Shown here: positions 1-64,000 of the stretch, in pieces
How the letters are laid out: each line of letters starts with the position of its first letter
Position numbering within the stretch: position 1 is the stretch's first letter
Source of the DNA: Ruditapes philippinarum
Lineage: Eukaryota
Assembly (NCBI RefSeq): GCF_026571515.1
Contig: NW_026863858.1
Span: forward strand, 62,001-126,000
Direction: 5' to 3'
Length of the DNA stretch: 64,000 nucleotides
Notes under the pieces: generated by a model
Database searches by the model: none
Told to the model about the DNA's origin: nothing
What the model saw: the letters and a program-made list of their open reading frames with translations, nothing else
Program-made: the position numbers and the translations under genes

Positions 1-2189
1 CAGTCAGCCTCAGTGAAAGGCAAGCAAATAAATTCACTCATACCACAAGCAATCAAGTAACTTGCAGCAAAGTATCTTACCGGTAGGCTACAATTGATAT
101 AGTGTTTGCAAAGTGGACATGGCAATTGTGCAAAGAGCATTAAGTCTTGATTAGCTCTAAAACATTATAATTTTATTTTTGTTGTTGTTGTTGTTGTTGT
201 GTTGCTTTAGTTTCACGTCGCTCCACCAAAAAATCAAATGAGCTTTAAATTTGTTAAAGGTGCATGCATGCATATGTCTGCTCATACGCCAAAATATTCC
301 AAGAAAATCTAACTTTACAAAATGTACTAAGATTTTTAAGAAAAGTCAAACATATTTAAGAATCAGGTATATGTGATAATTTTCATGATGTGTGCGAATA
401 ATGAGTGACTTTTGCAGTATTTCTTACCATATTTCTACGACGTGACTAACGCATTGGATTCTTTGAAATCACAATATTTTACATTTCAATAAATTTTCAA
501 AATGTTTGTGAAAATAAGAATGCACCTGGAGGCATGCTGCTTTAACAAAATTTAACAATATTTCCTATCAAATAATAGAGCACATGTTATACATACATGG
601 TTGACGTTGGAAGAATGGTCTAGAATCATCTTTCACTTCGTATCCCTCTTCTATTTCCGACATTGAAATTGGTGCAGACATACTTTTTAACCCAGACTTT
701 AATCCACAACTTTTATTTATCAAATATCTTTCTTTCCGTTTTTTTGTGACGCTAAATGCTCTTTAGTCTCTCAAAACTAAACTTTGTTGTCCTTATTTTC
801 TTTCACGTACTTGAAATATATTTTTAATTACTTTATAACGTAGCATCACACATTATACCATTTACATAGGTAGATAACGGATCAAAGATATTCTCATAAA
901 AATGGACGCCTAAGTATAAAGTCAAACATAAATCCATTAAAATGATATTATTTTTATCTTTAAAATGTTTTGTTTAAGATAATTTCCAATTTGAATTTTT
1001 AAAAGCCGCGCTAAGCTTTGATCAAATATTTAACGATTTTAAGTGTACATTTACTTTCATGTTAACTCAGTATCGTCGTATTATTAATTCAACACATCCC
1101 ATAATACCGTGTTCTTAAAAATACTTTCAAATATTTTAACAACTTAATTCAACAGTCATCCAATTAACACCAAATCAACTTTTGAATAAAATCTAATTCC
1201 CAAAATAAATGGTGTATTTAATGTACTGACTTTCCATAAACTTTAAAATAACATTCCTTGTAAAATCTACTTTAGAATTATCAATAACTTTAAAGTGATT
1301 ATAAAGGCAATTTTATGCCTTTTTACACCCATTTTTGATATCATAATTTCGATAGTTTTCATTTCTCTATTCATGTAAATAATAAGTGGTATGAAATTAA
1401 ATTACAGCCTTGTAAAACTAGGAGACGTAAACTTTTTTTATATTTTATTTTTAGATGTGCGAATGATTGATACGGCTTCATTGTGCATTGTACGTTTTGT
1501 GTGTGTGTTTGAATTTTTTCCCCATTTTCTAACAATAATTGTTAACCTTGGGTTTATTCAAATCAAATATATATCAAATATCGGGTATTTCATGTCACAT
1601 CGCAATTAGCTTTTATTTTCCCTATTATAATTTGATATTTCAATCAATTATAATTCTTTACATAAAGAATGTTAAGGTGAAGGTCAAATAACTCAGTGAA
1701 AGGTCATATTATGTTTATACAGTAAAAGTAGGGTTATTGAAATAATAAAGACACTATAAACGACATTCGAATCGGAAAACATTCGCATTTAAAAAATGTA
1801 TAAGCTTGCCCCTCTACAATAATAACTTTAGGTACGTTTTCTTTCACATACAATAATGCCTTGTTGCAATTATTGTTCTTTCTACATATAAGGTCTTTCG
1901 TTTAATTTGTCGTCTGCGGTGAACACTTTACCTCTCATCTCTCGTGTCTTTTTCCTTCCCGCATTTTTTTTTTAATTCTTTGACCATGCCTTTAATATTT
2001 TTTTTCTTGATTTCACATTTTGGAAATGACTTTTGAAGAATCCTCGTGAGATTGACATAATTATTCCCATTCCCCGCTCTTTTTTATTCTCATGCCCCGC
2101 CCTTTGAAGCATGTTTGCTTTATTTTCGGTGCGATACTAGGCACCTTTGCTCTTGTCTTTCTCTTTTGATTTATAGCTAAATATGTATA

Positions 2190-3087
2190 CAGTAAACTCG
2201 GCTTATAACGAACTCACTGGGACATTATATCCGGAGTTCCTTGTAAGCATATAGCGAATTAGTTCGTTGTATCAGGAGTTTTTATAGCGAACAGATTTAC
2301 ATATAACGAACTGATTGTTTACTATTGTCCGCCATTTTTGAAGAGAATTTGATTAAGAAATAGAAATATTTGTCATTTATTCATATTTTAGACACACTAC
2401 CCGAGAGCGTACTTTTTGGAATTCGAAAATCATTGCTATTTCAGTTTTAGTTTTACTCCTTATCTCAATTTTACATAAAATATAATATTTTCGTTTTCTT
2501 TCCATGATTGAGAATAAACAAGATTTTCCATTTTTCCCTCCTTTTATATTGAATATCTTTTATTATAATTTAAGGGTGACATTTACTAATGTAAGATATA
2601 GATTTCTTTTCATTTAAAAAGCATGCATGATTATGTTGAAAACCGATTATAAATTATTATAATTATTTTACTCGAGCAAAACTATTGAAGAAAATAAATA
2701 AATAACCGTTTTATCTTGGTGAAAAGAGCTCATGCTAAAAATATCCAAAATAGAAAACTATACAAATTCATTTGAATAGATGTATTGAAGTACATACAAC
2801 GATAAACGTTACATTCGCCCGAGTTTTAATCCGTGCATTGAACATGCAGGATCTATTTACGGATAGCCAATATTTTGGAGTTCGTTATAAAAGTGTAATT
2901 TTCTGTACTATTAGCTAAATTGGGACTAAGAAATGAGTTTTTTATAAGCGATAATTCCTTATAACGTGTTCGCTATAACCATATATTTTTGTATTAAATA
3001 AAGAAGGCCAAAATGCGGGCCAAAATAAGTTGTTCCCTATAACCGGAAGTTCGCTATAACCGTGTTCGCTATAAGTGAAGTTTACTG
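2190..3087. mobile_element. Non-autonomous Tc1/mariner-pogo-type DNA element (MITE)
   Basis: TA|CAGTAAACTcggcttataacgaac at the left end and gttcgctataagtgaAGTTTACTG|TA at the right end: imperfect terminal inverted repeats with TA target duplication. Subterminal tatagcgaa/gttcgctataa motifs are repeated. Confidence 0.75.
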
Positions 3088-3202
3088 TAGTGCTTTTCCT
3101 GACACAAAATGTAAGCATCCTGCCATCATAACAACACTTATAAAAACACGTCATGCTTTGTCACGTATAGTAAGTTTGGTAAGTGCACTATATTTATTTA
3201 TT

Positions 3203-5898
3203 TTTAGCTCGACTATTCGATAAGAATAAGTACAGCTATTGTAGTCACCCGAGCGTCGGCGTCGGCGTTGGTGTCCGCGTCGGCGTAACCACTTATGTTA
3301 AAGTTTTTGTAATAGTTCAAATATTTTCAAAGTCCATTGACATATGGCTTTGAAACTTGGCACACTTGTTCACCATCATGACCCCAACCTGTAGACAGGA
3401 AGACAGGAGGAGGTAACTGTATCAAGCATTTTGACAGAATTATGCCCCTTTTTAGCTCGACTATTCGAAGAATATGAGAGCTATTGTAGTCGCCCCGGCG
3501 TCGGCGTCGGCGTCTGCGTTGGTTAAAGTTTTTTGTAAAGTCAAATATCTCAATTATTACTTGAGATATTCAATTGAAACTTACAATACTTATTTATAGT
3601 AACAAGGTACATCAGATTGACAAGTTGGATAACTCTGCCTACAATATTGACAGAATTATGCCCCTTTTTAACTTATAAATTTTGGTTAAAGTTTTTTGTA
3701 AAGTCAAATATCTCAATTATTGCTTGAGATATTCAATTGAAACTTACAATACTTATTTATAGTAACAAGGTACATCAGATTGACAAGTTGGATAACTCTG
3801 CCTACAATATTGACGAATAATGCCCCTTTTTAACTTAGAAATTTTGGTTAAAGTTTTTTGTAAAGTCAAATATCTCAATTATTGCTTGAGATATTCAATT
3901 GAAACTTACAATACTTATTTATAGTAACAATGTACATCAGATTGACAAGTTGGATAACTCTGCCTACCAGATGACAGAATTATGCCCCTTTGAAAAAATT
4001 TTAGTTAAAGTTTTTTTGTAAAGTCAAATATCTCAATTATTGCTTGAGATATTCAATTGAAATTTAAAATACTTATTTATAGTAACAATGTACATCAGTT
4101 TGCAAAATTGCATAACTCTGTCTGCAATATTTGCAGAATTATTTGCCCATTTGAAACTTAGAAATTTTGGTTAAAGGTTAACGGTCTTCAAAGGTATTTA
4201 CTTGAAACTTTACACATGCACTTAGGGTCATAATTGGAGGGTCATAATTGTATGTCACTGACCAAGTTCCATAACTCTATCTTGCATTAAGGCTGATTCA
4301 TATCCCCTTTTCTACTTAGTTTCTTGGTTAATGTTTACATGCAAGTTTTACATATCTCAATAACTATTAAAGATATTTATTTAAAACTTCACATATGCAT
4401 TTAGGGTCATAATTGTAGGTCACTGACAAAGATCCATAATTCTATCTTGCATTTAGGCTGATTTTTCTCCCCTTTTTCAACTTAGAAATTCATGGTAAAG
4501 TTTTGCTTGTAAGCTGTTATCTCAATAACTACTGAAGGGTTTGTGCCTTTTTTGGGACAATTTTATGCATTCATAATAATAAAGCAGTGATTTACTTGAT
4601 AAAACATCTTAATAACAAACCTTTGTACCTTTTCTGTCAAATTTATTTATTCATAGGTAATTAGTATTATTATACTCAATAAAAAAACCCTTGTGACATT
4701 ACCTTCCGAATAGTCAAGCCAATTCTGTATAATTAGACTCTCTCTAAGGCCTATAACATGAATTTATAAAAAAAAATTAGCCCTTTTGTGAACTTAAAAA
4801 ATTTAACAATATAAAGGCTCTTTTACTATCAAGCACTTAGAACAGTCGAGCATGCTGTCCTACAGACAGCTCTTGTTCGACTTAGAATTTACGTTAAAGT
4901 TTTTGTAATAGTTCAAATATTTTCAAAGTCCATTGACATATGGCTTTGAAACTTGGCACACTTGTTCACCATCATGACCCCAACCTGTAGACAGGAGGAG
5001 GTAACTGTATCAAGCATTTTGACAGAATTATGCCCCTTTTTTGACTTAGAGTTTACGTTAAAGTTTTTGTTATAGTTCAAATATTTTCAAAGTCCATTGA
5101 CATATGGCTTTGAAACTTTGACCACTTGTTCATCATCATGACCCCAACCTGTAGACAGGAGGAGGTAACTGTATCAAGCATTTTGACAGAATTATGCCCC
5201 TTTTTTGACTTAGAGTTTACGTTAAAGTTTTTGTAATAGTTCAAATATTTTCAAAGTCCATTGACATATGGCTTTGAAACTTGGCACACTTGTTCACCAT
5301 CATGACCCCAACCTGTAGACAGGAGGAGGTACCTGTATCAAGCATTTTGACAGAATTATGCCCCTTTTTCGACTTAGAATTTACGTTAAAGTTTTTGTAA
5401 TAGTTCAAATATTTTCAAAGTCCATTGACATATGGCTTTGAAACTTGGCACACTTGTTCACAATCATGACCCCAACCTGTAGACAGGAGGAGGTACCTGT
5501 ATCAAGCATTTTGACAGAATTATGCCCCTTTTTCGACTTAGAATTTACGTTAAAGTTTTTGTAATAGTTCAAATATTTTCAAAGTCCATTGACATATGGC
5601 TTTGAAACTTTGAACACTTGTTCACCATCATGACCCCAACCTGTAAACAGGAGGAGGTAACTGTATCAAGCATTTTGACAGAATTATGCCCCTTTTTGGA
5701 CATAGAATTTACGTTAAAGTTATTGTAATAGTTCAAATATTTTCAAAGTCCATTGACATATGGCTTTGAAACTTTGCACACTTTTTCACCATCATTACCC
5801 CAACCTGTAAACAGGAGGAGGTAATTGTATCAAGCATTTTTTTTTACTATCAAGCACTAAGAATAGTCGAGCGTTGCTGTCCTACCGACAGCTCTTGT
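3203..5898 (+). mobile_element. Helentron-associated non-autonomous element (HINE/DINE-like) with internal 164-bp tandem array; interrupted by a nested relative
   Basis: 5' ttttAGCTCGACTATT, then a (GTCGGC)n microsatellite and ~7 copies of a 164-bp unit (acgttaaag at 4891, 5055, 5219...). 3' end has the inverted repeat AATAGTCGAGC, the hairpin GCTGTCctaccGACAGC and terminal CTCTTGTT. Confidence 0.8.
3451..4877 (+). mobile_element. Second HINE-like element (~162-bp tandem units) nested in the first
   Basis: Has its own ttagctcgactattcg start, cgtcggcgtcgg microsatellite and ~4 close plus 2-3 diverged ~162-bp units. Ends aacagtcgagc-atGCTGTCctacaGACAGC-tcttgtt; the host unit resumes at 4878 (cgacttagaattt). 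Confidence 0.8.
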
Positions 5899-8150
5899 TG
5901 TGTATTGTTTTTATATCAAATTTCACACTTTATTGGCGACGCCGGTGAGCGGCGTCGTCTCTTATGGAATGCTCTTTATTTTGGCCTATGGAAGGAGCTG
6001 TTATTATTAGCAGTTAATGTCATGTTGTGTTATGATTCGTAAAAATCAAGTAAACAAATATGTTGTTATATTTGTATTTAATAACTTTATGTAAACAGCA
6101 TGTGCATTGTGATATTATTTTCACGAAATTGCAGGCTCAGTTTAACAGCTTGTCCCTTAGCTTTATTGGCAATACTAAAACCCGGATTTCGAATATCGTT
6201 GTGGTCTACATTGATGCCGTTTTCTTTTTCATTCATTTACATATTTTCAAAATTTTCCTACAAGAAGAACTTCACCTGCAAATGAGTATTGGTATTGGTA
6301 ATGGAACTGTTGTAAACGATTATCTTATTGATTTTATCCATATTACATTTATCTATTGCACAGAATATTGTTTTTACAAAGTGTACCAGTATCCGGATGG
6401 TGAAAGCTATCCGAATTTATGCAATTACTGCTGTCACATGGCCATCTAACTTTTTATGAATACTTTACCATAACTTTGCATGGCTTAATAAAACTGAGCC
6501 TGCAACATTTAATAATTTTGCTGTTTAGGGTGTTCTTTTGGGTTTCAGGTTTTCTCTATTTTAAGGGGAAGTAACTCAGGTTTACTAAATTATTTGTTCT
6601 TTCTGTCTATCTTAGGTCATATGAAAAAGACAATGCCTCAAAGCGAGCTCGATGTACTTTTAACGTGAAAAAGTATGAAATAATCGCTCCTTTTTATTTC
6701 AAATGCAGTGACGAGTGCGTGTGACGTCACACGCACTGTGTTAAATATGACTCCGCCCCTGTCGTTAAATGAATAACGAGTTTTGAAAACGTTGATAAAA
6801 CTTTGTTTCTTTATGTTATTTCACTCTATAATTTTTCGAGCGAAATAAAGATTATTAAAAGTGAAATAAATGTAAAACTTAAAACATTTGCGACATTAAA
6901 ATAGCGTACTTGATTTGATTGTTTTGCACGTGCTGTTTTGCGCTACATTGTGACGTCACGTAAACAATACTTTAAACGTCTGTACAGCGTTAACGACTAA
7001 ATAAAAGATATTGGTGTTCGCCGCCTTTTATCATTTAGTTACATTGTAAATGGCGGCGCCCGACTAGAACTGACACTGAAAATTTCATTGATAGGTATAG
7101 AATTCTATATATTTTTAATTGTTTTTTATTTGATTTTCTTTTAAATATACACGTGTAGTCTATAGCCGGGCAAGCCAAAGCCCGGACCCGCTTCGCGGGC
7201 CCGGTCTTTGACTTCCCCGTATGATGAGACTTACAATATTTCTGTATCTAAAGAGTTACAGTTATGATGGATGAGACTTGCATTTAAATTTATGAATGAT
7301 AATACATGTATTGATTAGTCTACAGGTTATAGGTGTTTATACCCAGTGTTAGCTGGCTAATAATAGTATCTATAATAGAGTTTATACATTATAGTTTTCT
7401 TTTTAGTACTAGATTTTGAATTCCATCCATTAGTACCAATGTTAATGTTAATGTTAGGATTTCATATCTATTTAACAGAAACTGGGAATTATTAATGTTA
7501 TGTGCATACAACATGTATATCTTAGTATATGGATATGATATGACTTAAAATAGTTCTGTATTAAAAGAGTTACAGTTATGACATTATTATTAAAGGGATG
7601 AGACTTTCATTTAAAGTTATAACAGTGTGGCAATACCACGTGACATTGACGTCATTTTCGGCATCATTTCCAAGACAAATGTTGCTCGAATTGGAAAAGA
7701 AAATAGCCGTAAATATTTTATTTCTGTACCAATTTCTTTAGGATATGCACCAGTCTACGGGGGAAAATATAAGCTTTCCATAAAATAATGAATCTTCGTC
7801 AGTTTATAAGCCGTTTAATCAAACACTTTGCATAACCTTGGAAGTTGCTTGTATTAGAGCGGGCTTCAGTTGCAAGCTTTTTCGTTTTCTGGCCTTATCT
7901 GGTCTACGTCATGATTAAAAAGTCAGGTTTACATCAACCGGGAGAACGGAAGGCAAAACTCTACCTAAATATGTTCATAATTTTATTATGAATGACATAA
8001 ATCTTACATTTTTCTTCAATAATTGTCAATTCTGGCACCAGTTCCAAGTCGAAAAAAAGGACTACAGTTTAAAGCAGATTTAATAAAACCTACAGATCTT
8101 TAATGTCTACCTTGTTACAGGTCTAAACTTATGAAAAGTTTTAACTGTGA

Positions 8151-8237
8151 ATAGGGAAGTATGTATAGGGAAGTATGTATAGGGAAGTATGTATAGGGAA
8201 GTATGTATAGTGAAGTATGTATAGTGAAGTATGTATA
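8151..8237. repeat. 14-bp tandem repeat (ATAGGGAAGTATGT) x ~6
   Basis: Direct reading of the sequence. Confidence 0.9.
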
Positions 8238-8971
8238 AGCCATCATCTTTTTTATTGTTGTCTTTCATATTTAGTTTTGTCCATCCAATTTATCTTACAT
8301 TGTATTTTTCATACCATTATAAGTGCATGCCTGAATGTTAATCACGAGAAACTTGTAGTTTAAGTGATAAGTAAATGTTCTTCTTCTTGCTGTATTACAA
8401 CAATTATACGTTACATATGAGCAGAAAAATTATTCTAAATTCCTCCGGATTTAGAAAATGAACTTAACCTGTCAAATTATAATGCATGTAATATTTTTGT
8501 AGAATATCTTTCACATTTGTTTTTAGTGTCTACCTTTTAACTCTATAGATGAAGATTATATATTATACACACTGACTATATGTAGTTATCGCACTGTACA
8601 ACATTGAGTATACGATTTATACCATATATGCATATCCAACGAAAATGTCTCTCAGCTTTGATAGGACTTTAAAATTTTGGCATTCACAATAAACATTTTT
8701 CCTCGTGTATTAATATCACTTCTAAGTGGCATCATTGTTTTCTCCTTCCTTCTCCCCCTGTCCCCTTCCCCATTCTCCACACCTACATGAACAAAGCATA
8801 TGGATAATCTGCTTGACGTGGACTCGTCAATTCTGTCTTTCAACTAAATTGAATGTGTAAAACATGTGAGTCCTCTATCTTTGAGAAATGAAGAAATCTA
8901 ATCTATAATATGTACATGTACAAATGTTTGGAATTTTAAATGTTTCTCAGGTGTTCATACCCATTTCTTGT

Positions 8972-9740
8972 AGTATTTTAGACGTCCATGCCAATTTCTT
9001 GTATTTCAGATGTCCGTACCCAAATGTCCATATCCATTATTGTATTTCAAATGTCCGTACCCATTATTGTATTTCAAATGTCCGTACCCATTATTGTATT
9101 TCAAATGTCCGTACCCATTATTGTATTTCAAATGTCCGTACCCATTATTGTTTTTCAAATGTTCGTACCCATTATTATATTTCAGATGTCCGTACCCATT
9201 TTTTTGTATTTCAAATGTCCGTACCCATTATTGTATTTCAGATGTCCGTACCCATTTTTTGTATTTCAGATGTCCGTACCCATTTTTTGTATTTCAGATG
9301 TCCGTACCCATTATTGTATTTCAGATGTCCGTACCCATTTTTTGTATTTCAGATGTCCGTACCCATTTTTTGTATTTCAGATGTCCGTACCCATTTTTTG
9401 TATTTCAGATGTCCGTACCCAAATGTCCATATCCATTATTGTATTTCAAATGTCCGTACCCATTATTGTATTTCAAATGTCCGTACCCATTATTGTATTT
9501 CAAATGTCCGTACCCATTATTGTACTTCAGATGTCCGTACCCATTTTTGTATTTCAGATGTCCGTACCCATTTTTGTATTTTAGATGTCCATACCAATTT
9601 CTTATATTTCTTGTATATCAGATGTCCGTACACATGTCTTGTATTTCAAATGTTCAAATTCCTACCCTGAATTTCAGATGTCCATACCCATTCCTTGTAT
9701 TTCAGATGTTCAAATTTCTGCCCTGTATTTTGGATGTACA
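8972..9740. repeat. 26/27-bp minisatellite (TGTATTTCARATGTCCGTACCCATTAT)n
   Basis: Many near-identical units. They generate the repetitive ORFs in all three + frames (CISNVRTHY / VFQMSVPII / LYFKCPYPL). Confidence 0.95.
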
Positions 9741-10587
9741 TATCCTTGTCTTCTATTAAAGATTATCAAATCCGTGTAAGGGGACCGACATTCTTTATTT
9801 CCTGATTGAACCTTATACACATTACATATCTACATATTTACTTTCACACATATTTAAGATAACATTTACACTCCCTTGCCTAATTCAACTTTGCATTTTT
9901 ATCGCCTGCGCCTTTCTAATTTCCATGTTGTAAAGTCTGGTAAATGACCGATACCCTGTAATGATTCTTTAAAGGATTGACAATCTGTATATGAACTACG
10001 TAAATAACCGAGGTATATCGAGTGAAAAAAACACGAGTTGTTTCCCTTATCTTCGAATTAATGCTAAAACAATGCAAATTTAGCCGTTTTTAAACCGCTA
10101 GTTTGTGGCGATTTAAAATCCGATTTTGAAATTTATTACACCAATGAAAAGCTTAAGATCTTAGCTTTGTCTCATTAATATTTAACACATTGTTTATCAC
10201 TAAAGGTATTTAAATTTTCGGTTTTGTCACTTACCACAAGTCAGACCATTTTACATTCGTTCTATACAGTAAGATACGTCGCAATTCTACTAATAAGAAA
10301 AGCCTGTCGTCTTGTCAATTGGTGTATTTAGTTTTGGCCCTAACTGCTCTTATGGTTTATCCGAATTTGGTCATTTTTTGTATCGATACTGTTATAATAC
10401 ATATACATACATGATTCTTAAAGTAACATTAGTATAAAGTAAGTAAACAGGAGAAATCTATTTCGGTATAGGAGCGCTTTCTGTTATCTCACTTTTTGGC
10501 AATGTGAATGACATATATGAGGATGGGTTAAAATGTAATGCAGTATGGCCAATAAGTTTAACAAAAGAGCAAATATAATTTCCCAAT

Positions 10588-10905
10588 ACAACCCTTCGAA
10601 ATAATCTTCTTCTACATAAGTACAAAGTTTTAGAAGTTTATTCCAATTTTCAAATGCTTAGTACACCTCTTAGTATACCTGTAAATATCAATATCAGAAA
10701 AATGGTCGAACCAAGTCCATTTCTGTAGCAATGACCTGCAAGCTGTTGGTTTTTTTTCAGTCCAGGAGGGAAATGGAAAAAAAGTCACAGGGTGCCAAGT
10801 CTGGAGAATACGATGAATGTTTAAGGATAGTTAATCATATTTCTCGAAAATATCAATTAAAGCTGCTCCTTTGTTTGAAGGAGCGTTGACATGCAGAAAA
10901 TACAT
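10588..10905 (-). mobile_element. Degenerate mariner transposase C-terminal remnant
   Basis: Minus strand reads FLHVNAPS (cf. LHDNAPAH) near 10880-10900, YSPDLAPCDFF at 10810-10778 and AFENWNKLLKLCTYVEEDYFEGL near 10660-10590; frameshifted. Confidence 0.8.
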
Positions 10906-11400
10906 ACCTTTCATAGGACGAACTTTGAAGGACGAACTTTATTGAAATGTTTTTACAATTTTTCTTAGTGAACAAGACATCTTTACATTTTTTAGATTTG
11001 TCAGAACAGGTTCTAGAAACAGAAATCTGGAAATAGTTCCGCAGCTTTTGAAAAAATTAAACGTACATTATAACTTTCTTGACACCTGTAAATCGTTTGG
11101 CAATGCATGGCCGACAGAAAAAATAAAACGACGGTTGTCACATTTAGGAAACATTTCCAGTTATTTTTGATAGCATTTAACTCGCTCATTCTTCAGTTAA
11201 GAGGTTAGAAAATAGGGTATCCGCCGGGCAGTTATTTGTTTTGATATCCCCTGCGATATTGGCAACATGTATTTTCATGGGTAAGTGAAAGTCTGACATC
11301 TTTGTCAATGATAAGCTTGACTTTGAAATGTTTTGTCAGTAACTATAGATCGTTTTCTACCATACTCACAGGCATCTTTAAAGATTGAAATTATGCATTT

Positions 11401-11759
11401 TTAAGGCCCATTATGTCCAAATAATGTTTTTATTTTTTTTATTCTCTCTGTCTTCTTTTTGATGTGCTTTTATAGTTTTTAAAAAAGTTTTTGGTTTGCC
11501 ATTTATCTGAACCATTTCTTTCTTCTGTTGACTTTTGGCAATTAGTACAGTTATAGTGATTTAGTATTTTGTATAGAATACTTCTTTGTTTACATTTGGC
11601 TACTTTTATTACCAAAGAAAAATCACATTCAGCACTAATTTTTTCATGCCATAAGGATCTAACACGCTCATAAACCATTATTTAAACGCTATAAAACTGA
11701 TGTTTGCCGTTTCTTATCGAGGAAAATGTATTTGTTTTCGAGGCATAATGTGCCTTTAA
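11401..11759. mobile_element. ~350-bp TTAA-flanked MITE (Kolobok-like termini), copy
   Basis: ttaAGGCCCATTATG ... CATAATGTGCCTttaa. Related copies at ~14759 (left end only recognised), 20586-20955, 23588-23950 and 42790-43132. Confidence 0.6.
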
Positions 11760-13202
11760 AAAAGGAAAACACATGTTTCCGTTTGGAGTTCCTGTTTGTA
11801 AAATTGAAATATCGTTTACTTATCACAATTTCTATCGCACAATATTAACAATTATTAACACTCACCGTTCCTCAACAAAACGAATATACAGAACTACCAC
11901 AGGCACCGTTTTAATTTCCTTCTTTGAAGAGCTGGTGTAAATTTTTTGAGCGCGTGATAATTATCTGTTGAAAAAGGTTCTTAACCTCTCCTCTTGTAGC
12001 ATCATTATAAATGACTTGCGATATTTTTTTATCAAAACAAATAACAGGAAAAGGAAAGATATAAAAAAGAAGGAAAATCAAAGGGCCATAAAATGAGCAC
12101 ATCACAAAATATTAGAACTGCAATTGCATACTTTTTACTCTGTTTAAACCATTGATCCTTCATTACAAAATATTTCTAAATTAAAAAGTCATCATTTGAA
12201 AATTATTAAGTAATAAGTATCAAGTTTATTGGATATATTTCCCAGTTTGCATATTTACAATACAAAACATGAGACAAATACATTTGTAATAATAACTAAT
12301 AATAAAAAGTCGCTTGAACATGTGAGGGCAACACTGTATAAATATTAAATCTAAGATTCAAAAAATATATTCCATATAAGCAATTATGTAAAAAAAAAAT
12401 TTTTTTGTTCCTTTACGAATATAATTTTACATTCATTTCATTTATCAAAAAGTAATTTACAAAGACATTTTATTAAGAATTTTAAAAAACAAATTACAAT
12501 ATATTTTTGAAACATCGATAATCATATATTAACTGTCAAATATTCATCATCAAAGTTCTCAAATTAACACATACATTTGTTCATTAAAATGTTTTTATTT
12601 CAAAATTAAATTTATTAAAACTTTATTTCACATAATCTATTCATAATACAATATTTATTATTTTAATTCAAATGTCAAAACGGACGTAATGCCTTCATTA
12701 CGTAATATGAGTTACTGCTGTTTCGCACTAAGCCATCGAAACTTTAAATCATATCTATGGAATAATTAAAACAAAATATATTTTATTTGAATTTTATGGT
12801 ATTCAAAATATGCTTTCAAAAATACAAACTTAAAATCAGTTCGAAAAGACTTTCATATAAGTTAATCAAATTCATTTCTTAAAATAAAAAGTTTATTGCA
12901 GTGTTGTCGATAAATCAAACTCCCAGAGGGCAATTGTCAAACTTTACGAAAAACTTTGTTGTTGTTGTTTTCAATAAGTTTCTCTCAAACTCTTTCCCTA
13001 ATGTCATTAATAATATGTATCAAATTTCTCACTTTGAATTGAAATATGTCTGTTATTTTAAGTGAACAAACAAACATCCTGTTTTTGCTTTCACGGATCA
13101 ATCCTCAAACATTGAACTGCCGGAGTTTTTGGTGTTAGCCATTTACATTTTTACCACTGCTGAGTTGTGCTGCTATTTTGAGATTATTTTTATATCACTT
13201 AA

Positions 13203-13328
13203 TCATTTACATTTGTACACCTCGCTAAAGAATTCTACCAGGAAGTCCGTGACGATTCCCTTGTCCGGTATATTCGCCATCATACCGTAAACACCCGCCG
13301 TTCCTTTCTTTGCCAGGGCTTTATTATC
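13203..13328 (-). CDS. SGPL1: SGPL1-like terminal exon ([41 protein letters not shown])
   Basis: ttacag acceptor, 126 nt in phase 0; matches the SPL C-terminal A.YGM...IPD motif. Confidence 0.9.
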   Translation of the reverse strand, partial: DNKALAKKGTAGVYGMMANIPDKGIVTDFLVEFFSEVYKCK

Positions 13329-16300
13329 CTGTAAGTTTATAAACAAAAACAGGAATAACAGCAAACGGTGTGAAAAAAATGTGAAAAAACGAGGTGCAAT
13401 ACATGTATACCGAGATGTCAATAAATAATAATAGCAAGTGGTGTGAGAGAAGAATATCATAAAACTGGGTATAATACGGAAATATAAATTTCCTCAACTC
13501 AAAGCAGTCTAACAGCAATTATAAAAGGGATCGAAAAGAGTCTTAGAATAAATATGCAAAAATTACATAAATCAATATCAGCATTTCGTCCTAACTACTG
13601 CTGATTTCTATTTCTAAACAGTTTAACATAAATTAATTTGGATACATGGTGTCTGTCTGGCAATAATGCAAGTTAATATTTCTTTATAAAGACGACCCTA
13701 CCTCACACGTAAAGACTGAAACATAACTTCATTTAAAAATCCTGTGTGTTGTAATTAAGGTTGTTACCACACTTAAGTGTAATGTTATATATGCATATAA
13801 CTATGCTTCTAAAACAATTTTCAAGCATCGAAGAATATGTAAAATATGCACTGCAAATATGTGTTCACATTATATGTTATCATTAAAATATATGCATTCA
13901 TTTCTTATTGTAAACTTTGACTTTGATTTTATAGAAAATAAATCTTTAATTACCTACCTTTATTTACATAATTTTATAAGTTCGGTAATATCTTTACAAA
14001 TAATGCTTTTTGGAACTTAAAATATTGACAAATCTTCATTTGAGCATTATATTTATGATATAAAACCATAAAAGATTGAGTTACAGGATCTTTAAATACT
14101 TCAATTCTATATTTTCGAAAGTTTCAAATCAAACAATTACCTTGCAATACTTGGCCGCCTCCTCAAGGTCATCTAAAAACTTGTCAGCAACATGTTCATG
14201 ATGTGGAAGTATAGAGCAATGAAGAGAATCTGGCAGTTGATTTCGTTCCATTTTCCAACCTTTTGTTTCCATGGCATCAGCAACAGCTTGTATATTGATG
14301 TTCGGATTACTGGCAGATATGGCGAACGCTGTCATACAAGGGTCCCCCATGATTTGTAGTCCCTAATATTGCAATGATAGCATAAGTATTACTGATGTAT
14401 AAATCTGCAATGATTTGTGCAAAGGCTATTACTTGTCATCAAGATAAAAAAATGTCAACCAAACTTATAGATCCCTAAATACTCAAAATCATGTTTTATT
14501 TACATAAAATAGAATATACCATTACATTAAATTACATTTAATTCTGCAGTACCTTTGCAGATGTTTCGATTTTATGTACTTCACTAGATATTTGAAAGAT
14601 TTTCGAATTTATGTTTTAAGCCTTTGAACCTGAATGGAGTTCCTTTAAATCAGCATGCAACGTATGATAAAGTGATCTGAAGAAATAGGTGCTTGAGCTT
14701 GCAATAAACCATATCTATAATTATATTGAATTGTTTAGACGTTCAGCTATTCCGTTTCTTAAAGGCCCATTATGCCTCAGATATGATATCAGTTTTTCTC
14801 TCCAAAAGAGTGTTTATTTTTGGTATCTTGTTACATTTCCAAAAAAAATATACTCATTTTCCGTATACATGAACTTCCTTTTGCAGATTTTGTTATATTT
14901 ACATTTGATATTATTATAGTTAATTAGGATTTTAAATTAAGGTCGAAATACTTATTTGTTTTCATTTAGCTATACCTTTACGTTTAGCGCTCTCTTTCAG
15001 TATTTAAACATGTAGCATGATCTAGATTCATTATTGAAACATTATTAAACACATGTGTGCAATTTTTAAAAATATGGATATATGAGGCTGTTTAAAGGAC
15101 AGGAATGTGTCAGATGTATTTGAGCCGCGTCATGACAAAACCAACATAGTGCGTTTGCGACCAGCATGGATCCAGACCAGCCGGCGCATCCGCGCAGTCT
15201 GATCAGGATCCATGCTGTTCGCTTACAAACTCTATTACAAGTAGAGAAACTGATAGCGAACAGCATGGATCCTGATCAGACTGCGCGGATGCGCAGGCTG
15301 GTCTTGATCCATGCTGGTCGCCAAACGCACTATGTTGGTTTTGTCATGACGCGGCTCAATTATTAAATACATTGTAGTAACCTGCCCACAATATTAACTC
15401 CTGAAGAAAATCATTTATTGCCATGAAGGTCTTATATATCTATCGTCTATGTGGTCATGTGGCAAAGTTTATCGAATCCTGGCGTCTTAGCTTTCAATCA
15501 TTTTAAGATACCCCGTACAGTATTATCGATGGGGATAATAAATACTAATGCTAGTCTTAAAAACCATTTAAACAGATTGTCTGTTTTAAAAAGTTCGTAT
15601 ATTTAAACAAAATTCAGTAAAGCGTTAGTAAAGTATACTACCTGGTCTGGTACCAGCCATTGAAGGGGAACCATATAGACCTCCTGGCCACTCTGAATAG
15701 GCGTAGATCTGATATTTTCTTATATCAGAATTTCGGTAACAAATAACGCTAGCACCCTGTAAATAATTGTAGTAAAAAATATTGATTCAAAAGTGTAAAT
15801 GTTTGTCATATTGCATTGAAGATACATATATATCTTACGGTATTGAACTGTTTACTAATTAGGGGATATTATGTAAGCGACCATATACGAGGGTGGATGA
15901 AAAAAATGCATTAACTTTCGTAACATTAATTTTGTTTGTACAATAAAAAGACCCAAAATAATAATCAGTTTTTAAAAAATTTGGCCCTTTTTCCCTGTTT
16001 TCTGTTAAATTTTTGGGTATGATTAGGTCCGGGGTTTCCAAAAGAACAATCTTTTTTTTGGTCGTGCAGTTGGACGGGTGTTTGGAAAACGACGGTCAGT
16101 GGGGAAGCCCCCGGTCGGTATTTCGGGGGTTTCCCGTTTTTAAGACCCGGTCGGGACTGAAACTTTTTTTTTTCCCCACTTTTTTAAATGTAAAAATTAA
16201 AAAAAAATGTTGGGTTTAACTTTTTTAATGCATTATTTTTTCTTTTTTTTTAACTATATTGTTTTTTGTATCTTTAAATCCCCCTAAAACACTAGGCCGC

Positions 16301-19300
16301 CAATTTCACGCTGCTATTGCCCGTGGGTTTCTAGGCCGCTATTTTCACGCCGCTAGGTCGCTGGGCCGCTAGGCCGCCAACTTCACCCTGCTATGACGCT
16401 TGGTCGCTAGACCGCTAACTTCACGCCGCTAGGTCGCTGGGGCCGATAGGCCGCCACTTCACGCTGCTATGACGCTGGTTCGCTAGCCGCTAACTTCACA
16501 TCGCTATGTCGCTGGGGCTGTAGGCCGCTAACTTCACACCGCTACTAGGTCGCTTGGTCGCTATACCGCTAACTTCACGCTGTTATGAGGCCGGGTCGCT
16601 AGGCCGCTAACTCCACGCCGCTAGGCCCCCAATTTAAACATCTGATATTTTTACTATTGTTCTTAAGTATTCAATTTATTTAAACATACCTTCACACACA
16701 AAATCCATATTTGTGAACATCTGCAGACATTGAAGTCACACCTGGAACCCGGAAATCAAATTTCGGTACAGGATACCCCAGTTTCTCTACCCTAAAATTT
16801 ATGTCGTTTGTTATAGACATAACATGGCAAACAAAATCAAACCACTTATAACTTTATTTGATTCTTGATAGCAATAACAAAACAAATAAAAAAATAGATA
16901 AAAAATAAAACTTACATGTAAAATGTAAGATCTAACTCGACTTTACTAGAGTTGTTTATGGGGATAACCAAAAAGATAAGACTTTTAATTACATGTATAA
17001 ATAAACCTACTAATATTTTTACCTCTACCAAAGGTGCTATATACGTCAAAATGCCTAAAACCTANNNNNNNNNNNNNNNNNNNNNNNNNNNNNNNNNNNN
17101 NNNNNNNNNNNNNNNNNNNNNNNNNNNNNNNNNNNNNNNNNNNNNNNNNNNNNNNNNNNNNNNNNNNNNNNNNNNNNNNNNNNNNNNNNNNNNNNNNNNN
17201 NNNNNNNNNNNNNNNNNNNNNNNNNNNNNNNNNNNNNNNNNNNNNNNNNNNNNNNNNNNNNNNNNNNNNNNNNNNNNNNNNNNNNNNNNNNNNNNNNNNN
17301 NNNNNNNNNNNNNNNNNNNNNNNNNNNNNNNNNNNNNNNNNNNNNNNNNNNNNNNNNNNNNNNNNNNNNNNNNNNNNNNNNNNNNNNNNNNNNNNNNNNN
17401 NNNNNNNNAGTGAATCACTTTAAATAGAAAAAAATCCGCAAAGGATTATAAATCAAAGCACAGAAGGTGCTGAATTTGTTTGGGTCTCAGAATGTCAGAA
17501 AGATGAAGGTTATAAGATTATAAACCAATTTGTTTTTGTAAAGTGCCACCAATGCTTTCCAGCGTTTTAACTGTAGTAAATTGGCTATAAGACTAATTTA
17601 AACACTGATATTCAATCCAATGTTTATTTGACTTAAACAATTTGAAAAAAATGAGTTGCCTTCACTGGGATTTGAACTCCAGACCTCTCGCTTCCTAAGC
17701 AAGCGCGCAAACCCCTCGGCCACGGTGAAGTTATTTGTTTACAGCCTGAAGAAAACTATATTATTCTATATTAGGGCTTGTAACGACGCTAACTGTTGTT
17801 TTAACAATGATGGAGCTTACTTAAAAATGTTATCTTTTAAGAAAAAACCCAATATTAAAAATTTCGACCATTTGGGGAATTTTTTTTATTTTGTTAAAAA
17901 ATTAATGCGCCTGTCTTTACCATCTTTACGCAGTGTTTCCCCCCTAAATTTTTCGGCGTTATTTTAAAAATATAAAAGGGGAAGAAACCCGGGCTTAAAA
18001 AAACGGACTACTTTGGGCACTTCCCAATTTAAAACAGCTTGGGATTTTCTAAAATTTTTCCCCTACCTTTATTTTTTTGGTCTGCGCCCCAAAAAAAATT
18101 TAATAAATATACTAAAAAAATTTTAAAAGTCGAAAGTGATTTGCAATCTTGGGCCCGTTTTGGGTTTGGGGTTTTCCTCCCCTTGTTTTTTGGTAAAAAT
18201 TTATTTTATGTCATTTTAAATTTGTACTAAAATTTGATGGAACGTAAAAATTATTTTAAACACGATTTATGTTAGTAGATCGTCGGTTTTACATGGCCAT
18301 ATTCATTGCATATGTGTGTATGTTCTGTTTGACTATGTGTATTCAAATCTTGTCGAAAACTAAACGAAAAAAAAATTTTAATTATACTTCCTGGCAAACA
18401 TAAAAACACAAAACAACGTCCACATGTAGAGGTAGTCGTTTTTTTCAGAGCCAGTTGCCAGCAATTTCCTCTATAGGGTCCGATGACAGCGTTGGCAAAA
18501 TTTGTGGAGCCGACGCTACAAGCATCACGGTCTGCCCAATTGCATAGCCCATATGTTAAGTGTAATTTCACGATAATTTTTGATAATTTTAAATAATTTT
18601 ACTTACAGGTTGATAAAATTGTGGAGTCGACGCAACAAGCATCGCCGTGTCCGAATTGATAGCCTATATATAGTGTAATCACAGATAATTTGATTATTTG
18701 AAACTTGCACTACAATTTACAAAATTGTGTAGCCGACGCTACAAGCATCATCGTGTGCGAATTGATAGCCTATATTTAGTGTAATCACAGATAATTTGAT
18801 AATTTGAAACTTGTACTCAGTTGATAAAATTGTGGAGCCGACGCTACAAGCATCACAGTGTCCGAATTGATAGCCTTTATTTGGTGTAATCACAGATAAT
18901 TTGATTATTTGAAACTTGCACTACAGTTGACAAAATTGTGGAGCCGAAGCTACAAGCATCACAGTGTCCGAATTGATAGCCTATATTTGGTGTAATCACA
19001 ATCAATTTGATTATTTGAAACTTGTACTACAGTTGATAAAATTGTGGAGCCGACGCTACAAGCATCACAGTGTCCGAATTGATAGCCTATATTTGGTGTA
19101 ATCACAGATAATTTGATTATTTGAAACTTTCACTACAGTTGACAAAATTGTGGAGCCGAAGCTACAAGCATCACAGTGTCCGAATTGATAGCCTATATTT
19201 GGTGTAATCACAATCAATTTGATTATTTGAAACTTGTACTACAGTTGATAAAATTGTGGAGCCGACGCTACAAGCATCACAGTGTCCGAATTGATAGCCT

Positions 19301-22300
19301 ATATTTGGTGTAATCACAGATAATTTGATTATTTGAAACTTGTACTACAGTTGATAAAATTGTGGAGCCGACGCTACAAGCATCACGGTGTCCGAATTGA
19401 TAGCCTATATTAAGTGTAATCACAGATAATTTGATAATTTTAAACTTGTACTACAGTTGATAAAATTGTGGAGTCGACGCAACAAGCATCGCCGTGTCCG
19501 AATTGATAGCCTATATTTAGTGTAATCACAGATAATTTGATTTATTTGAAAACTTGTACTACAGTTGATAAAATTGTGGAGCCGACGCTACAAGCATCAC
19601 AGTGTCCGAATTGATAGCCTATATTTAGTGTAATCACAGATAATTTGATAATTTGAAACTTGTACTTCAGTTGATAAAATTGTGGAGCCGACGCTACAAG
19701 CATCACAGTGTCCGAATTGATAGCCTATATTTAGTGTAATCACAGATAATTTGATTATTTGAAACTTGTACTACAGTTGATAAAATTGTGGAGCCGACGC
19801 TACAAGCATAACGGTGTCCGAATTGATAGCCTATATTTCAGTATTTAGTATAGTCACAGATAATTTGATTATTTGAAACTTATACTACTACAGTTTTCAA
19901 ATCCGATACATATTTCATGTACCGATAACTTGAAGTAGTACTGTGCCCGAATTCACCTTGGACGTTATTGATAGCCCCTAGCGTAAGTACGGATAAGTTA
20001 GTTCTAAATTGTGCGAACTGAGAATTTTGGATATTAGATAAAAACTTTTAACGCTTGGACTAACTATATCTTCATCATGATAGATGCATGTATATACTTA
20101 ACTGCAATGAAAGTTTGAACTGAAATGGAATTTAGATAAAAAAAAAAAAAACTCCGACTGTTTACGGGGTAACGGGACTAACGGACAAAGCAGAATCAAT
20201 TTTGTCATTATCTGCGATCTTATAGTTCCAAATTTTTTTTCATAAATAAAGAAATAATTTCCTAACAAGCTGATAGAATTTTCTTAAACTTTGATTGAAA
20301 TAATAACTTAAACAAATTCATAACCAAACGGGGCTCCCAATTCTTTATTCTTTAGTTACCTGCCCCTGAAAGTAGCTTTCATTACGTAAAATTCAATTAT
20401 GCAATTTCGAAATACCAAATTAATATATGACCGGAATAAACTTAAGAAGGTCTTTGACATTGTCAGTCCGTTGGTAGAAAACACATTAGCATGTCTGTGA
20501 CTATTTTCCTTTATCGTAAACAGTTCAACGAACCTTCATATTATACAACCGATTTATAAAGTTGAACTTTACCAGTGCAAATATCTAAAGGCCCATTATG
20601 CCTTAGAATTTTATTTGAATTTTTATATCTTGAAAGCTTTTTTTTTTTTAAATTTTGGTGTACTTTATAGTATACAAAGAGTTACCCATTGGCCAATTAC
20701 CTTAACCATCTTGTTTATCTGTTTCTTTTTTGGCAATAAGTGCATTTATTGTGAACAAGTTTTTTATACGGAAGTCAAAACATTTCTCGTTTACATTTTG
20801 CTACTTTTATGACAACAATTTTCATATTTATCCCTACTTTTGCCAGGTAACAAGCATCTACCATTTTCTAAGACCATTATTTTTAACATCATATATTTCA
20901 TGTTTGGCATTTTAAAGAAGTATAAATTTATTTGTTTCTGAGGCATAATGTGTAATTAACTATTATTACAAACAAAATGTATAATAAACATACGTTGCAA
21001 TATTTTTGAAAAAAAAGGTTGCTGCATCTATGGGATTTTGTATAATTTTATCATGGATGTTTTTTTCTAATTCGGTAGGTATTTGAGAAGTTTTAGAAAG
21101 ATATAAAACCTTTTCCATAGCTTTCACATCAGCCCTGAAAGTCCGAAGCCATAGGTGTATGTATTACATCCAATCCGAAAAATGAGCCGCTTTATCTATA
21201 GTTCGGGTGTACAAGTTATTTAGGGGCTACCTTGCAAACATTCAAATTTATTATCTAATGCATTCTATTAACTGTTTAATTTGAATTGCTGAAATCGTGT
21301 GCATTGCGCAATGATGAAATTAAACTGTTATAAGAGTTACCTGAATTAGGCTCAAAAACTAACAGTGATTTTATCTCGCGCCTTTTAATCATTAAACAAG
21401 GCATAGTTTATCAAATTCGACATTCACCAAGTGTTTTTAGAAAACAAGTAAAACTATTCAGTCTCCACATTTAAACAACGTAAAATTTTCCGCTTTTTAA
21501 TTATTTTCCCTGGTCAACGGTGTTTTTTTATTTAATATAAATTTTATCGAATTTTTTTACCCCGTGTTATGAAAGGGTATATATTTTTGAAACCCAAAAG
21601 TAAACGTCTAGTTTTTTAAGTTTTTAAAAAAAATGAATATAATTTTAATCGTAAAATATTTGGTTTTTTTGATTTTTTTTTTGTCGCTAGCGCCATGTCT
21701 CGGAAGGTTTTTACCGCCATTAGGTTGCTCTCTGTCCCGCCGGAAGTTAGAAACCCGACGACTTCACTATTACCATTTAACATTGCAGCTGTCATACTAA
21801 CAACTTCTGTCTCCATTAATCTAAATAAAAAAGTTTGATCTTTAAAAGAAATGAGGAAACATGTCGCATGAAGAAACATGTCGCAGACGGGTTCTATTTT
21901 GAACTGTCGTCTGCAACTAAAAAATCCGTTCGTCAATGGAACTGTTAAGAGTTGTTGTTGTTCTGCAAGAGTAATATAAAGTTGCAATGAATTTTTGATC
22001 GTGATTATTTTCATCTGTCATTTGTTCATTTATATTCATATTTTTAACCCTGTCAATCGACCTTTAGGGAATTATACAAGCTTCTAGCAAATGTCACAAT
22101 AGATTTACTGAAAAAATAGGATTGTAAGTCACGTTGTACTGAAACAACGTGATTGGTTAGATAAGAATTTGAAAAAAAGATTGCCAAGTCTAACTTGTGG
22201 TTTGTTTCATAACCGAGAGAATGGTTCTAGTATGAAAAAATATCACATGTTTTGATTTTACGTATTATTTTCTAATATGAATAGTATAAAGATTTTGACA

Positions 22301-25105
22301 TAAAAAGATGGTTCTCGTGAAATTGAATATTTATATACATCAATGAAGAATTGTTCGCAGTGTCTTGAAAACCTCGGTTTTTAGTTTGAACTTGGTACTC
22401 CGTGTGAAATATTTGATTGTTCTTCATTCGCAGGAAATCTGGCACCTAGCTATGGTTACATTTTAAACATTGAAACGTTTGCTTTTTGAATTATATAGAA
22501 TTTTTTTCTGTTTTTTTTTTTTTTAATTTATTTTCTTTTCAGAAATAGCGACGAAAAAATAATCGTTTAAGAACAGCAAAAACTGAAATGTTGCAAGCTT
22601 TGATTAAACATGGTCATAGATTGAAGTTTTGAAAGAGAATTATAAATATATATGAATGCTAAATATTTTAATATACATACAATCAATCCTTTGTTTTGTC
22701 TGAATATACAAATGTACTTGAATGTATAATAAATGCCGATGAAGAAGACCGAAAGGCCGATAGCTACTGTAAAATTAAATCAGCGTTTTTAAATATATCA
22801 TTTTGTACAGTGAACAATAGATCTACCAATTGCTTTCACAATATTCATTTCATGTTACAAACGTTTTGCAGTGTTTCTTAGACACATAATTTGCCAGTCC
22901 TACGTGGTTAGCGAATAAGCCCTTAAAATGGGTGTTTTCTTTATTGTAAATCTTTACAGTTTTTTTGCTGAGTCTCTAAATTTTTACCTTAAAAAAGGGA
23001 ATATGATTTGGGTTTTAGGGCCCTTTCGTGCATAAATTTATGAAAAATTCCCTTTTCCCGTTCGTCTTGCTCTATGTTTGGGCCCCTTTTTTTCTGAAAT
23101 TCAGTGGTGTATTCTAAATTTTGGTAATCTACTAGACGGTTTCTAGACGCTTTAAAATTGATCGAGAGATTTGGGAAAAATGTGTTATATTGGATTCTTT
23201 TCAGTTTATAGTTTTTTAAAAACTTATATTAAAAGCTTTTTAAATTTGTATCAGTGGCCTTAATTCTTTTTTTTTCAATTTTTAATTTAAGTAAGGGGGA
23301 GGCAATCCATGAAATTTTCAGTGGGCACGTTTTTTTTTTTAAAGGGAATTTTGTTTTGCAACTTGCCCACCCCTGAAAGTTTTTACTTGAAATTCTCACT
23401 AATTATTTGAAGCTCTTCCCATTCTTTTTACGATGGACTTACCTGAAAACATATTAATTTAATGTGTTCAGTTTTTAAGAGGTATCTACACAGCTATATA
23501 CTTACCATTGAAAACTGCTAACGTGCACATAGATACAATGTACAAGATTATTCCTTGTAATGATAACAATATAACAGCTGAGAAGCTTTAAAGGCACATT
23601 ATGCCTCAGAAATGAATAAATGTTAACTATTATAGAAAGGTCAAACATTAGTTTAAATAATGGTTTTAGAGCATGTTAGATTCTTATTACCAAGAGAATA
23701 CAGACTGAATATGACATTTTTGTCATAAAGGTAGCAAAATGTAAACAAAATAGTATTTGACTTCCATGCACAATACAAATTCATTATAGCTGTACCTATT
23801 TTAAAAAAGCAACAGAAACAAAAGATTGTCCAGGTAAGGCTATTGGCCAATGAGTATCTTTTTGGAAACTACAAAAGGACACTAAAATTAAAAAGCGTTT
23901 GAGGAATAAAAATAAAAGCTTATTTATCTTAGGCATATATGGGCCTTTAAACTTACCACAAAACATATCAAATGCTTCCTGTTGAAGCCTGTAGTTATCG
24001 TCACACAACGTGTATTGGTACGCAAAGACGTTGCCGTCACGTTCGGGATTAGCGTTACGTTTCTGTAAATTTTTCATCTGTACACGCATATCCTCAGCGC
24101 TAAATCCTGTTACAAAAAAATATAAAGTTAGTTTAAAGTGGTAAATAGCCTTTCACAATAGCTTGCTAATTAAAAAGGTAAAATTAATTGGTTTTTCAGA
24201 AATTGTTCTTGGTGAGTTTACCTGATGAAAACAAACACTTATAGCTGTCTGCACCGAAATAATACAACTTTATAATGCTTGATTTAGAAATTGCTTTAAG
24301 GTTTAAAGAAGTTTGTTTGCTAATTTAATAACCAAGTAATACAGTTAGCTGTTTATATTTACGATAACTGAGTTTGATTCTGCATAATTTAATGAAATGT
24401 GAAAAAACATGAAAATTTAACCTTTGTGTTTTGCTTACATTTTCGTTTATACATATCAACAAAGATTTGATGCTTTATACGTTATATTTGCTTGTACTGC
24501 ACATAATATATGTCTTGTTAATACCCGCTGCGCCAGCGTCAATGATTCGTCCAAATCAGGGACAAAATTATGTGATAAATATAATAAAACATATATAATA
24601 GCCATTACAACTTTATATCATTCATTACCATGAATCAATATAACTATATTATTCATAACCATGATTTAATATAACAATATTATTCATATAACTATATTAT
24701 TCATAACCATGATTTAATTTAACTATATTATTCATAACCATGATTTAATATAACTATATTATTCATATCCAGGATTTAATATAACTATAACCTTACAACA
24801 GTATCTATCCAAACCAAGGGAGTGGGATGTAATAGGCCTATCTAAGATACGTGTTCTTACCTTTTTCCGGAATACGGACTTTAGCCTTGCTTTTAACAAC
24901 ATCTTGGGCTAGGCTTGTTGTATTCACGAAACTAGATACCTCATTCTTCAGGACTAGATCAATTATCGCCCTTACTCCAGGCAACTCTTTAAGAGCAAGG
25001 ACAATAACTCTGAAGAACTGTTGCGGACCTTTCTTGTAATATATGCTGATAAGAACCGCAAGGACAATTGTAAACACGGTATGCTCGATAAATTCGATCA
25101 TCGTT
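13203..25105 (-). CDS. SGPL1: Sphingosine-1-phosphate lyase (PLP-dependent group II decarboxylase fold), multi-exon
   Basis: Exons with GT-AG borders: 25105-24861 (N-terminal [24 protein letters not shown]...), 24106-23957, ~23094-22988 (noisy, resembles MHENALNP..FP.LR), 21820-~21655 ([21 protein letters not shown]), 21230-21110 (noisy, KAAHFFGL...DVKAMEK), ~18550-18390 (noisy, [10 protein letters not shown]...DPIEEIA...LPLHVD), 16791-16690 ([22 protein letters not shown] lysine), 15756-15642 ([16 protein letters not shown]), 14362-14141 and 13328-13203. One expected exon between 15642 and 14362 was not located, nor was any upstream exon. Confidence 0.9.
14141..14362 (-). CDS. SGPL1: SGPL1-like exon (GLQIMGDP...[17 protein letters not shown]...FLDDLEEA)
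   Basis: ttag acceptor and gtaatt donor, 222 nt; SPL motif GW.L..LQ.P.SIH. Confidence 0.9.
15121..15358. mobile_element. Palindromic MITE (family A), copy 1
   Basis: tgagccgcgtcatgacaaaaccaacatagtgcgtttgcgaccagcatggatc... mirrored at the other end; further copies at 34159 and 43951. Confidence 0.85.
15642..15756 (-). CDS. SGPL1: SGPL1-like exon ([38 protein letters not shown])
   Basis: tttacag acceptor and gtagta donor; conserved W.GG.Y.SP..AG.RP motif. Not in the ORF track. Confidence 0.9.
16293..16630. repeat. GC-rich degenerate tandem repeat (TAGGCCGCTAACTTCACGCCGCTA...)
   Basis: About 9-10 imperfect ~35-40 bp units in an SGPL1 intron. Confidence 0.8.
16690..16791 (-). CDS. SGPL1: SGPL1-like exon with PLP-binding lysine ([30 protein letters not shown])
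   Basis: ttttag acceptor and gtatgt donor; SAD.HKYG signature. Apparent indel in a (TG)n run at the exon end. Confidence 0.9.
17065..17408. other. Assembly gap (N run)
   Basis: Ns. Confidence 1.
17655..17728 (-). repeat. tRNA-derived SINE-like head (degenerate)
   Basis: Minus strand: cgTGGCCGAGGGG (A-box-like) ... GAGTTCAAATCCC (B-box-like); no clean cloverleaf. Confidence 0.5.
18490..19890 (-). repeat. 106-bp tandem array, ~13 copies, each comprising intron end + AG acceptor + first ~16 codons of an SGPL1 exon
   Basis: gatagccta recurs at 18658, 18765, 18870, 18975, 19081, 19187, 19293, 19399... Minus strand reads aaatatag|GCT ATC AAT TCG GAC ACT GTG ATG CTT GTA GCG TCG GCT CCA CAA TTT TAT CAA CTG TAG ([19 protein letters not shown]). 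Confidence 0.92.
21655..21820 (-). CDS. SGPL1: SGPL1-like exon ([41 protein letters not shown])
   Basis: TSGGTES signature; tttag acceptor; 3' end noisy. Confidence 0.88.
23588..23950. mobile_element. TTAA-flanked MITE, inserted a few bases inside an SGPL1 intron next to the donor
   Basis: ttaaAGGCACATTATGCCTC ... AGGCATATATGGGCCTttaa. Confidence 0.65.
23957..24106 (-). CDS. SGPL1: SGPL1-like exon ([31 protein letters not shown]...)
   Basis: taacag acceptor and gtaagt donor, 150 nt, phase 1-1. Confidence 0.8.
24637..24790. repeat. ~31-bp AT-rich tandem repeat (TAACTATATTATTCATAACCATGATTTAATA)
   Basis: About 5 imperfect copies. Confidence 0.8.
24861..25105 (-). CDS. SGPL1: SGPL1-like 5' coding exon with transmembrane anchor
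   Basis: ttttgcag acceptor, hydrophobic [14 protein letters not shown], ends RIPEKG|gtaag (cf. SPL LP..G). Confidence 0.8.
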
Positions 25106-27293
25106 CTGCAAAATTAAAAAAAAAGGATTTAAGGTATAAGACCCCTCATGAAATCGACAATTATCGCCATATCTCGCCATTTATCGTAACGTACTTCGTT
25201 TTCTAACGAATAAAGTCGAAATTCTAATAATAACAGTAACCTCTAGACACTTGCAGAAAACATGATCACAAAATAGACAAATATCGTTTTTTTGTTGTTG
25301 TTGTTGTTTTTGTTGTTGTTGTTTTTTTTTTAAACGATGCTTACATTTTTCATTCATTATCGTATATAAATCGAGATGAATTAGACGTTTTAAAGTTCAT
25401 TCCGTTGGGTTAAACGACGAGATTTAAACATTTTATCATATTTGTAAGCGCCTTGTCCGGTATATACCGGAATACCATATTTAGTGTGGTGCTCCCACTC
25501 AAAAAACAATTTACATAAAGTCAAATTTCTATAACATATTTGTATGACCTGTTTGAATATTCAAATTTTACAAAAAACTTATTTCTCACAGATTCATTTA
25601 TTCAGTTATTTTTGAAAGATATTTGTAAGTAAAAAACACGATTCTTTTAGAATGATTGTTGTTTGAAAGTATGCTTAATTCAAATATCGTATATTGCAGC
25701 TTTTTACCAAAAATAGTATATTCGTGTATAGACACAATAAATATACAAAAGTAGGAATGGCAAAAATCTATAAAACGAAAACAGTTTGGTTTTCCACTTT
25801 CCGTTGGTCATTAAGTAAGCAACATTTAGAACTTTCAAAAGTTCATATAGTACGTTTCTAAAATGTTCTAAAATGAATTGACTTTAAGTTAAAAGCACCT
25901 GGTAAGTTTAAGCTTATATTAGGAGAACATGGTAAGAAACAGATCGTTACGTTTATAATGGTAAATATTTCCATACATTTGAATCATTTTAATGTAGTAT
26001 CTTATACAATAATATAAAATTTAGGCAATTTCAATCTTAGTAAGGATTCAGATCTTTATGTCTTTTATCCAACGTATTCCCCAATGGCGTCATCAAAGGG
26101 CGACAACCCGTCTTAAAATTAATTTAAGAAATTTAAAAAATTAGAAATTAAATTTAAAATTTAAAAAATGTATTTAAAAGTTAAACTATTTTGAAGTGAA
26201 CAAAGAAAGTAATTTAGACATTGAAACAGAACTGCACTTACAATGCACGTAAATTTTTCAAAAAAGTGGTCAATTTATGCAAAAATATAGCCCTCACTGC
26301 GTTAGTCACGCATTAAAAACATGGTGATAAATACTGCAAAATCAATAATAAATCTTTACTTGAATCTTGAATCTCTTTCATTTTATTAAATTTTTCTAAA
26401 GTTTGATTTTCTTTAAAATGTTTTGGCTTATCTGGAGGCCTGCAGCTTTAAGTTATAATTACAAGGTAAACGTAGCTATGATTTACATGTGTGGTTGTCG
26501 GAGAAGATATAATTATTCCAAAATTAAAACCTATAATTAAAATGTAAAAAGTAAAGTGCGATGATTTGTTAGAAAATATTTCCATATTATAACCGATCCA
26601 ACAATTATATATTCAAGAAAATCGGTTTACTATCGCAATTTTTAGTCTCAGATTTAAAAAAAAAGACACACAAAAAAACAACAACAGTAAATGACTAGAA
26701 CCACAAATCATGCTTTCTTGTAACCGATTACCGATAATAAGGTAGCCATGGAAATTAAGAAAGCCGACAAAATTTTCTGAGACATACCATGCATAAACGG
26801 AAAATAACGTAGATTTGTCGAATTGGATATATATTTATAGACGGACAATTAAGGCATTAAGTATATGAGTAACAGGAAAGTGGAAGTAAATTATGCATAT
26901 TTGGAAAGTAACGTAGTTAATCTACACAAATTCATTACATCATCGCATAGATGTATCTTTACGAATCAGTTATGAATGACATACATTTATACTAACTCAT
27001 GTCTTTATACAAACCTCCTGTCTGTACGATAACTCCCTATCTTTTTACTAACTGTCTGTCTTTATACTAACACTGTCTTTATAAAATGATAACTGCACGA
27101 GGTTTAAGGCTCACCATGATACATAAGTTTGATTATATACATATGTGTATAAAATTATAAACGGATAAGAAGAGATTGTATTCATGTATGTATATATTAA
27201 TAACTGTGTGTGTAACCAATTGGCTTCTTGACATCTAGACTTATTTCGGTATACCAGTATATTACAACGCAGAATCTAACGCCCTGATATTTA

Positions 27294-27618
27294 CGGTGTT
27301 CCGTTAGGGCCATCGCCTTAGAAAAATATGAAACGCGAAAAGTCGAAAGACGAAGGGACGAAGACGAATACGCGAAAACAAGAAGGGACGAAAACGCAAA
27401 AACACGAAAGGACGACGACTAAAACGCGGGAACATGATGACGGGAACACGATTATTATCAAATTGAATTTGTCAAGTTTTCGCATCGTGCTTTCGCGTTT
27501 TCGCCTCTTTGTGTTTTTCGTCTTCGTCACTTCGTGTTTTCGTCTTCGACCGATCGTATTTTTTACTTTTCGCGTTTCATATTTTTCATTTATCGGCGAT
27601 GGCCCTAACGGAACACCG
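27294..27618. mobile_element. TA-flanked MITE with 24-bp perfect TIR
   Basis: TA|CGGTGTTCCGTTAGGGCCATCGCC ... GGCGATGGCCCTAACGGAACACCG|TA; the internal halves are also quasi-palindromic (cgaaa / tttcg rich). Confidence 0.9.
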
Positions 27619-29019
27619 TAAATATAACCGGAACCTTGTGAGTAAGGTCAAAAATGAGAACAAATTTACTGAAGTTATTCAAATGTAGTTCCTGGTTGGC
27701 AAACAGTTTGCGACATAACTTTCAATGAGATCGTTACTTCGTATTTGTTCTACTCCGTTTAATTCTACTAATGAAAGAATGACATAATCTTTACTTACGT
27801 CAGTCATATGAAAATCCAGTCGGCCTAATTGGTAGGTTGACATGTCCAGTATGAATCCATACTGATTAAATATTTATACATTATCACATAAATTTAAAGA
27901 TACACATAAATTATCAGTGATTAGATAAAACTCCGAGCCGATGTTTAAACAGTTTAAACAGGTCCGAAAGTAAAACTAAAATAAAAGTTAGCATATAATC
28001 CACCGCTATTTTGATCATTATCTGTTTAAAGTTTAAACGTTAATACACAGCGGTATTTATTAGCCAATTCTGTCAGAGTTACTGTTCTTTTCTACCATAA
28101 AATATTGAGGACAATATGAGATAATGATTCGGTTCCGGTAACACACCGTCCTGACTCTTTCTTTTACATATACGAGCAGCAGCATGGTTGTTTTGTTCGT
28201 GTTCTGCATGATAAATTTATAAGTATGAGATCAGATGTCACGGAGATAATTTCCCCTTGTCCCAGGATCAAACGGATAACAAATCGGATTTGTTGAGCTA
28301 AACAGACGACTAACCTTTATCGAATTATAGAACTCACAATTCACTTTATTTTGCTAATTTCTTATGTTATTTCCTTTTTACTAAATGAAAGAACTTGGTT
28401 AGACTGGTGACGTATAATTCGAATATGTTCTCTCATTAGTAACATTAGAAGAAGATTCAGACAATTAAAGATTACCCAGAAATAACGCACAAAAAAAGAG
28501 AAAAAAATATACAAAGAGGATATTTAAGTTGTTTCTATAAATTCAAGATGAAAATATATATTTCATGAGTGGCGATAGCCACAAGGGAAATATGATAATT
28601 TGTATACCACAAGATGAAAATAAATCCTGTATTTATAGAAAAAAATACTTGCATTTTTTGTTTAATATATACATTTCCTCTTTTTTTATGTTACAATTTG
28701 AAAGACTTCCCCTTTTGTGTATTGGCTATATTTAAGAGAAAGCAGTCCGGCAAGACACCCGTGAAAATACTGAATATATGTTTCACTGCAGTGAAACATA
28801 TATTTTTATAGTGAAAATACGAAAAATGAAAACTACGCATTTTAATTCATCACAATTTCTCAATATTTCATTAAGTATATAATAAACCATTGACAACAAG
28901 GTCAAAAAAAGTAAATATGGTATATTTTAGAAACAAAAGTCAATATGATAATTGAAGGTTTTATTTTCATCATTCAGTGGTTATAACACAAACACAAATA
29001 GTTTCATATATTATTCCAT

Positions 29020-32000
29020 CTATCCTACTATCACATTGCCATCATCCATTCTGAAATAAAGATATTTGAAAGTTTAACCATTACAGGCTAGATATCTTAA
29101 ATGTACTTCATTATGGACTAAACCATTAATTATTTTTAGAGTGAAGCTCAAAACATTAACTGAATAAATGACGAACTGAATGAATTCCTAACTGAATTAA
29201 TACCGAACTGACTAAATAGTGAACGGAATGAAAAGCTAACTTGATGAATAGTGAACTAAATTATTAGCTAACTGAATTAATAGCGAAATGAATTTATAGC
29301 GAACTGGATGAAAAAGCGAACTGAATAAATAGCAAACTGAATTAAATGCGAACTGAATTAATAGCATATTGAATGAAAAGCAAAATGAATGAAAAGCGAA
29401 CTGAATAAATATCGAACTGAATTTCTTGTTGGTGCAAATTGATGACATCTGTATTTGGGGCATTGATATGTAAGTTGGCGCAAATTAAGTAGTCCGAACT
29501 TCTTATACTCATTTTTTACAATTATCAATATTGTAGTTAGCGAACTATTTTTGATATTACTTTGTTAATCATTTTTTACAATTTCTTGAAAAAATAAAAT
29601 ATAACTTATGTCTATTTTCATTGTTCTCGTCATGTGCAATTAATAATGTTAATGTAGTCGTTTTACAATACATGTATTTAAATGGTTCGTTTATGTCAGT
29701 GTTTGAAAAATAAATCAATGAAAAACTAAATAGTTTTTATGTCCTCCATTTTTAGGCATTTCGCTAAAATTTCATGTATTCTACAAAACAAGCAGCTTTG
29801 AAAATAATATGAGTGTTGGTGAATGCGTTAAATGCACGTCGGTCCATTTACAAACGTGTTAACAAATGTTTTTTTTTTTCTTCAACTCCAAACGCAAGTA
29901 AGAAGCTTAAGGCACTGCAAGCTCTGCTGTGGGAAACTAAATTAACAAATAAATGCACGATAGCAAATACCTTAATATTCACATATTCGTCATATAATAA
30001 GAAATGTTAGCATGTTTTTTCGTGATCACAAATTATGATGTGGTTATGGACCCTAGACGTCACACAGCTACTCTGTCAAAATTATTGAGATTATATCTAA
30101 TTACGGAAAACTGTAATTTAAATAAAAATAATACATTAATCAAACTTACGGTTTTTCGCAGACATAATTACATTGTTGATGACAATCGTAGTCCGCCCAT
30201 TTCCAGTTCCAGTCGCCCCAGTACGTGAGACAGTCCTCGTCGAGATGTAAGGGGATACTGTTCGGTTCACCTGGTCCCCAGTCGGTGAATGTGACAGGTT
30301 CGTCTGTACCGTACCACAGAAACTGACCTTCCACCACGTCATCTGACGCGCCCATCCAGACACTGGCCCCAGACACTGTCATTATAATAATATTGTTTAA
30401 AAGAGTTGGAGACGTTGTTGTATTTCCATCAAAGTAAAAATCATTAAGTAAAATGATACTGGATGGAAATGTTGTATTTAAAAGGGAAATATTGTTTTCG
30501 ATGGAAATATAGTTTCCGAAGGAAACATTGTATTTAATTAAGGGAAATTTTGTATTAAAGGAAATATTGTTTCCGAGGGAAATATTGTATTTAAGGGAAA
30601 TATTGATTTCTAGGGAAATATTGTATTCAAGGGAAATATTGTAATGAAGGGAAATGTTGTATTCAATGGAAATGTTGTATTCCAGGGAAAATATGTTGTA
30701 TTCAAGGGGAAATATTGTATTAAGGGAAATATTGTTTTCTAGGGAAATATTGTATTCAAGGGAAATATTGTATTCGAGGGAAATATTGTATTTAAGGGAA
30801 ATATTGTTTTCGATGGACATATTGTTACCTCGAAACATAATTTATCATACTGAACATGGTCAGAACTATTTTTCTTTAATCAATATCATTTTCGACTTAA
30901 AATAAGAGTGTACGCGTTTGCCGTATTACAGAAAATGTCTTTTTTGTTATTTAAATTTCAAAAGACAAATAATTAGATATTTATATAAAACGTGACATAT
31001 ACTTGTTTAACTGCACCAGTCCTGTTCTTCTGTAATAAAAATCATTGTTTGTAATCGCGGGCTTAGTTCGATTGAGCCTATCTATGAATGGGAGAAAGAC
31101 CGGGCTTGGTTCGATTGAGCTATCTATGTATGGGAGAAGTCAAAGCAAGCTCTAACACCGACGTAATCAAAATCTGTTGCACTATTCTTTAAATATTTCG
31201 TTCCATGATACGGTAGGTAAGTTTGACACTGAATTAATTTATGAGCTTACCGCCGCCTAGTCCTTGCGAAATTAATCCTTTAACGAAAATATTTTCAGCA
31301 TTGTCCTCTACATGGACTAGATATGCTTGATGTCCGGCACATAACAACTGTAAGAAAAGAGGGTAAACTATTTCATACCTTAAGTCAAACTTGATATGCA
31401 CCTTCGAAAAATACCACATCTTTCAAACAGTAAAATGTTCTAGTCAACTTTTAACTTTGAAATTTATACATTTAAAAGATAATCGATTTGAGAGATTTTG
31501 TCAAATCTGTAGACTGTTTTTACGTATATATCAATTTAGGGAACATTGCAAGATATTTATTACGAGGCTAAATTGATAAGATTGGAAGCACATTGGTTGC
31601 ATTGTGATTGTCTTTCATAAACATGTTTGTTAATAACTAAGTATATTATATACACTACTGGAATAATTATTAATATTTTATATACAAACCCTTGATAACT
31701 CAAAGTATTTTTAAAAAGTATAGTATATACACACAGTTATATTTGTCTTTAGGATATACTCACCTGAGATTCAATCCAGTTATATTTGTCTTTAGGATAT
31801 ACACACCTGAGATTCAATTCAGTTGTATTTGTCTTTAGGATATACACACCTGAGATTCAATTCAGTTATATTTGTCTTTAGGATATACACACCTGAGATT
31901 CAATCCAGTCATATTTGTCTTTAGGATATACACACCTGAGATTCAATTCAGTTATATTTGTCTTTAGGATATACACACCTGAGATTCAATCCAGTCATAT

Positions 32001-32162
32001 TTGTCTTTAGGATATACACATCTGAGATTCGATCCTGTTATATTTGTCTTTAGGATATACACACCTGAGATTCAATCCAGTTATATTTGTCTTTAGGATT
32101 AAAGAGATAGCAGGATTCGTCGTGATGTATCCAACCTTTCGGACAGTCTGAATAAACCTGGC
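29020..32162 (-). CDS. C-type lectin, perlucin-like (single CTLD, EPN...WAD); signal-peptide exon not located
   Basis: Four phase-compatible GT-AG exons: 32162-32065 (QVYSDCPKGWIHHDESCYLFNPKDKYNWIESQ), 31347-31251 (LLCAGHQAYLVHVEDNAENIFVKGLISQGLGG), 30375-30150 (VWMGASD..EGQFLW...FTDWGPGEPN...EDC...WADYDC...YVCEK) and 29050-29020 (MDDGNVIVG*). AATAAA on the minus strand near 28960. Confidence 0.9.
29158..29422. repeat. ~17-bp degenerate tandem repeat (GCGAACTGAATAAATA-like)
   Basis: Recurrent aactgaat motif in the last lectin intron. Confidence 0.7.
30460..30835. repeat. 18-bp minisatellite (AGGGAAATATTGTATTCA)n in lectin intron
   Basis: About 20 units; produces the artefactual (YNISLE)n N-terminus of ORF 30146..30838. 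Confidence 0.92.
31734..32099 (-). repeat. 43-bp tandem array, ~8.5 copies, each comprising the last ~11 codons of a lectin exon + splice donor
   Basis: cacctgag at 31761, 31804, 31847, 31890, 31933, 31976, (32019 mutated) and 32062. Minus strand reads CCT AAA GAC AAA TAT AAC TGG ATT GAA TCT CAG|gtgtgtatat. Confidence 0.92.
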
Positions 32163-34158
32163 CTATAGTAGATAGATATTGTTGTATGCTTTTTGGTGAG
32201 ATACTAAACTATATCGATTAGATATAACTCTTATATAACCCAGTGAAATATAGAATTTTGAAACGGAATATAGATTTTCATGACGTCATGGAAATGTCAT
32301 ATAGATATGAAGAAACTGCGCATTCTTTGTCCTATTATTTGTATTACTACAGACTAGTTTTAATATATATAAAAAACAATATACTTATGGAATACGAACA
32401 AATAACGATTAAAAAATAAGTTGCCTTTGTTTAAACATATCTTACAATACGACATCAGTATTTATCAATATTTTCATTATTTTCAACATTGTTCTGCGTG
32501 CGTCTTTTTGTGAGATTTATCACATACCCGTGTCGTTTTTGAAGTCCGTCAAAATGGTGTTGCACGCCCGTGCATATAATTTGGCGTGACGTCACTTGCG
32601 TTATACAAACGCGCTAAATGATAACGTTACACTATAGGTGCGCCATTGAAAAATGATTCTTTTTCACTTTAAACAAACTTTATTTTGGGTATGTGATAAA
32701 TACAGGAACATTATATTCGTGAAGGTTCATTCCTGAAATAATTGAACTTGTTGAATAAAATAGTTTTATGTTCGCTAGAACTTTTTCAATAAATTCAGTA
32801 TTGAACTTACACTCTATATATTCCATATTCACTGAACTATATTTTATGATTATGATTTCATAAGATCACAATGTATTCAGGTAACAACGTGAAATTTAAC
32901 GGAACAATCACCATGACGTGGTTTCTAGATAACCTTGAAAGTTCTTAAATTCATTTCGCATTGGTATCAAAAGAACTTCAAAAATAATGTATTCTACACT
33001 TTATTGCTCCAATCAAGTTTCATAGAAATGTTTTAAGTATACAATATTCGTAAATCTTATAAACAATTTTACCTAAAGCTATAGCTATAAGTAAGTATAA
33101 TAAAACTCCGTTATTCGCCATTTCTGTGTACAGACAAAAACATTGGCACAGTTAGATAAGGATTGGTTCGTATTGTTTTACAGATAGATAATGACCTTAA
33201 ATTAATATTACGTTATTCTGTCCTCATTCCTCAACTGTACAAAAATAAAAAAATAAAAATAAAAAACATAGCATATTTCACTCCGACAAAATACATACAT
33301 TCAAATAAAATTAAACATCTTATAATTATCAAAGTTTACATTATTTAGTAGCAAAGTAATGATACAAATACATCTTTGGATTGTATGAATGAAAGGAAAT
33401 AAAGTAATTTTACTAACAAGATAACATTTTTTTATAATTTTATCAGAAGATTCGGTTGATTTAATTCCTTAAGTATAGTAAAGTGAAAGCATGCAAATTT
33501 ATGATCAAATTATCAGACCAATTCAAATCCAGTTAGACCGAGAGAGCACCATATAATTATTCAGATTTGATTAAACTGTATAAAATTTATACATCTGCTG
33601 CCAAAAACCAAGTGTTTAAAGTTTTAAAAAAGAACACAGTTAACATCCAAAATGCTTTAATGAAATAAATTTGGTAGTTATAAATTGCCTTAAAAAGGGA
33701 ATGAAAGTGAATGGCGCATGCACAAAATCAATCATTATAAAGGGATTAAACCCTACCTATTTGTTTCAGAACATTTTATTTCATTTGCATACAATATTCA
33801 TGTGTTTTAAATAGCAGAGACATTCTATGTTACAACTCTTCCGTTAAAACCAATTCAATTTTACACTTAATAAACTTGATTTTTATCTCTTCAAAATATT
33901 TTTCTTAATTTGGTAGAATCTAACAGGCACTCGAACGAAAGTGACGTCATCTATAACGTCATAACGTCAATAACCTGCTTGTACATGGGATAAAATCTAC
34001 TTTGAGTTAATTTATATAATCAACTTTTCAGTATAATATATTTCAGTTGATTAAAAAACCATCTAATATGGATACTCAAACATTACGAAATTGCCAGTAT
34101 TTTTATTCATATGATAAAATCTACGTTATATTTATTTAAATCTAATAAGAAACGTAAT

Positions 34159-34397
34159 TGAGCCGCGTCATGACAAAACCAACACAGTGCGTCTGCGACC
34201 AGCATGGATCCAGACCAGCCTGCGCATCCGCGCAGTCTGATCAGGATCCATGCCGTTCGCTTACCAACTCTATTACAAGTAGAGAAAACTGATAGCGAAC
34301 AGCATGGATCCTGATCACACTGCGCGGATGCTTAGGCTGGTCTGGATCCATGCTGGTCGCAAACCCATTATGTTGGTTTTGTCGTGACGCGGATCAT
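34159..34397. mobile_element. Palindromic MITE (family A), copy 2
   Basis: Near-identical to 15121-15358. Confidence 0.85.
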
Positions 34398-34597
34398 TTA
34401 TTGATTTTATTGAATCTCCAGTTAAGATATTAATCGATAAATCAACAGGCTGCAATGATATCCGGAGAAGACAAGTGTTCACAGGATGTATTTCAAGTGA
34501 TATAGAATACATGACATGTTTCAACAGTCAACTATGACGTATGTAGGGTTAAGTATTATTATACTTATGTATGTATCATACTAATGTATGAAACATA

Positions 34598-34795
34598 GGG
34601 CGGCATGGCCGAATAGTTATCGCGTCGGATCAGTAATCTTATGATTGCTAGCCACATGGGTTCAAACCCCGTCAGGGGCAAGTCGTTGTTTACTTGAGCA
34701 AGAAACTTTACACTCATTGCTCAGTTCTGTTTGGCCATAAGCTTATAGCTTCCTACACAATCGAACTAAAATAAAAACTGTATAAGCCAAACATA
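34598..34795 (+). mobile_element. tRNA-derived SINE with CORE-like central domain
   Basis: gggcggcaTGGCCGAATAG (A box), GGGTTCAAACCCC (B box), then cttgagcaagaaactttacactcattgctcagt resembling the CORE-SINE consensus. Confidence 0.6.
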
Positions 34796-36380
34796 AAGCG
34801 GATCTAGATCTAGGGTTCAATGATAGGCACCGGTCTAGTAATCCTGAGGTCTCATGTCTTTATCTTCCTTTCTTCTAGTAGCAAAAGGAATGGTCTTTCG
34901 AACGATACTTTAAAGCTACACGCCTACAGATAAGTCAAAATATTTCAAGGAAAACAACCTTGAGAAAAGTGTACTAAAATTTTAAGAAATGAACCAAGAA
35001 TCAAGTACTAATTTACATATTATGTGCGATAAATTACTGATTGTGCAGTCTTTATATTATGTTTTATCTCTACTGCGTGACTTACGCATTGAGGGCTATT
35101 TTTGTACATGATCTATTTTTTCTTCTTTTTTTGTAACTTACGTCGATTTTAAGCGCCGATTGCAATTATAAGTAAATAAAGACCTTTCTTTGTTCATTTC
35201 ACAATACTTTACTTTTAAATAACTTTTTTTTAATTTTCATGAAAATCAGCTTGAATCTGGTATGCTGCTTTAAAAGACAAGGTCCCCATGTATCGTGTTC
35301 TATGGCGTGCATGTAAAAGAAATGGGGACACCTTTGTAATGGCCTTATTCAGTCTGTGCTTTAGCCATGCATTTACTCCAGAAAATTACACTTCTATAAT
35401 AGTATAGCGTCGCTATAATTAATAAATTGCGATATTGAATAAACGAAACGGAAACAAATGCATAACATTACTATACATCTATGTTGGGAATTAAAAAAGT
35501 CGGCAATATACCAATAGTATAAAGCCTAGTCACGCAGGCCTTGGCAGAGGTTTATCAGTTACTGTTGCAGCAAGCGTGCAGCAAGCGTTCGTTGGAAAAC
35601 GTATACCTGGTTCAGACATACTGTAACTATAGTCAAGTACTACAATTTTAAACAGTGTGAACATTTTCCGAATACTTATAAAATCAGTTACTAGATCAAA
35701 TAACTAAGTCATATTATACACTTAATATATTTCCTTTCGGTAAATGTTTCTCATTATTTAGTAAAATTACTAGTGAAACAACTTTCCAATTGTATGCAAG
35801 GATAATTTACCTTCATATATGAATATATACAGGATCAAAATAGCAGTTATTCAAAGGTAGCTTTATATAATTCAACAACTTTAATATATTGTTTTTTTTA
35901 ACTGACTTCACATTTTGTTTGTTGTTTTAATTCATAAATATTTGGCAATATTCGTTTACGTTATGTATTATTTGCGTTTAATGTTTCGTTTCTGTTTCTA
36001 TTTTTTTTTGTCTATTTATTTATTTCCTATTTCATTTAATGTATTTATTTCTCAAAGTTATATAATCTTTAAATTTTGCTTTACATTGTTACACCGACAA
36101 CGTATATTGAGTTATTATGATTTAAATTTAAAATTAAATTTAATGTGAATACTATTTCGATACGAATAGCAAGTTGTAAGTTTCAGCATTCGTTACGTAG
36201 CTTCTTATAAACACTTCATAAATTAAAGGGGTCAGTTGTCTTTCTGTTAATCTGTCTCATAATCAACCATTCAAGGGCTCTTGGGTTCCAGTCCCTCTGG
36301 CATTTCAATCATGTTTCTTCAAATAACACCTGTACTGGTAAGGTTCAGGTGATCCGAACACTAACCCTAACCGTGCGCTG

Positions 36381-37585
36381 TTTTTAGCTCACCAGAGCCA
36401 AAGGTCAGGGTGAGCTATTCGTATCAAAGGGGGATGCTCCGGCGTCCGTCATCCGTCGTCATGCGTCAACAATCGTCTTCTTCTCTGAAACTACTAAGCA
36501 AATTTACTTCAAATTTGGTCTGTAGCATCCTTGTGACAGTCACACTTGAATTTGCTCATGTCATTCCAGCTGAGCTAAAAATAGAAAAACCTTAAAACAT
36601 CTTCTTCTACAGAACTAATGGATGGATGATCACCAAACTTTGTCTGTAGCATTATTGGGTAGTCTTTTATCAAGTTTGCTCATATTAATTAGATTGGCCC
36701 CTTTTAGGGGTCAGCAGAGCTAAAAATAAAAAAAACTTTAAACGTCTATTTCTAGAGAACTAATTGATGGATGATCACCAAACTTTGTCTGTAGCATTCT
36801 TAGGTAGTCTTTTATCAAGTTTGCTCATATTATTTTGATTGGCCCCTTTTAGGGGTCTCTAGGACTAAAAATAGAAAAACCTTTAAACATCTTCTCCTAC
36901 AGAACTAATGGATGGATGATCACCAAACTTTGTCTGTAGCATTCTTGGGTAATTCTTTATCAAGTTTGCTCATATTAATTTGATTGGCCCCTTTTAGGGG
37001 CCGCTAAAGCTAAAAAAATAGAAATACCGTTAAATGTCTATTTCTAATGAACTAATTGATGGATGATCACCAAACCTTGTCTGTAGCATTCTTGGGTAGT
37101 CTTTTATCAAGTTTGCTAATATTATTCTGATAGGCCCCTTTTAGGGGCCTCTAAAATTAAAAATAGAAATACGTTTAAACATCTTCTCCTACAGAACTAA
37201 TTAATGGATGATCACCAAACTTTGTCTGTAGCATTCTTGGGTACTCTTTTATCAAGTTTGCTTATATTAATTTGATTAGCCCCTTTTAGGGGCCACTAAA
37301 GCTAAAAATAGAAAAAAACCTCGAACATCATTTCCTACTGAAGAAATTGATAGATGATCACCGAACTTTGTAGCATTCTTAGGTAGTCTTTTATCAAGTT
37401 TGCTCATATTTATTTGATTAGCCCCGTTTAAGCTAAAGCTTAAATACCCCAGGTCATGGCATTTCTTTAAATTATTGTTTTAACATATTCTATGCTCAAA
37501 TTTAATATTAGAATATATTGACATTGCAACACTGAGAAGCAGTTGTTTCTGGTGAGCGACTCAGGGCCACCATGACCCTCTTGTT
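36381..37585 (+). mobile_element. HINE-like element with ~146-bp tandem array (~6 units)
   Basis: 5' ttttaGCTCACCAG...ggtgagct and cgtccgtc microsatellite; tandem units (gatgatcaccaaactttgtctgtagc); 3' CTGGTGAGCgactcAGGGccaccatgaCCCTcttgtt. Confidence 0.8.
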
Positions 37586-38674
37586 AAAGATTGAGCTTAA
37601 ATAAATACTGTTCAGTTAAAATGGTTCAAATTGGTTTCTTAAAAAGTTTATTATAACACTTCGTTATGTATATCATTGTAAACGATATCCCAATGCTGTC
37701 ACATCGGACACATAAAATAATTTTATAATTTGTCAAACGTCAAATTCTTTCAATATCACCTAGAACTTTCCCAGCATCATAAGTACAATTCCGTTTGTCT
37801 TCAAATATTTAATGGGCCGACTACGACGCCGAAGATTGATGTTTCTTTATTTTTAAGACTTACAAAAAGACCCCTGTAATAGACCCTTGGTATAGTCAGA
37901 AACTGTTTTAACTATTTCTTAAATCATATATGAAATAACTGCTTTTTGTTTGAGTCCAAGACAATTACTCACTCACCTGAGTGACTTGTTATCTCGGAAA
38001 ATTTTCCTATAATAATTTGTGTTGTTTAATTCCCTTCCGTTATTTTCTCTCCCCTGAAAATTTCCCCTTCCCCACCCACCCCTCGTTATTTTCACTCAAC
38101 AAAAGATTCCCCTTTCGTTTTTTTCTTGCATATCAGACTGGTGTTTCCATTTGTTTTTCCCATGCTGGAAATTTCATCTGACTAGGTGAGGGGGGTGCCA
38201 GATGAGTCGCGTGCTATACGAAAACATGCTTAGGATGACGTAATTTTGCCGTTATGAATGAAGTTATAATTTCATACTCCGTTGTAAGAAAATAGTTTCG
38301 GGTGTAATGACATAAATTTCCATGAAAAATTGTTTTATATAGGTAAAGAATTGAAGATAGTATGGTAGAATATGCAAGACAAAATATATGACATATGCTC
38401 ACGGTTCGGAACATCCGCCCCTCGGGAACCCGCCCATGGACGGTAACTCGGAAAGCCTCGTTTCCGCCACCGCAAAATATGAAAATTATTATTAATCTAA
38501 CTTCGGACAATAAACTTTCCGTTCTTTTCTCACTTCAGTTTTAAAAAAAAATCGATCAGGATTAAAGGTCGGGGTATTGTCTAGGACGTTTGTTATGTCC
38601 CATCTTATCCATGTACACTCAATACGATATATCTGTGTATTTCAGGTGTAAATGTATAACCAAAATACAACAAT

Positions 38675-39919
38675 ATGACGACTAATTCATCAAACGTATC
38701 CCTTCTCGAGGACAAACTCTTGCAGGATGCCCATCAAAGAATTGTTAGAGAGCACATCCCGTTAATTGTGTTCTTGTTTATAATGTCCGTGCTAGGCATC
38801 ATCGGCAATATTCTGACAATCATTTTCTACGGGTACAGGGTAAAAATGACGTCTACAATTACTTTAATTCGGCTGCTGGCTATAGAAGATCTTATCGTAT
38901 GTTTTCTATTGTTTACAACGATTGCTGATCTCTTCGTTAACATACTCTTTACGGACAGTATCGTCTGTAAAGTGATGTACTTCTTCGACCACTGGTTCGT
39001 TGTTTCGTCCGTGTTTACTTTATGGATCATCTCTATTGATAGATATAGACGGATGTGTCAGCCACTTAAATCACAATTAACTGTGAAAACTGCAACAATA
39101 TCGGTCATTGTGACATCTATATTCTCAATGATATTTTCCTCTCACGATTTTATCACATACACTGCTGTAGAAGTTAATATTTCTACTTTCGACGCATCAC
39201 ATCCGTATGTAACTGGCCATTACTGTACAAATACAGACAGCCCTGATCTGCAGACGGTCGTCATCATCTTCCACGTCTTAGACGCGCTGACCATCTTCGC
39301 GTGTTTGTTAACATTTGTCTTTACGTATGGTAATATTTGGCGGGCACTTCGAGCACACAACAGAAATACAATACATTTGCACACGTCACCCATCCTTCTC
39401 CTCGCGACATAGCACATCTGATTTCAACAGTAAAGTATTAAAAACAGCGTTGACGATACTGAAAAAGACAAGAAGGAACCTGAGACTTTGCTTAACAAAC
39501 AATCTGTTCATTTTAGTCTGAGCAGCAATTTGAATAATTCGCAACCATCCATTGGTGATATAATCAATGAGACAAAACCTATGGCAACAGATAAACATAA
39601 GCAAAGACGATCTTCTTCTAAATCTTCAAAGACGAGTAGATCAGAACGGAGTCTCACTATTATGATGTTTGCAGTCACAATCGGTTTTGTCGTCTGCTTC
39701 ACCCCATACTTTATAGTTAATGTCGCTATAAGAGTATCCTCTGAAACAACCGAGGACGAACTTCGAACAATAATTGAGTTTGCCTTGAGGTCTCCATTCT
39801 GGAACAGTGTCATAAACCCTATTATATTCTGTGTATTCAATACCCAAAATACAGACCGTTATGTGAAAAAATGTCTTTTTTCTAAATGCCCAAGGAAACA
39901 ACCCAAAACAAACCCTTAA
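38675..39919 (+). CDS. Class A (rhodopsin-like) orphan GPCR, paralog 1; reading frame interrupted in ICL3
   Basis: GIIGN (TM1), LAIEDL (TM2), C..M.F.DHW...SIDRY (TM3), CFTPY (TM6), NSVINPIIF (TM7). ORFs 38675..39412 and 39488..39919 are in the same frame, with three stops at 39410-39433 that are removed by a compensating -1/+1 indel pair in homopolymers. tttcag acceptor just upstream of the ATG. Confidence 0.88.
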
Positions 39920-40879
39920 ACCCGTAGCCAAGGGTGATTAAAAAAGATTTTGGATATAAAAACACTTTTAAAAGGACGATTCCAGTACAAAAATTTAAAA
40001 TTTAAATTAAATTTTTTCCCCTTACCCAAAACTCAATTGAATACCATTTCATATGTTTGAATATTTATTTTGATTTTAACGCCGATTTCAACAAATAACA
40101 TTTTGTATATACTCGTAACATTAATTCATACATTTGGACGAAAACTTTCATTATATCATCTTGTGATGAACAAAGACTTAAAAAGTATCAGCAAAAGCCA
40201 TGAAGTGAAGAACCTGTTTACAGGACACATCCTTAAATAATTCAATTGCATAATAAATTGAAAACATTGGAACTGTTGAGAATCAGCGAAGTATTAAGAC
40301 ACAGAATAATTGACTCTGCTTTTCTGGATTTTGAAATCTAATTTATTTAATGTGTTGATACGCCAATGCGCACGAGCGTCTGAATTGTACAAAATTGTCC
40401 AAAACGTTTTTTAAAAAAGGATTTTTATGGTGTATGTACAGTTGTGTGCCGATTGGTTCCAGGGTCTGTCTTGTGGTCATGCCTGATCCGAAGTTTAACA
40501 GGGCTGCATTCCGTGAACGGCTTTCTCCCTTGTTCATCTCTGTATTCATATTTGTCTAAATTCTAGCGAGAAATGTTTCTAATGTTCTTTCTATCTGGTA
40601 TCAGAATGTGGGAACAACTTTGTATTGTATTAAAAGTTTTTTTTTCAGCCCAATTTAAATCATATTTTCAAATGAAGATTTTAATTTAATTCATTATTTT
40701 GGCAATTAATTTGGTTTATCAAAAACTCTTTCAAAAAGTGGTATCTCAGATAATCCTTCTAGTTATAAAGGTATTTCCATCGTTTTGTATACTGCTAATC
40801 TCTTAAAATCATTCTAGAAAACAAAACTTCAACAGTCTTTAGGCTTAACAATGTTATTAAATTTTTAAAAAAAACCTTA

Positions 40880-41720
40880 ATCAAGATCAAGTGATCATAT
40901 GTTTAACTCAAGAACAATTAATCAAAAGGATTATGGTAAAAATGTGACTAACCCTGTTTGCCTGTTTTCTTGATTTCGAAGCCCTACACTCGGCACTTTT
41001 GTTAATATACATAAGATTGGGGTCGATGGTATTTTTCTTTTCAATATCTTACAAAGCGTGCATGGTAATATTTTTTGCATACAATCTGGTCATATAATCT
41101 CTGAAAATTTAAGTGTAACAGTTGGTGTTGAACAAGGTGATGATATAATCCCAAATCTGTCTAAGATATACAATAACGATCTGCCAGACATCTTTAACCT
41201 TTTTACTACAATAGGGACGGCTTTATCCGTCCCTGTTATTTTCGGCGTATTTGCCATATGGACGGCTTTAGCCGTTTCTATAATAATAATAGTAATAATA
41301 ATAAATTAATAATAATAATAATAAAAATAATAATAAATATAAAGAAAATTATACCATCGACAATAATTATTATTATACTAACAGATTTGGAAACATATAT
41401 AATTATTATAATACTAATAACAAATAATAATAATTATATTAATTAATAATATAGTAATCACTTTGAAAACCACCTGGAAAATAGATGATCAATAAAACAA
41501 TAACCCTCTGGCAGCGAAAGGGTTAAAGTTTCTCATGATGATCCACCAGAAATAAACAATGGACTTATATCATATCTCATATATGCTGATTTATAAAGCT
41601 GTTTTAATAAATCGTCAATGTAATGTGAAAAAAAAAATGTCTTACTTGCAACCTAAATAAAACTGAGGCTATTGTGTTCTGTAATGAAATGTCCCCTAAA
41701 AATATAAGTAGGAAACTATT
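40880..41720 (+). mobile_element. Degenerate LINE reverse transcriptase fragment, split by a MITE
   Basis: CFLDFE, VGVEQGDDIIPNLSKIYNNDLPDIF [insertion] KVSHDDPPEINNGLISYLIYAD: RT domain motifs QGD and YAD. Confidence 0.75.
41198..41522. mobile_element. TTAA-flanked piggyBac-like non-autonomous insertion with (AAT)n interior
   Basis: TTAA|CCTTT ... AAAGGG|TTAA; removing it restores the LINE RT frame exactly. Confidence 0.7.
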
Positions 41721-42833
41721 TGTATAAATCTTGAAATATTATTCTCATAATTATAATGTGTAAAAATATCTACAAGAGAGGTTTGTGAGCTAAGTTTAAG
41801 CTTAATCTAATTTTATTTATTTTTTTCAAAATGAACGTTATTTTCGGTGTTTATTCTAGAAGGGGGGTGGGGGATTCACTCATATTTTTGAGAACAACCC
41901 CATATTTTTTCCGAGGCCGGGGGAAATTTTACATAGAGAAAGAAGGAAAAAGATGAACAAATGTAATAAATTCTCATTTTTCGATAATTACGAATTCTAG
42001 AATAGACACTGAATTTAATTCATATCCATCGCCAAATTTTCATCAGAGAATAACCCTTTGCCTTTGTCAAGAGAGTTTCAGTACATTTGACAAAAAGGGT
42101 ACCGTTATGGAAATACACCGTGGGTAAAGAACAACTTGCTTAACGATTTTGTAAATAAAATAAATTGTGTATCGCAGCTTGATTGTATGCAAGTTTGTGT
42201 CGTATATCCATTAGGTTGATACATACATGTATGAAGCTCCTCCTATTTTATAGTCTGTCCCATTCAAAATGGGAATGAATATTTGCCTGGTATAGATTAA
42301 CAAAACGAGGTAGAGTTATAAATAAACCACTTTTGTAAACCCCCCAAAAATCTCCCTCGAGACTTTTTCATGATATTTCTCTAAATACTTACTTAATTCT
42401 CTTGCAAAAGCAAAGTTTTATTTCTCTACGACAATATCTTGTAGTTTTTTTGTATTTTGTCTTTTTTTTCTTTTTTTGTTTTTGTTTCGTTTTGTTTTTT
42501 TTTGTTGTTTTTTGTTGTGATTGTTTAGCTATTGCCGAATCACTCTTCATTTGAAGTTTGAAGTTGTAACTATCCTGATTAGTTATCGTACGGCTAGAAC
42601 CTATTGATGTCTATTATATAATATGTTTCCGCATACATATTTAGAAGAATGCAAACAACCACTTCAGAACTACTTGATGTCTTGCGTATGTTTCCATTGT
42701 GAACAGACAGACACGATTTCCGATAGAAAGCACGATGATAAAAAAAAAAAACAAATGCTAATTTTTTTTAATAATTTCAAAACTGATTTTAAAGGCCAAT
42801 TATTCCTTACACATACTATCATTTTTAATACAA

Positions 42834-42889
<56 letters not shown>

Positions 42890-43950
42890 GTATCTTGCTA
42901 CAGTTTCCAAAAATTTACTCATTTGCTACACATAGTTGTATTGATTGTCTAAACCCTAATCCTACATTTAAATACTGCTACCTTGGTGACGCACTACTAC
43001 TGCTCGTTTAGTGCTATTTTTCTCAGTTGTTTAACATCTAATATGCTATAAATCCATTATTAGAACATTATTAAACACATGTTTATAGAATATGAAAAAC
43101 ATATGAATTTTTGAGACATAATATGCCTTTAATGATAATTATGAGTCATTTTATTATCTTATGATGATTAATAGATGAAATAGATAATCAATAAAGAAAT
43201 GAGGGAAATGAAGATAATTGTTCGTATACAATGACTAATACAAGGAAGGTGCCACTATAATAACGGCCTTGGTTAAACTTCCCGAGATCACTTAAAACTG
43301 TGATTTAATTCCAGTGTTTATACACATAATTATACGTTTTCATCCTTTTCAAGTAGGTTTTACATTATCAAAATAAACTGATGGAAAATTTGAGATAATA
43401 AACTGGAACTGTATGTACGTGTTTGTTTATTGTAAGTTATACGTTTTAGCCTTTCATATTTCATTTTAAAATTATGTTATACATGTATAATCTTTATTCT
43501 AATTTTAAATTTTAAACAAAATTAAAATATATGAAGTTTGATATTTTTTTAGAAATGATTAATTGGAAAAGGTACTAATACCTACCAATGTAATGTCTAC
43601 TATAATAATTACCGCTGCAGTCATACTATATTTATTATACAAAAAAAATCAAGCTTGTTTCATCTTGTTTGTTCTTGTTATCACCGTCGGGTTTTTTATG
43701 TTTATTTCTAGTTCTTATGTAGAAGATAATCTATTTGTACGACTGCTAAATTATGAAAGGTGAGACCAACAGAAGTTGACATTCACTAAACGTAACCCCT
43801 AACATTCATATTACTAATAAAAGTTAGATAAATCTGGATGTTATGTAAACTATATGAAATTCCCATGTCTATACTTTTTTTAGAAAAAAAATGTATTTTC
43901 AGATTGTGTGATTGTTTTTTACTTCTGAAAGATATCAGTAATTATATATA

Positions 43951-44156
43951 TGAGACGCGTATGACAAAACCAGCATAATGCGTTTGCGACCAGTATGGAT
44001 CCAGACCAGCCTGCGCATCCGCGCAGTCTGATCAGGATCAATGCTGTCCGCTATCAGTTTCTCTACTTTCCTGATCAGACTGCGCAAATGCGCAGGCTGG
44101 CCTGGATCCATGCTGGTCGCAAATGCATTATGTTTGTTTTGTCATGGTCCGGCTCA
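43951..44156. mobile_element. Palindromic MITE (family A), copy 3, internally shortened
   Basis: Same TIR sequence as 15121 and 34159. Confidence 0.8.
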
Positions 44157-44915
44157 TATAAACTATTTACAGTTTGTCGGTATGTTCTATATTCTAACAA
44201 CGCACTGATGCAATGCTAGCCAACATCCAACGATCAGAAATAGATAGCCAAAACCTTCCAAAAGAAATATTAAAAAAAACTAATCCAACGTCATTTTGAT
44301 GTTACTTTATATTCTTTGCGGTCAGTTATTGTTGACTATATCAACTCGAGAGAAGAATAAGTACTGAAACAGTTATATCATGCAAAATCAGACTAAGAAA
44401 GTGCGATCTGCAAATATAAATACCACGACATTTTCGTAACCTCTATGACCGTTCAGCACGGCATTTTTCTGATCCACTTTCAAAAGGGCACATTCTTTTA
44501 CTTGGGGACCACATGCTACTTTTCATGGAATGGCATGAATGTGTCTCATTGAAGGTTCCATGATCCCCGCCGTATGAACACATCTGCAGATGTTTCTAAA
44601 TTCAAAATTTTATCATTACATGTTTGAATGGTGAATACTGCCGGTGCTAGGGGCGTGGACGATAGCTTGCTATATCCAGTACCTAATGAAAGAGAGTTAT
44701 GCGTATTCGTTTACAAATAATGCCAACTAAAATCCAGCTTGTTACATTTCCAACAACAAGCATGCTCGGTCCAACTCATAAGTTCAAATTTTAACTTCAC
44801 GTTGATAAGAGCCAGTTATCATCATCAGCATCATTGTGACCGACAGTTATGTGTTACCCTTTTTAATTTAATACTGTACGATGAATTTCTATCTTCTAGA
44901 TTGACATGATGAAAG

Positions 44916-46232
44916 ATGACGCAAAATAGTAGCTATACCAACTTGACGTTATCGTCAAAGTGGGACGAACTTTTACAAGAAGCACATCGAAAGAAAGTAT
45001 TAGAATATATGCCACTGATAGTTGTACTGTTTGTGCTAGTAGTTGTCGGACTGATCGGGAACATTCTGACAATATTATTCTATGGATTTAAAATAAAGAA
45101 AACGCCTACGTTTGTACTGATATTGCTTCTGGCAATAGTTGACCTCATTGTCTGCTGTCTGGCATTCACAACTATCGCAGATCTGTGTGTTAATATTATG
45201 TTTACAAGTGAAATTCTTTGTAAATGTATGTATTTCTTGGATCACTGGTTGATGTTGTCATCCGTTCTAATTCTCTGGATAATATCCATTCATAGGTATA
45301 GAAGGATCTGCAAACCATTGGGAAGACAATTGGATGAGAGATCAGCAAAGATTGTTGTTGTCATGACAACTACGTTGTCAATGGTATATTGTATACATGT
45401 TTTCATCATTTACAAACCTGTGAAGTTAAACATATCAACTTCAGATGATTCTGTTCCAATAGTAGTTGGACATTATTGCACGAATACCGATGACCCGGAC
45501 ATTAGAGATGTTCTCATTACCTTTCATATCATTGACATAGTCTCTATATTGTTCTGCTTCGCGACATTTGTGTTTACTTATGGAAACATATGGCGCACGG
45601 TTAGACGACACACTAGAACAGCGACAACACTCAAGCAGGCTGTTCCATCAAGTTCAACTGTAAAACGTACAATACCTATTCAAAACAACTTGGAGCAGAC
45701 AAGTACTGTCAGCTCTAAAGACAATATATCAACGGAGACAACAACAACCCAGATGCAAATGAGTAATATCACAACTCTAGGAGTTTCGTTAAGACAGGGA
45801 AACGATCTTGGTCAGTCGGTGGGAGATTCTGAAAACGAATCTACAACATCAGTACCTAAAGATAACCAAAATAAGTTCAAATCTCAAAATGCTCAGAAGG
45901 ATCTGTCTTCATCTAAAGCTTCAGAAGATCAAAAAGTGCATGCCGCTTCAAAGTCTTCAACAACGTTAACACGTGAACGTAATATAACGTTGATGATGTT
46001 CGCCGTCACAGTTGGACTCGTTGTTTGTTTCACACCGTACTTTATTGGTACTGTAGGAACAAGAGCGTTGTCATCAACAAACGAATCAGAACTTAACATT
46101 GGAAATGAGTTGGCACTTCGATTTCCCTTTTTTAACAGTATTATAAACCCAATAATTTTCTGTGTGTTTAATCCGCAATATAGGAGGTACGTGCTAGGTA
46201 AACTAGCGGCTTGTCTTCTAAGGAGGAAGTAA
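44916..46232 (+). CDS. Class A (rhodopsin-like) orphan GPCR, paralog 2, intact 438 aa
   Basis: Seven hydrophobic segments; GLIGN, LAIVDL, SIHRY, CFTPY, NSIINPIIF; N-terminal sequons NSS and NLT; long S/T-rich ICL3; ttctag acceptor upstream of the ATG. Confidence 0.95.
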   Translation: MTQNSSYTNLTLSSKWDELLQEAHRKKVLEYMPLIVVLFVLVVVGLIGNILTILFYGFKIKKTPTFVLILLLAIVDLIVCCLAFTTIADLCVNIMFTSEILCKCMYFLDHWLMLSSVLILWIISIHRYRRICKPLGRQLDERSAKIVVVMTTTLSMVYCIHVFIIYKPVKLNISTSDDSVPIVVGHYCTNTDDPDIRDVLITFHIIDIVSILFCFATFVFTYGNIWRTVRRHTRTATTLKQAVPSSSTVKRTIPIQNNLEQTSTVSSKDNISTETTTTQMQMSNITTLGVSLRQGNDLGQSVGDSENESTTSVPKDNQNKFKSQNAQKDLSSSKASEDQKVHAASKSSTTLTRERNITLMMFAVTVGLVVCFTPYFIGTVGTRALSSTNESELNIGNELALRFPFFNSIINPIIFCVFNPQYRRYVLGKLAACLLRRK

Positions 46233-48299
46233 AAGACTATCTTGTATGAGTCTTTGTGATAAAAATCTACTATAACTTTATGGTGCCTTGAAACTAAAAT
46301 ACTAACTCATCAACAAACTAGTTTGTTGGTATGGGACTATATTATATCTATTATAATAACCTATTTGGGCACACTTCTATATTGTACATATTTTACTTTT
46401 TGACAAACGAAATCACTGTACCACGACTTGCAAGGATATACTATGCAATGTGCGGTTACAAGCACCTGTTACTTCCTGTAACTGTCCCTTTCTTAGGACC
46501 TAATATACATGTATATTTTGATTTGTTTGTTTCTGAGAGTTGACTCGTTTATCCGCTTTGTATTCCATACATATTTCCTTTTCTTGACCTGAAAATGTTT
46601 TTCAACACCACTCCTTATTTTCAACGTAAGTTGAAAATCACTTATAATAATTGATGTTCCTATAAAAATGAACAGCGACAAATTACATGAGATTTATTGA
46701 TATTCTAGATTGAACTGGTGGAACCTTGAGTATATCCAGCAATAGAACGTTCAATAGATAAACAGGTAGAAACTTCCTCAAATGAAAGAATAAATGAAGT
46801 CGTATGTGGGACTCGAGCCCTACGCAACGGTGAGCAGCAAGTAGTTTGAAATCATTGATTTCATAATCAGTCGATCAGGAAAGCTTTTACAATATCCGAA
46901 GAGCGTAACGTTTCATCGTATGCAAGCTCCACGTTGACACTGGTGATTGTAACAAATACGACTTCAAACGAAAATTTACTGTATCTGTCCAATGTTTTAA
47001 AACTACGTTTGATTTGTTCACTTCAATAGAAAACCAGAAAACTAGTTTCAATGTAGATCCATACACCTCGGTAAATATCACCGATTTGGACTTTTCTGAT
47101 CAATTTTCAACGGATTATTTTTAAAGATTTTTTTAACTTATTGATTTTTGACACATGCAACACACGTGGTTCAATCAATTGTTTAATTACTTGTGTCTTT
47201 TTTTAATTCATTTCTTTGATACATACATATTTATATGTAATGTTTCATAATTTCAATATCTAAAGTCGCATAATGAGTGATTGGCAAGCACAAAAACATA
47301 GTAGTAAAATCTGCAAAATATAATAAAAAAATGTTAAATTAAGATTTGAAACAACTACCTTCAATTTTAAACTGAAAGTCTAAACTCTTTTGTTACTGAG
47401 GCTAGTTAGGCAGTGTTTGTGTTAGTAACATTAAGGTATATATTAACCATGTATACCGTCACACCATACTTTAAAATCCGTTTTACTTAGGAGTCCGATA
47501 ATTACCAACAAAAGGTCATTGAATATTTCTATCAGAACTTCGATTTCTTTATGTTGGCACAATTTAAATGAAAGTGATAGCATTGAAAGTGGTAGACACT
47601 ATGATATCCCACGAGAACAGATTTTGTAAATCATGTAATATGTCAAAAACAAAAATCGAAGATGAAAACCATTTTTAATGGTCCACATTTCAGACTTTTG
47701 AGAAATAGATATGTTTATTGCTATCAATTGCCGACTTTGAATAAATTTGATTCTGTTATATCGTATTAGAGTTATATATGTGTAATGATGCGTATATGTA
47801 TATTTATCATTCCTTATGATGCTTCCATGTTTTTCTGAAATTAAAATTTCGTTCCAAAAAACAATCTCTTCTCTTTTTAGACTGTAAAAATTGCATTTTG
47901 TTGTTATCGTTATTTCTTCTCTTTTTATACTGTAAAAATTGCATTTTGTTGCTGTTGTTGTTGTTTTTGTTGTTATTTTTTTCCCTATATTCTTTTTTCA
48001 CACTGTATATTGGATCTGTATCGGCTATAAACATTGTTTTAACATGTTTAATTCTGAAAAAATTCGTATTCGAATATTCAAGATTGCAAACAATATTGAA
48101 ATCATAATTATCGGGGATGGAGTCCTAACTTGATCTCCTTCCTGATAATTTTAATTATCGGTCAGCTTGTACGTGCATGCTCTACGGATAACAGGATGGT
48201 TCAATGCGTACTTTGTATTGATTTATTCTTAATATCTTTGTTTTAATAACTGACGTCGAAAATGTTTGTACCCGTTAATTTATATTATCACGAAGAGCC

Positions 48300-48306
48300 T
48301 ATATAA
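48300..48306 (+). promoter_or_regulatory. Candidate TATA box of secreted-protein gene copy 1 (conserved at ~54213 and ~60281)
   Basis: gagccTATATAA about 85-95 bp upstream of the ATG in all three copies. Confidence 0.55.
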
Positions 48307-48388
48307 ATTGATATTTCGACGTGGATACGGAGTAAAAGATAGAAGCGTTCATTCGATAAACATATACGGAGCAGACGAACAAAACAAA

Positions 48389-49649
48389 ATGTTCACTATC
48401 AGTGGGGTTCTTATTACATGGCTATCTATGTTAAGGTAGGTGTTCTGATTGTCTTTTTGTAATTGTTGTTATTGTTTCATTTCTAGAGTATTTCTTTATT
48501 CTGTTTNNNNNNNNNNNNNNNNNNNNNNNNNNNNNNNNNNNNNNNNNNNNNNNNNNNNNNNNNNNNNNNNNNNNNNNNNNNNNNNNNNNNNNNNNNNNNN
48601 NNNNNNNNNNNNNNNNNNNNNNNNNNNNNNNNNNNNNNNNNNNNNNNNNNNNNNNNNNNNNNNNNNNNNNNNNNNNNNNNNNNNNNNNNNNNNNNNNNNN
48701 NAAGTAATAAAATACATAACATAAAAAAGTAGATATTATTAAATCTCCATCTTTTGTAGAAGTTCCAATTATTCTAATGTCCCATGCCAAATTGCTCTGT
48801 CAGAAAATGCCGATGAAAAGCCGTGAGATCTAACAAACAAAGCAAATGAATGAAATAATCACTTGATGTTCAGAACATGTCATATGGTCTTAAGGTCAAT
48901 AAAAGTGAATGTCATAATAGTTAAATGACATAATTAAAAAAGTTGCAGATTTTGTGTGAACAAGAGTGCCTGTGAATGGCATTGACATATATTAAATACT
49001 TTCTTTAGCTGAACACTGCGCAATATTAGCAAAACACCACGCTATACCAGTTACATTCTTAGCAGAACACTACCATTTTTGCAGCAGACTAGTCATAAAA
49101 CGAAAAGGGTGTTTAATGGCAGTAGAACTTACTGCATATCAACTTTTATAGAACGACTTAAGGATAAACTGATAATTTAAATATTTATTTATTTTCTTTT
49201 ATTTCAGTTTCACAGATGGCAAACCAGTCTCGACATTCACCGATGGTAACGTTACATTAGAAGAGGTAATTGGACGTAATTTTACAAACATGGCAGAAGG
49301 GATCATCTTTACTGAGAACGCCCACGACAATAAATCGGAAGAGTCAATTGTCTTCTTTGCTGCGGGCACAGACGCTTGTGACGAGACTACGGATCAAGAA
49401 GGTGCAGGAAAAGTAAATATCGCCATAGGCGTTCTACTGTTCTCTGCTGATAACATAGTGGATGAAAATCCAAGCGTAGATTACAGCTTTGAAGAAGAAG
49501 ATACAAAGAAACAAAACATAATGATAGAAAAGCTGTTCAGCAACAAAGAAACAAAGCAACGACAACATAAACACAAGAAACATCATCACAATGGCAGAAA
49601 ATTCGCACACTGGCCATCTGATTTTAAAAAAAAAACTGCAGAGCTCTAA
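48389..49649 (+). CDS. Uncharacterised secreted acidic/His-rich precursor, copy 1 (exons 48389-48435, 49208-49649)
   Basis: aaaATG MFTISGVLITWLSML AG|gtaggt ... tttcag|T FTDGKPVSTF...; phase 2 joins in frame. C-terminus extended (WPSDFKKKTAEL*) by a one-T difference. Confidence 0.8.
48507..48700. other. Assembly gap (N run) in intron of copy 1
   Basis: Ns. Confidence 1.
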
Positions 49650-50137
49650 AAGCTGACTCAGTCTTGATATTCAAGATTGGTAGAATTTGTCTATGTTGTG
49701 AATTTATGTATGTATCAATAAAATATTCCAAATGAGTAAAATATTGTTTATTTTTCTTTTCGGTATAAGCCAATAAACAAATGTGATACTGTGTTTTAAT
49801 ATAAGTGTAGCACTTTGTCTGCAACGAGTTTATCAAGCTAGATAATCAACATTTTTTTTTATCTCGTAGCACTTACGGAATCCATTATATAGAGAATAGT
49901 GAATGAGTGTAGGTTTAATACTGAATTTTTTGAACGAGAGGCTTTCATAATATTATTTATTCAACATGTTTAATAAATTCAGTATTGAACAATATCCTTT
50001 ATATATTAAATTTTATGCGGGCCTCTAAACCTACACGAATATATAACTTAACTGAAAGTGGTTTTGCCATCAAACTTTAATGATCTTAAAAACTAGAAAT
50101 AATGGTAGACTTATTTTTCTTGTATCATTATACATGT

Positions 50138-51434
50138 AACAAGAAAAACCGGGATCGCTCACCTGAGATACATTGCTAAAAAGGTCACACTTTTTATTTC
50201 TCATATTGGGTTTGTTATTTCTAACTAAGCTGCATTATAAGGTGATGTTACATGCAAAAGTATCTTAACTCTGGAAATTGTATTTTCAGAGAAGAAGAAT
50301 TTTAGTACAAGTCTATGATAACTAAGTGACCCCCGGGCGAATCCATTTAAGGCCCTGGGAATATTAATTACAAGATTATGAAAATTTTGTAGAGGTTCAC
50401 ATAGACAATGATGCATTCAAAATATCTAAGGTCAAGGCAAAGGAAGAGGACTGAGATACATTTTCCTATACAAATAATTATGAACTAAGTGGCCTCAAGG
50501 GAGTTGGCCACCTTTGAATAAAGTGGTATGATTTTTATATGCTTTTTGAAGAGGACTTTAATGTGATTCTTCATATCCCGTATCTGGGCTCTTGGCATTG
50601 TACATTCAGAGAAGATGATTTAAGACATATTTACTATTCTTGTCTATATTTAATAAGTGCTCCTCCCCTGGGTTTGGCGATTTTCTGACCCTAGTAGAGT
50701 TATTTATATCAGTTATGTATAATTAATCTACTATGTTAAGCTACGTGCCAAATACATAAGCTCTTGCAATTGTATTTTATCAGAAAATACCTAAGTTATT
50801 TCCTTTTTAAGTCCATATCAACGAAAGTGAACGGGGCATGATTTATATAACTTTTGAAGAGGACGATAAGGTGATGTTACATGCCAAATATCTAAGATCT
50901 AGGCAATGTAGTTTCTGAGGAGAAGGTTTTAAAAAATATTTTACTAACAAGACAACATAAATTAAGGGCAAGGGTCCCATGGCAAGATCAATTTAACCCA
51001 AGGGACATGATATATATAATATTGTATATTTAAGTAGGATGTCACTTGGCATTGAAGTTTCATCAAACTAAGAAGACTAAAATGTATTTTCAATTTAAAC
51101 CTATGTAAATTAAGTGACCCCTATTTCATGGCCAATTTTAACACCAGGGACATGATTTTATAATGTGATTTTTCATGCTAAGTATTTAAGATCTCAGCAT
51201 CGTAGTTTCAGAGAAGAACATTTCAAATATTTCATTTTTAAAGCTTTCAGCTCATGTTACCTACTTATGCATCAGACTGGAGCCGTTTTTTAAGGAATAT
51301 CAAAATATCATTCCTGTGAAGTTTAGTCATATTTCATCGAGTGGTTTAAGTGATGTCTTTCAAAGAAATTGTGAACAACGACGAACGACGAACAAATTAT
51401 CATTTTCTGAGCACAAGTGTCCATGTGAGTTAGA
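50138..51434 (-). mobile_element. Old HINE-like element (also 56092-57403; truncated at 62172-62945)
   Basis: Minus-strand 3' end ctcaggtgagcgatcccggttttcttgtt, degenerate ~160-bp internal units, cgtcgttcgtcg microsatellite near the 5' end. Confidence 0.6.
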
Positions 51435-52465
51435 ACGACATACATATAAACAGAACAGAACAGAACATATAAATTATTTTGAATTAAGCAAATACAACTC
51501 ATCTTCATATACAACAAATATACAACAAATATACACATGACTGTATGAATATGAAAAATGGTAAACGGATATCAATAAATTAAATAAACTAGTGAGAGTG
51601 TAATACAAAACACATGTAATATCCTCAATACAACAAGGTGCTCTTACATATCGTTATCCGGCAAAGACTTAAATTTTTTGTGACAACATGGTCCTCCTAT
51701 CGTTATTGACATCTTTGTAAAGAAATCATCGCCTAATGAGTCGAGACGAGCAGCAAGCAAGAATTTAACGTCTGAATTAACTTGCATTTTGTCGGACAAT
51801 TTTTAAGAGAAATTATATTATATTCAAGGAAAGCCTGACATCAAACTAGAAAATGTATAGTATTGATATTTGTATTCTATATGTTTTTTTTTCATGAAAG
51901 ATATTAAAACTTGTATTAATTGTTTTAATTATCTTTTTACCAACGGGCTGTACGAACGTTTGTTAGATGAGAGACAGTCCAAGCACGAGGACTTATAAAT
52001 CTTTGTCCAAAATATGTTCATCTAAATGTCATGTTACGTTTTCAAAAGCATTTACATGGTGAATATCAATATCGGCATCCTATTTGCGACTATCTATTAC
52101 TATTTGTCTTCTATTCAAAGATTATCCAAAGAACATATCAGGTGCACGACCTGGATGCGGCGAAACATTGCGATATTGTGTACAAGTAGCTTATAGTCGA
52201 GTTGCAGTAATTGGGAAATGGTCACACTCCTTATAAGGACACAGTTACGACATTCTTTTGTTCCATAGTATATTTTTTACTCGACATACCCCTTTTATCA
52301 GTAGAATGAACATTTACTGGATTTGTGTCCATCGCCCGATTGTTTTCATAAAAGAATGATTTGTACTGAAAAGATGGTACTGTTTTAGTAAATTTAGCAA
52401 TAAGTTACCGATATGGATATTCGCCGTGATTTAGTTATTCATGTTATTCATATATTTTGATTTAA

Positions 52466-53855
52466 CTGTTATTTGCTGACGATATGGCCATCTTAGGCAA
52501 GTCACCATTGGAACTGCAAAACCATTTGGATATTTTACATTCATATTGCTCTACATGGGGATTAAAAGTAAATACAAGCAAAACAAAAGTAATGGTTTTT
52601 CAAAAACGAGGGGGGTTATTACAAAATGAGAACTGGACCTATGATGGCTAAATTTTAGAAGTTGTGAATGATTTTAATTATTTAGTACTGTATTTAATTA
52701 TACAGGTAATTTTTCGCTTAACCAAGAACACTTGGTAGGGAAAGCTTTAAAAGCTCTTAATGTTTTGTTTTATAATTGTAAAAAGTTTGGTCTCGAACCT
52801 AAAATATTATGTCCATTATTTGATGCTTTCATTGGGTCTATTTTAGGATACGGGTCTGAAATTTAGGGATACACGAAATCTAAAGAATTCGAAAGAATCC
52901 ACTTAAAATTTTGTAAACGTTTGCTTAATGTTAGAGCAATTACTTGTTCTGCTGCAGTTTATGGTGAGTTGGGGCGTTATCCGCTGTATGTGACTCGTTA
53001 CGTTAGAATTGTCAAGTTTTGGTGTAAGTTGAAAAACACTGATAATATTGTTTTAAAATCTATGTATGAAGATGGTTTATTGGATTGTAATAAAGGACAC
53101 CGCAAAAGGGTTTCAAATGTTAAAAAAATTACTCTGTAATTATGGTTTTGCTGAAATTTTTAATGAAAATTGCGTTGATGCAAAAGTGTTCCGTATCATT
53201 TTTAAACGCAGAGTTATAGACACTTTTATTCAAGAATGGACAGCTACGTTAGAACGTGGCCCAGTTTTGTTTAATTACAAAAAACTTAAGCTTAATTTTG
53301 GTTATGAAAGTTATCTTGATATTCTGCCTCGTAAATATAGATATTATTTTTGTAAATTAAGATTATCTGTACATCCTTTAAGAATACAGCCTGGGAGATT
53401 CAATAGGAATAATACACCTCGTGATCAACGATATTGTTTATGTTGCAATACATTTGACATAGAAGATGAATACCATTTTATATGTGTATGCCCTTGTTTT
53501 AATAGTCTTCGAATGCAGTATCTTAAAAAATGTTATTATATTAGACCATCTGTGTTTAAATTTATAGATCTACTTTCAACGCAAAATAAAAGTATTTTAA
53601 TTAAGTTATCTAAATATATCCATGATTCTTTATCGTTGAGAAACGCAACCATTAACTCTTAACAAAAACTGATTTGTAATTATCATCTTGCATAAAGTTT
53701 GTCCTCTTTAATCATTGCTTATTTATTTAAGAATGTTTATAATTTGTATGTTTTCGTATGCCATATGACTATGTTTAATCAAATCTTTTGTTAAACAAGA
53801 CGATGTACCTATGTATAAGTCTGTAAATAAAATTCTGTTCTGTTCTGTTTTGTTC
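52466..53855 (+). mobile_element. 5'-truncated LINE (RT C-terminal half plus C-terminal Cys/His domain), copy 1, disabled
   Basis: LLFADDMAILG, KVNTSKTKVMVF, AVYGELGRYPL, LRLSVHPLRIQ.GR...C..C...IEDEYHFICVCP; stops and frameshifts; AATAAA followed by a (TTCTG)n tail. Confidence 0.92.
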
Positions 53856-54307
53856 ATGTTAGGCTTGCACACTAACCAATATGATTACAGAAATAGTTTT
53901 TCGTTGGTTGTACAGGTCAAAACTCAGGTGTGACAATCAAAACATTATAAGTAAAAACTAAATACCGGAGGGTTGTATATTTGTGAGCATACATGCATCT
54001 GTATATGTTTCTGATTTGGTGCCGAGACCCGTTTGTTGGTCGTAAAACTTTGAATTTGAATTTTAGTTATCGGTCAGCCTTTACGTGCATGGCGGGATTG
54101 TTAGCAGGATGGTTCAATGCGTACTTTGTATTGATTTATTCTTAATATCTTTGTTTTAATAACTTACGTCGAAAATGTTTGTACCCGTTAATTTCTATTA
54201 TCACGAAGAGCCTATATAACTTAACATTTCGACGTGGATACAGAGTAAAAGACAGAAGCGTTCATTCGATTAACAGCTACGTATACGGAGTAGACGAACA
54301 AAACAAA

Positions 54308-55583
54308 ATGTTCACAATCAGTGGAGTTCTTATTACATGGCTTGTTATGTTAAGGTAGGTGTTCTTTATGATTGTCTATTTGTTGTTGTTGTTGTTTCAT
54401 TTCTAGAGTATTTCNNNNNNNNNNNNNNNNNNNNNNNNNNNNNNNNNNNNNNNNNNNNNNNNNNNNNNNNNNNNNNNNNNNNNNNNNNNNNNNNNNNNNN
54501 NNNNNNNNNNNNNNNNNNNNNNNNNNNNNNNNNNNNNNNNNNNNNNNNNNNNNNNNNNNNNNNNNNNNNNNNNNNNNNNNNNNNNNNNNNNNNNNNNNCA
54601 TAACAGCAAAAAAGTAATAAGATACATAACATAAAAAAGTAGATAAATATATATCCATCTTTTGTAGAAGTTCCCCTTATTCTAATGTACACAGCCAAAT
54701 TGCTCTGTCAGAAAATGCCAATGAAAAGCCGAGAGATCTAACAAACAAAGCAAATGAATAAAATAATCAGTTGGTGTTCAGAACATGTCAGATGGTCTTA
54801 AGGTCAATAAAAGTGACAGTTTTAATAGTTAAATGACATGATTAAAAAAGTTGCAGATTTTGTGTGAACTAGAGTGCCTATGAATGGCACTGACATATAG
54901 CAGCTACTTTCTTTAACTGAACACTGCGCTTTATTAGCAAAACACAACGCTATACCAGTTATATTCTTTAGCAGAACACTGCCATATACCATTTACCTTT
55001 TTTATCATTACCTTTTTAGCAGAACACTTTTGTTTTAAAACGAAAAGGATGTTTGATGAGTTTTGTTTTTGTTTTTTAGGGGGTTTTTTTTGAAGTAATA
55101 ATCTATAACGACTCAAAGATAAACTGATAATTTAAATATTTATTCCTTTTCTTTCATTTCAGAATAACAGATGGCAAACCAGTCTCGACATTTACTGATG
55201 GTAACGTTACATTGGAAGAGGTAATTGGACGTAATTTTACGAACATGGCAGAAGGAATCATCTTTACGGAGAACGCCCACGACAATAAATCGGAAGAATC
55301 AATTATCTTCTTTGCAGCGGGCACAGACGCTGGTGACGAGACTACGGAGCAAGAAGGTGCAGGAAAAGTAAATATCGCCATAGGCATGCTACTGTTCCCT
55401 GCTGATAACACAGTGGATGAAAATCCAAGCGTAGATTACTGCTTTGAAGAAGAAGATACATGGAAACAAAACATGATGATAGAAAAGCTGTTCAGCAACA
55501 AAGAAACAAAGCAACGACAACATAAACACAAGAAACATCACCACAATGGCAGAAAATTCGCACACTGGCCATCTCATTTTTAA
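54308..55583 (+). CDS. Uncharacterised secreted acidic/His-rich precursor, copy 2, 155 aa (exons 54308-54354, 55163-55583)
   Basis: MFTISGVLITWLVMLRITDG-KPVSTF...KQRQHKHKKHHHNGRKFAHWPSHF*; 47+421 nt = 156 codons; canonical GT-AG. Confidence 0.85.
54415..54598. other. Assembly gap (N run) in intron of copy 2
   Basis: Ns. Confidence 1.
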
Positions 55584-58500
55584 AAAAAATGTAGAACTCT
55601 AAAAGCTGACTCAGTCTTGATATTCAAGATTGGTAGAATTGGTCTATGTTGTGAATTTATGTATGTTTCAATAAAATATTCCAAATGAGTAAAATATTGT
55701 TTATTTTTCTTTTCGGTATAAGCCAATAAACAAATGTGATATTGTGTTTTAATATAATTGTAGCACACATTGTATGCAACGAGTTTATCAAGCTAGATGA
55801 TCAACATAATTTTTAACTCGTAGCACTTACGGAATCCATTTTATAGAGAATAGTGAATGAGTGTAGGTTTAATACTGAATTTTTTGAACGAGATGCTTTC
55901 ATAATATTATTTATTCAACATGTTTAATAAATTCAGTATTGAACAATATCCTTTATATATCAAATTTTATGCGGGCCTCTTAACCTACACGAATATATAA
56001 CTTAACTGAAAGTGGTTTTGCCATCAAACTTTAATGATGTTTAATACCAGAAATAATGGTAGACTTATTTTTCTTATATCATTATACATGTAACAAGAAA
56101 AACCGGGATCGCTCACCTGAGATACATTGCTAAAAAGGTCACAATTTTTATTTCTTTGGGTTTGTTATTTCTACCTAAGCTGCATTATAAGGTGATGTTG
56201 CATGCAAAAGTATCTAAACTCTGGAAATTGTATTTTCAGAGAAGAAGAATTTTAGAACAAGTCTATGATAACTAAGTGACCCCCGGGCGAATCCATTTAA
56301 GGCCCCGAGAATATTAATTACAAGATTATGAAAATTTTGTACAGGTTCATATAGACAATGATGCATACAAAATATCTAAGGTCAAGGCAAAGGAAGAGGA
56401 CTGAGATACATTTTCTTATACAAATCATTATAAACTAAGTGACCCCAAGGGAGTTGACCAACTTTGAATAAAGTGGTATGATTTTTATATGCTTTTTGAA
56501 GAGGACTATAATGTGATTATTCATCCCCCGTATCTTAGCTCTTGGTATTGTACTTTCAGAGAAGAAAATTTGAGACATATTTACTATTCTTGTCTAAATT
56601 AAATAAGTGCTCCACCCCAGGGCTTAGCGATTTTCTGACCCTAGTGGAGTTATTTATATCAGTTATATAGTAATCTACTATGTTAAGCTACGTGTCAAAT
56701 ACATAAGCTCTTACCATTGTATTTTTACAGAAAAGACCTGAAAAGATTATTTCCTATTTAAGTCCATATAAACGAAAATGAACCATTTTTTACCCAAAGG
56801 GCATGATTAGTATAACTTTTGTAGAGGACGATAAGGTGATGTTACATGTCAAATATCTAAGATCTAGGCATTGTAGTTTCTGGGGAGAAGGTTTTAGAAA
56901 ATATTTTACTAACAAGACAATATAAATTAAGGGCAAGGGTCCCATGGCAAGATCAATTTAACCCAAGGGGCATGATATATATATATAATATTATATATTT
57001 AAGTAGGATGCCACTTGGCATTGAAGTTTCATCATACTAAGAAGACTAAAATGTATTTTCAATTTAAACCTATGTAAATTAAGTGACCCCTATTTCATGG
57101 CCAATTTTAACACCAGGGACATGATTTTATAATGTGATTTTTCATGCTAAGTATTTAAGATCTCAGCATCGTAGTTTCTGAGAAGAACAATTCAAATATT
57201 TCATTTTTAAAGCTTTCAGCTCCTGTTACCTACTTATGCATCAGACTGGAGCCGTTTTTTAAGGAATACCAAAATATCATTCCTGTGAAGTTTAGTCATA
57301 TTTCATCGAGTGGTTTAAGTGATGTCTTTCAAAGAAATTGTGAACAACGACGAACGACGGACAAATTACCATTTTCTGAGCACAAGTGTCCATGTGAGTT
57401 AGAACGACATACATATAAACAGAACAGAACAGAACATATAAATTATTTTGAATTAAGCAAATACAACTCATCTTCATATACAACAAATATACAACAAATA
57501 TACACATGACTGTATGAATATGAAAAATGGTAAACGGATATCAATAAATGAAATAAACTAGTGAGAGTGTAATACAAAACACATGTAACATCCTCAATAC
57601 AACAAGGTGGTCTTACATATCGTTATCCGGCAAAGACTTAAATTTTTTGTGACAACATGATCCTCCTATCGTTATTGGACATCTTTGTAAAGCAATCATC
57701 GCCTTATGAGTCGAGACGAGCATCAAGCAAGAATTTAACGTCTGAATTAACTTGCATTTTGTCGGACAATTTTTAAGAGAAATTATATTATATTCAAGGA
57801 AAGCCTAACATCAAACTAGAAAACGTATAGTATTGATATTTGTATTCTAGATGTTTTTTTGTTATGAAAGATATTAAAACTTGTATTAATTGTATTAATT
57901 ATCTTTTTACCAACGGACTGTACAAACGTTTGTTAGATGAGAGACAATTATTTCTATAAAATCCTTACCAAATAAACAACTGACGTTATAAACACACGTA
58001 TCCTTGATTATCAGAAATCCCTACAGCTAAAGCAAGGAAAAATTGTAAAGATCAACAATATATAATGACCAACGGAGCGCTCCGAGTAAAATGATATTTG
58101 ACATAATGATTGACTCAAAACTCAAATAGATCTATATTTAAATGACCATAGTCCAAGCACGAGGACCTATAAATCTTTGTCCAAAATGTGTTCATCTTAA
58201 TGTCATGTTACGCTTTCAAAAGCATTTACATGGTGAATATCAATATCGGCATCTATTACTATTTGTCTTCTATTCAAAGATTATCCAAAGAACATATCAG
58301 GTGCACGACGAAACATTGCGATATTGTGTACAAGTAGCTTATAGTCGAGTTGCAGTAATTGGGAAATGGTCACACTCCTTAGAAGGACACAGTTACGACA
58401 TTCTTTTGTTCCATAGTATATTTTTTACTCGACATACCCCTTTTATCAGTAGAATGAACATTTACTGGATTTGTGTCCATCGCCCGATTGTTTTCATAAA

Positions 58501-58613
58501 AGAATGATTTGTACTGAAAAGATGGTAACGTTTTAGTAAATTTAGCAATAAGTTACCGATATGGATATTCGCCGTGATTTAGTTATTCATGTTATTCATA
58601 TATTTTGATTTTA

Positions 58614-60003
58614 CTGTTATTTGCTGACGATATGGCCATCTTAGGCAAGTCACCATTGGAACTGCAAAACCATTTGGATCTTTTACATTCATATTGCTCT
58701 ACATAGGGATTAAAAGTAAATACAAGCAAAACAAAAGTAATGGTTTTTCGAAAACGAGGGGGGTTATTACAAAATGAGAACTGGACCTATGATGGCCAAA
58801 TTTTAGAATTTGTGAATGATTTTTATTATTTAGGTACTGTATTTAATTATACAGGTAATTTTTCGCTTAACCAAGAACACTTGGTAGGGAAAGCTTTAAA
58901 AGCTCTTAATGTTTTGTTTTATAATTGTAAAAAGTTTGGTCTCAAATCTAAAATATTATGTCCATTATTTGATGCGTTCATTGAGTCTATTTTAGGATAC
59001 GGGTCTGAAATTTAGGGATACACGAAATCTAAAGAATTGGAAAGAATCCACTTAAAATTCTGTAAACGTTTGCTTAACGTTAGAGCAATTACTTGTTCTG
59101 CTGCAGTTTATGGTGAGTCGGGGCGTTATCCGCTGTATGTGACTCGTTACGTTAGAATTGTCAAGTTTTGGTGTAAGTTGAAAAACACTGATAATATTGT
59201 TTTAAAAACTATGTATGAAGATGGTTTATTGGATTGTAATAAAGGACACCGCAATTGGGTTTCAAATGTTAAAAAAACTACTCTGTAATTATGGTTTTGC
59301 TAAAATTTTTAATGAAAATTGCGTTGATGCAAAAGTGTTCCCTATCATTTTTAAACGCAGAGTTATAGACACTTTTATTCAAGAATGGACAGCTACGTTA
59401 GAACGTAACCCAGTTTTGTTTAATTACAAGAATTTTAAGCTTAATTTTGGTTATGAAAGTTATCTTGATATTCTGCCTTGTAAATATAGATATTATTTTT
59501 GTAAATTAAGGTTATCTGTACATCCTTTACGAATACAGACTGGGAGATACAATAGGAATAATACACCTCGTGATCAACGATATTGTTTATGTTGCAATAC
59601 ATTTGACATAGAAGATGAATACCATTTTATATGTGTATGCCCTTGTTTTAATAGTCTTCGAATGCAGTATCTTAAAAAATGTTATTATATTAGACCATCT
59701 GTGTTTAAATTTATAGATCTACTTTCAACGCAAAATAAAAGTATTTTAATTAAGTTATCTAAATATATCCATGATTCTTTATCGTGGAGAAACGCAACCA
59801 TTAACTCTTAACAAAACTGATTTGTAATTATCATCTTGCATAAAGTTTGTCCTCTTTAATCATTGTTTATTTATTTAAGAATGTTTATAATTTGTATGTT
59901 TTCGTATGCCATATGACTATGTTTAATCAAATCTTTTGTTAAACAAGACGATGTACCTATGTATAAGTCTGTAAATAAAATTCTGTTCTGTTCTGTTTTG
60001 TTC
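58614..60003 (+). mobile_element. 5'-truncated LINE, copy 2, disabled
   Basis: Near-identical to 52466-53855, with the same truncation point and shared lesions (GSEI* stop, frameshift at VKK). Confidence 0.92.
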
Positions 60004-60367
60004 ATGTTAGGCTTGCACACTAACCAATATGATTACAGAAATAGTTTTTCGTTGGTTGTACAGGTCAAAACTCAGGTGTGACAATCAAAACATTATAAGT
60101 AAAAACTAAATACCGGAGGGTTGTATATTTGTGAGCATACATGCATCTTTACGTGCATGACGGGATTGTTAGCAGGATGGTTCAATGCGTACTTTGTATT
60201 GATTAATTTTTAATATCTTTGTTTTAATAACTTACGTCGAAAATTTTCGTACCTGTTAATTTATATTATCACGAAGAGCCTATATAAATTGATGTTTCGA
60301 CGTGGATACAGAGCAAAGACAGAAGTGTTCATTCGGTAACATATACGGAGCAGACGAAAAAAACAAA

Positions 60368-61652
60368 ATGTTCACTATCAGTGGTGTTCTTATCACATGG
60401 GTAGTTATGTTAAGGTAGGTGTTCTTTATGATTGTCTATTTGTAATAGTTGTTGTTGTTGTTTCATTTCTAGAGTATTTCTTCATTCTGTTTGTTGTTTT
60501 TATTTTATTTAGTTATTTATTCTGTTCAATTTTTTTTATATTATTATTATTTTTTTATTATCATTATTATTGTTATTATCATTATAAGTATTATTATTAT
60601 TTGGATTTTTATTATTATTTATATTATCATTATTATAACTATTATTATAATTATCATTATTATTATTATTATTATTTTATTATAATTATATAATTATTAT
60701 AATTATTATTATTATAATTTAAAATGCATAACAGCAAAAAAGTAATAAAATAAATTACTGAGATCTAACAAACAAAGCAAATGAATAAAATAATCAGTAG
60801 GTGTTCAGAACATGTCAGATTGTCTTAAGGTCAATAAAAGTGACAGTTTTAATAGTTAATTGACATGATTAAAAAAGGTTGCAGATTTTGTGTGAACAAG
60901 AGTGCCTATCAATGGCACTGACATATAGCAGCTACTTTCTTTAACTGAACACTGCGCTTTATTAGCAAAACACCACGCTATACCAGTTATATTCTTTAGC
61001 AGAACACTGCCATATACCAGTTACCTCATTACCTTTTTAGCAGAACACTTTTGTCTTAAAACGAAAAGGATGTTTGATGAGTTTTGTTTTTGTTTTTTTG
61101 GGGTTTTTTTGGAAGTTGTAATCTATGATATATATTTTTCTGATGATACTGTATATTTGCATATCAACTTTTTATAACGATTCAAAGATAAACAGATAAT
61201 TTAAATATTTATTTCTTTTCTTTCATTTCAGTATAACAGATGGCAAACCAGTCTCGACATTCACCGATGGTAACGTTACATTAGAAGAGGTAATTGGACG
61301 TAATTTTACAAACATGGCAGAAGGAATCATCTTTACGGAGAACGCCCACGACAATAAATCGGAAGAATCAATTCTCTTCTTTGCCGCGGGCACAGACGCC
61401 GGTGACGAGACTACGGAGCAAGAAGGTGCAGGAAAAGTAAATATCGCCATAGGCGTGCTACTGTTCTCTGCTGATAACATAGTGAATGAAAATCCAAGCG
61501 TAGATTACAGCTTTGAAGAAGAAGATATATGGAAACAAAACATGATGATAGAAAAGCTGTTCAGCAACAAAGAAACAAAGCAACGACAACATAAACACAA
61601 GAAACACCACCACAATGGCAGAAAATTCGCACACTGGCCATCTCATTTTTAA
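60368..61652 (+). CDS. Uncharacterised secreted acidic/His-rich precursor, copy 3, 155 aa (exons 60368-60414, 61232-61652)
   Basis: MFTISGVLITWVVMLSITDG-KPVSTF...HHHNGRKFAHWPSHF*; canonical GT-AG, in frame. Confidence 0.85.
60490..60720. repeat. (TAT)n imperfect microsatellite in intron of copy 3
   Basis: Direct reading; occupies the position of the N gaps in copies 1 and 2. Confidence 0.95.
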
Positions 61653-64000
61653 AAAAAATGTAGAACTCTAAAAGCTGACTCAGTTTTGATATTCAAGATT
61701 GGTAGAATTGGTCTATGTTGTGAATTTATGTATGTATCAATAAAATATTCCAAATGAGTAAAATATTGTTTATTTTTCTTTTCGGTATAAGCCAATAAAC
61801 AAATGTGATATTGTGTTTTGATATAATTGTAGCACACATTGTCTGCAACGAGTTTATCAAGCTAGATGATCAACATTTTTTTTATCTCGTAGCACTCACG
61901 GAATCCATTATATAGACGATATTGGATGAGTGTAGGTTCAATACTGGATTTATTGAACGAGATGCTCGCATAATATTATTTATTCAACATGTTTAATAAA
62001 TTCAGTATTGAATTTACACTCATTCAATATCTTCTATATATGAAATATTAGGGAGCCTCTTGACCTACACGAATATATTACGTAACGGAAAGTGGTTTCG
62101 CTATCAAACTTTAATGATGTTTAATACCAAAAATAATGGTAGACTTATTTATCTTGTATCATTATACATGTAACAAGAAAAACCGGGATCGCTCATTTGT
62201 GATACATTGAGATAAAAGTGTGACACTTTTTATTTTTCATATTGTTCTTTTTACCTAAGCTGCATTATAAGATGATGTTACATTCAAAGTATCTAAACTC
62301 TGGACATTGTATTTTCAGAGAAGAAGATTTTTTAATACAAGTCTATGATAACTAAATGACCCCCGGGCGAATCCATTTTAGGCCCCGGAATATTAATTGC
62401 AAGATTATAAAATTTTGTAGAGGTTCACATAGACAATGATGCATACAAAATATCTAAGGTCAAGGCAATGGAAGATGTTTGTGATACTTTTTCCTATACA
62501 AATCATTACAAACTAGGTGACCCCAAGAGAGTTGGCCAACTTTGAATAAAGTGGTATGATTTTTATATGCTTTTTGAAGAGGACAACAGCTACAGACTAA
62601 TGTGATTCTTCATGACCCGTATCTAAGCTCTTGGCGTTGTACTTTCAGAGAAGAAAATTTAAGACATGGTAACTATTCTTGTCTATATTTAATAAGTGGC
62701 CCCCATGGCTTGGCGATTTTCTGACCCTAGTGGAGTTATTTATATCAGTTATGTAGTAATCTACAATGTTAAGCTACGTGCCAAATGCATAAGCTCTTAC
62801 CATTGTATTTTTGCAGAAAATACCTAAAAAGGGTATTGCTATTTAAGTCCATATAAACGAAAGTGAACCATTTTTTACCCAATGGGCATGATTTATATAA
62901 CTTTTGTAGAGGACGATAAGGTGATGTTACATGCCAAATATCTAATTTATTTTAAGCTAAGCAAATACAACTCATCTTCATATACAACAAATATACAACA
63001 AATATACAACAAATATGCACATGCATGAATATGTAAACGCATATCAATAAATGAAGTAAACTAGTGAGAGTGTTATACAACACATGTTATATTCGTATAT
63101 AACTTTAAACAATACAAATAAAGTGGTCTTATATATCATTATCCGGCATTCAATGAATCAAATCTTCATTCAAAAGCTTTATTACAATATATAGCCAAAA
63201 CAAAGACTTACATACTTTTTACAACATGGTCCTCATACTGTTATTGACATCTTTGTAAATCAATCATCGCCTAATGAATCCAGGCGATCAGCAAGTTATC
63301 GTCCTAATTAACCTGCATTTTGTTTATTTTGTCGGACATTTTTTTAAAAATTATATTATATTCAAGGAAAGCCTGAAATCAAACCAGAAAATGTATAGTA
63401 CATGTATTGATATTTGTATTCTGAATGCTTTTTGTTATGAAATATATAAAACTTGTACTCATTGTATTAATTATCTATTTTACCAACGGACTGTACGAAC
63501 GTTTGTTTACTTTAGATGTGAGAAAAAAATATTTCTATATAAGCCTTTCGAAATAAACAACTAACGTTATAAACACACGTATTCTTGATTATCAGAAATC
63601 CCTAGAGCTAAAACAAGGAAAAAGTGTAAACAGCAACAATATTTAACGACCAACGGAGCGCTCCAAGTAAAATGATATTTGACATAATGATTGACTCAAA
63701 ACTCAAATAGATCTATATTTAAATGATCATAGTCCAAGCACGAGGATCAATAAATCTGTGTCCAAAATGTGCTCATCTAAATGTCATGTAACGCTTTAAA
63801 AGCATTTACATGGTGAATATCAATATCGGCATCCTATTTGCGACTATCTATTACTATTTGTCTTCTATTCAAAGATTTTCCAAAGAACATATCAGGTGCA
63901 CGACCTGGATGCGGCGAAACATTGCGATATTGTGAACAAGTAGCTTATAGTCGAGTTGCAGTAATTGGGAAATGGTCACACTCCTTAGAAGGACACAGAT

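Follow-up and report, generated by a model that had tools for sequence, protein, structure and literature searches.

The window analysed here, a stretch of 64,000 nucleotides of Ruditapes philippinarum DNA, carries at the boundary between intron 5 and exon 6 of an SPL-family gene a mirage minisatellite, that is, an array whose head-to-tail unit lies across the intron/exon boundary of its host gene. Our preferred reading, to which we give a probability of about 80%, is that this length-variable minisatellite of boundary copies is a near-neutral passenger, with splicing skipping to the last copy. The features concerned are collected in Table 1.

Table 1. Features of the SPL-family gene and of the boundary arrays (window coordinates).
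Feature	Position	Strand	Remarks
First coding exon, SPL-family gene	24859..25101	-	
Exon 2	23952..24107	-	
Exon 3	22990..23100	-	noisy in window (76% to C7843), clean in C7843
Exon 4, TSGGTES motif	21655..21822	-	3' end noisy in window
Exon 5	21110..21230	-	phase-0 donor, GT at 21109-21108, same in both contigs
Acceptor-side mirage array	18498..19888	-	unit of ~56-58 nt intron end with AG plus ~48-50 nt exon 6 start
12 decoy acceptors	18663..19830	-	AG retained in all; stop reached within 19-60 codons in all
First exon bases of decoys	19830, 19724, 19618, 19510, 19404, 19298, 19192, 19086, 18980, 18874, 18769, 18663		
True exon 6, ~residues 260-310 of homologue	18388..18548	-	begins in last unit; indel-rich; ends approximate
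Exon 7, SADVHK motif	16692..16790	-	downstream of every decoy stop
Exon 8	15640..15758	-	
Exon-9 mirage remnant	15370..15425	-	most of array absent from window
Exon 10	14141..14362	-	
Last coding exon and stop	13203..13329	-	
Donor-side mirage, 43 bp x 8.5	31734..32099	-	copies end and GT of predicted C-type lectin exon (32065-32150)

The array was reported by TRF as a 106-bp minisatellite of 12.9 copies (91% matches, score 2197), and its unit is, as an earlier note on this DNA had claimed, a splice acceptor followed by an exon start. Thirteen acceptor-like starts were found on the minus strand of the window, the last being the true start of exon 6. The AG at -2/-1 was present in all 12 upstream copies, matching the dozen or so decoy acceptors proposed in that note, and in the seven decoys of the counterpart array on a second contig, C7843 (19/19 in total). 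Read in phase 0, nine of the 12 window decoys reached a stop after 19 codons and the remaining three after 24, 29 and 60; behind every one of the 19 decoys the stop lay ahead of the PLP-lysine exon. Both this early termination and the phase-0 end of the preceding exon at 21110 had been claimed before and were confirmed. Spacing between window decoys was 106 bp in nine of 11 intervals, the inner units being regular.

The peptide of the unit maps to residues 260-275 of bivalve SPL-family proteins, directly after exon 5. Homology to residues ~276-310 continues behind the last copy only (18548; 32641 in C7843), in agreement with the earlier proposal that only the copy near 18550 runs into the rest of the exon, for which the window start at 18548 and homology to residues ~276-303 were obtained. 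The last unit is accordingly predicted to be the authentic boundary, running on into the real exon, and the other units to be intronic. The 17-mer that opens the unit had no other occurrence within the window, and when the end of the array was searched against the genome, matches came, among the best-scored candidates, from two contigs only, that of the window and G000:C7843; within that set of candidates the unit is locus-specific, and the two-contig match speaks against a dispersed satellite or mobile element.

The host gene was assigned to the SPL family (PF00282) by a domain scan on its bivalve homologue P0003, and is predicted to encode a PLP-dependent decarboxylase-type domain with the SADxHK lysine motif, the motif itself being taken from the C7843 exon. 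The SADVHK motif of exon 7 is presumed from family knowledge to contain the PLP lysine. P0003 matched the family (human SGPL1 chains 4q6r and 8ayf; bacterial 5eud and 3mad) with E ~1e-101 and retains the HVDAC and SADxHK motifs, and the window gene resembles the SPL family through this homologue. The gene had been called SGPL1 in the earlier note; membership of the family stood, but orthology did not. A second SPL gene, on the separate contigs C15268, C15008 and C13927, is nearer to human SGPL1 (69 vs 33.5 bits over one overlapping exon, the only one compared), and its intron positions differ from those of the window gene. On this comparison the window gene, a predicted enzyme, is a paralogue within the SPL family and not the orthologue of SGPL1.

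The counterpart array, at G000:C7843:32610-33426, comprises 7.8 units (eight copies, seven of them decoys) against 12.9 units (13 copies) in the window. Because C7843 is collinear with the window over 2718-36024, it is likely to be the other haplotype. A diagnostic variant was present in six of the seven C7843 decoys and in none of the 12 window decoys, and window units 7 and 9 are identical in sequence, both of them signs of turnover that favour the passenger reading. Mean identities gave no sign of concerted evolution (92.7% within the window array, 87.1% within that of C7843 and 88.0% between them), which was visible only in the diagnostic site and in a weak tree grouping. That the copies or their number arose from mis-joined long reads is scarcely probable: the contig is indeed noisy on both flanks of the array, but two separate contigs carry it with contig-specific variants, the inner units are regular in length, and in RNA run X21 a few reads (depth 1-4) run through a unit and cover sequence to either side of its exon part. 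The exact copy numbers may be off.

The condition of the gene itself was considered next to that of the array. The acceptor of the true copy, which the earlier note had questioned, indeed reads GG in the window ('atatgg') and AG in C7843; since the last copy in C7843 has an intact AG, the window reading is likely to be consensus noise. True exon 6 contains indels in both contigs, which are 77% alike over it, an observation that counts against the passenger reading; because it is so indel-ridden in both, its intact reading frame is something we infer. If the gene were a decaying copy, in which exon 6 was frameshifted or lost its acceptor, one allele had lost exon 9 and relaxed selection had let the arrays grow, the out-of-frame exon 6 of both contigs, the GG acceptor and the absence of exon 9 from the window would be explained, as would near-zero expression in four RNA runs. 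Two protein searches and a look-up of the P0003 cluster yielded no own-species protein of the gene (none among 23 and four protein matches, nor among five members of the cluster), which would also fit. Such decay is nevertheless highly improbable. The indels differ between the contigs, and intron stretches are also indel-rich (72-80% identity, 16-25 gap openings per 500 bp), so that these patches fit an unpolished long-read consensus. Ten of the 11 coding exons of C7843 read through cleanly, exons 1, 2, 10 and 11 are 95-99% identical between the contigs and gap-free, as expected for a live gene, and full-length relatives of 537 amino acids exist in other bivalves, several on transcript-sized contigs.

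The mechanism proposed for the passenger array is as follows. A stretch of ~106 bp spanning the acceptor would have been duplicated once, after which slippage or unequal exchange would have multiplied the copies and made them alike. The last 30 intron bases of the decoys are only ~5% off their consensus, so that local acceptor sequence does not explain a choice among them. Recognition across the whole exon would select the last copy, because the remainder of the exon, with a donor ~150 nt downstream, follows this copy only; choosing upstream copies would lengthen the exon by ~106 nt per step. Rare use of a decoy would result in premature termination and probably in removal by NMD, at little cost. 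Missense changes in the decoys (nine of 16 distinct variants) support the passenger reading. Counting against it are the near-uniform acceptor sequence of the decoys, the retention of AG in every decoy, a slight over-representation of synonymous changes (7/16 vs 25% of sites, P=0.08), and the decoy use that a first-come or scanning rule of acceptor choice would predict.

The earlier note had instead suggested a tunable sink for S1P-lyase dosage, in which upstream copies take the exon-5 donors into stop-containing transcripts subject to NMD and a longer allele yields less enzyme. The AG and the early stop common to all decoys would suit such a sink, as would the difference in copy number (13 vs 8) and the fact that transcription reaches the decoys first; in humans, 9537 tandem repeats are associated with splicing variation according to the accessible text of PMC10078293. 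However, in-frame stops are unsurprising in AT-rich intron sequence, elsewhere in the genome there is a canonical SGPL1-like gene, and exon edges show no excess of boundary arrays. When raw reads of runs X21-X24 were placed on 19727-21286 (first copy and exon 5), no joints from 21110 were found, at an exon depth of 0-1.6 that gives this count no power. The gene was nearly silent in all four runs, and of the 490-1480 reads placed in each run nearly all matched repeat-like parts of the intron (20559-20974). Twenty runs contain 4-12% of the array's words, which was not counted as evidence. The sink is very unlikely; with a known class whose described members leave splicing undisturbed, recurrence at no more than the background rate and a gene that is not the canonical SGPL1 copy, it is unsupported rather than refuted. 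The broader claim that decoys are used at a rate rising with copy number, and that array length sets gene output, is unlikely.

Mirages are known in amphioxus from Adh3, troponin C, the globins BflGb6 and BflGb9, and PGBD5, and that of Adh3 reportedly shows somatic length instability. As in the clam, those described in the accessible text are tandem boundary copies on the acceptor or donor side, with AG or GT in many units, variants shared within an array, copy numbers that differ between haplotypes and several cases per genome. BflGb6 has units of 150-160 bp in six or three copies (PMC3087553), compared with 106 bp in 13 or eight copies in this bivalve mollusc, amphioxus being a cephalochordate. 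RT-PCR suggests that splicing there is undisturbed, and no aberrant mRNA is described in the accessible parts of PMC3087553 and PMC3902484; for the clam locus normal splicing is a prediction. The passenger reading is supported because the anatomy matches that of these mirages, for which splicing interference is not described there. In the 37-bp VNTR of human F7 intron 7 the terminal unit likewise spans an exon boundary, splicing uses the copy next to the exon, and pseudo-donors of identical sequence stay silent, as far as the accessible text of PMC1557585 goes. The F7 array is donor-side, with its true site met first, whereas the clam array is acceptor-side, with its true site met last; the 43-bp lectin array of the window is the direct analogue of the F7 VNTR. 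No paper on mirages in molluscs was found in the literature searched, most subscription journals lying outside its reach.

The same structure recurs at exon 9, at the lectin exon and at exons of other families, which further supports the passenger reading. Exon 9 in C7843 carries another acceptor-side mirage (62 bp x 10.4, C7843:27549-28208); the exon itself (residues ~383-422) is missing from the window contig, through either a deletion allele or an assembly drop. The 43-bp lectin-exon array reaches 40.1 copies in C7843 (C7843:47619-49345). The 27-, 18- and 16-bp arrays of the window showed no tie to exon boundaries.

In a survey using HMM match edges in four gene families, some haplotype duplicates included, boundary arrays lay at six of 337 sampled exon matches (P450, ALDH and kinase loci; 95% interval 0.7-3.8%), compared with 11.75 expected from random intronic positions (P(X<=6)=0.053); with 25-nt slack the figures were 8/337 vs 14.1 expected. 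The first exon set gave 7/218 under a loose rule (control 5.1%) and 4/218 vs 4.1 expected under a strict one. Long matches within a single exon made up most of what was obtained with PF00106 and PF00501 and at the 30 best loci of PF00067 and PF00069. The loci L042-L089, L105-L118 and L179-L208 were excluded when exons were counted; those of the P450 and kinase families were used as HMM seeds. Nine first-set candidates were inspected by eye, and L155 and L140 were rejected on inspection. L164, L167 and L168, ambiguous arrays beginning at a donor with no clear exon part, went uncounted. Mirages are thus not enriched at exon edges above background and show no gene specificity.

As a passenger, the array is of modest importance. 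With it, a repeat class whose published descriptions come mainly from amphioxus gains a bivalve member, and the survey provides an initial, rough estimate of how often such arrays occur in this genome, ~1-2% of sampled exons and not above background. The array is also a warning that gene models and read mapping fail at mirage exons. Where acceptor-side arrays differ in copy number between alleles, nature offers a way to test exon definition against a first-come choice of acceptor, and the present locus is a reasonable case in which to do so, as the earlier note had proposed. If copy number tuned splicing, these arrays would form a concealed class of variants affecting expression in a highly polymorphic animal. 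Were decoy use to rise with copy number, mirage VNTRs throughout the genome would be a rapidly mutating source of variation in splicing and expression, and at times a cause of exon loss, as may be the case for the exon 9 missing beside the second array in the window contig.

The tandem array at 18498-19888 was found by TRF to comprise 12.9 copies of a 106-bp unit (91% matches), each of which consists, on the minus strand, of an intron end of ~56-58 nt with its AG and then ~48-50 nt coding for a 16-residue peptide. An earlier note had described the unit from the sequence as an intron end, AG and exon start, and its description of the array was accurate. The preceding exon, exon 5, ends at 21110, as claimed, with GT adjoining, and the predicted ~12 decoy acceptors were recovered, with AG retained at 12 of 12 upstream copies and phase-0 reading stopping after 19 codons in nine of them and after 24, 29 and 60 codons in the rest. 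The last copy (18548; placed by the note at ~18550) is indeed the one that runs on into the remainder of exon 6, which is noisy. The SADVHK motif, with the lysine that we take to be the PLP-binding residue, lies in exon 7, downstream of every decoy stop, in agreement with the proposed truncation before that lysine.

A genome search with the array end, among its best-ranked candidates, gave matches in two contigs only, that of the window and C7843. The latter is collinear over window positions 2718-36024 and was interpreted as the other haplotype, although it may instead be a segmental duplicate. Its array has 7.8 units, with AG at all eight starts, the last included, and all seven decoys reach a stop within 17-22 codons; that the array is an artefact of assembly was considered very improbable. 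One variant is present in six of seven C7843 decoys and in none of the 12 in the window, where units 7 and 9 match exactly; this fits turnover inside each allele. Such turnover was not cleanly visible in mean unit identity (window 92.7%, C7843 87.1%, between contigs 88.0%).

Exon 6 is 77% alike between the contigs, indel-rich in both at different sites and intact in neither. The indel-rich patches extend over introns too. Exons 1, 2, 10 and 11 align gap-free between the contigs, at 95-99% identity. The exon 6 indels are read as unpolished assembly consensus, which explains the window's 'atatgg' at the last acceptor: the earlier note had flagged this noisy reading for verification, and since C7843 carries AG there, the window form is likely a consensus error. 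Using the bivalve SPL-family proteins P0003 and P0004 in tblastn, 11 coding exons were placed on C7843 and 10 in the window. Exon 9 was found on C7843 only, and the window gap lies near the edge of a noisy patch; either a deletion (null) allele or an assembly drop is possible. Decay of the gene copy, with genuine damage to exons 6 and 9, was judged improbable.

The acceptor sequence diverges by ~5% over 30 nt across copies, and with local acceptors nearly identical, the choice between them must depend on downstream sequence. A full exon with a nearby donor follows the last copy only, which would be favoured through this context by exon definition, a generally known principle. PMC1557585 discusses exon definition and describes the pseudo-donors of the human F7 VNTR as functional yet silent. 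Use of a decoy would give a premature stop and probably NMD. Distinct variants in the decoy exon parts were seven synonymous and nine missense, against 25% synonymous sites (P=0.08), giving no clear sign of coding use; the synonymous share may reflect recent copying from the real exon. The array most likely arose by chance duplication spanning the acceptor, then minisatellite expansion.

Four raw RNA runs were aligned to the first unit and exon 5. With coverage near zero (exon 5 depth 0-1.6), no joint from the 21110 donor was seen in the four runs. One run, X21, gave depth 1-4 over the unit, either side of its exon part, and the other three gave zero. Nearly all aligned reads fell in the intron at 20559-20974, with <95% likeness and loose ends; this interval is likely to hold fragments of a dispersed repeat.

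Boundary copying is not peculiar to exon 6 (see table). The predicted C-type lectin exon at 32065-32150 has a weak Pfam match (E 0.035), and an exon downstream matches Lectin_C (9e-8). No host exon was found for the 27-28-bp TTTCAG minisatellite that occurs in the window and on C7843.

A sample of 337 exon hits (164 P450, 119 kinase, 39 PF00282, 15 ALDH) from 114 loci was searched for tandem arrays (period at least 15, copies at least 2.5, score at least 80) whose end lay between 8 nt and one period plus 12 nt within a hit. Edges were HMM hit edges, the four families have paralogous exons, and the sample excluded single-exon loci and the genes of the window itself. Six hits carried one (1.8%, 95% interval 0.7-3.8%; 1.5% if counted as five), and by eye the unit crosses a GT or AG boundary in all six. 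L091 and L092 are apparently the two haplotypes of a single gene. Boundary arrays are thus common in the sampled exons yet unenriched, perhaps slightly depleted, because random intronic windows of equal lengths predicted 11.75 (P(X<=6)=0.053). In the portion of the L148 array examined, the copies have lost the G preceding GT, still present at the real donor. The L164, L167 and L168 arrays are possibly decayed donor-side mirages.

Boundary arrays and other features (plain coordinates, window; L, genome loci with local coordinates; G000, genome contig set)
Feature	Location	Remarks
Acceptor-side mirage, 62 bp x 10.4	G000:C7843:27549-28208 (L021 7549-8208)	Copies acceptor and start of exon 9, same SPL-family gene
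Remnant of 62-bp array	15370-15425	Most of array and exon 9 missing from window
Donor-side mirage, 43 bp	31734-32099 (8.5 copies); G000:C7843:47619-49345 (40.1 copies)	Copies end and GT of predicted C-type lectin exon
Predicted lectin gene, further parts	about 31250-31350 and 30149-30400	Minus strand
Boundary arrays, P450/ALDH/kinase genes	L148 310-1114; L135 4175-4311; L091 1314-1551; L092 1711-1992; L240 8948-9238; L235 494-650	
27-28-bp arrays from donor onward	L164 1558-1668; L167 2338-2446; L168 1807-2094	PF00282 genes; units lack a clear exon part
27-28-bp minisatellite	9024-9771 (~0.75 kb); G000:C7843:10979-16597 (about 200 copies, 5.6 kb)	Acceptor-like TTTCAG per unit
Three near-identical ~150-codon exon-like frames	49176-49646, 55131-55580, 61200-61649 (+)	~6-kb tandem duplication
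Two single-exon frames	38660-39916, 44913-46229 (+)	G-protein-coupled-receptor-like by eye; first broken at about 39410-39434

Two of the three ~150-codon frames have decayed LINE-like pieces downstream, and a Pfam scan of one copy gave no clear match (best E 0.095).

The identification of the host gene as SGPL1 did not hold. An exon 4 query retrieved 23 SPL-family proteins (top identity 93%). Most of the named sources are bivalves (Mya, Mactra and Dreissena among them), from which the organism is taken to be a clam. P0003 has the PF00282 domain and matched solved S1P lyases at about 1e-101; the homologue of the window gene scored about equally against bacterial (345.2 bits) and human (344.6 bits) lyases. 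A second SPL gene was located on three contigs (G000:C15268:700-5566; C15008:720-5934; C13927:556532-560169), and for the overlapping exon it scored 69 bits against human SGPL1, compared with 33.5 bits for the window gene. The window gene would thus be an SPL paralogue, with the second gene nearer human SGPL1, as judged from a single exon. This weakens the argument from S1P-lyase dosage. A splicing sink tuned by copy number was judged unlikely.

Mirages, minisatellites whose unit copies an intron/exon boundary of the host gene, have been described in amphioxus (PMC3087553), where RT-PCR suggests that splicing is undisturbed; further cases, at Adh, troponin C and PGBD5, are given in PMC3902484. 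No mollusc example was found in the literature searched. Five of seven mirage features were present in the 106-bp array, which is a real mirage belonging to this already described class and, with a probability of roughly 0.8, a passenger in its host gene.

What the first reader, a model, noticed from the sequence alone, without database searches (positions are those of the whole stretch)
48389..61652. Hidden three-copy tandem family of a secreted precursor: signal peptide + acidic region + invariant His/Lys-rich peptide with G-RK site
Seen: the ORF track shows only exon 2. A 47-nt exon ~0.8 kb upstream (MFTISGVLITW[L/V][S/V]ML, AG|gtaggt) splices in phase to give a ~155-aa protein in all three units, with a conserved TATATAA upstream. 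Layout: hydrophobic N-terminus ending ..TDG-KP, an Asp/Glu-rich body with sequons NVT/NFT/NKS and no conserved Cys, then KETKQRQHKHKKHHHN-G-RK-FAHWPSHF. Established: Gly followed by dibasic residues is the convertase/PAM amidation signal, and anionic pro-regions paired with cationic His-rich peptides occur in antimicrobial and metal-binding peptide precursors. Inference: this could be an undescribed lineage-specific precursor releasing an amidated His-rich peptide plus a short FAHWPSHF peptide. Possible roles are antimicrobial, metal-binding, shell/adhesive matrix or signalling. I do not recognise the family.
Basis: partly seen in the sequence, partly recalled or inferred. Interest (0 to 1): 0.8.

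Follow-up and report, generated by a model that had tools for sequence, protein, structure and literature searches.

The report
Clam-only secreted protein, histidine-rich tail
Three neighbouring copies of a small two-exon Manila clam gene encode a probably secreted acidic protein with a histidine- and lysine-rich tail; the genes look real, one copy is already listed in RefSeq as an uncharacterised protein, and the idea that they release an amidated peptide is untested and only weakly supported.

Summary
Three ~6-kb tandem units each carry a 47-nt first exon, a ~0.8-kb GT-AG intron and a 420-441-nt second exon. Both N gaps lie inside introns; the gap-free third copy has the same layout. Exon 2 and the promoter plus exon 1 each occur only three times in the 1.41-Gb assembly, so this is not a transposon.

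Coding is supported: dN/dS is 0.24-0.28 in the proposed frame only, changes favour third codon positions, and a ~40% identical relative exists (E 1.8e-11). Otherwise the family is tiny: only three other proteins found, no Pfam, solved-structure or Atlas match.

The invariant tail among the paralogs reflects recent duplication, not special constraint (Fisher p 0.6). The Gly-Arg of G-RK is missing in the distant relative, no basic site lies upstream of the His-rich stretch, and the three sequons are not conserved.

Best reading: a clam-restricted secreted protein whose His/Lys tail binds metals or surfaces. The amidated-peptide precursor remains a minority reading.

The parts
48147..54049 (+). 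Tandem unit 1 (gene copy 1 plus intergenic DNA with a retroelement fragment)
   Evidence: Self-BLAST of unit 2 against the window: colinear blocks at 89-97% identity; repeat families with 5.9-6.1 kb spacing
54050..60146 (+). Tandem unit 2
60147..64000 (+). Tandem unit 3. It runs about 343 nt beyond the window end and lacks the retroelement piece.
   Evidence: blocks at 84-94% identity; unit-2 positions 58593-60000 have no counterpart
48300..48306 (+). TATATAA, copy 1, 89 nt upstream of the ATG
   Evidence: weak alone, since there are 25 + 28 TATATAA in the window
54213..54219 (+). TATATAA, copy 2
60281..60287 (+). TATATAA, copy 3
48389..48435 (+). Exon 1 coding part, copy 1 (MFTISGVLITWLSML + 2 nt), donor AAG|GTAGGT
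   Evidence: identical to the N-terminus of XP_060564269.1
54308..54354 (+). Exon 1 coding part, copy 2 (MFTISGVLITWLVML + 2 nt)
60368..60414 (+). Exon 1 coding part, copy 3 (MFTISGVLITWVVML + 2 nt)
48436..49207 (+). Intron, copy 1, containing the assembly gap 48507-48701 (length therefore only estimated)
54355..55162 (+). Intron, copy 2, containing the assembly gap 54415-54598
60415..61231 (+). Intron, copy 3, 817 nt, no gap. It holds a long AT-rich simple-sequence stretch at the place where copies 1 and 2 have their gaps.
49208..49649 (+). Exon 2 coding part, copy 1 (146 aa + stop; tail ends ...FAHWPSDFKKKTAEL)
55163..55583 (+). Exon 2 coding part, copy 2 (139 aa + stop)
61232..61652 (+). 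Exon 2 coding part, copy 3 (139 aa + stop)
49717..49722 (+). First AATAAA after the stop, copy 1 (second at 49772)
55670..55675 (+). First AATAAA after the stop, copy 2 (second at 55725)
61739..61744 (+). First AATAAA after the stop, copy 3 (second at 61794)
58740..59811 (+). 3' fragment of a high-copy retroelement inside unit 2 (counterpart in unit 1 at about 52921-53662). It is not part of the gene.
   Evidence: 12172 first-look candidates in the genome, 150 scored, all 150 matched; open frames up to about 1145 aa elsewhere

Best explanation
Each ~6-kb unit carries one copy of a small two-exon gene. The three copies arose by recent tandem duplication (dS about 0.09-0.13). The family is restricted to Ruditapes philippinarum and a few relatives.

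Exon 1 supplies most of a ~20-residue signal peptide. Exon 2 supplies an acidic body of ~108 residues (pI about 4, probably beta-rich, no conserved Cys) and a disordered cationic His/Lys tail of 27-34 residues (pI about 11).

Most likely the protein is secreted and works outside the cell, with the tail still attached or clipped off. The tail would act as a metal-dependent and pH-dependent binding segment for Cu/Ni/Zn ions, anionic microbial surfaces or mineral and matrix surfaces.

Shown: gene structure, copy number, purifying selection in this frame, and restricted distribution. Inferred: secretion (heuristic only), expression (indirect only) and the tail's role (from composition only).

My odds: real protein-coding genes about 0.9; secreted about 0.75; tail as a metal or surface-binding module about 0.35.
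For: - Structure: canonical splice sites and a matching phase in 3 of 3 copies. The public model XP_060564269.1 equals the spliced copy 1, and its contig length of 139143 equals that of this window's contig.
- Selection in exon 2: pairwise dN/dS is 0.28, 0.27 and 0.24, with Fisher p of 0.005, 0.014 and 0.010. Tree totals are 14.25 nonsynonymous against 12.75 synonymous changes, binomial p 0.001.
- Frame specificity: the ratio is lowest in the proposed frame (0.28). The other five frames give 0.39-2.23. Variable columns by codon position are 8/3/15.
- Selection in exon 1: 4.5 synonymous against 3 nonsynonymous changes on 9.8 and 35.2 sites.
- Indels: exon 2 has 0-2 gap columns in 421, against 62-174 in the 3' part of the intron.
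- Distant relative: P0004 has E 1.8e-11 and about 40% identity along exon 2. Its N-terminus looks like a read-through of the end of the intron (FCYFSFTNGK compared with FFYFSFTDGKP), which suggests the same exon boundary.
- Not a repeat: exon 2, promoter plus exon 1, and P0004 each match only these 3 loci in 1.41 Gb.
- Signal-like N-terminus: the first 15 residues form the most hydrophobic window of the protein (Kyte-Doolittle 1.79). T-D-G|K fits the -3/-1 rule.
- Charge split: body pI 4.05, tail pI 11.26 with 7 His and 8 Lys/Arg in 27 residues. P0004 also keeps a His-rich tail.
- Indirect expression: 20 of 24 listed runs hold part of exon 2 plus the 3' flank. Four small runs of 94-117 million letters hold 0.33-0.51 of its words, which is unlikely for DNA at about 0.07-fold coverage. 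One run on record as RNA holds 0.10.
Against:
- The evidence behind NCBI's model could not be inspected.
- Signal-peptide calling is heuristic. The N-region has no positive charge, and copy 2 has an Arg in the c-region.
- Exon 2's nucleotide identity (94.1-96.4%) is no higher than that of the 300 nt downstream (94.6-96.1%). Constraint therefore shows only in the type of change and in the lack of indels.
- The structure model is poor (pLDDT 40.2, pTM 0.28), so 'beta-rich body' is weak.
- Nothing links the protein to a tissue or process. Its neighbours (a lectin-like ORF and GPCR-like ORFs) say little.
- Metal or surface binding rests on composition alone.
Confidence: 0.7

Rival explanations
1. 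The protein is a pro-peptide precursor. A convertase cuts after G-RK, the glycine is converted to a C-terminal amide (...HHHN-amide), and the octapeptide FAHWPSHF is released. The acidic body is a pro-region that masks the cationic part.
For: GRKFAHWPSHF is identical in the three window copies (apart from one H->D in copy 1) and in P0002 and P0003. K-F-x-H is invariant in all 6 aligned sequences, including P0004. Cutting after that Lys would leave a peptide with His as its third residue, which is the layout of the copper/nickel-binding ATCUN N-terminus. A review says this motif occurs in histatin, hepcidin and piscidin (PMC7701195, passages read). The acidic-body plus basic-tail layout fits.
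Against: The Gly-Arg of G-RK falls in an alignment gap in P0004. No basic site lies between the signal peptide and the His-rich stretch in copies 2 and 3, so the 'amidated peptide' would be a ~115-residue protein. From recall, not from a call: Arg-Lys is the least used dibasic site. The body shows three predicted strands and a helix in a low-confidence model and changes less than the His-rich stretch in P0002 and P0003. No peptidomic or read data are available.
Confidence: 0.15
2. Structural matrix protein. The product is laid down in shell, periostracum, ligament or byssus-like material. The acidic body binds calcium or mineral, and the His-rich tail forms metal-coordination cross-links.
For: The body is acidic and Cys-free and the tail is His-rich. 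The gene is lineage-restricted and tandemly duplicated, which from recall is common for mollusc matrix proteins. Another note of this scan reads a different cationic-tailed clam family as matrix proteins (s1-810580; a lead only).
Against: The protein lacks the repetitive low-complexity body typical of matrix proteins. No expression or proteome link was found: peptide strings from this protein match 0 papers in main text, and supplements were closed.
Confidence: 0.1
3. The reading frames are not functional genes. They are chance or decaying ORFs carried along in a young segmental duplication, or exon 2 alone is translated from the internal Met (MAEGIIF...) into a non-secreted protein.
For: Nucleotide identity in exon 2 equals that of the flanking non-coding DNA. 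Only copy 1's product appeared in the protein collection. There is no direct RNA evidence.
Against: The deficit of nonsynonymous change is specific to this frame. No frame-breaking indel occurs in 3 of 3 copies apart from the terminal A-run change in copy 1. A ~40% identical relative is conserved along the whole exon. Exon 1 changes are mostly synonymous. The public spliced model starts in exon 1.
Confidence: 0.05

Closest known systems
XP_060564269.1, uncharacterized protein LOC132723549 [Ruditapes philippinarum] (P0001)
   Different: It has no name, domain or function. Copies 2 and 3 did not appear as separate proteins in the collection: P0001's 90% cluster has 1 member.
P0004, unnamed 170-aa ORF from an ENA metagenome assembly (927-nt contig)
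   Same: It is the only distant relative found, with about 40% identity, E 1.8e-11 and 39 invariant columns. It shows the same order of acidic body followed by a His-rich tail, a conserved K-F-x-H, and the same apparent exon boundary.
   Different: It lacks the Gly-Arg of G-RK and the three sequons. Its tail is longer and different, with 11 His by my count of the sequence. Its organism is unknown.
Cathelicidin-type host-defence precursors (layout recalled, not from a call)
   Same: Both have a signal peptide, a conserved anionic part of ~100 residues and a cationic C-terminal segment that varies more between close relatives. In P0003 the His/Lys stretch differs at 7 of 17 positions against 8 of 86 in the body (p 0.003).
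   Different: There is no cathelin domain and no conserved cysteines (Pfam: nothing above cut-off). In P0004 the tail is as conserved as the body or more so. No release of a peptide has been shown.
His-rich cationic peptides with an ATCUN N-terminus (histatins, piscidins; PMC7701195, passages read; other papers seen only as the listing)
   Same: The His/Lys-rich cationic composition is shared. If the protein were cut after the conserved Lys, the C-terminal peptide would start X-X-His.
   Different: There is no sequence relationship: the 27-residue tail matches 0 of 177635 distinct solved-structure sequences at E <= 10. Here the His-rich part sits at the end of a 15-kDa protein. A free N-terminus requires a cleavage that is hypothetical.
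Bivalve amidated neuropeptide precursors (PMC4200219, passages read)
   Same: Both have a signal peptide and a Gly followed by two basic residues.
   Different: Those precursors carry peptides bounded by mono- or dibasic sites, often repeated. Here there is one site, no upstream boundary, and a large conserved body.

Membership tests
Orphan family of LOC132723549 (R. philippinarum) | Significant full-length sequence similarity to XP_060564269.1 | tested here: met
   Exon 2 of copy 3 against P0001: E 3e-80, 94% identity, 99% of the query covered. Copy 1 is identical to it by reading.
Amidated peptide or neuropeptide precursor (convertase plus amidating-enzyme processing) | N-terminal signal peptide | tested here: inconclusive
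   Heuristics only: the most hydrophobic 15-residue window lies at residues 1-15 (Kyte-Doolittle 1.79), and T at -3 and G at -1 precede KP. No SignalP was available, and the check was made on the public protein P0001 only.
Amidated peptide or neuropeptide precursor (convertase plus amidating-enzyme processing) | The bioactive peptide is bounded on both sides by basic cleavage sites (or by the signal-peptide cut) | tested here: not met
   In copies 2 and 3 there is no dibasic site between the signal peptide and the His-rich stretch. The only one is the internal KK inside HKHKKHHH. Copy 1 alone has TKKQ.
Amidated peptide or neuropeptide precursor (convertase plus amidating-enzyme processing) | The Gly plus dibasic amidation signal is conserved across the family | tested here: not met
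   It is present in 5 of 6 aligned sequences, all of which are 87% or more identical. In the one distant member, P0004, Gly-Arg falls in a gap.
Amidated peptide or neuropeptide precursor (convertase plus amidating-enzyme processing) | Processed, amidated peptides detected | not testable with these tools
   This needs peptidomics. The peptide strings match 0 papers in main text, and supplements were closed.
Cathelicidins | Cathelin-like pro-domain with four conserved cysteines | tested here: not met
   Pfam shows nothing above the curated cut-off for the 7 family sequences scanned (best E 0.028-0.084, all below cut-off). There are 0-1 Cys per copy and none is conserved.
ATCUN-type His-rich antimicrobial peptides | Free N-terminus with His as the third residue | not testable with these tools
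   This would exist only after a hypothetical cut after Lys in K-F-x-H. That motif is invariant in 6 of 6 sequences.
Transposon-derived or repeat ORF | Many dispersed copies in the genome | tested here: not met
   Exon 2 has 3 matches from 4 candidates. Promoter plus exon 1 has 3 matches from 3 candidates. By contrast, the retroelement piece between the genes has 12172 candidates.

The most novel reading that the evidence does not exclude
The family is a clam-specific host-defence or metal-handling precursor built on cathelicidin-like logic. A conserved acidic carrier keeps a cationic His-rich C-terminal segment inactive until a protease cuts at the conserved basic residue before F-x-H. That cut would release a His-rich (in R. 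philippinarum, amidated) fragment and a short peptide whose new N-terminus (Phe-Ala-His) is a copper/nickel-binding ATCUN site. This would be a new animal family of metal-dependent defence peptides.
Probability: 0.12. Interest if true: 0.6.

Novelty: new member of a known kind. Interest (0 to 1): 0.3.

Why it matters
Bivalve genomes hold many lineage-restricted secreted proteins, and a few have turned out to be defence peptides, metal binders or shell-building proteins. This family is a clean, small case. It has three intact young paralogues under purifying selection, no detectable domain, and a striking split into an acidic body and a His-rich tail. If the tail proves to be released or to bind metals, the family would add a new clam peptide family of interest for aquaculture immunity or metal handling. 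As it stands, it is an ordinary orphan gene cluster, one member of which is already in RefSeq. Copies 2 and 3 seem to lack a protein record, which is useful for annotation.

Tried and rejected
Homology searches
- Three word-index searches found only P0001-P0004: exon 2 of copy 3, a six-sequence profile (only the 8000 candidates sharing most words were scored) and P0004 residues 30-140.
- One full HMMER pass over 1.84 billion representatives added nothing further.
- Two scans of metagenome contigs returned no DNA (345 and 108 pattern matches, none confirmed). The DNA of P0002 and P0003 was therefore never seen, and P0004's DNA was not scanned for.

Domains, folds and RNA
- Pfam gave only sub-threshold noise (PAS_GdpP, Agglutinin, Trep_dent_lipo).
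- Solved-structure sequences gave one hit at E 0.66 for the profile and none for the tail.
- The ESM Atlas gave no usable hit for exon 2. For P0004 the best scores were 0.75-0.78, below the level that counts as a lead.
- AlphaFold2 on six sequences gave pLDDT 40.2. I ran no fold search, because a low-confidence model gives meaningless matches.
- Rfam found nothing in 47500-60600.

Papers
- Neither the locus nor the accession number appears in any paper.
- Peptide strings from this protein match 0 papers.
- The 8 papers holding 'Ruditapes philippinarum', 'histidine-rich' and 'peptide' were seen only as a listing, and none looked specific.
- Supplementary tables were closed. A transcriptome or proteome list naming this gene could exist unseen.

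Ideas rejected
- The 'selection signature' of the invariant tail with silent His-codon changes (note s1-812989): only 2 silent changes and 1 replacement occur in the last 27 codons (read). The tail is not more conserved than the body among the paralogues (p 0.6).
- A transposon origin.
- An assembly duplicate: the copies differ by 4-14% and by indels.

Full report
WHAT IS THERE

The window is G000:C12345:62001-126000 of a 1.41-Gb assembly. The best protein match names Ruditapes philippinarum, the Manila clam.

From about 48147 to about 343 nt past the window end lie three tandem units of 5.9-6.1 kb. They are 84-97% identical block by block.

Each unit holds the following parts:
- A 47-nt coding exon 1 at 48389-48435, 54308-54354 or 60368-60414.
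- A donor AAG|GTAGGT, then an intron of about 0.8 kb.
- A pyrimidine tract plus CAG, then exon 2 at 49208-49649, 55163-55583 or 61232-61652.
- GAGCCTATATAA 87-95 nt before the ATG, and AATAAA 68-87 nt after the stop.

The phase fits in 3 of 3 copies. The split codon reads Ser in copies 1 and 3 and Arg in copy 2.

THE GAPS

Both N runs in the finding (48507-48701 and 54415-54598) lie inside the introns of copies 1 and 2. No reading frame crosses a gap.

Copy 3 has no gap. At the equivalent place it carries a long AT-rich simple-sequence stretch, which plausibly explains why the assembly broke there. The flanks of both gaps align colinearly with copy 3. Continuity of copies 1 and 2 is therefore supported but not proven.

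INDEPENDENT CONFIRMATION OF THE SPLICE MODEL

The first homology search returned P0001, which is XP_060564269.1, 'uncharacterized protein LOC132723549 [Ruditapes philippinarum]', 162 aa. Its sequence is exactly exon 1 of copy 1, the Ser junction codon, and exon 2 of copy 1 including the extended end ...FAHWPSDFKKKTAEL.

Its contig length of 139143 equals that of this window's contig. P0001's 90% cluster has a single member, so copies 2 and 3 seem to have no protein record.

IS IT CODING, OR ONLY A YOUNG DUPLICATE?

Nucleotide identity of exon 2 between copies is 94.1-96.4%. That is no higher than the 300 nt downstream, at 94.6-96.1%. Conservation among the three copies as such is therefore mostly recency. 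The kind of change, however, is that of a coding sequence:
- Pairwise dN/dS is 0.28, 0.27 and 0.24, with Fisher p of 0.005, 0.014 and 0.010.
- Tree totals are 14.25 nonsynonymous against 12.75 synonymous changes, where about 4:1 is expected. Binomial p is 0.001.
- The ratio is lowest in the proposed frame (0.28). The other five frames give 0.39-2.23.
- Variable columns fall 8/3/15 on codon positions 1/2/3.
- Exon 1 has 4.5 synonymous against 3 nonsynonymous changes on 9.8 and 35.2 sites, and stays hydrophobic.
- Exon 2 has 0-2 gap columns, against 62-174 in the 3' part of the intron.

A profile search of 1.84 billion representatives found one distant relative, P0004 (170 aa, ENA, 927-nt contig, E 1.8e-11). 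It is about 40% identical along the whole of exon 2.

P0004's N-terminus (…FCYFSFTNGK) resembles the in-frame translation of the end of the intron in the window (…FFYFSFTDGKP). It is probably a bacterial-style ORF call on genomic DNA of another mollusc with the same exon boundary.

NOT A TRANSPOSON, AND NOT PART OF A LARGER PROTEIN

Exon 2 (3 matches of 4 candidates), promoter plus exon 1 (3 of 3) and P0004 (3 of 3) each hit only these three loci in the genome.

The public model has only these two coding exons.

The 198-aa ORF between the genes (59215-59811, with a counterpart in unit 1) is a fragment of a high-copy retroelement. It has 12172 first-look candidates; 150 were scored and all matched. 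It is missing from the tail of unit 3.

THE PROTEIN

On the public copy-1 protein, the first 15 residues are the most hydrophobic window (Kyte-Doolittle 1.79). T-D-G|K-P fits the -3/-1 rule. This is a heuristic; no SignalP was available.

The mature product is about 15.3-16.1 kDa:
- The 108-residue body has pI 4.05, with 21-22 Asp/Glu and 0-1 Cys.
- The 27-residue tail of copies 2 and 3 has pI 11.26, with 7 His and 8 Lys/Arg.

AlphaFold2 on the six-sequence alignment is poor (pLDDT 40.2, pTM 0.28). It suggests three strands, one helix and a disordered tail. I ran no fold search on it.

No Pfam family reaches its cut-off. No solved structure matches by sequence. The Atlas gives nothing usable.

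THE PRECURSOR IDEA

Points in favour:
- GRKFAHWPSHF is identical in the window copies (with one H->D in copy 1) and in P0002 and P0003.
- K-F-x-H is invariant in all six sequences.
- A cut after that Lys would create an N-terminus with His third. This is the layout of the copper/nickel-binding ATCUN site, which a review lists in histatin, hepcidin and piscidin (PMC7701195, passages read).

Points against:
- The Gly-Arg of G-RK is a gap in P0004.
- No basic site bounds the His-rich stretch on its N-terminal side in copies 2 and 3.
- The three sequons are not kept in P0004.
- Bivalve neuropeptide precursors, as described in PMC4200219 (passages read), carry peptides bounded by basic sites, often in repeats. 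That is unlike this single site behind a large conserved body.

The 'invariant' tail among the paralogues is not special (16 of 16 against 104-105 of 112 identical, p 0.6).

In P0003 the His/Lys stretch is the most changed part (7 of 17 against 8 of 86 positions, p 0.003). In P0004 it is as conserved as the body or more so (8 of 16 against 39 of 115). Composition is kept rather than sequence, and the picture is mixed.

EXPRESSION

The run search listed 24 runs:
- 20 hold part of exon 2 plus the 3' flank, and 3 hold half or more of its words.
- 1 is on record as RNA (share 0.10).
- Four runs of only 94-117 million letters hold 0.33-0.51. At about 0.07-fold genome coverage this would be unlikely for DNA, so these are probably transcriptomes. 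This is an inference.

VERDICT

The family is a narrowly distributed orphan with unknown function, and one member is already in RefSeq as uncharacterised.

The most likely mechanism is a secreted acidic protein whose His/Lys tail binds metals or surfaces in a pH-dependent way. The amidated-peptide precursor is possible but weakened.

Interest is modest, because lineage-restricted secreted proteins in tandem arrays are common in bivalves.

SURROUNDINGS

By eye only:
- A C-type-lectin-like ORF at 30146-30838 (-).
- Two intronless GPCR-like ORFs at 38675-39919 and 44916-46232 (+).
- An ORF at 21616-22014 (-) in the region that another note relates to SGPL1.

None of these was tested, and none informs the function of the array.

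Noticed in passing
window 52921-53662 and 58740-59811 (+): Units 1 and 2 each hold a 3' fragment of a very high-copy retroelement between the genes (12172 first-look candidates genome-wide). The tail of unit 3 lacks it: unit-2 positions 58593-60000 have no counterpart. The insertion therefore predates the unit 1/2 duplication or was lost at the array's end.
   Followed up: partly
window 60415-61231 (intron of copy 3); gaps at 48507-48701 and 54415-54598: The only gap-free intron carries a long AT-rich simple-sequence stretch at the place where the other two copies have assembly gaps. The gaps are probably assembly breaks in the same microsatellite.
   Followed up: partly
window 49618-49649: Copy 1 differs from copies 2 and 3 by H->D and by an indel in the A-run at the stop. 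This extends its product by 7 residues (KKKTAEL) and adds a KKK.
   Followed up: yes
window 55163: In copy 2 the codon split by the intron reads Arg instead of Ser. This places a charged residue in the c-region of the presumed signal peptide.
   Followed up: no
window 55154-55411 (-) and 61223-61480 (-): 85-aa antisense ORFs overlie exon 2. Their low nonsynonymous/synonymous ratio (0.39 in one minus frame) looks like the mirror effect of the sense frame, not a second gene.
   Followed up: partly
window 8924-9759 (+): Three overlapping ORFs of about 200-250 aa are made of short repeated peptide units (CISNVRTHY, FQMSVPII, CPYPLLYFK in the three frames). This is a minisatellite-like tandem repeat.
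   Followed up: no
window 30146-30838 (-), 38675-39919 (+), 44916-46232 (+): By eye: a C-type-lectin-like ORF preceded by NISLEY-type repeats, and two intronless ORFs that look like rhodopsin-type receptors, the first apparently broken into two ORFs. Not tested against Pfam.
   Followed up: no
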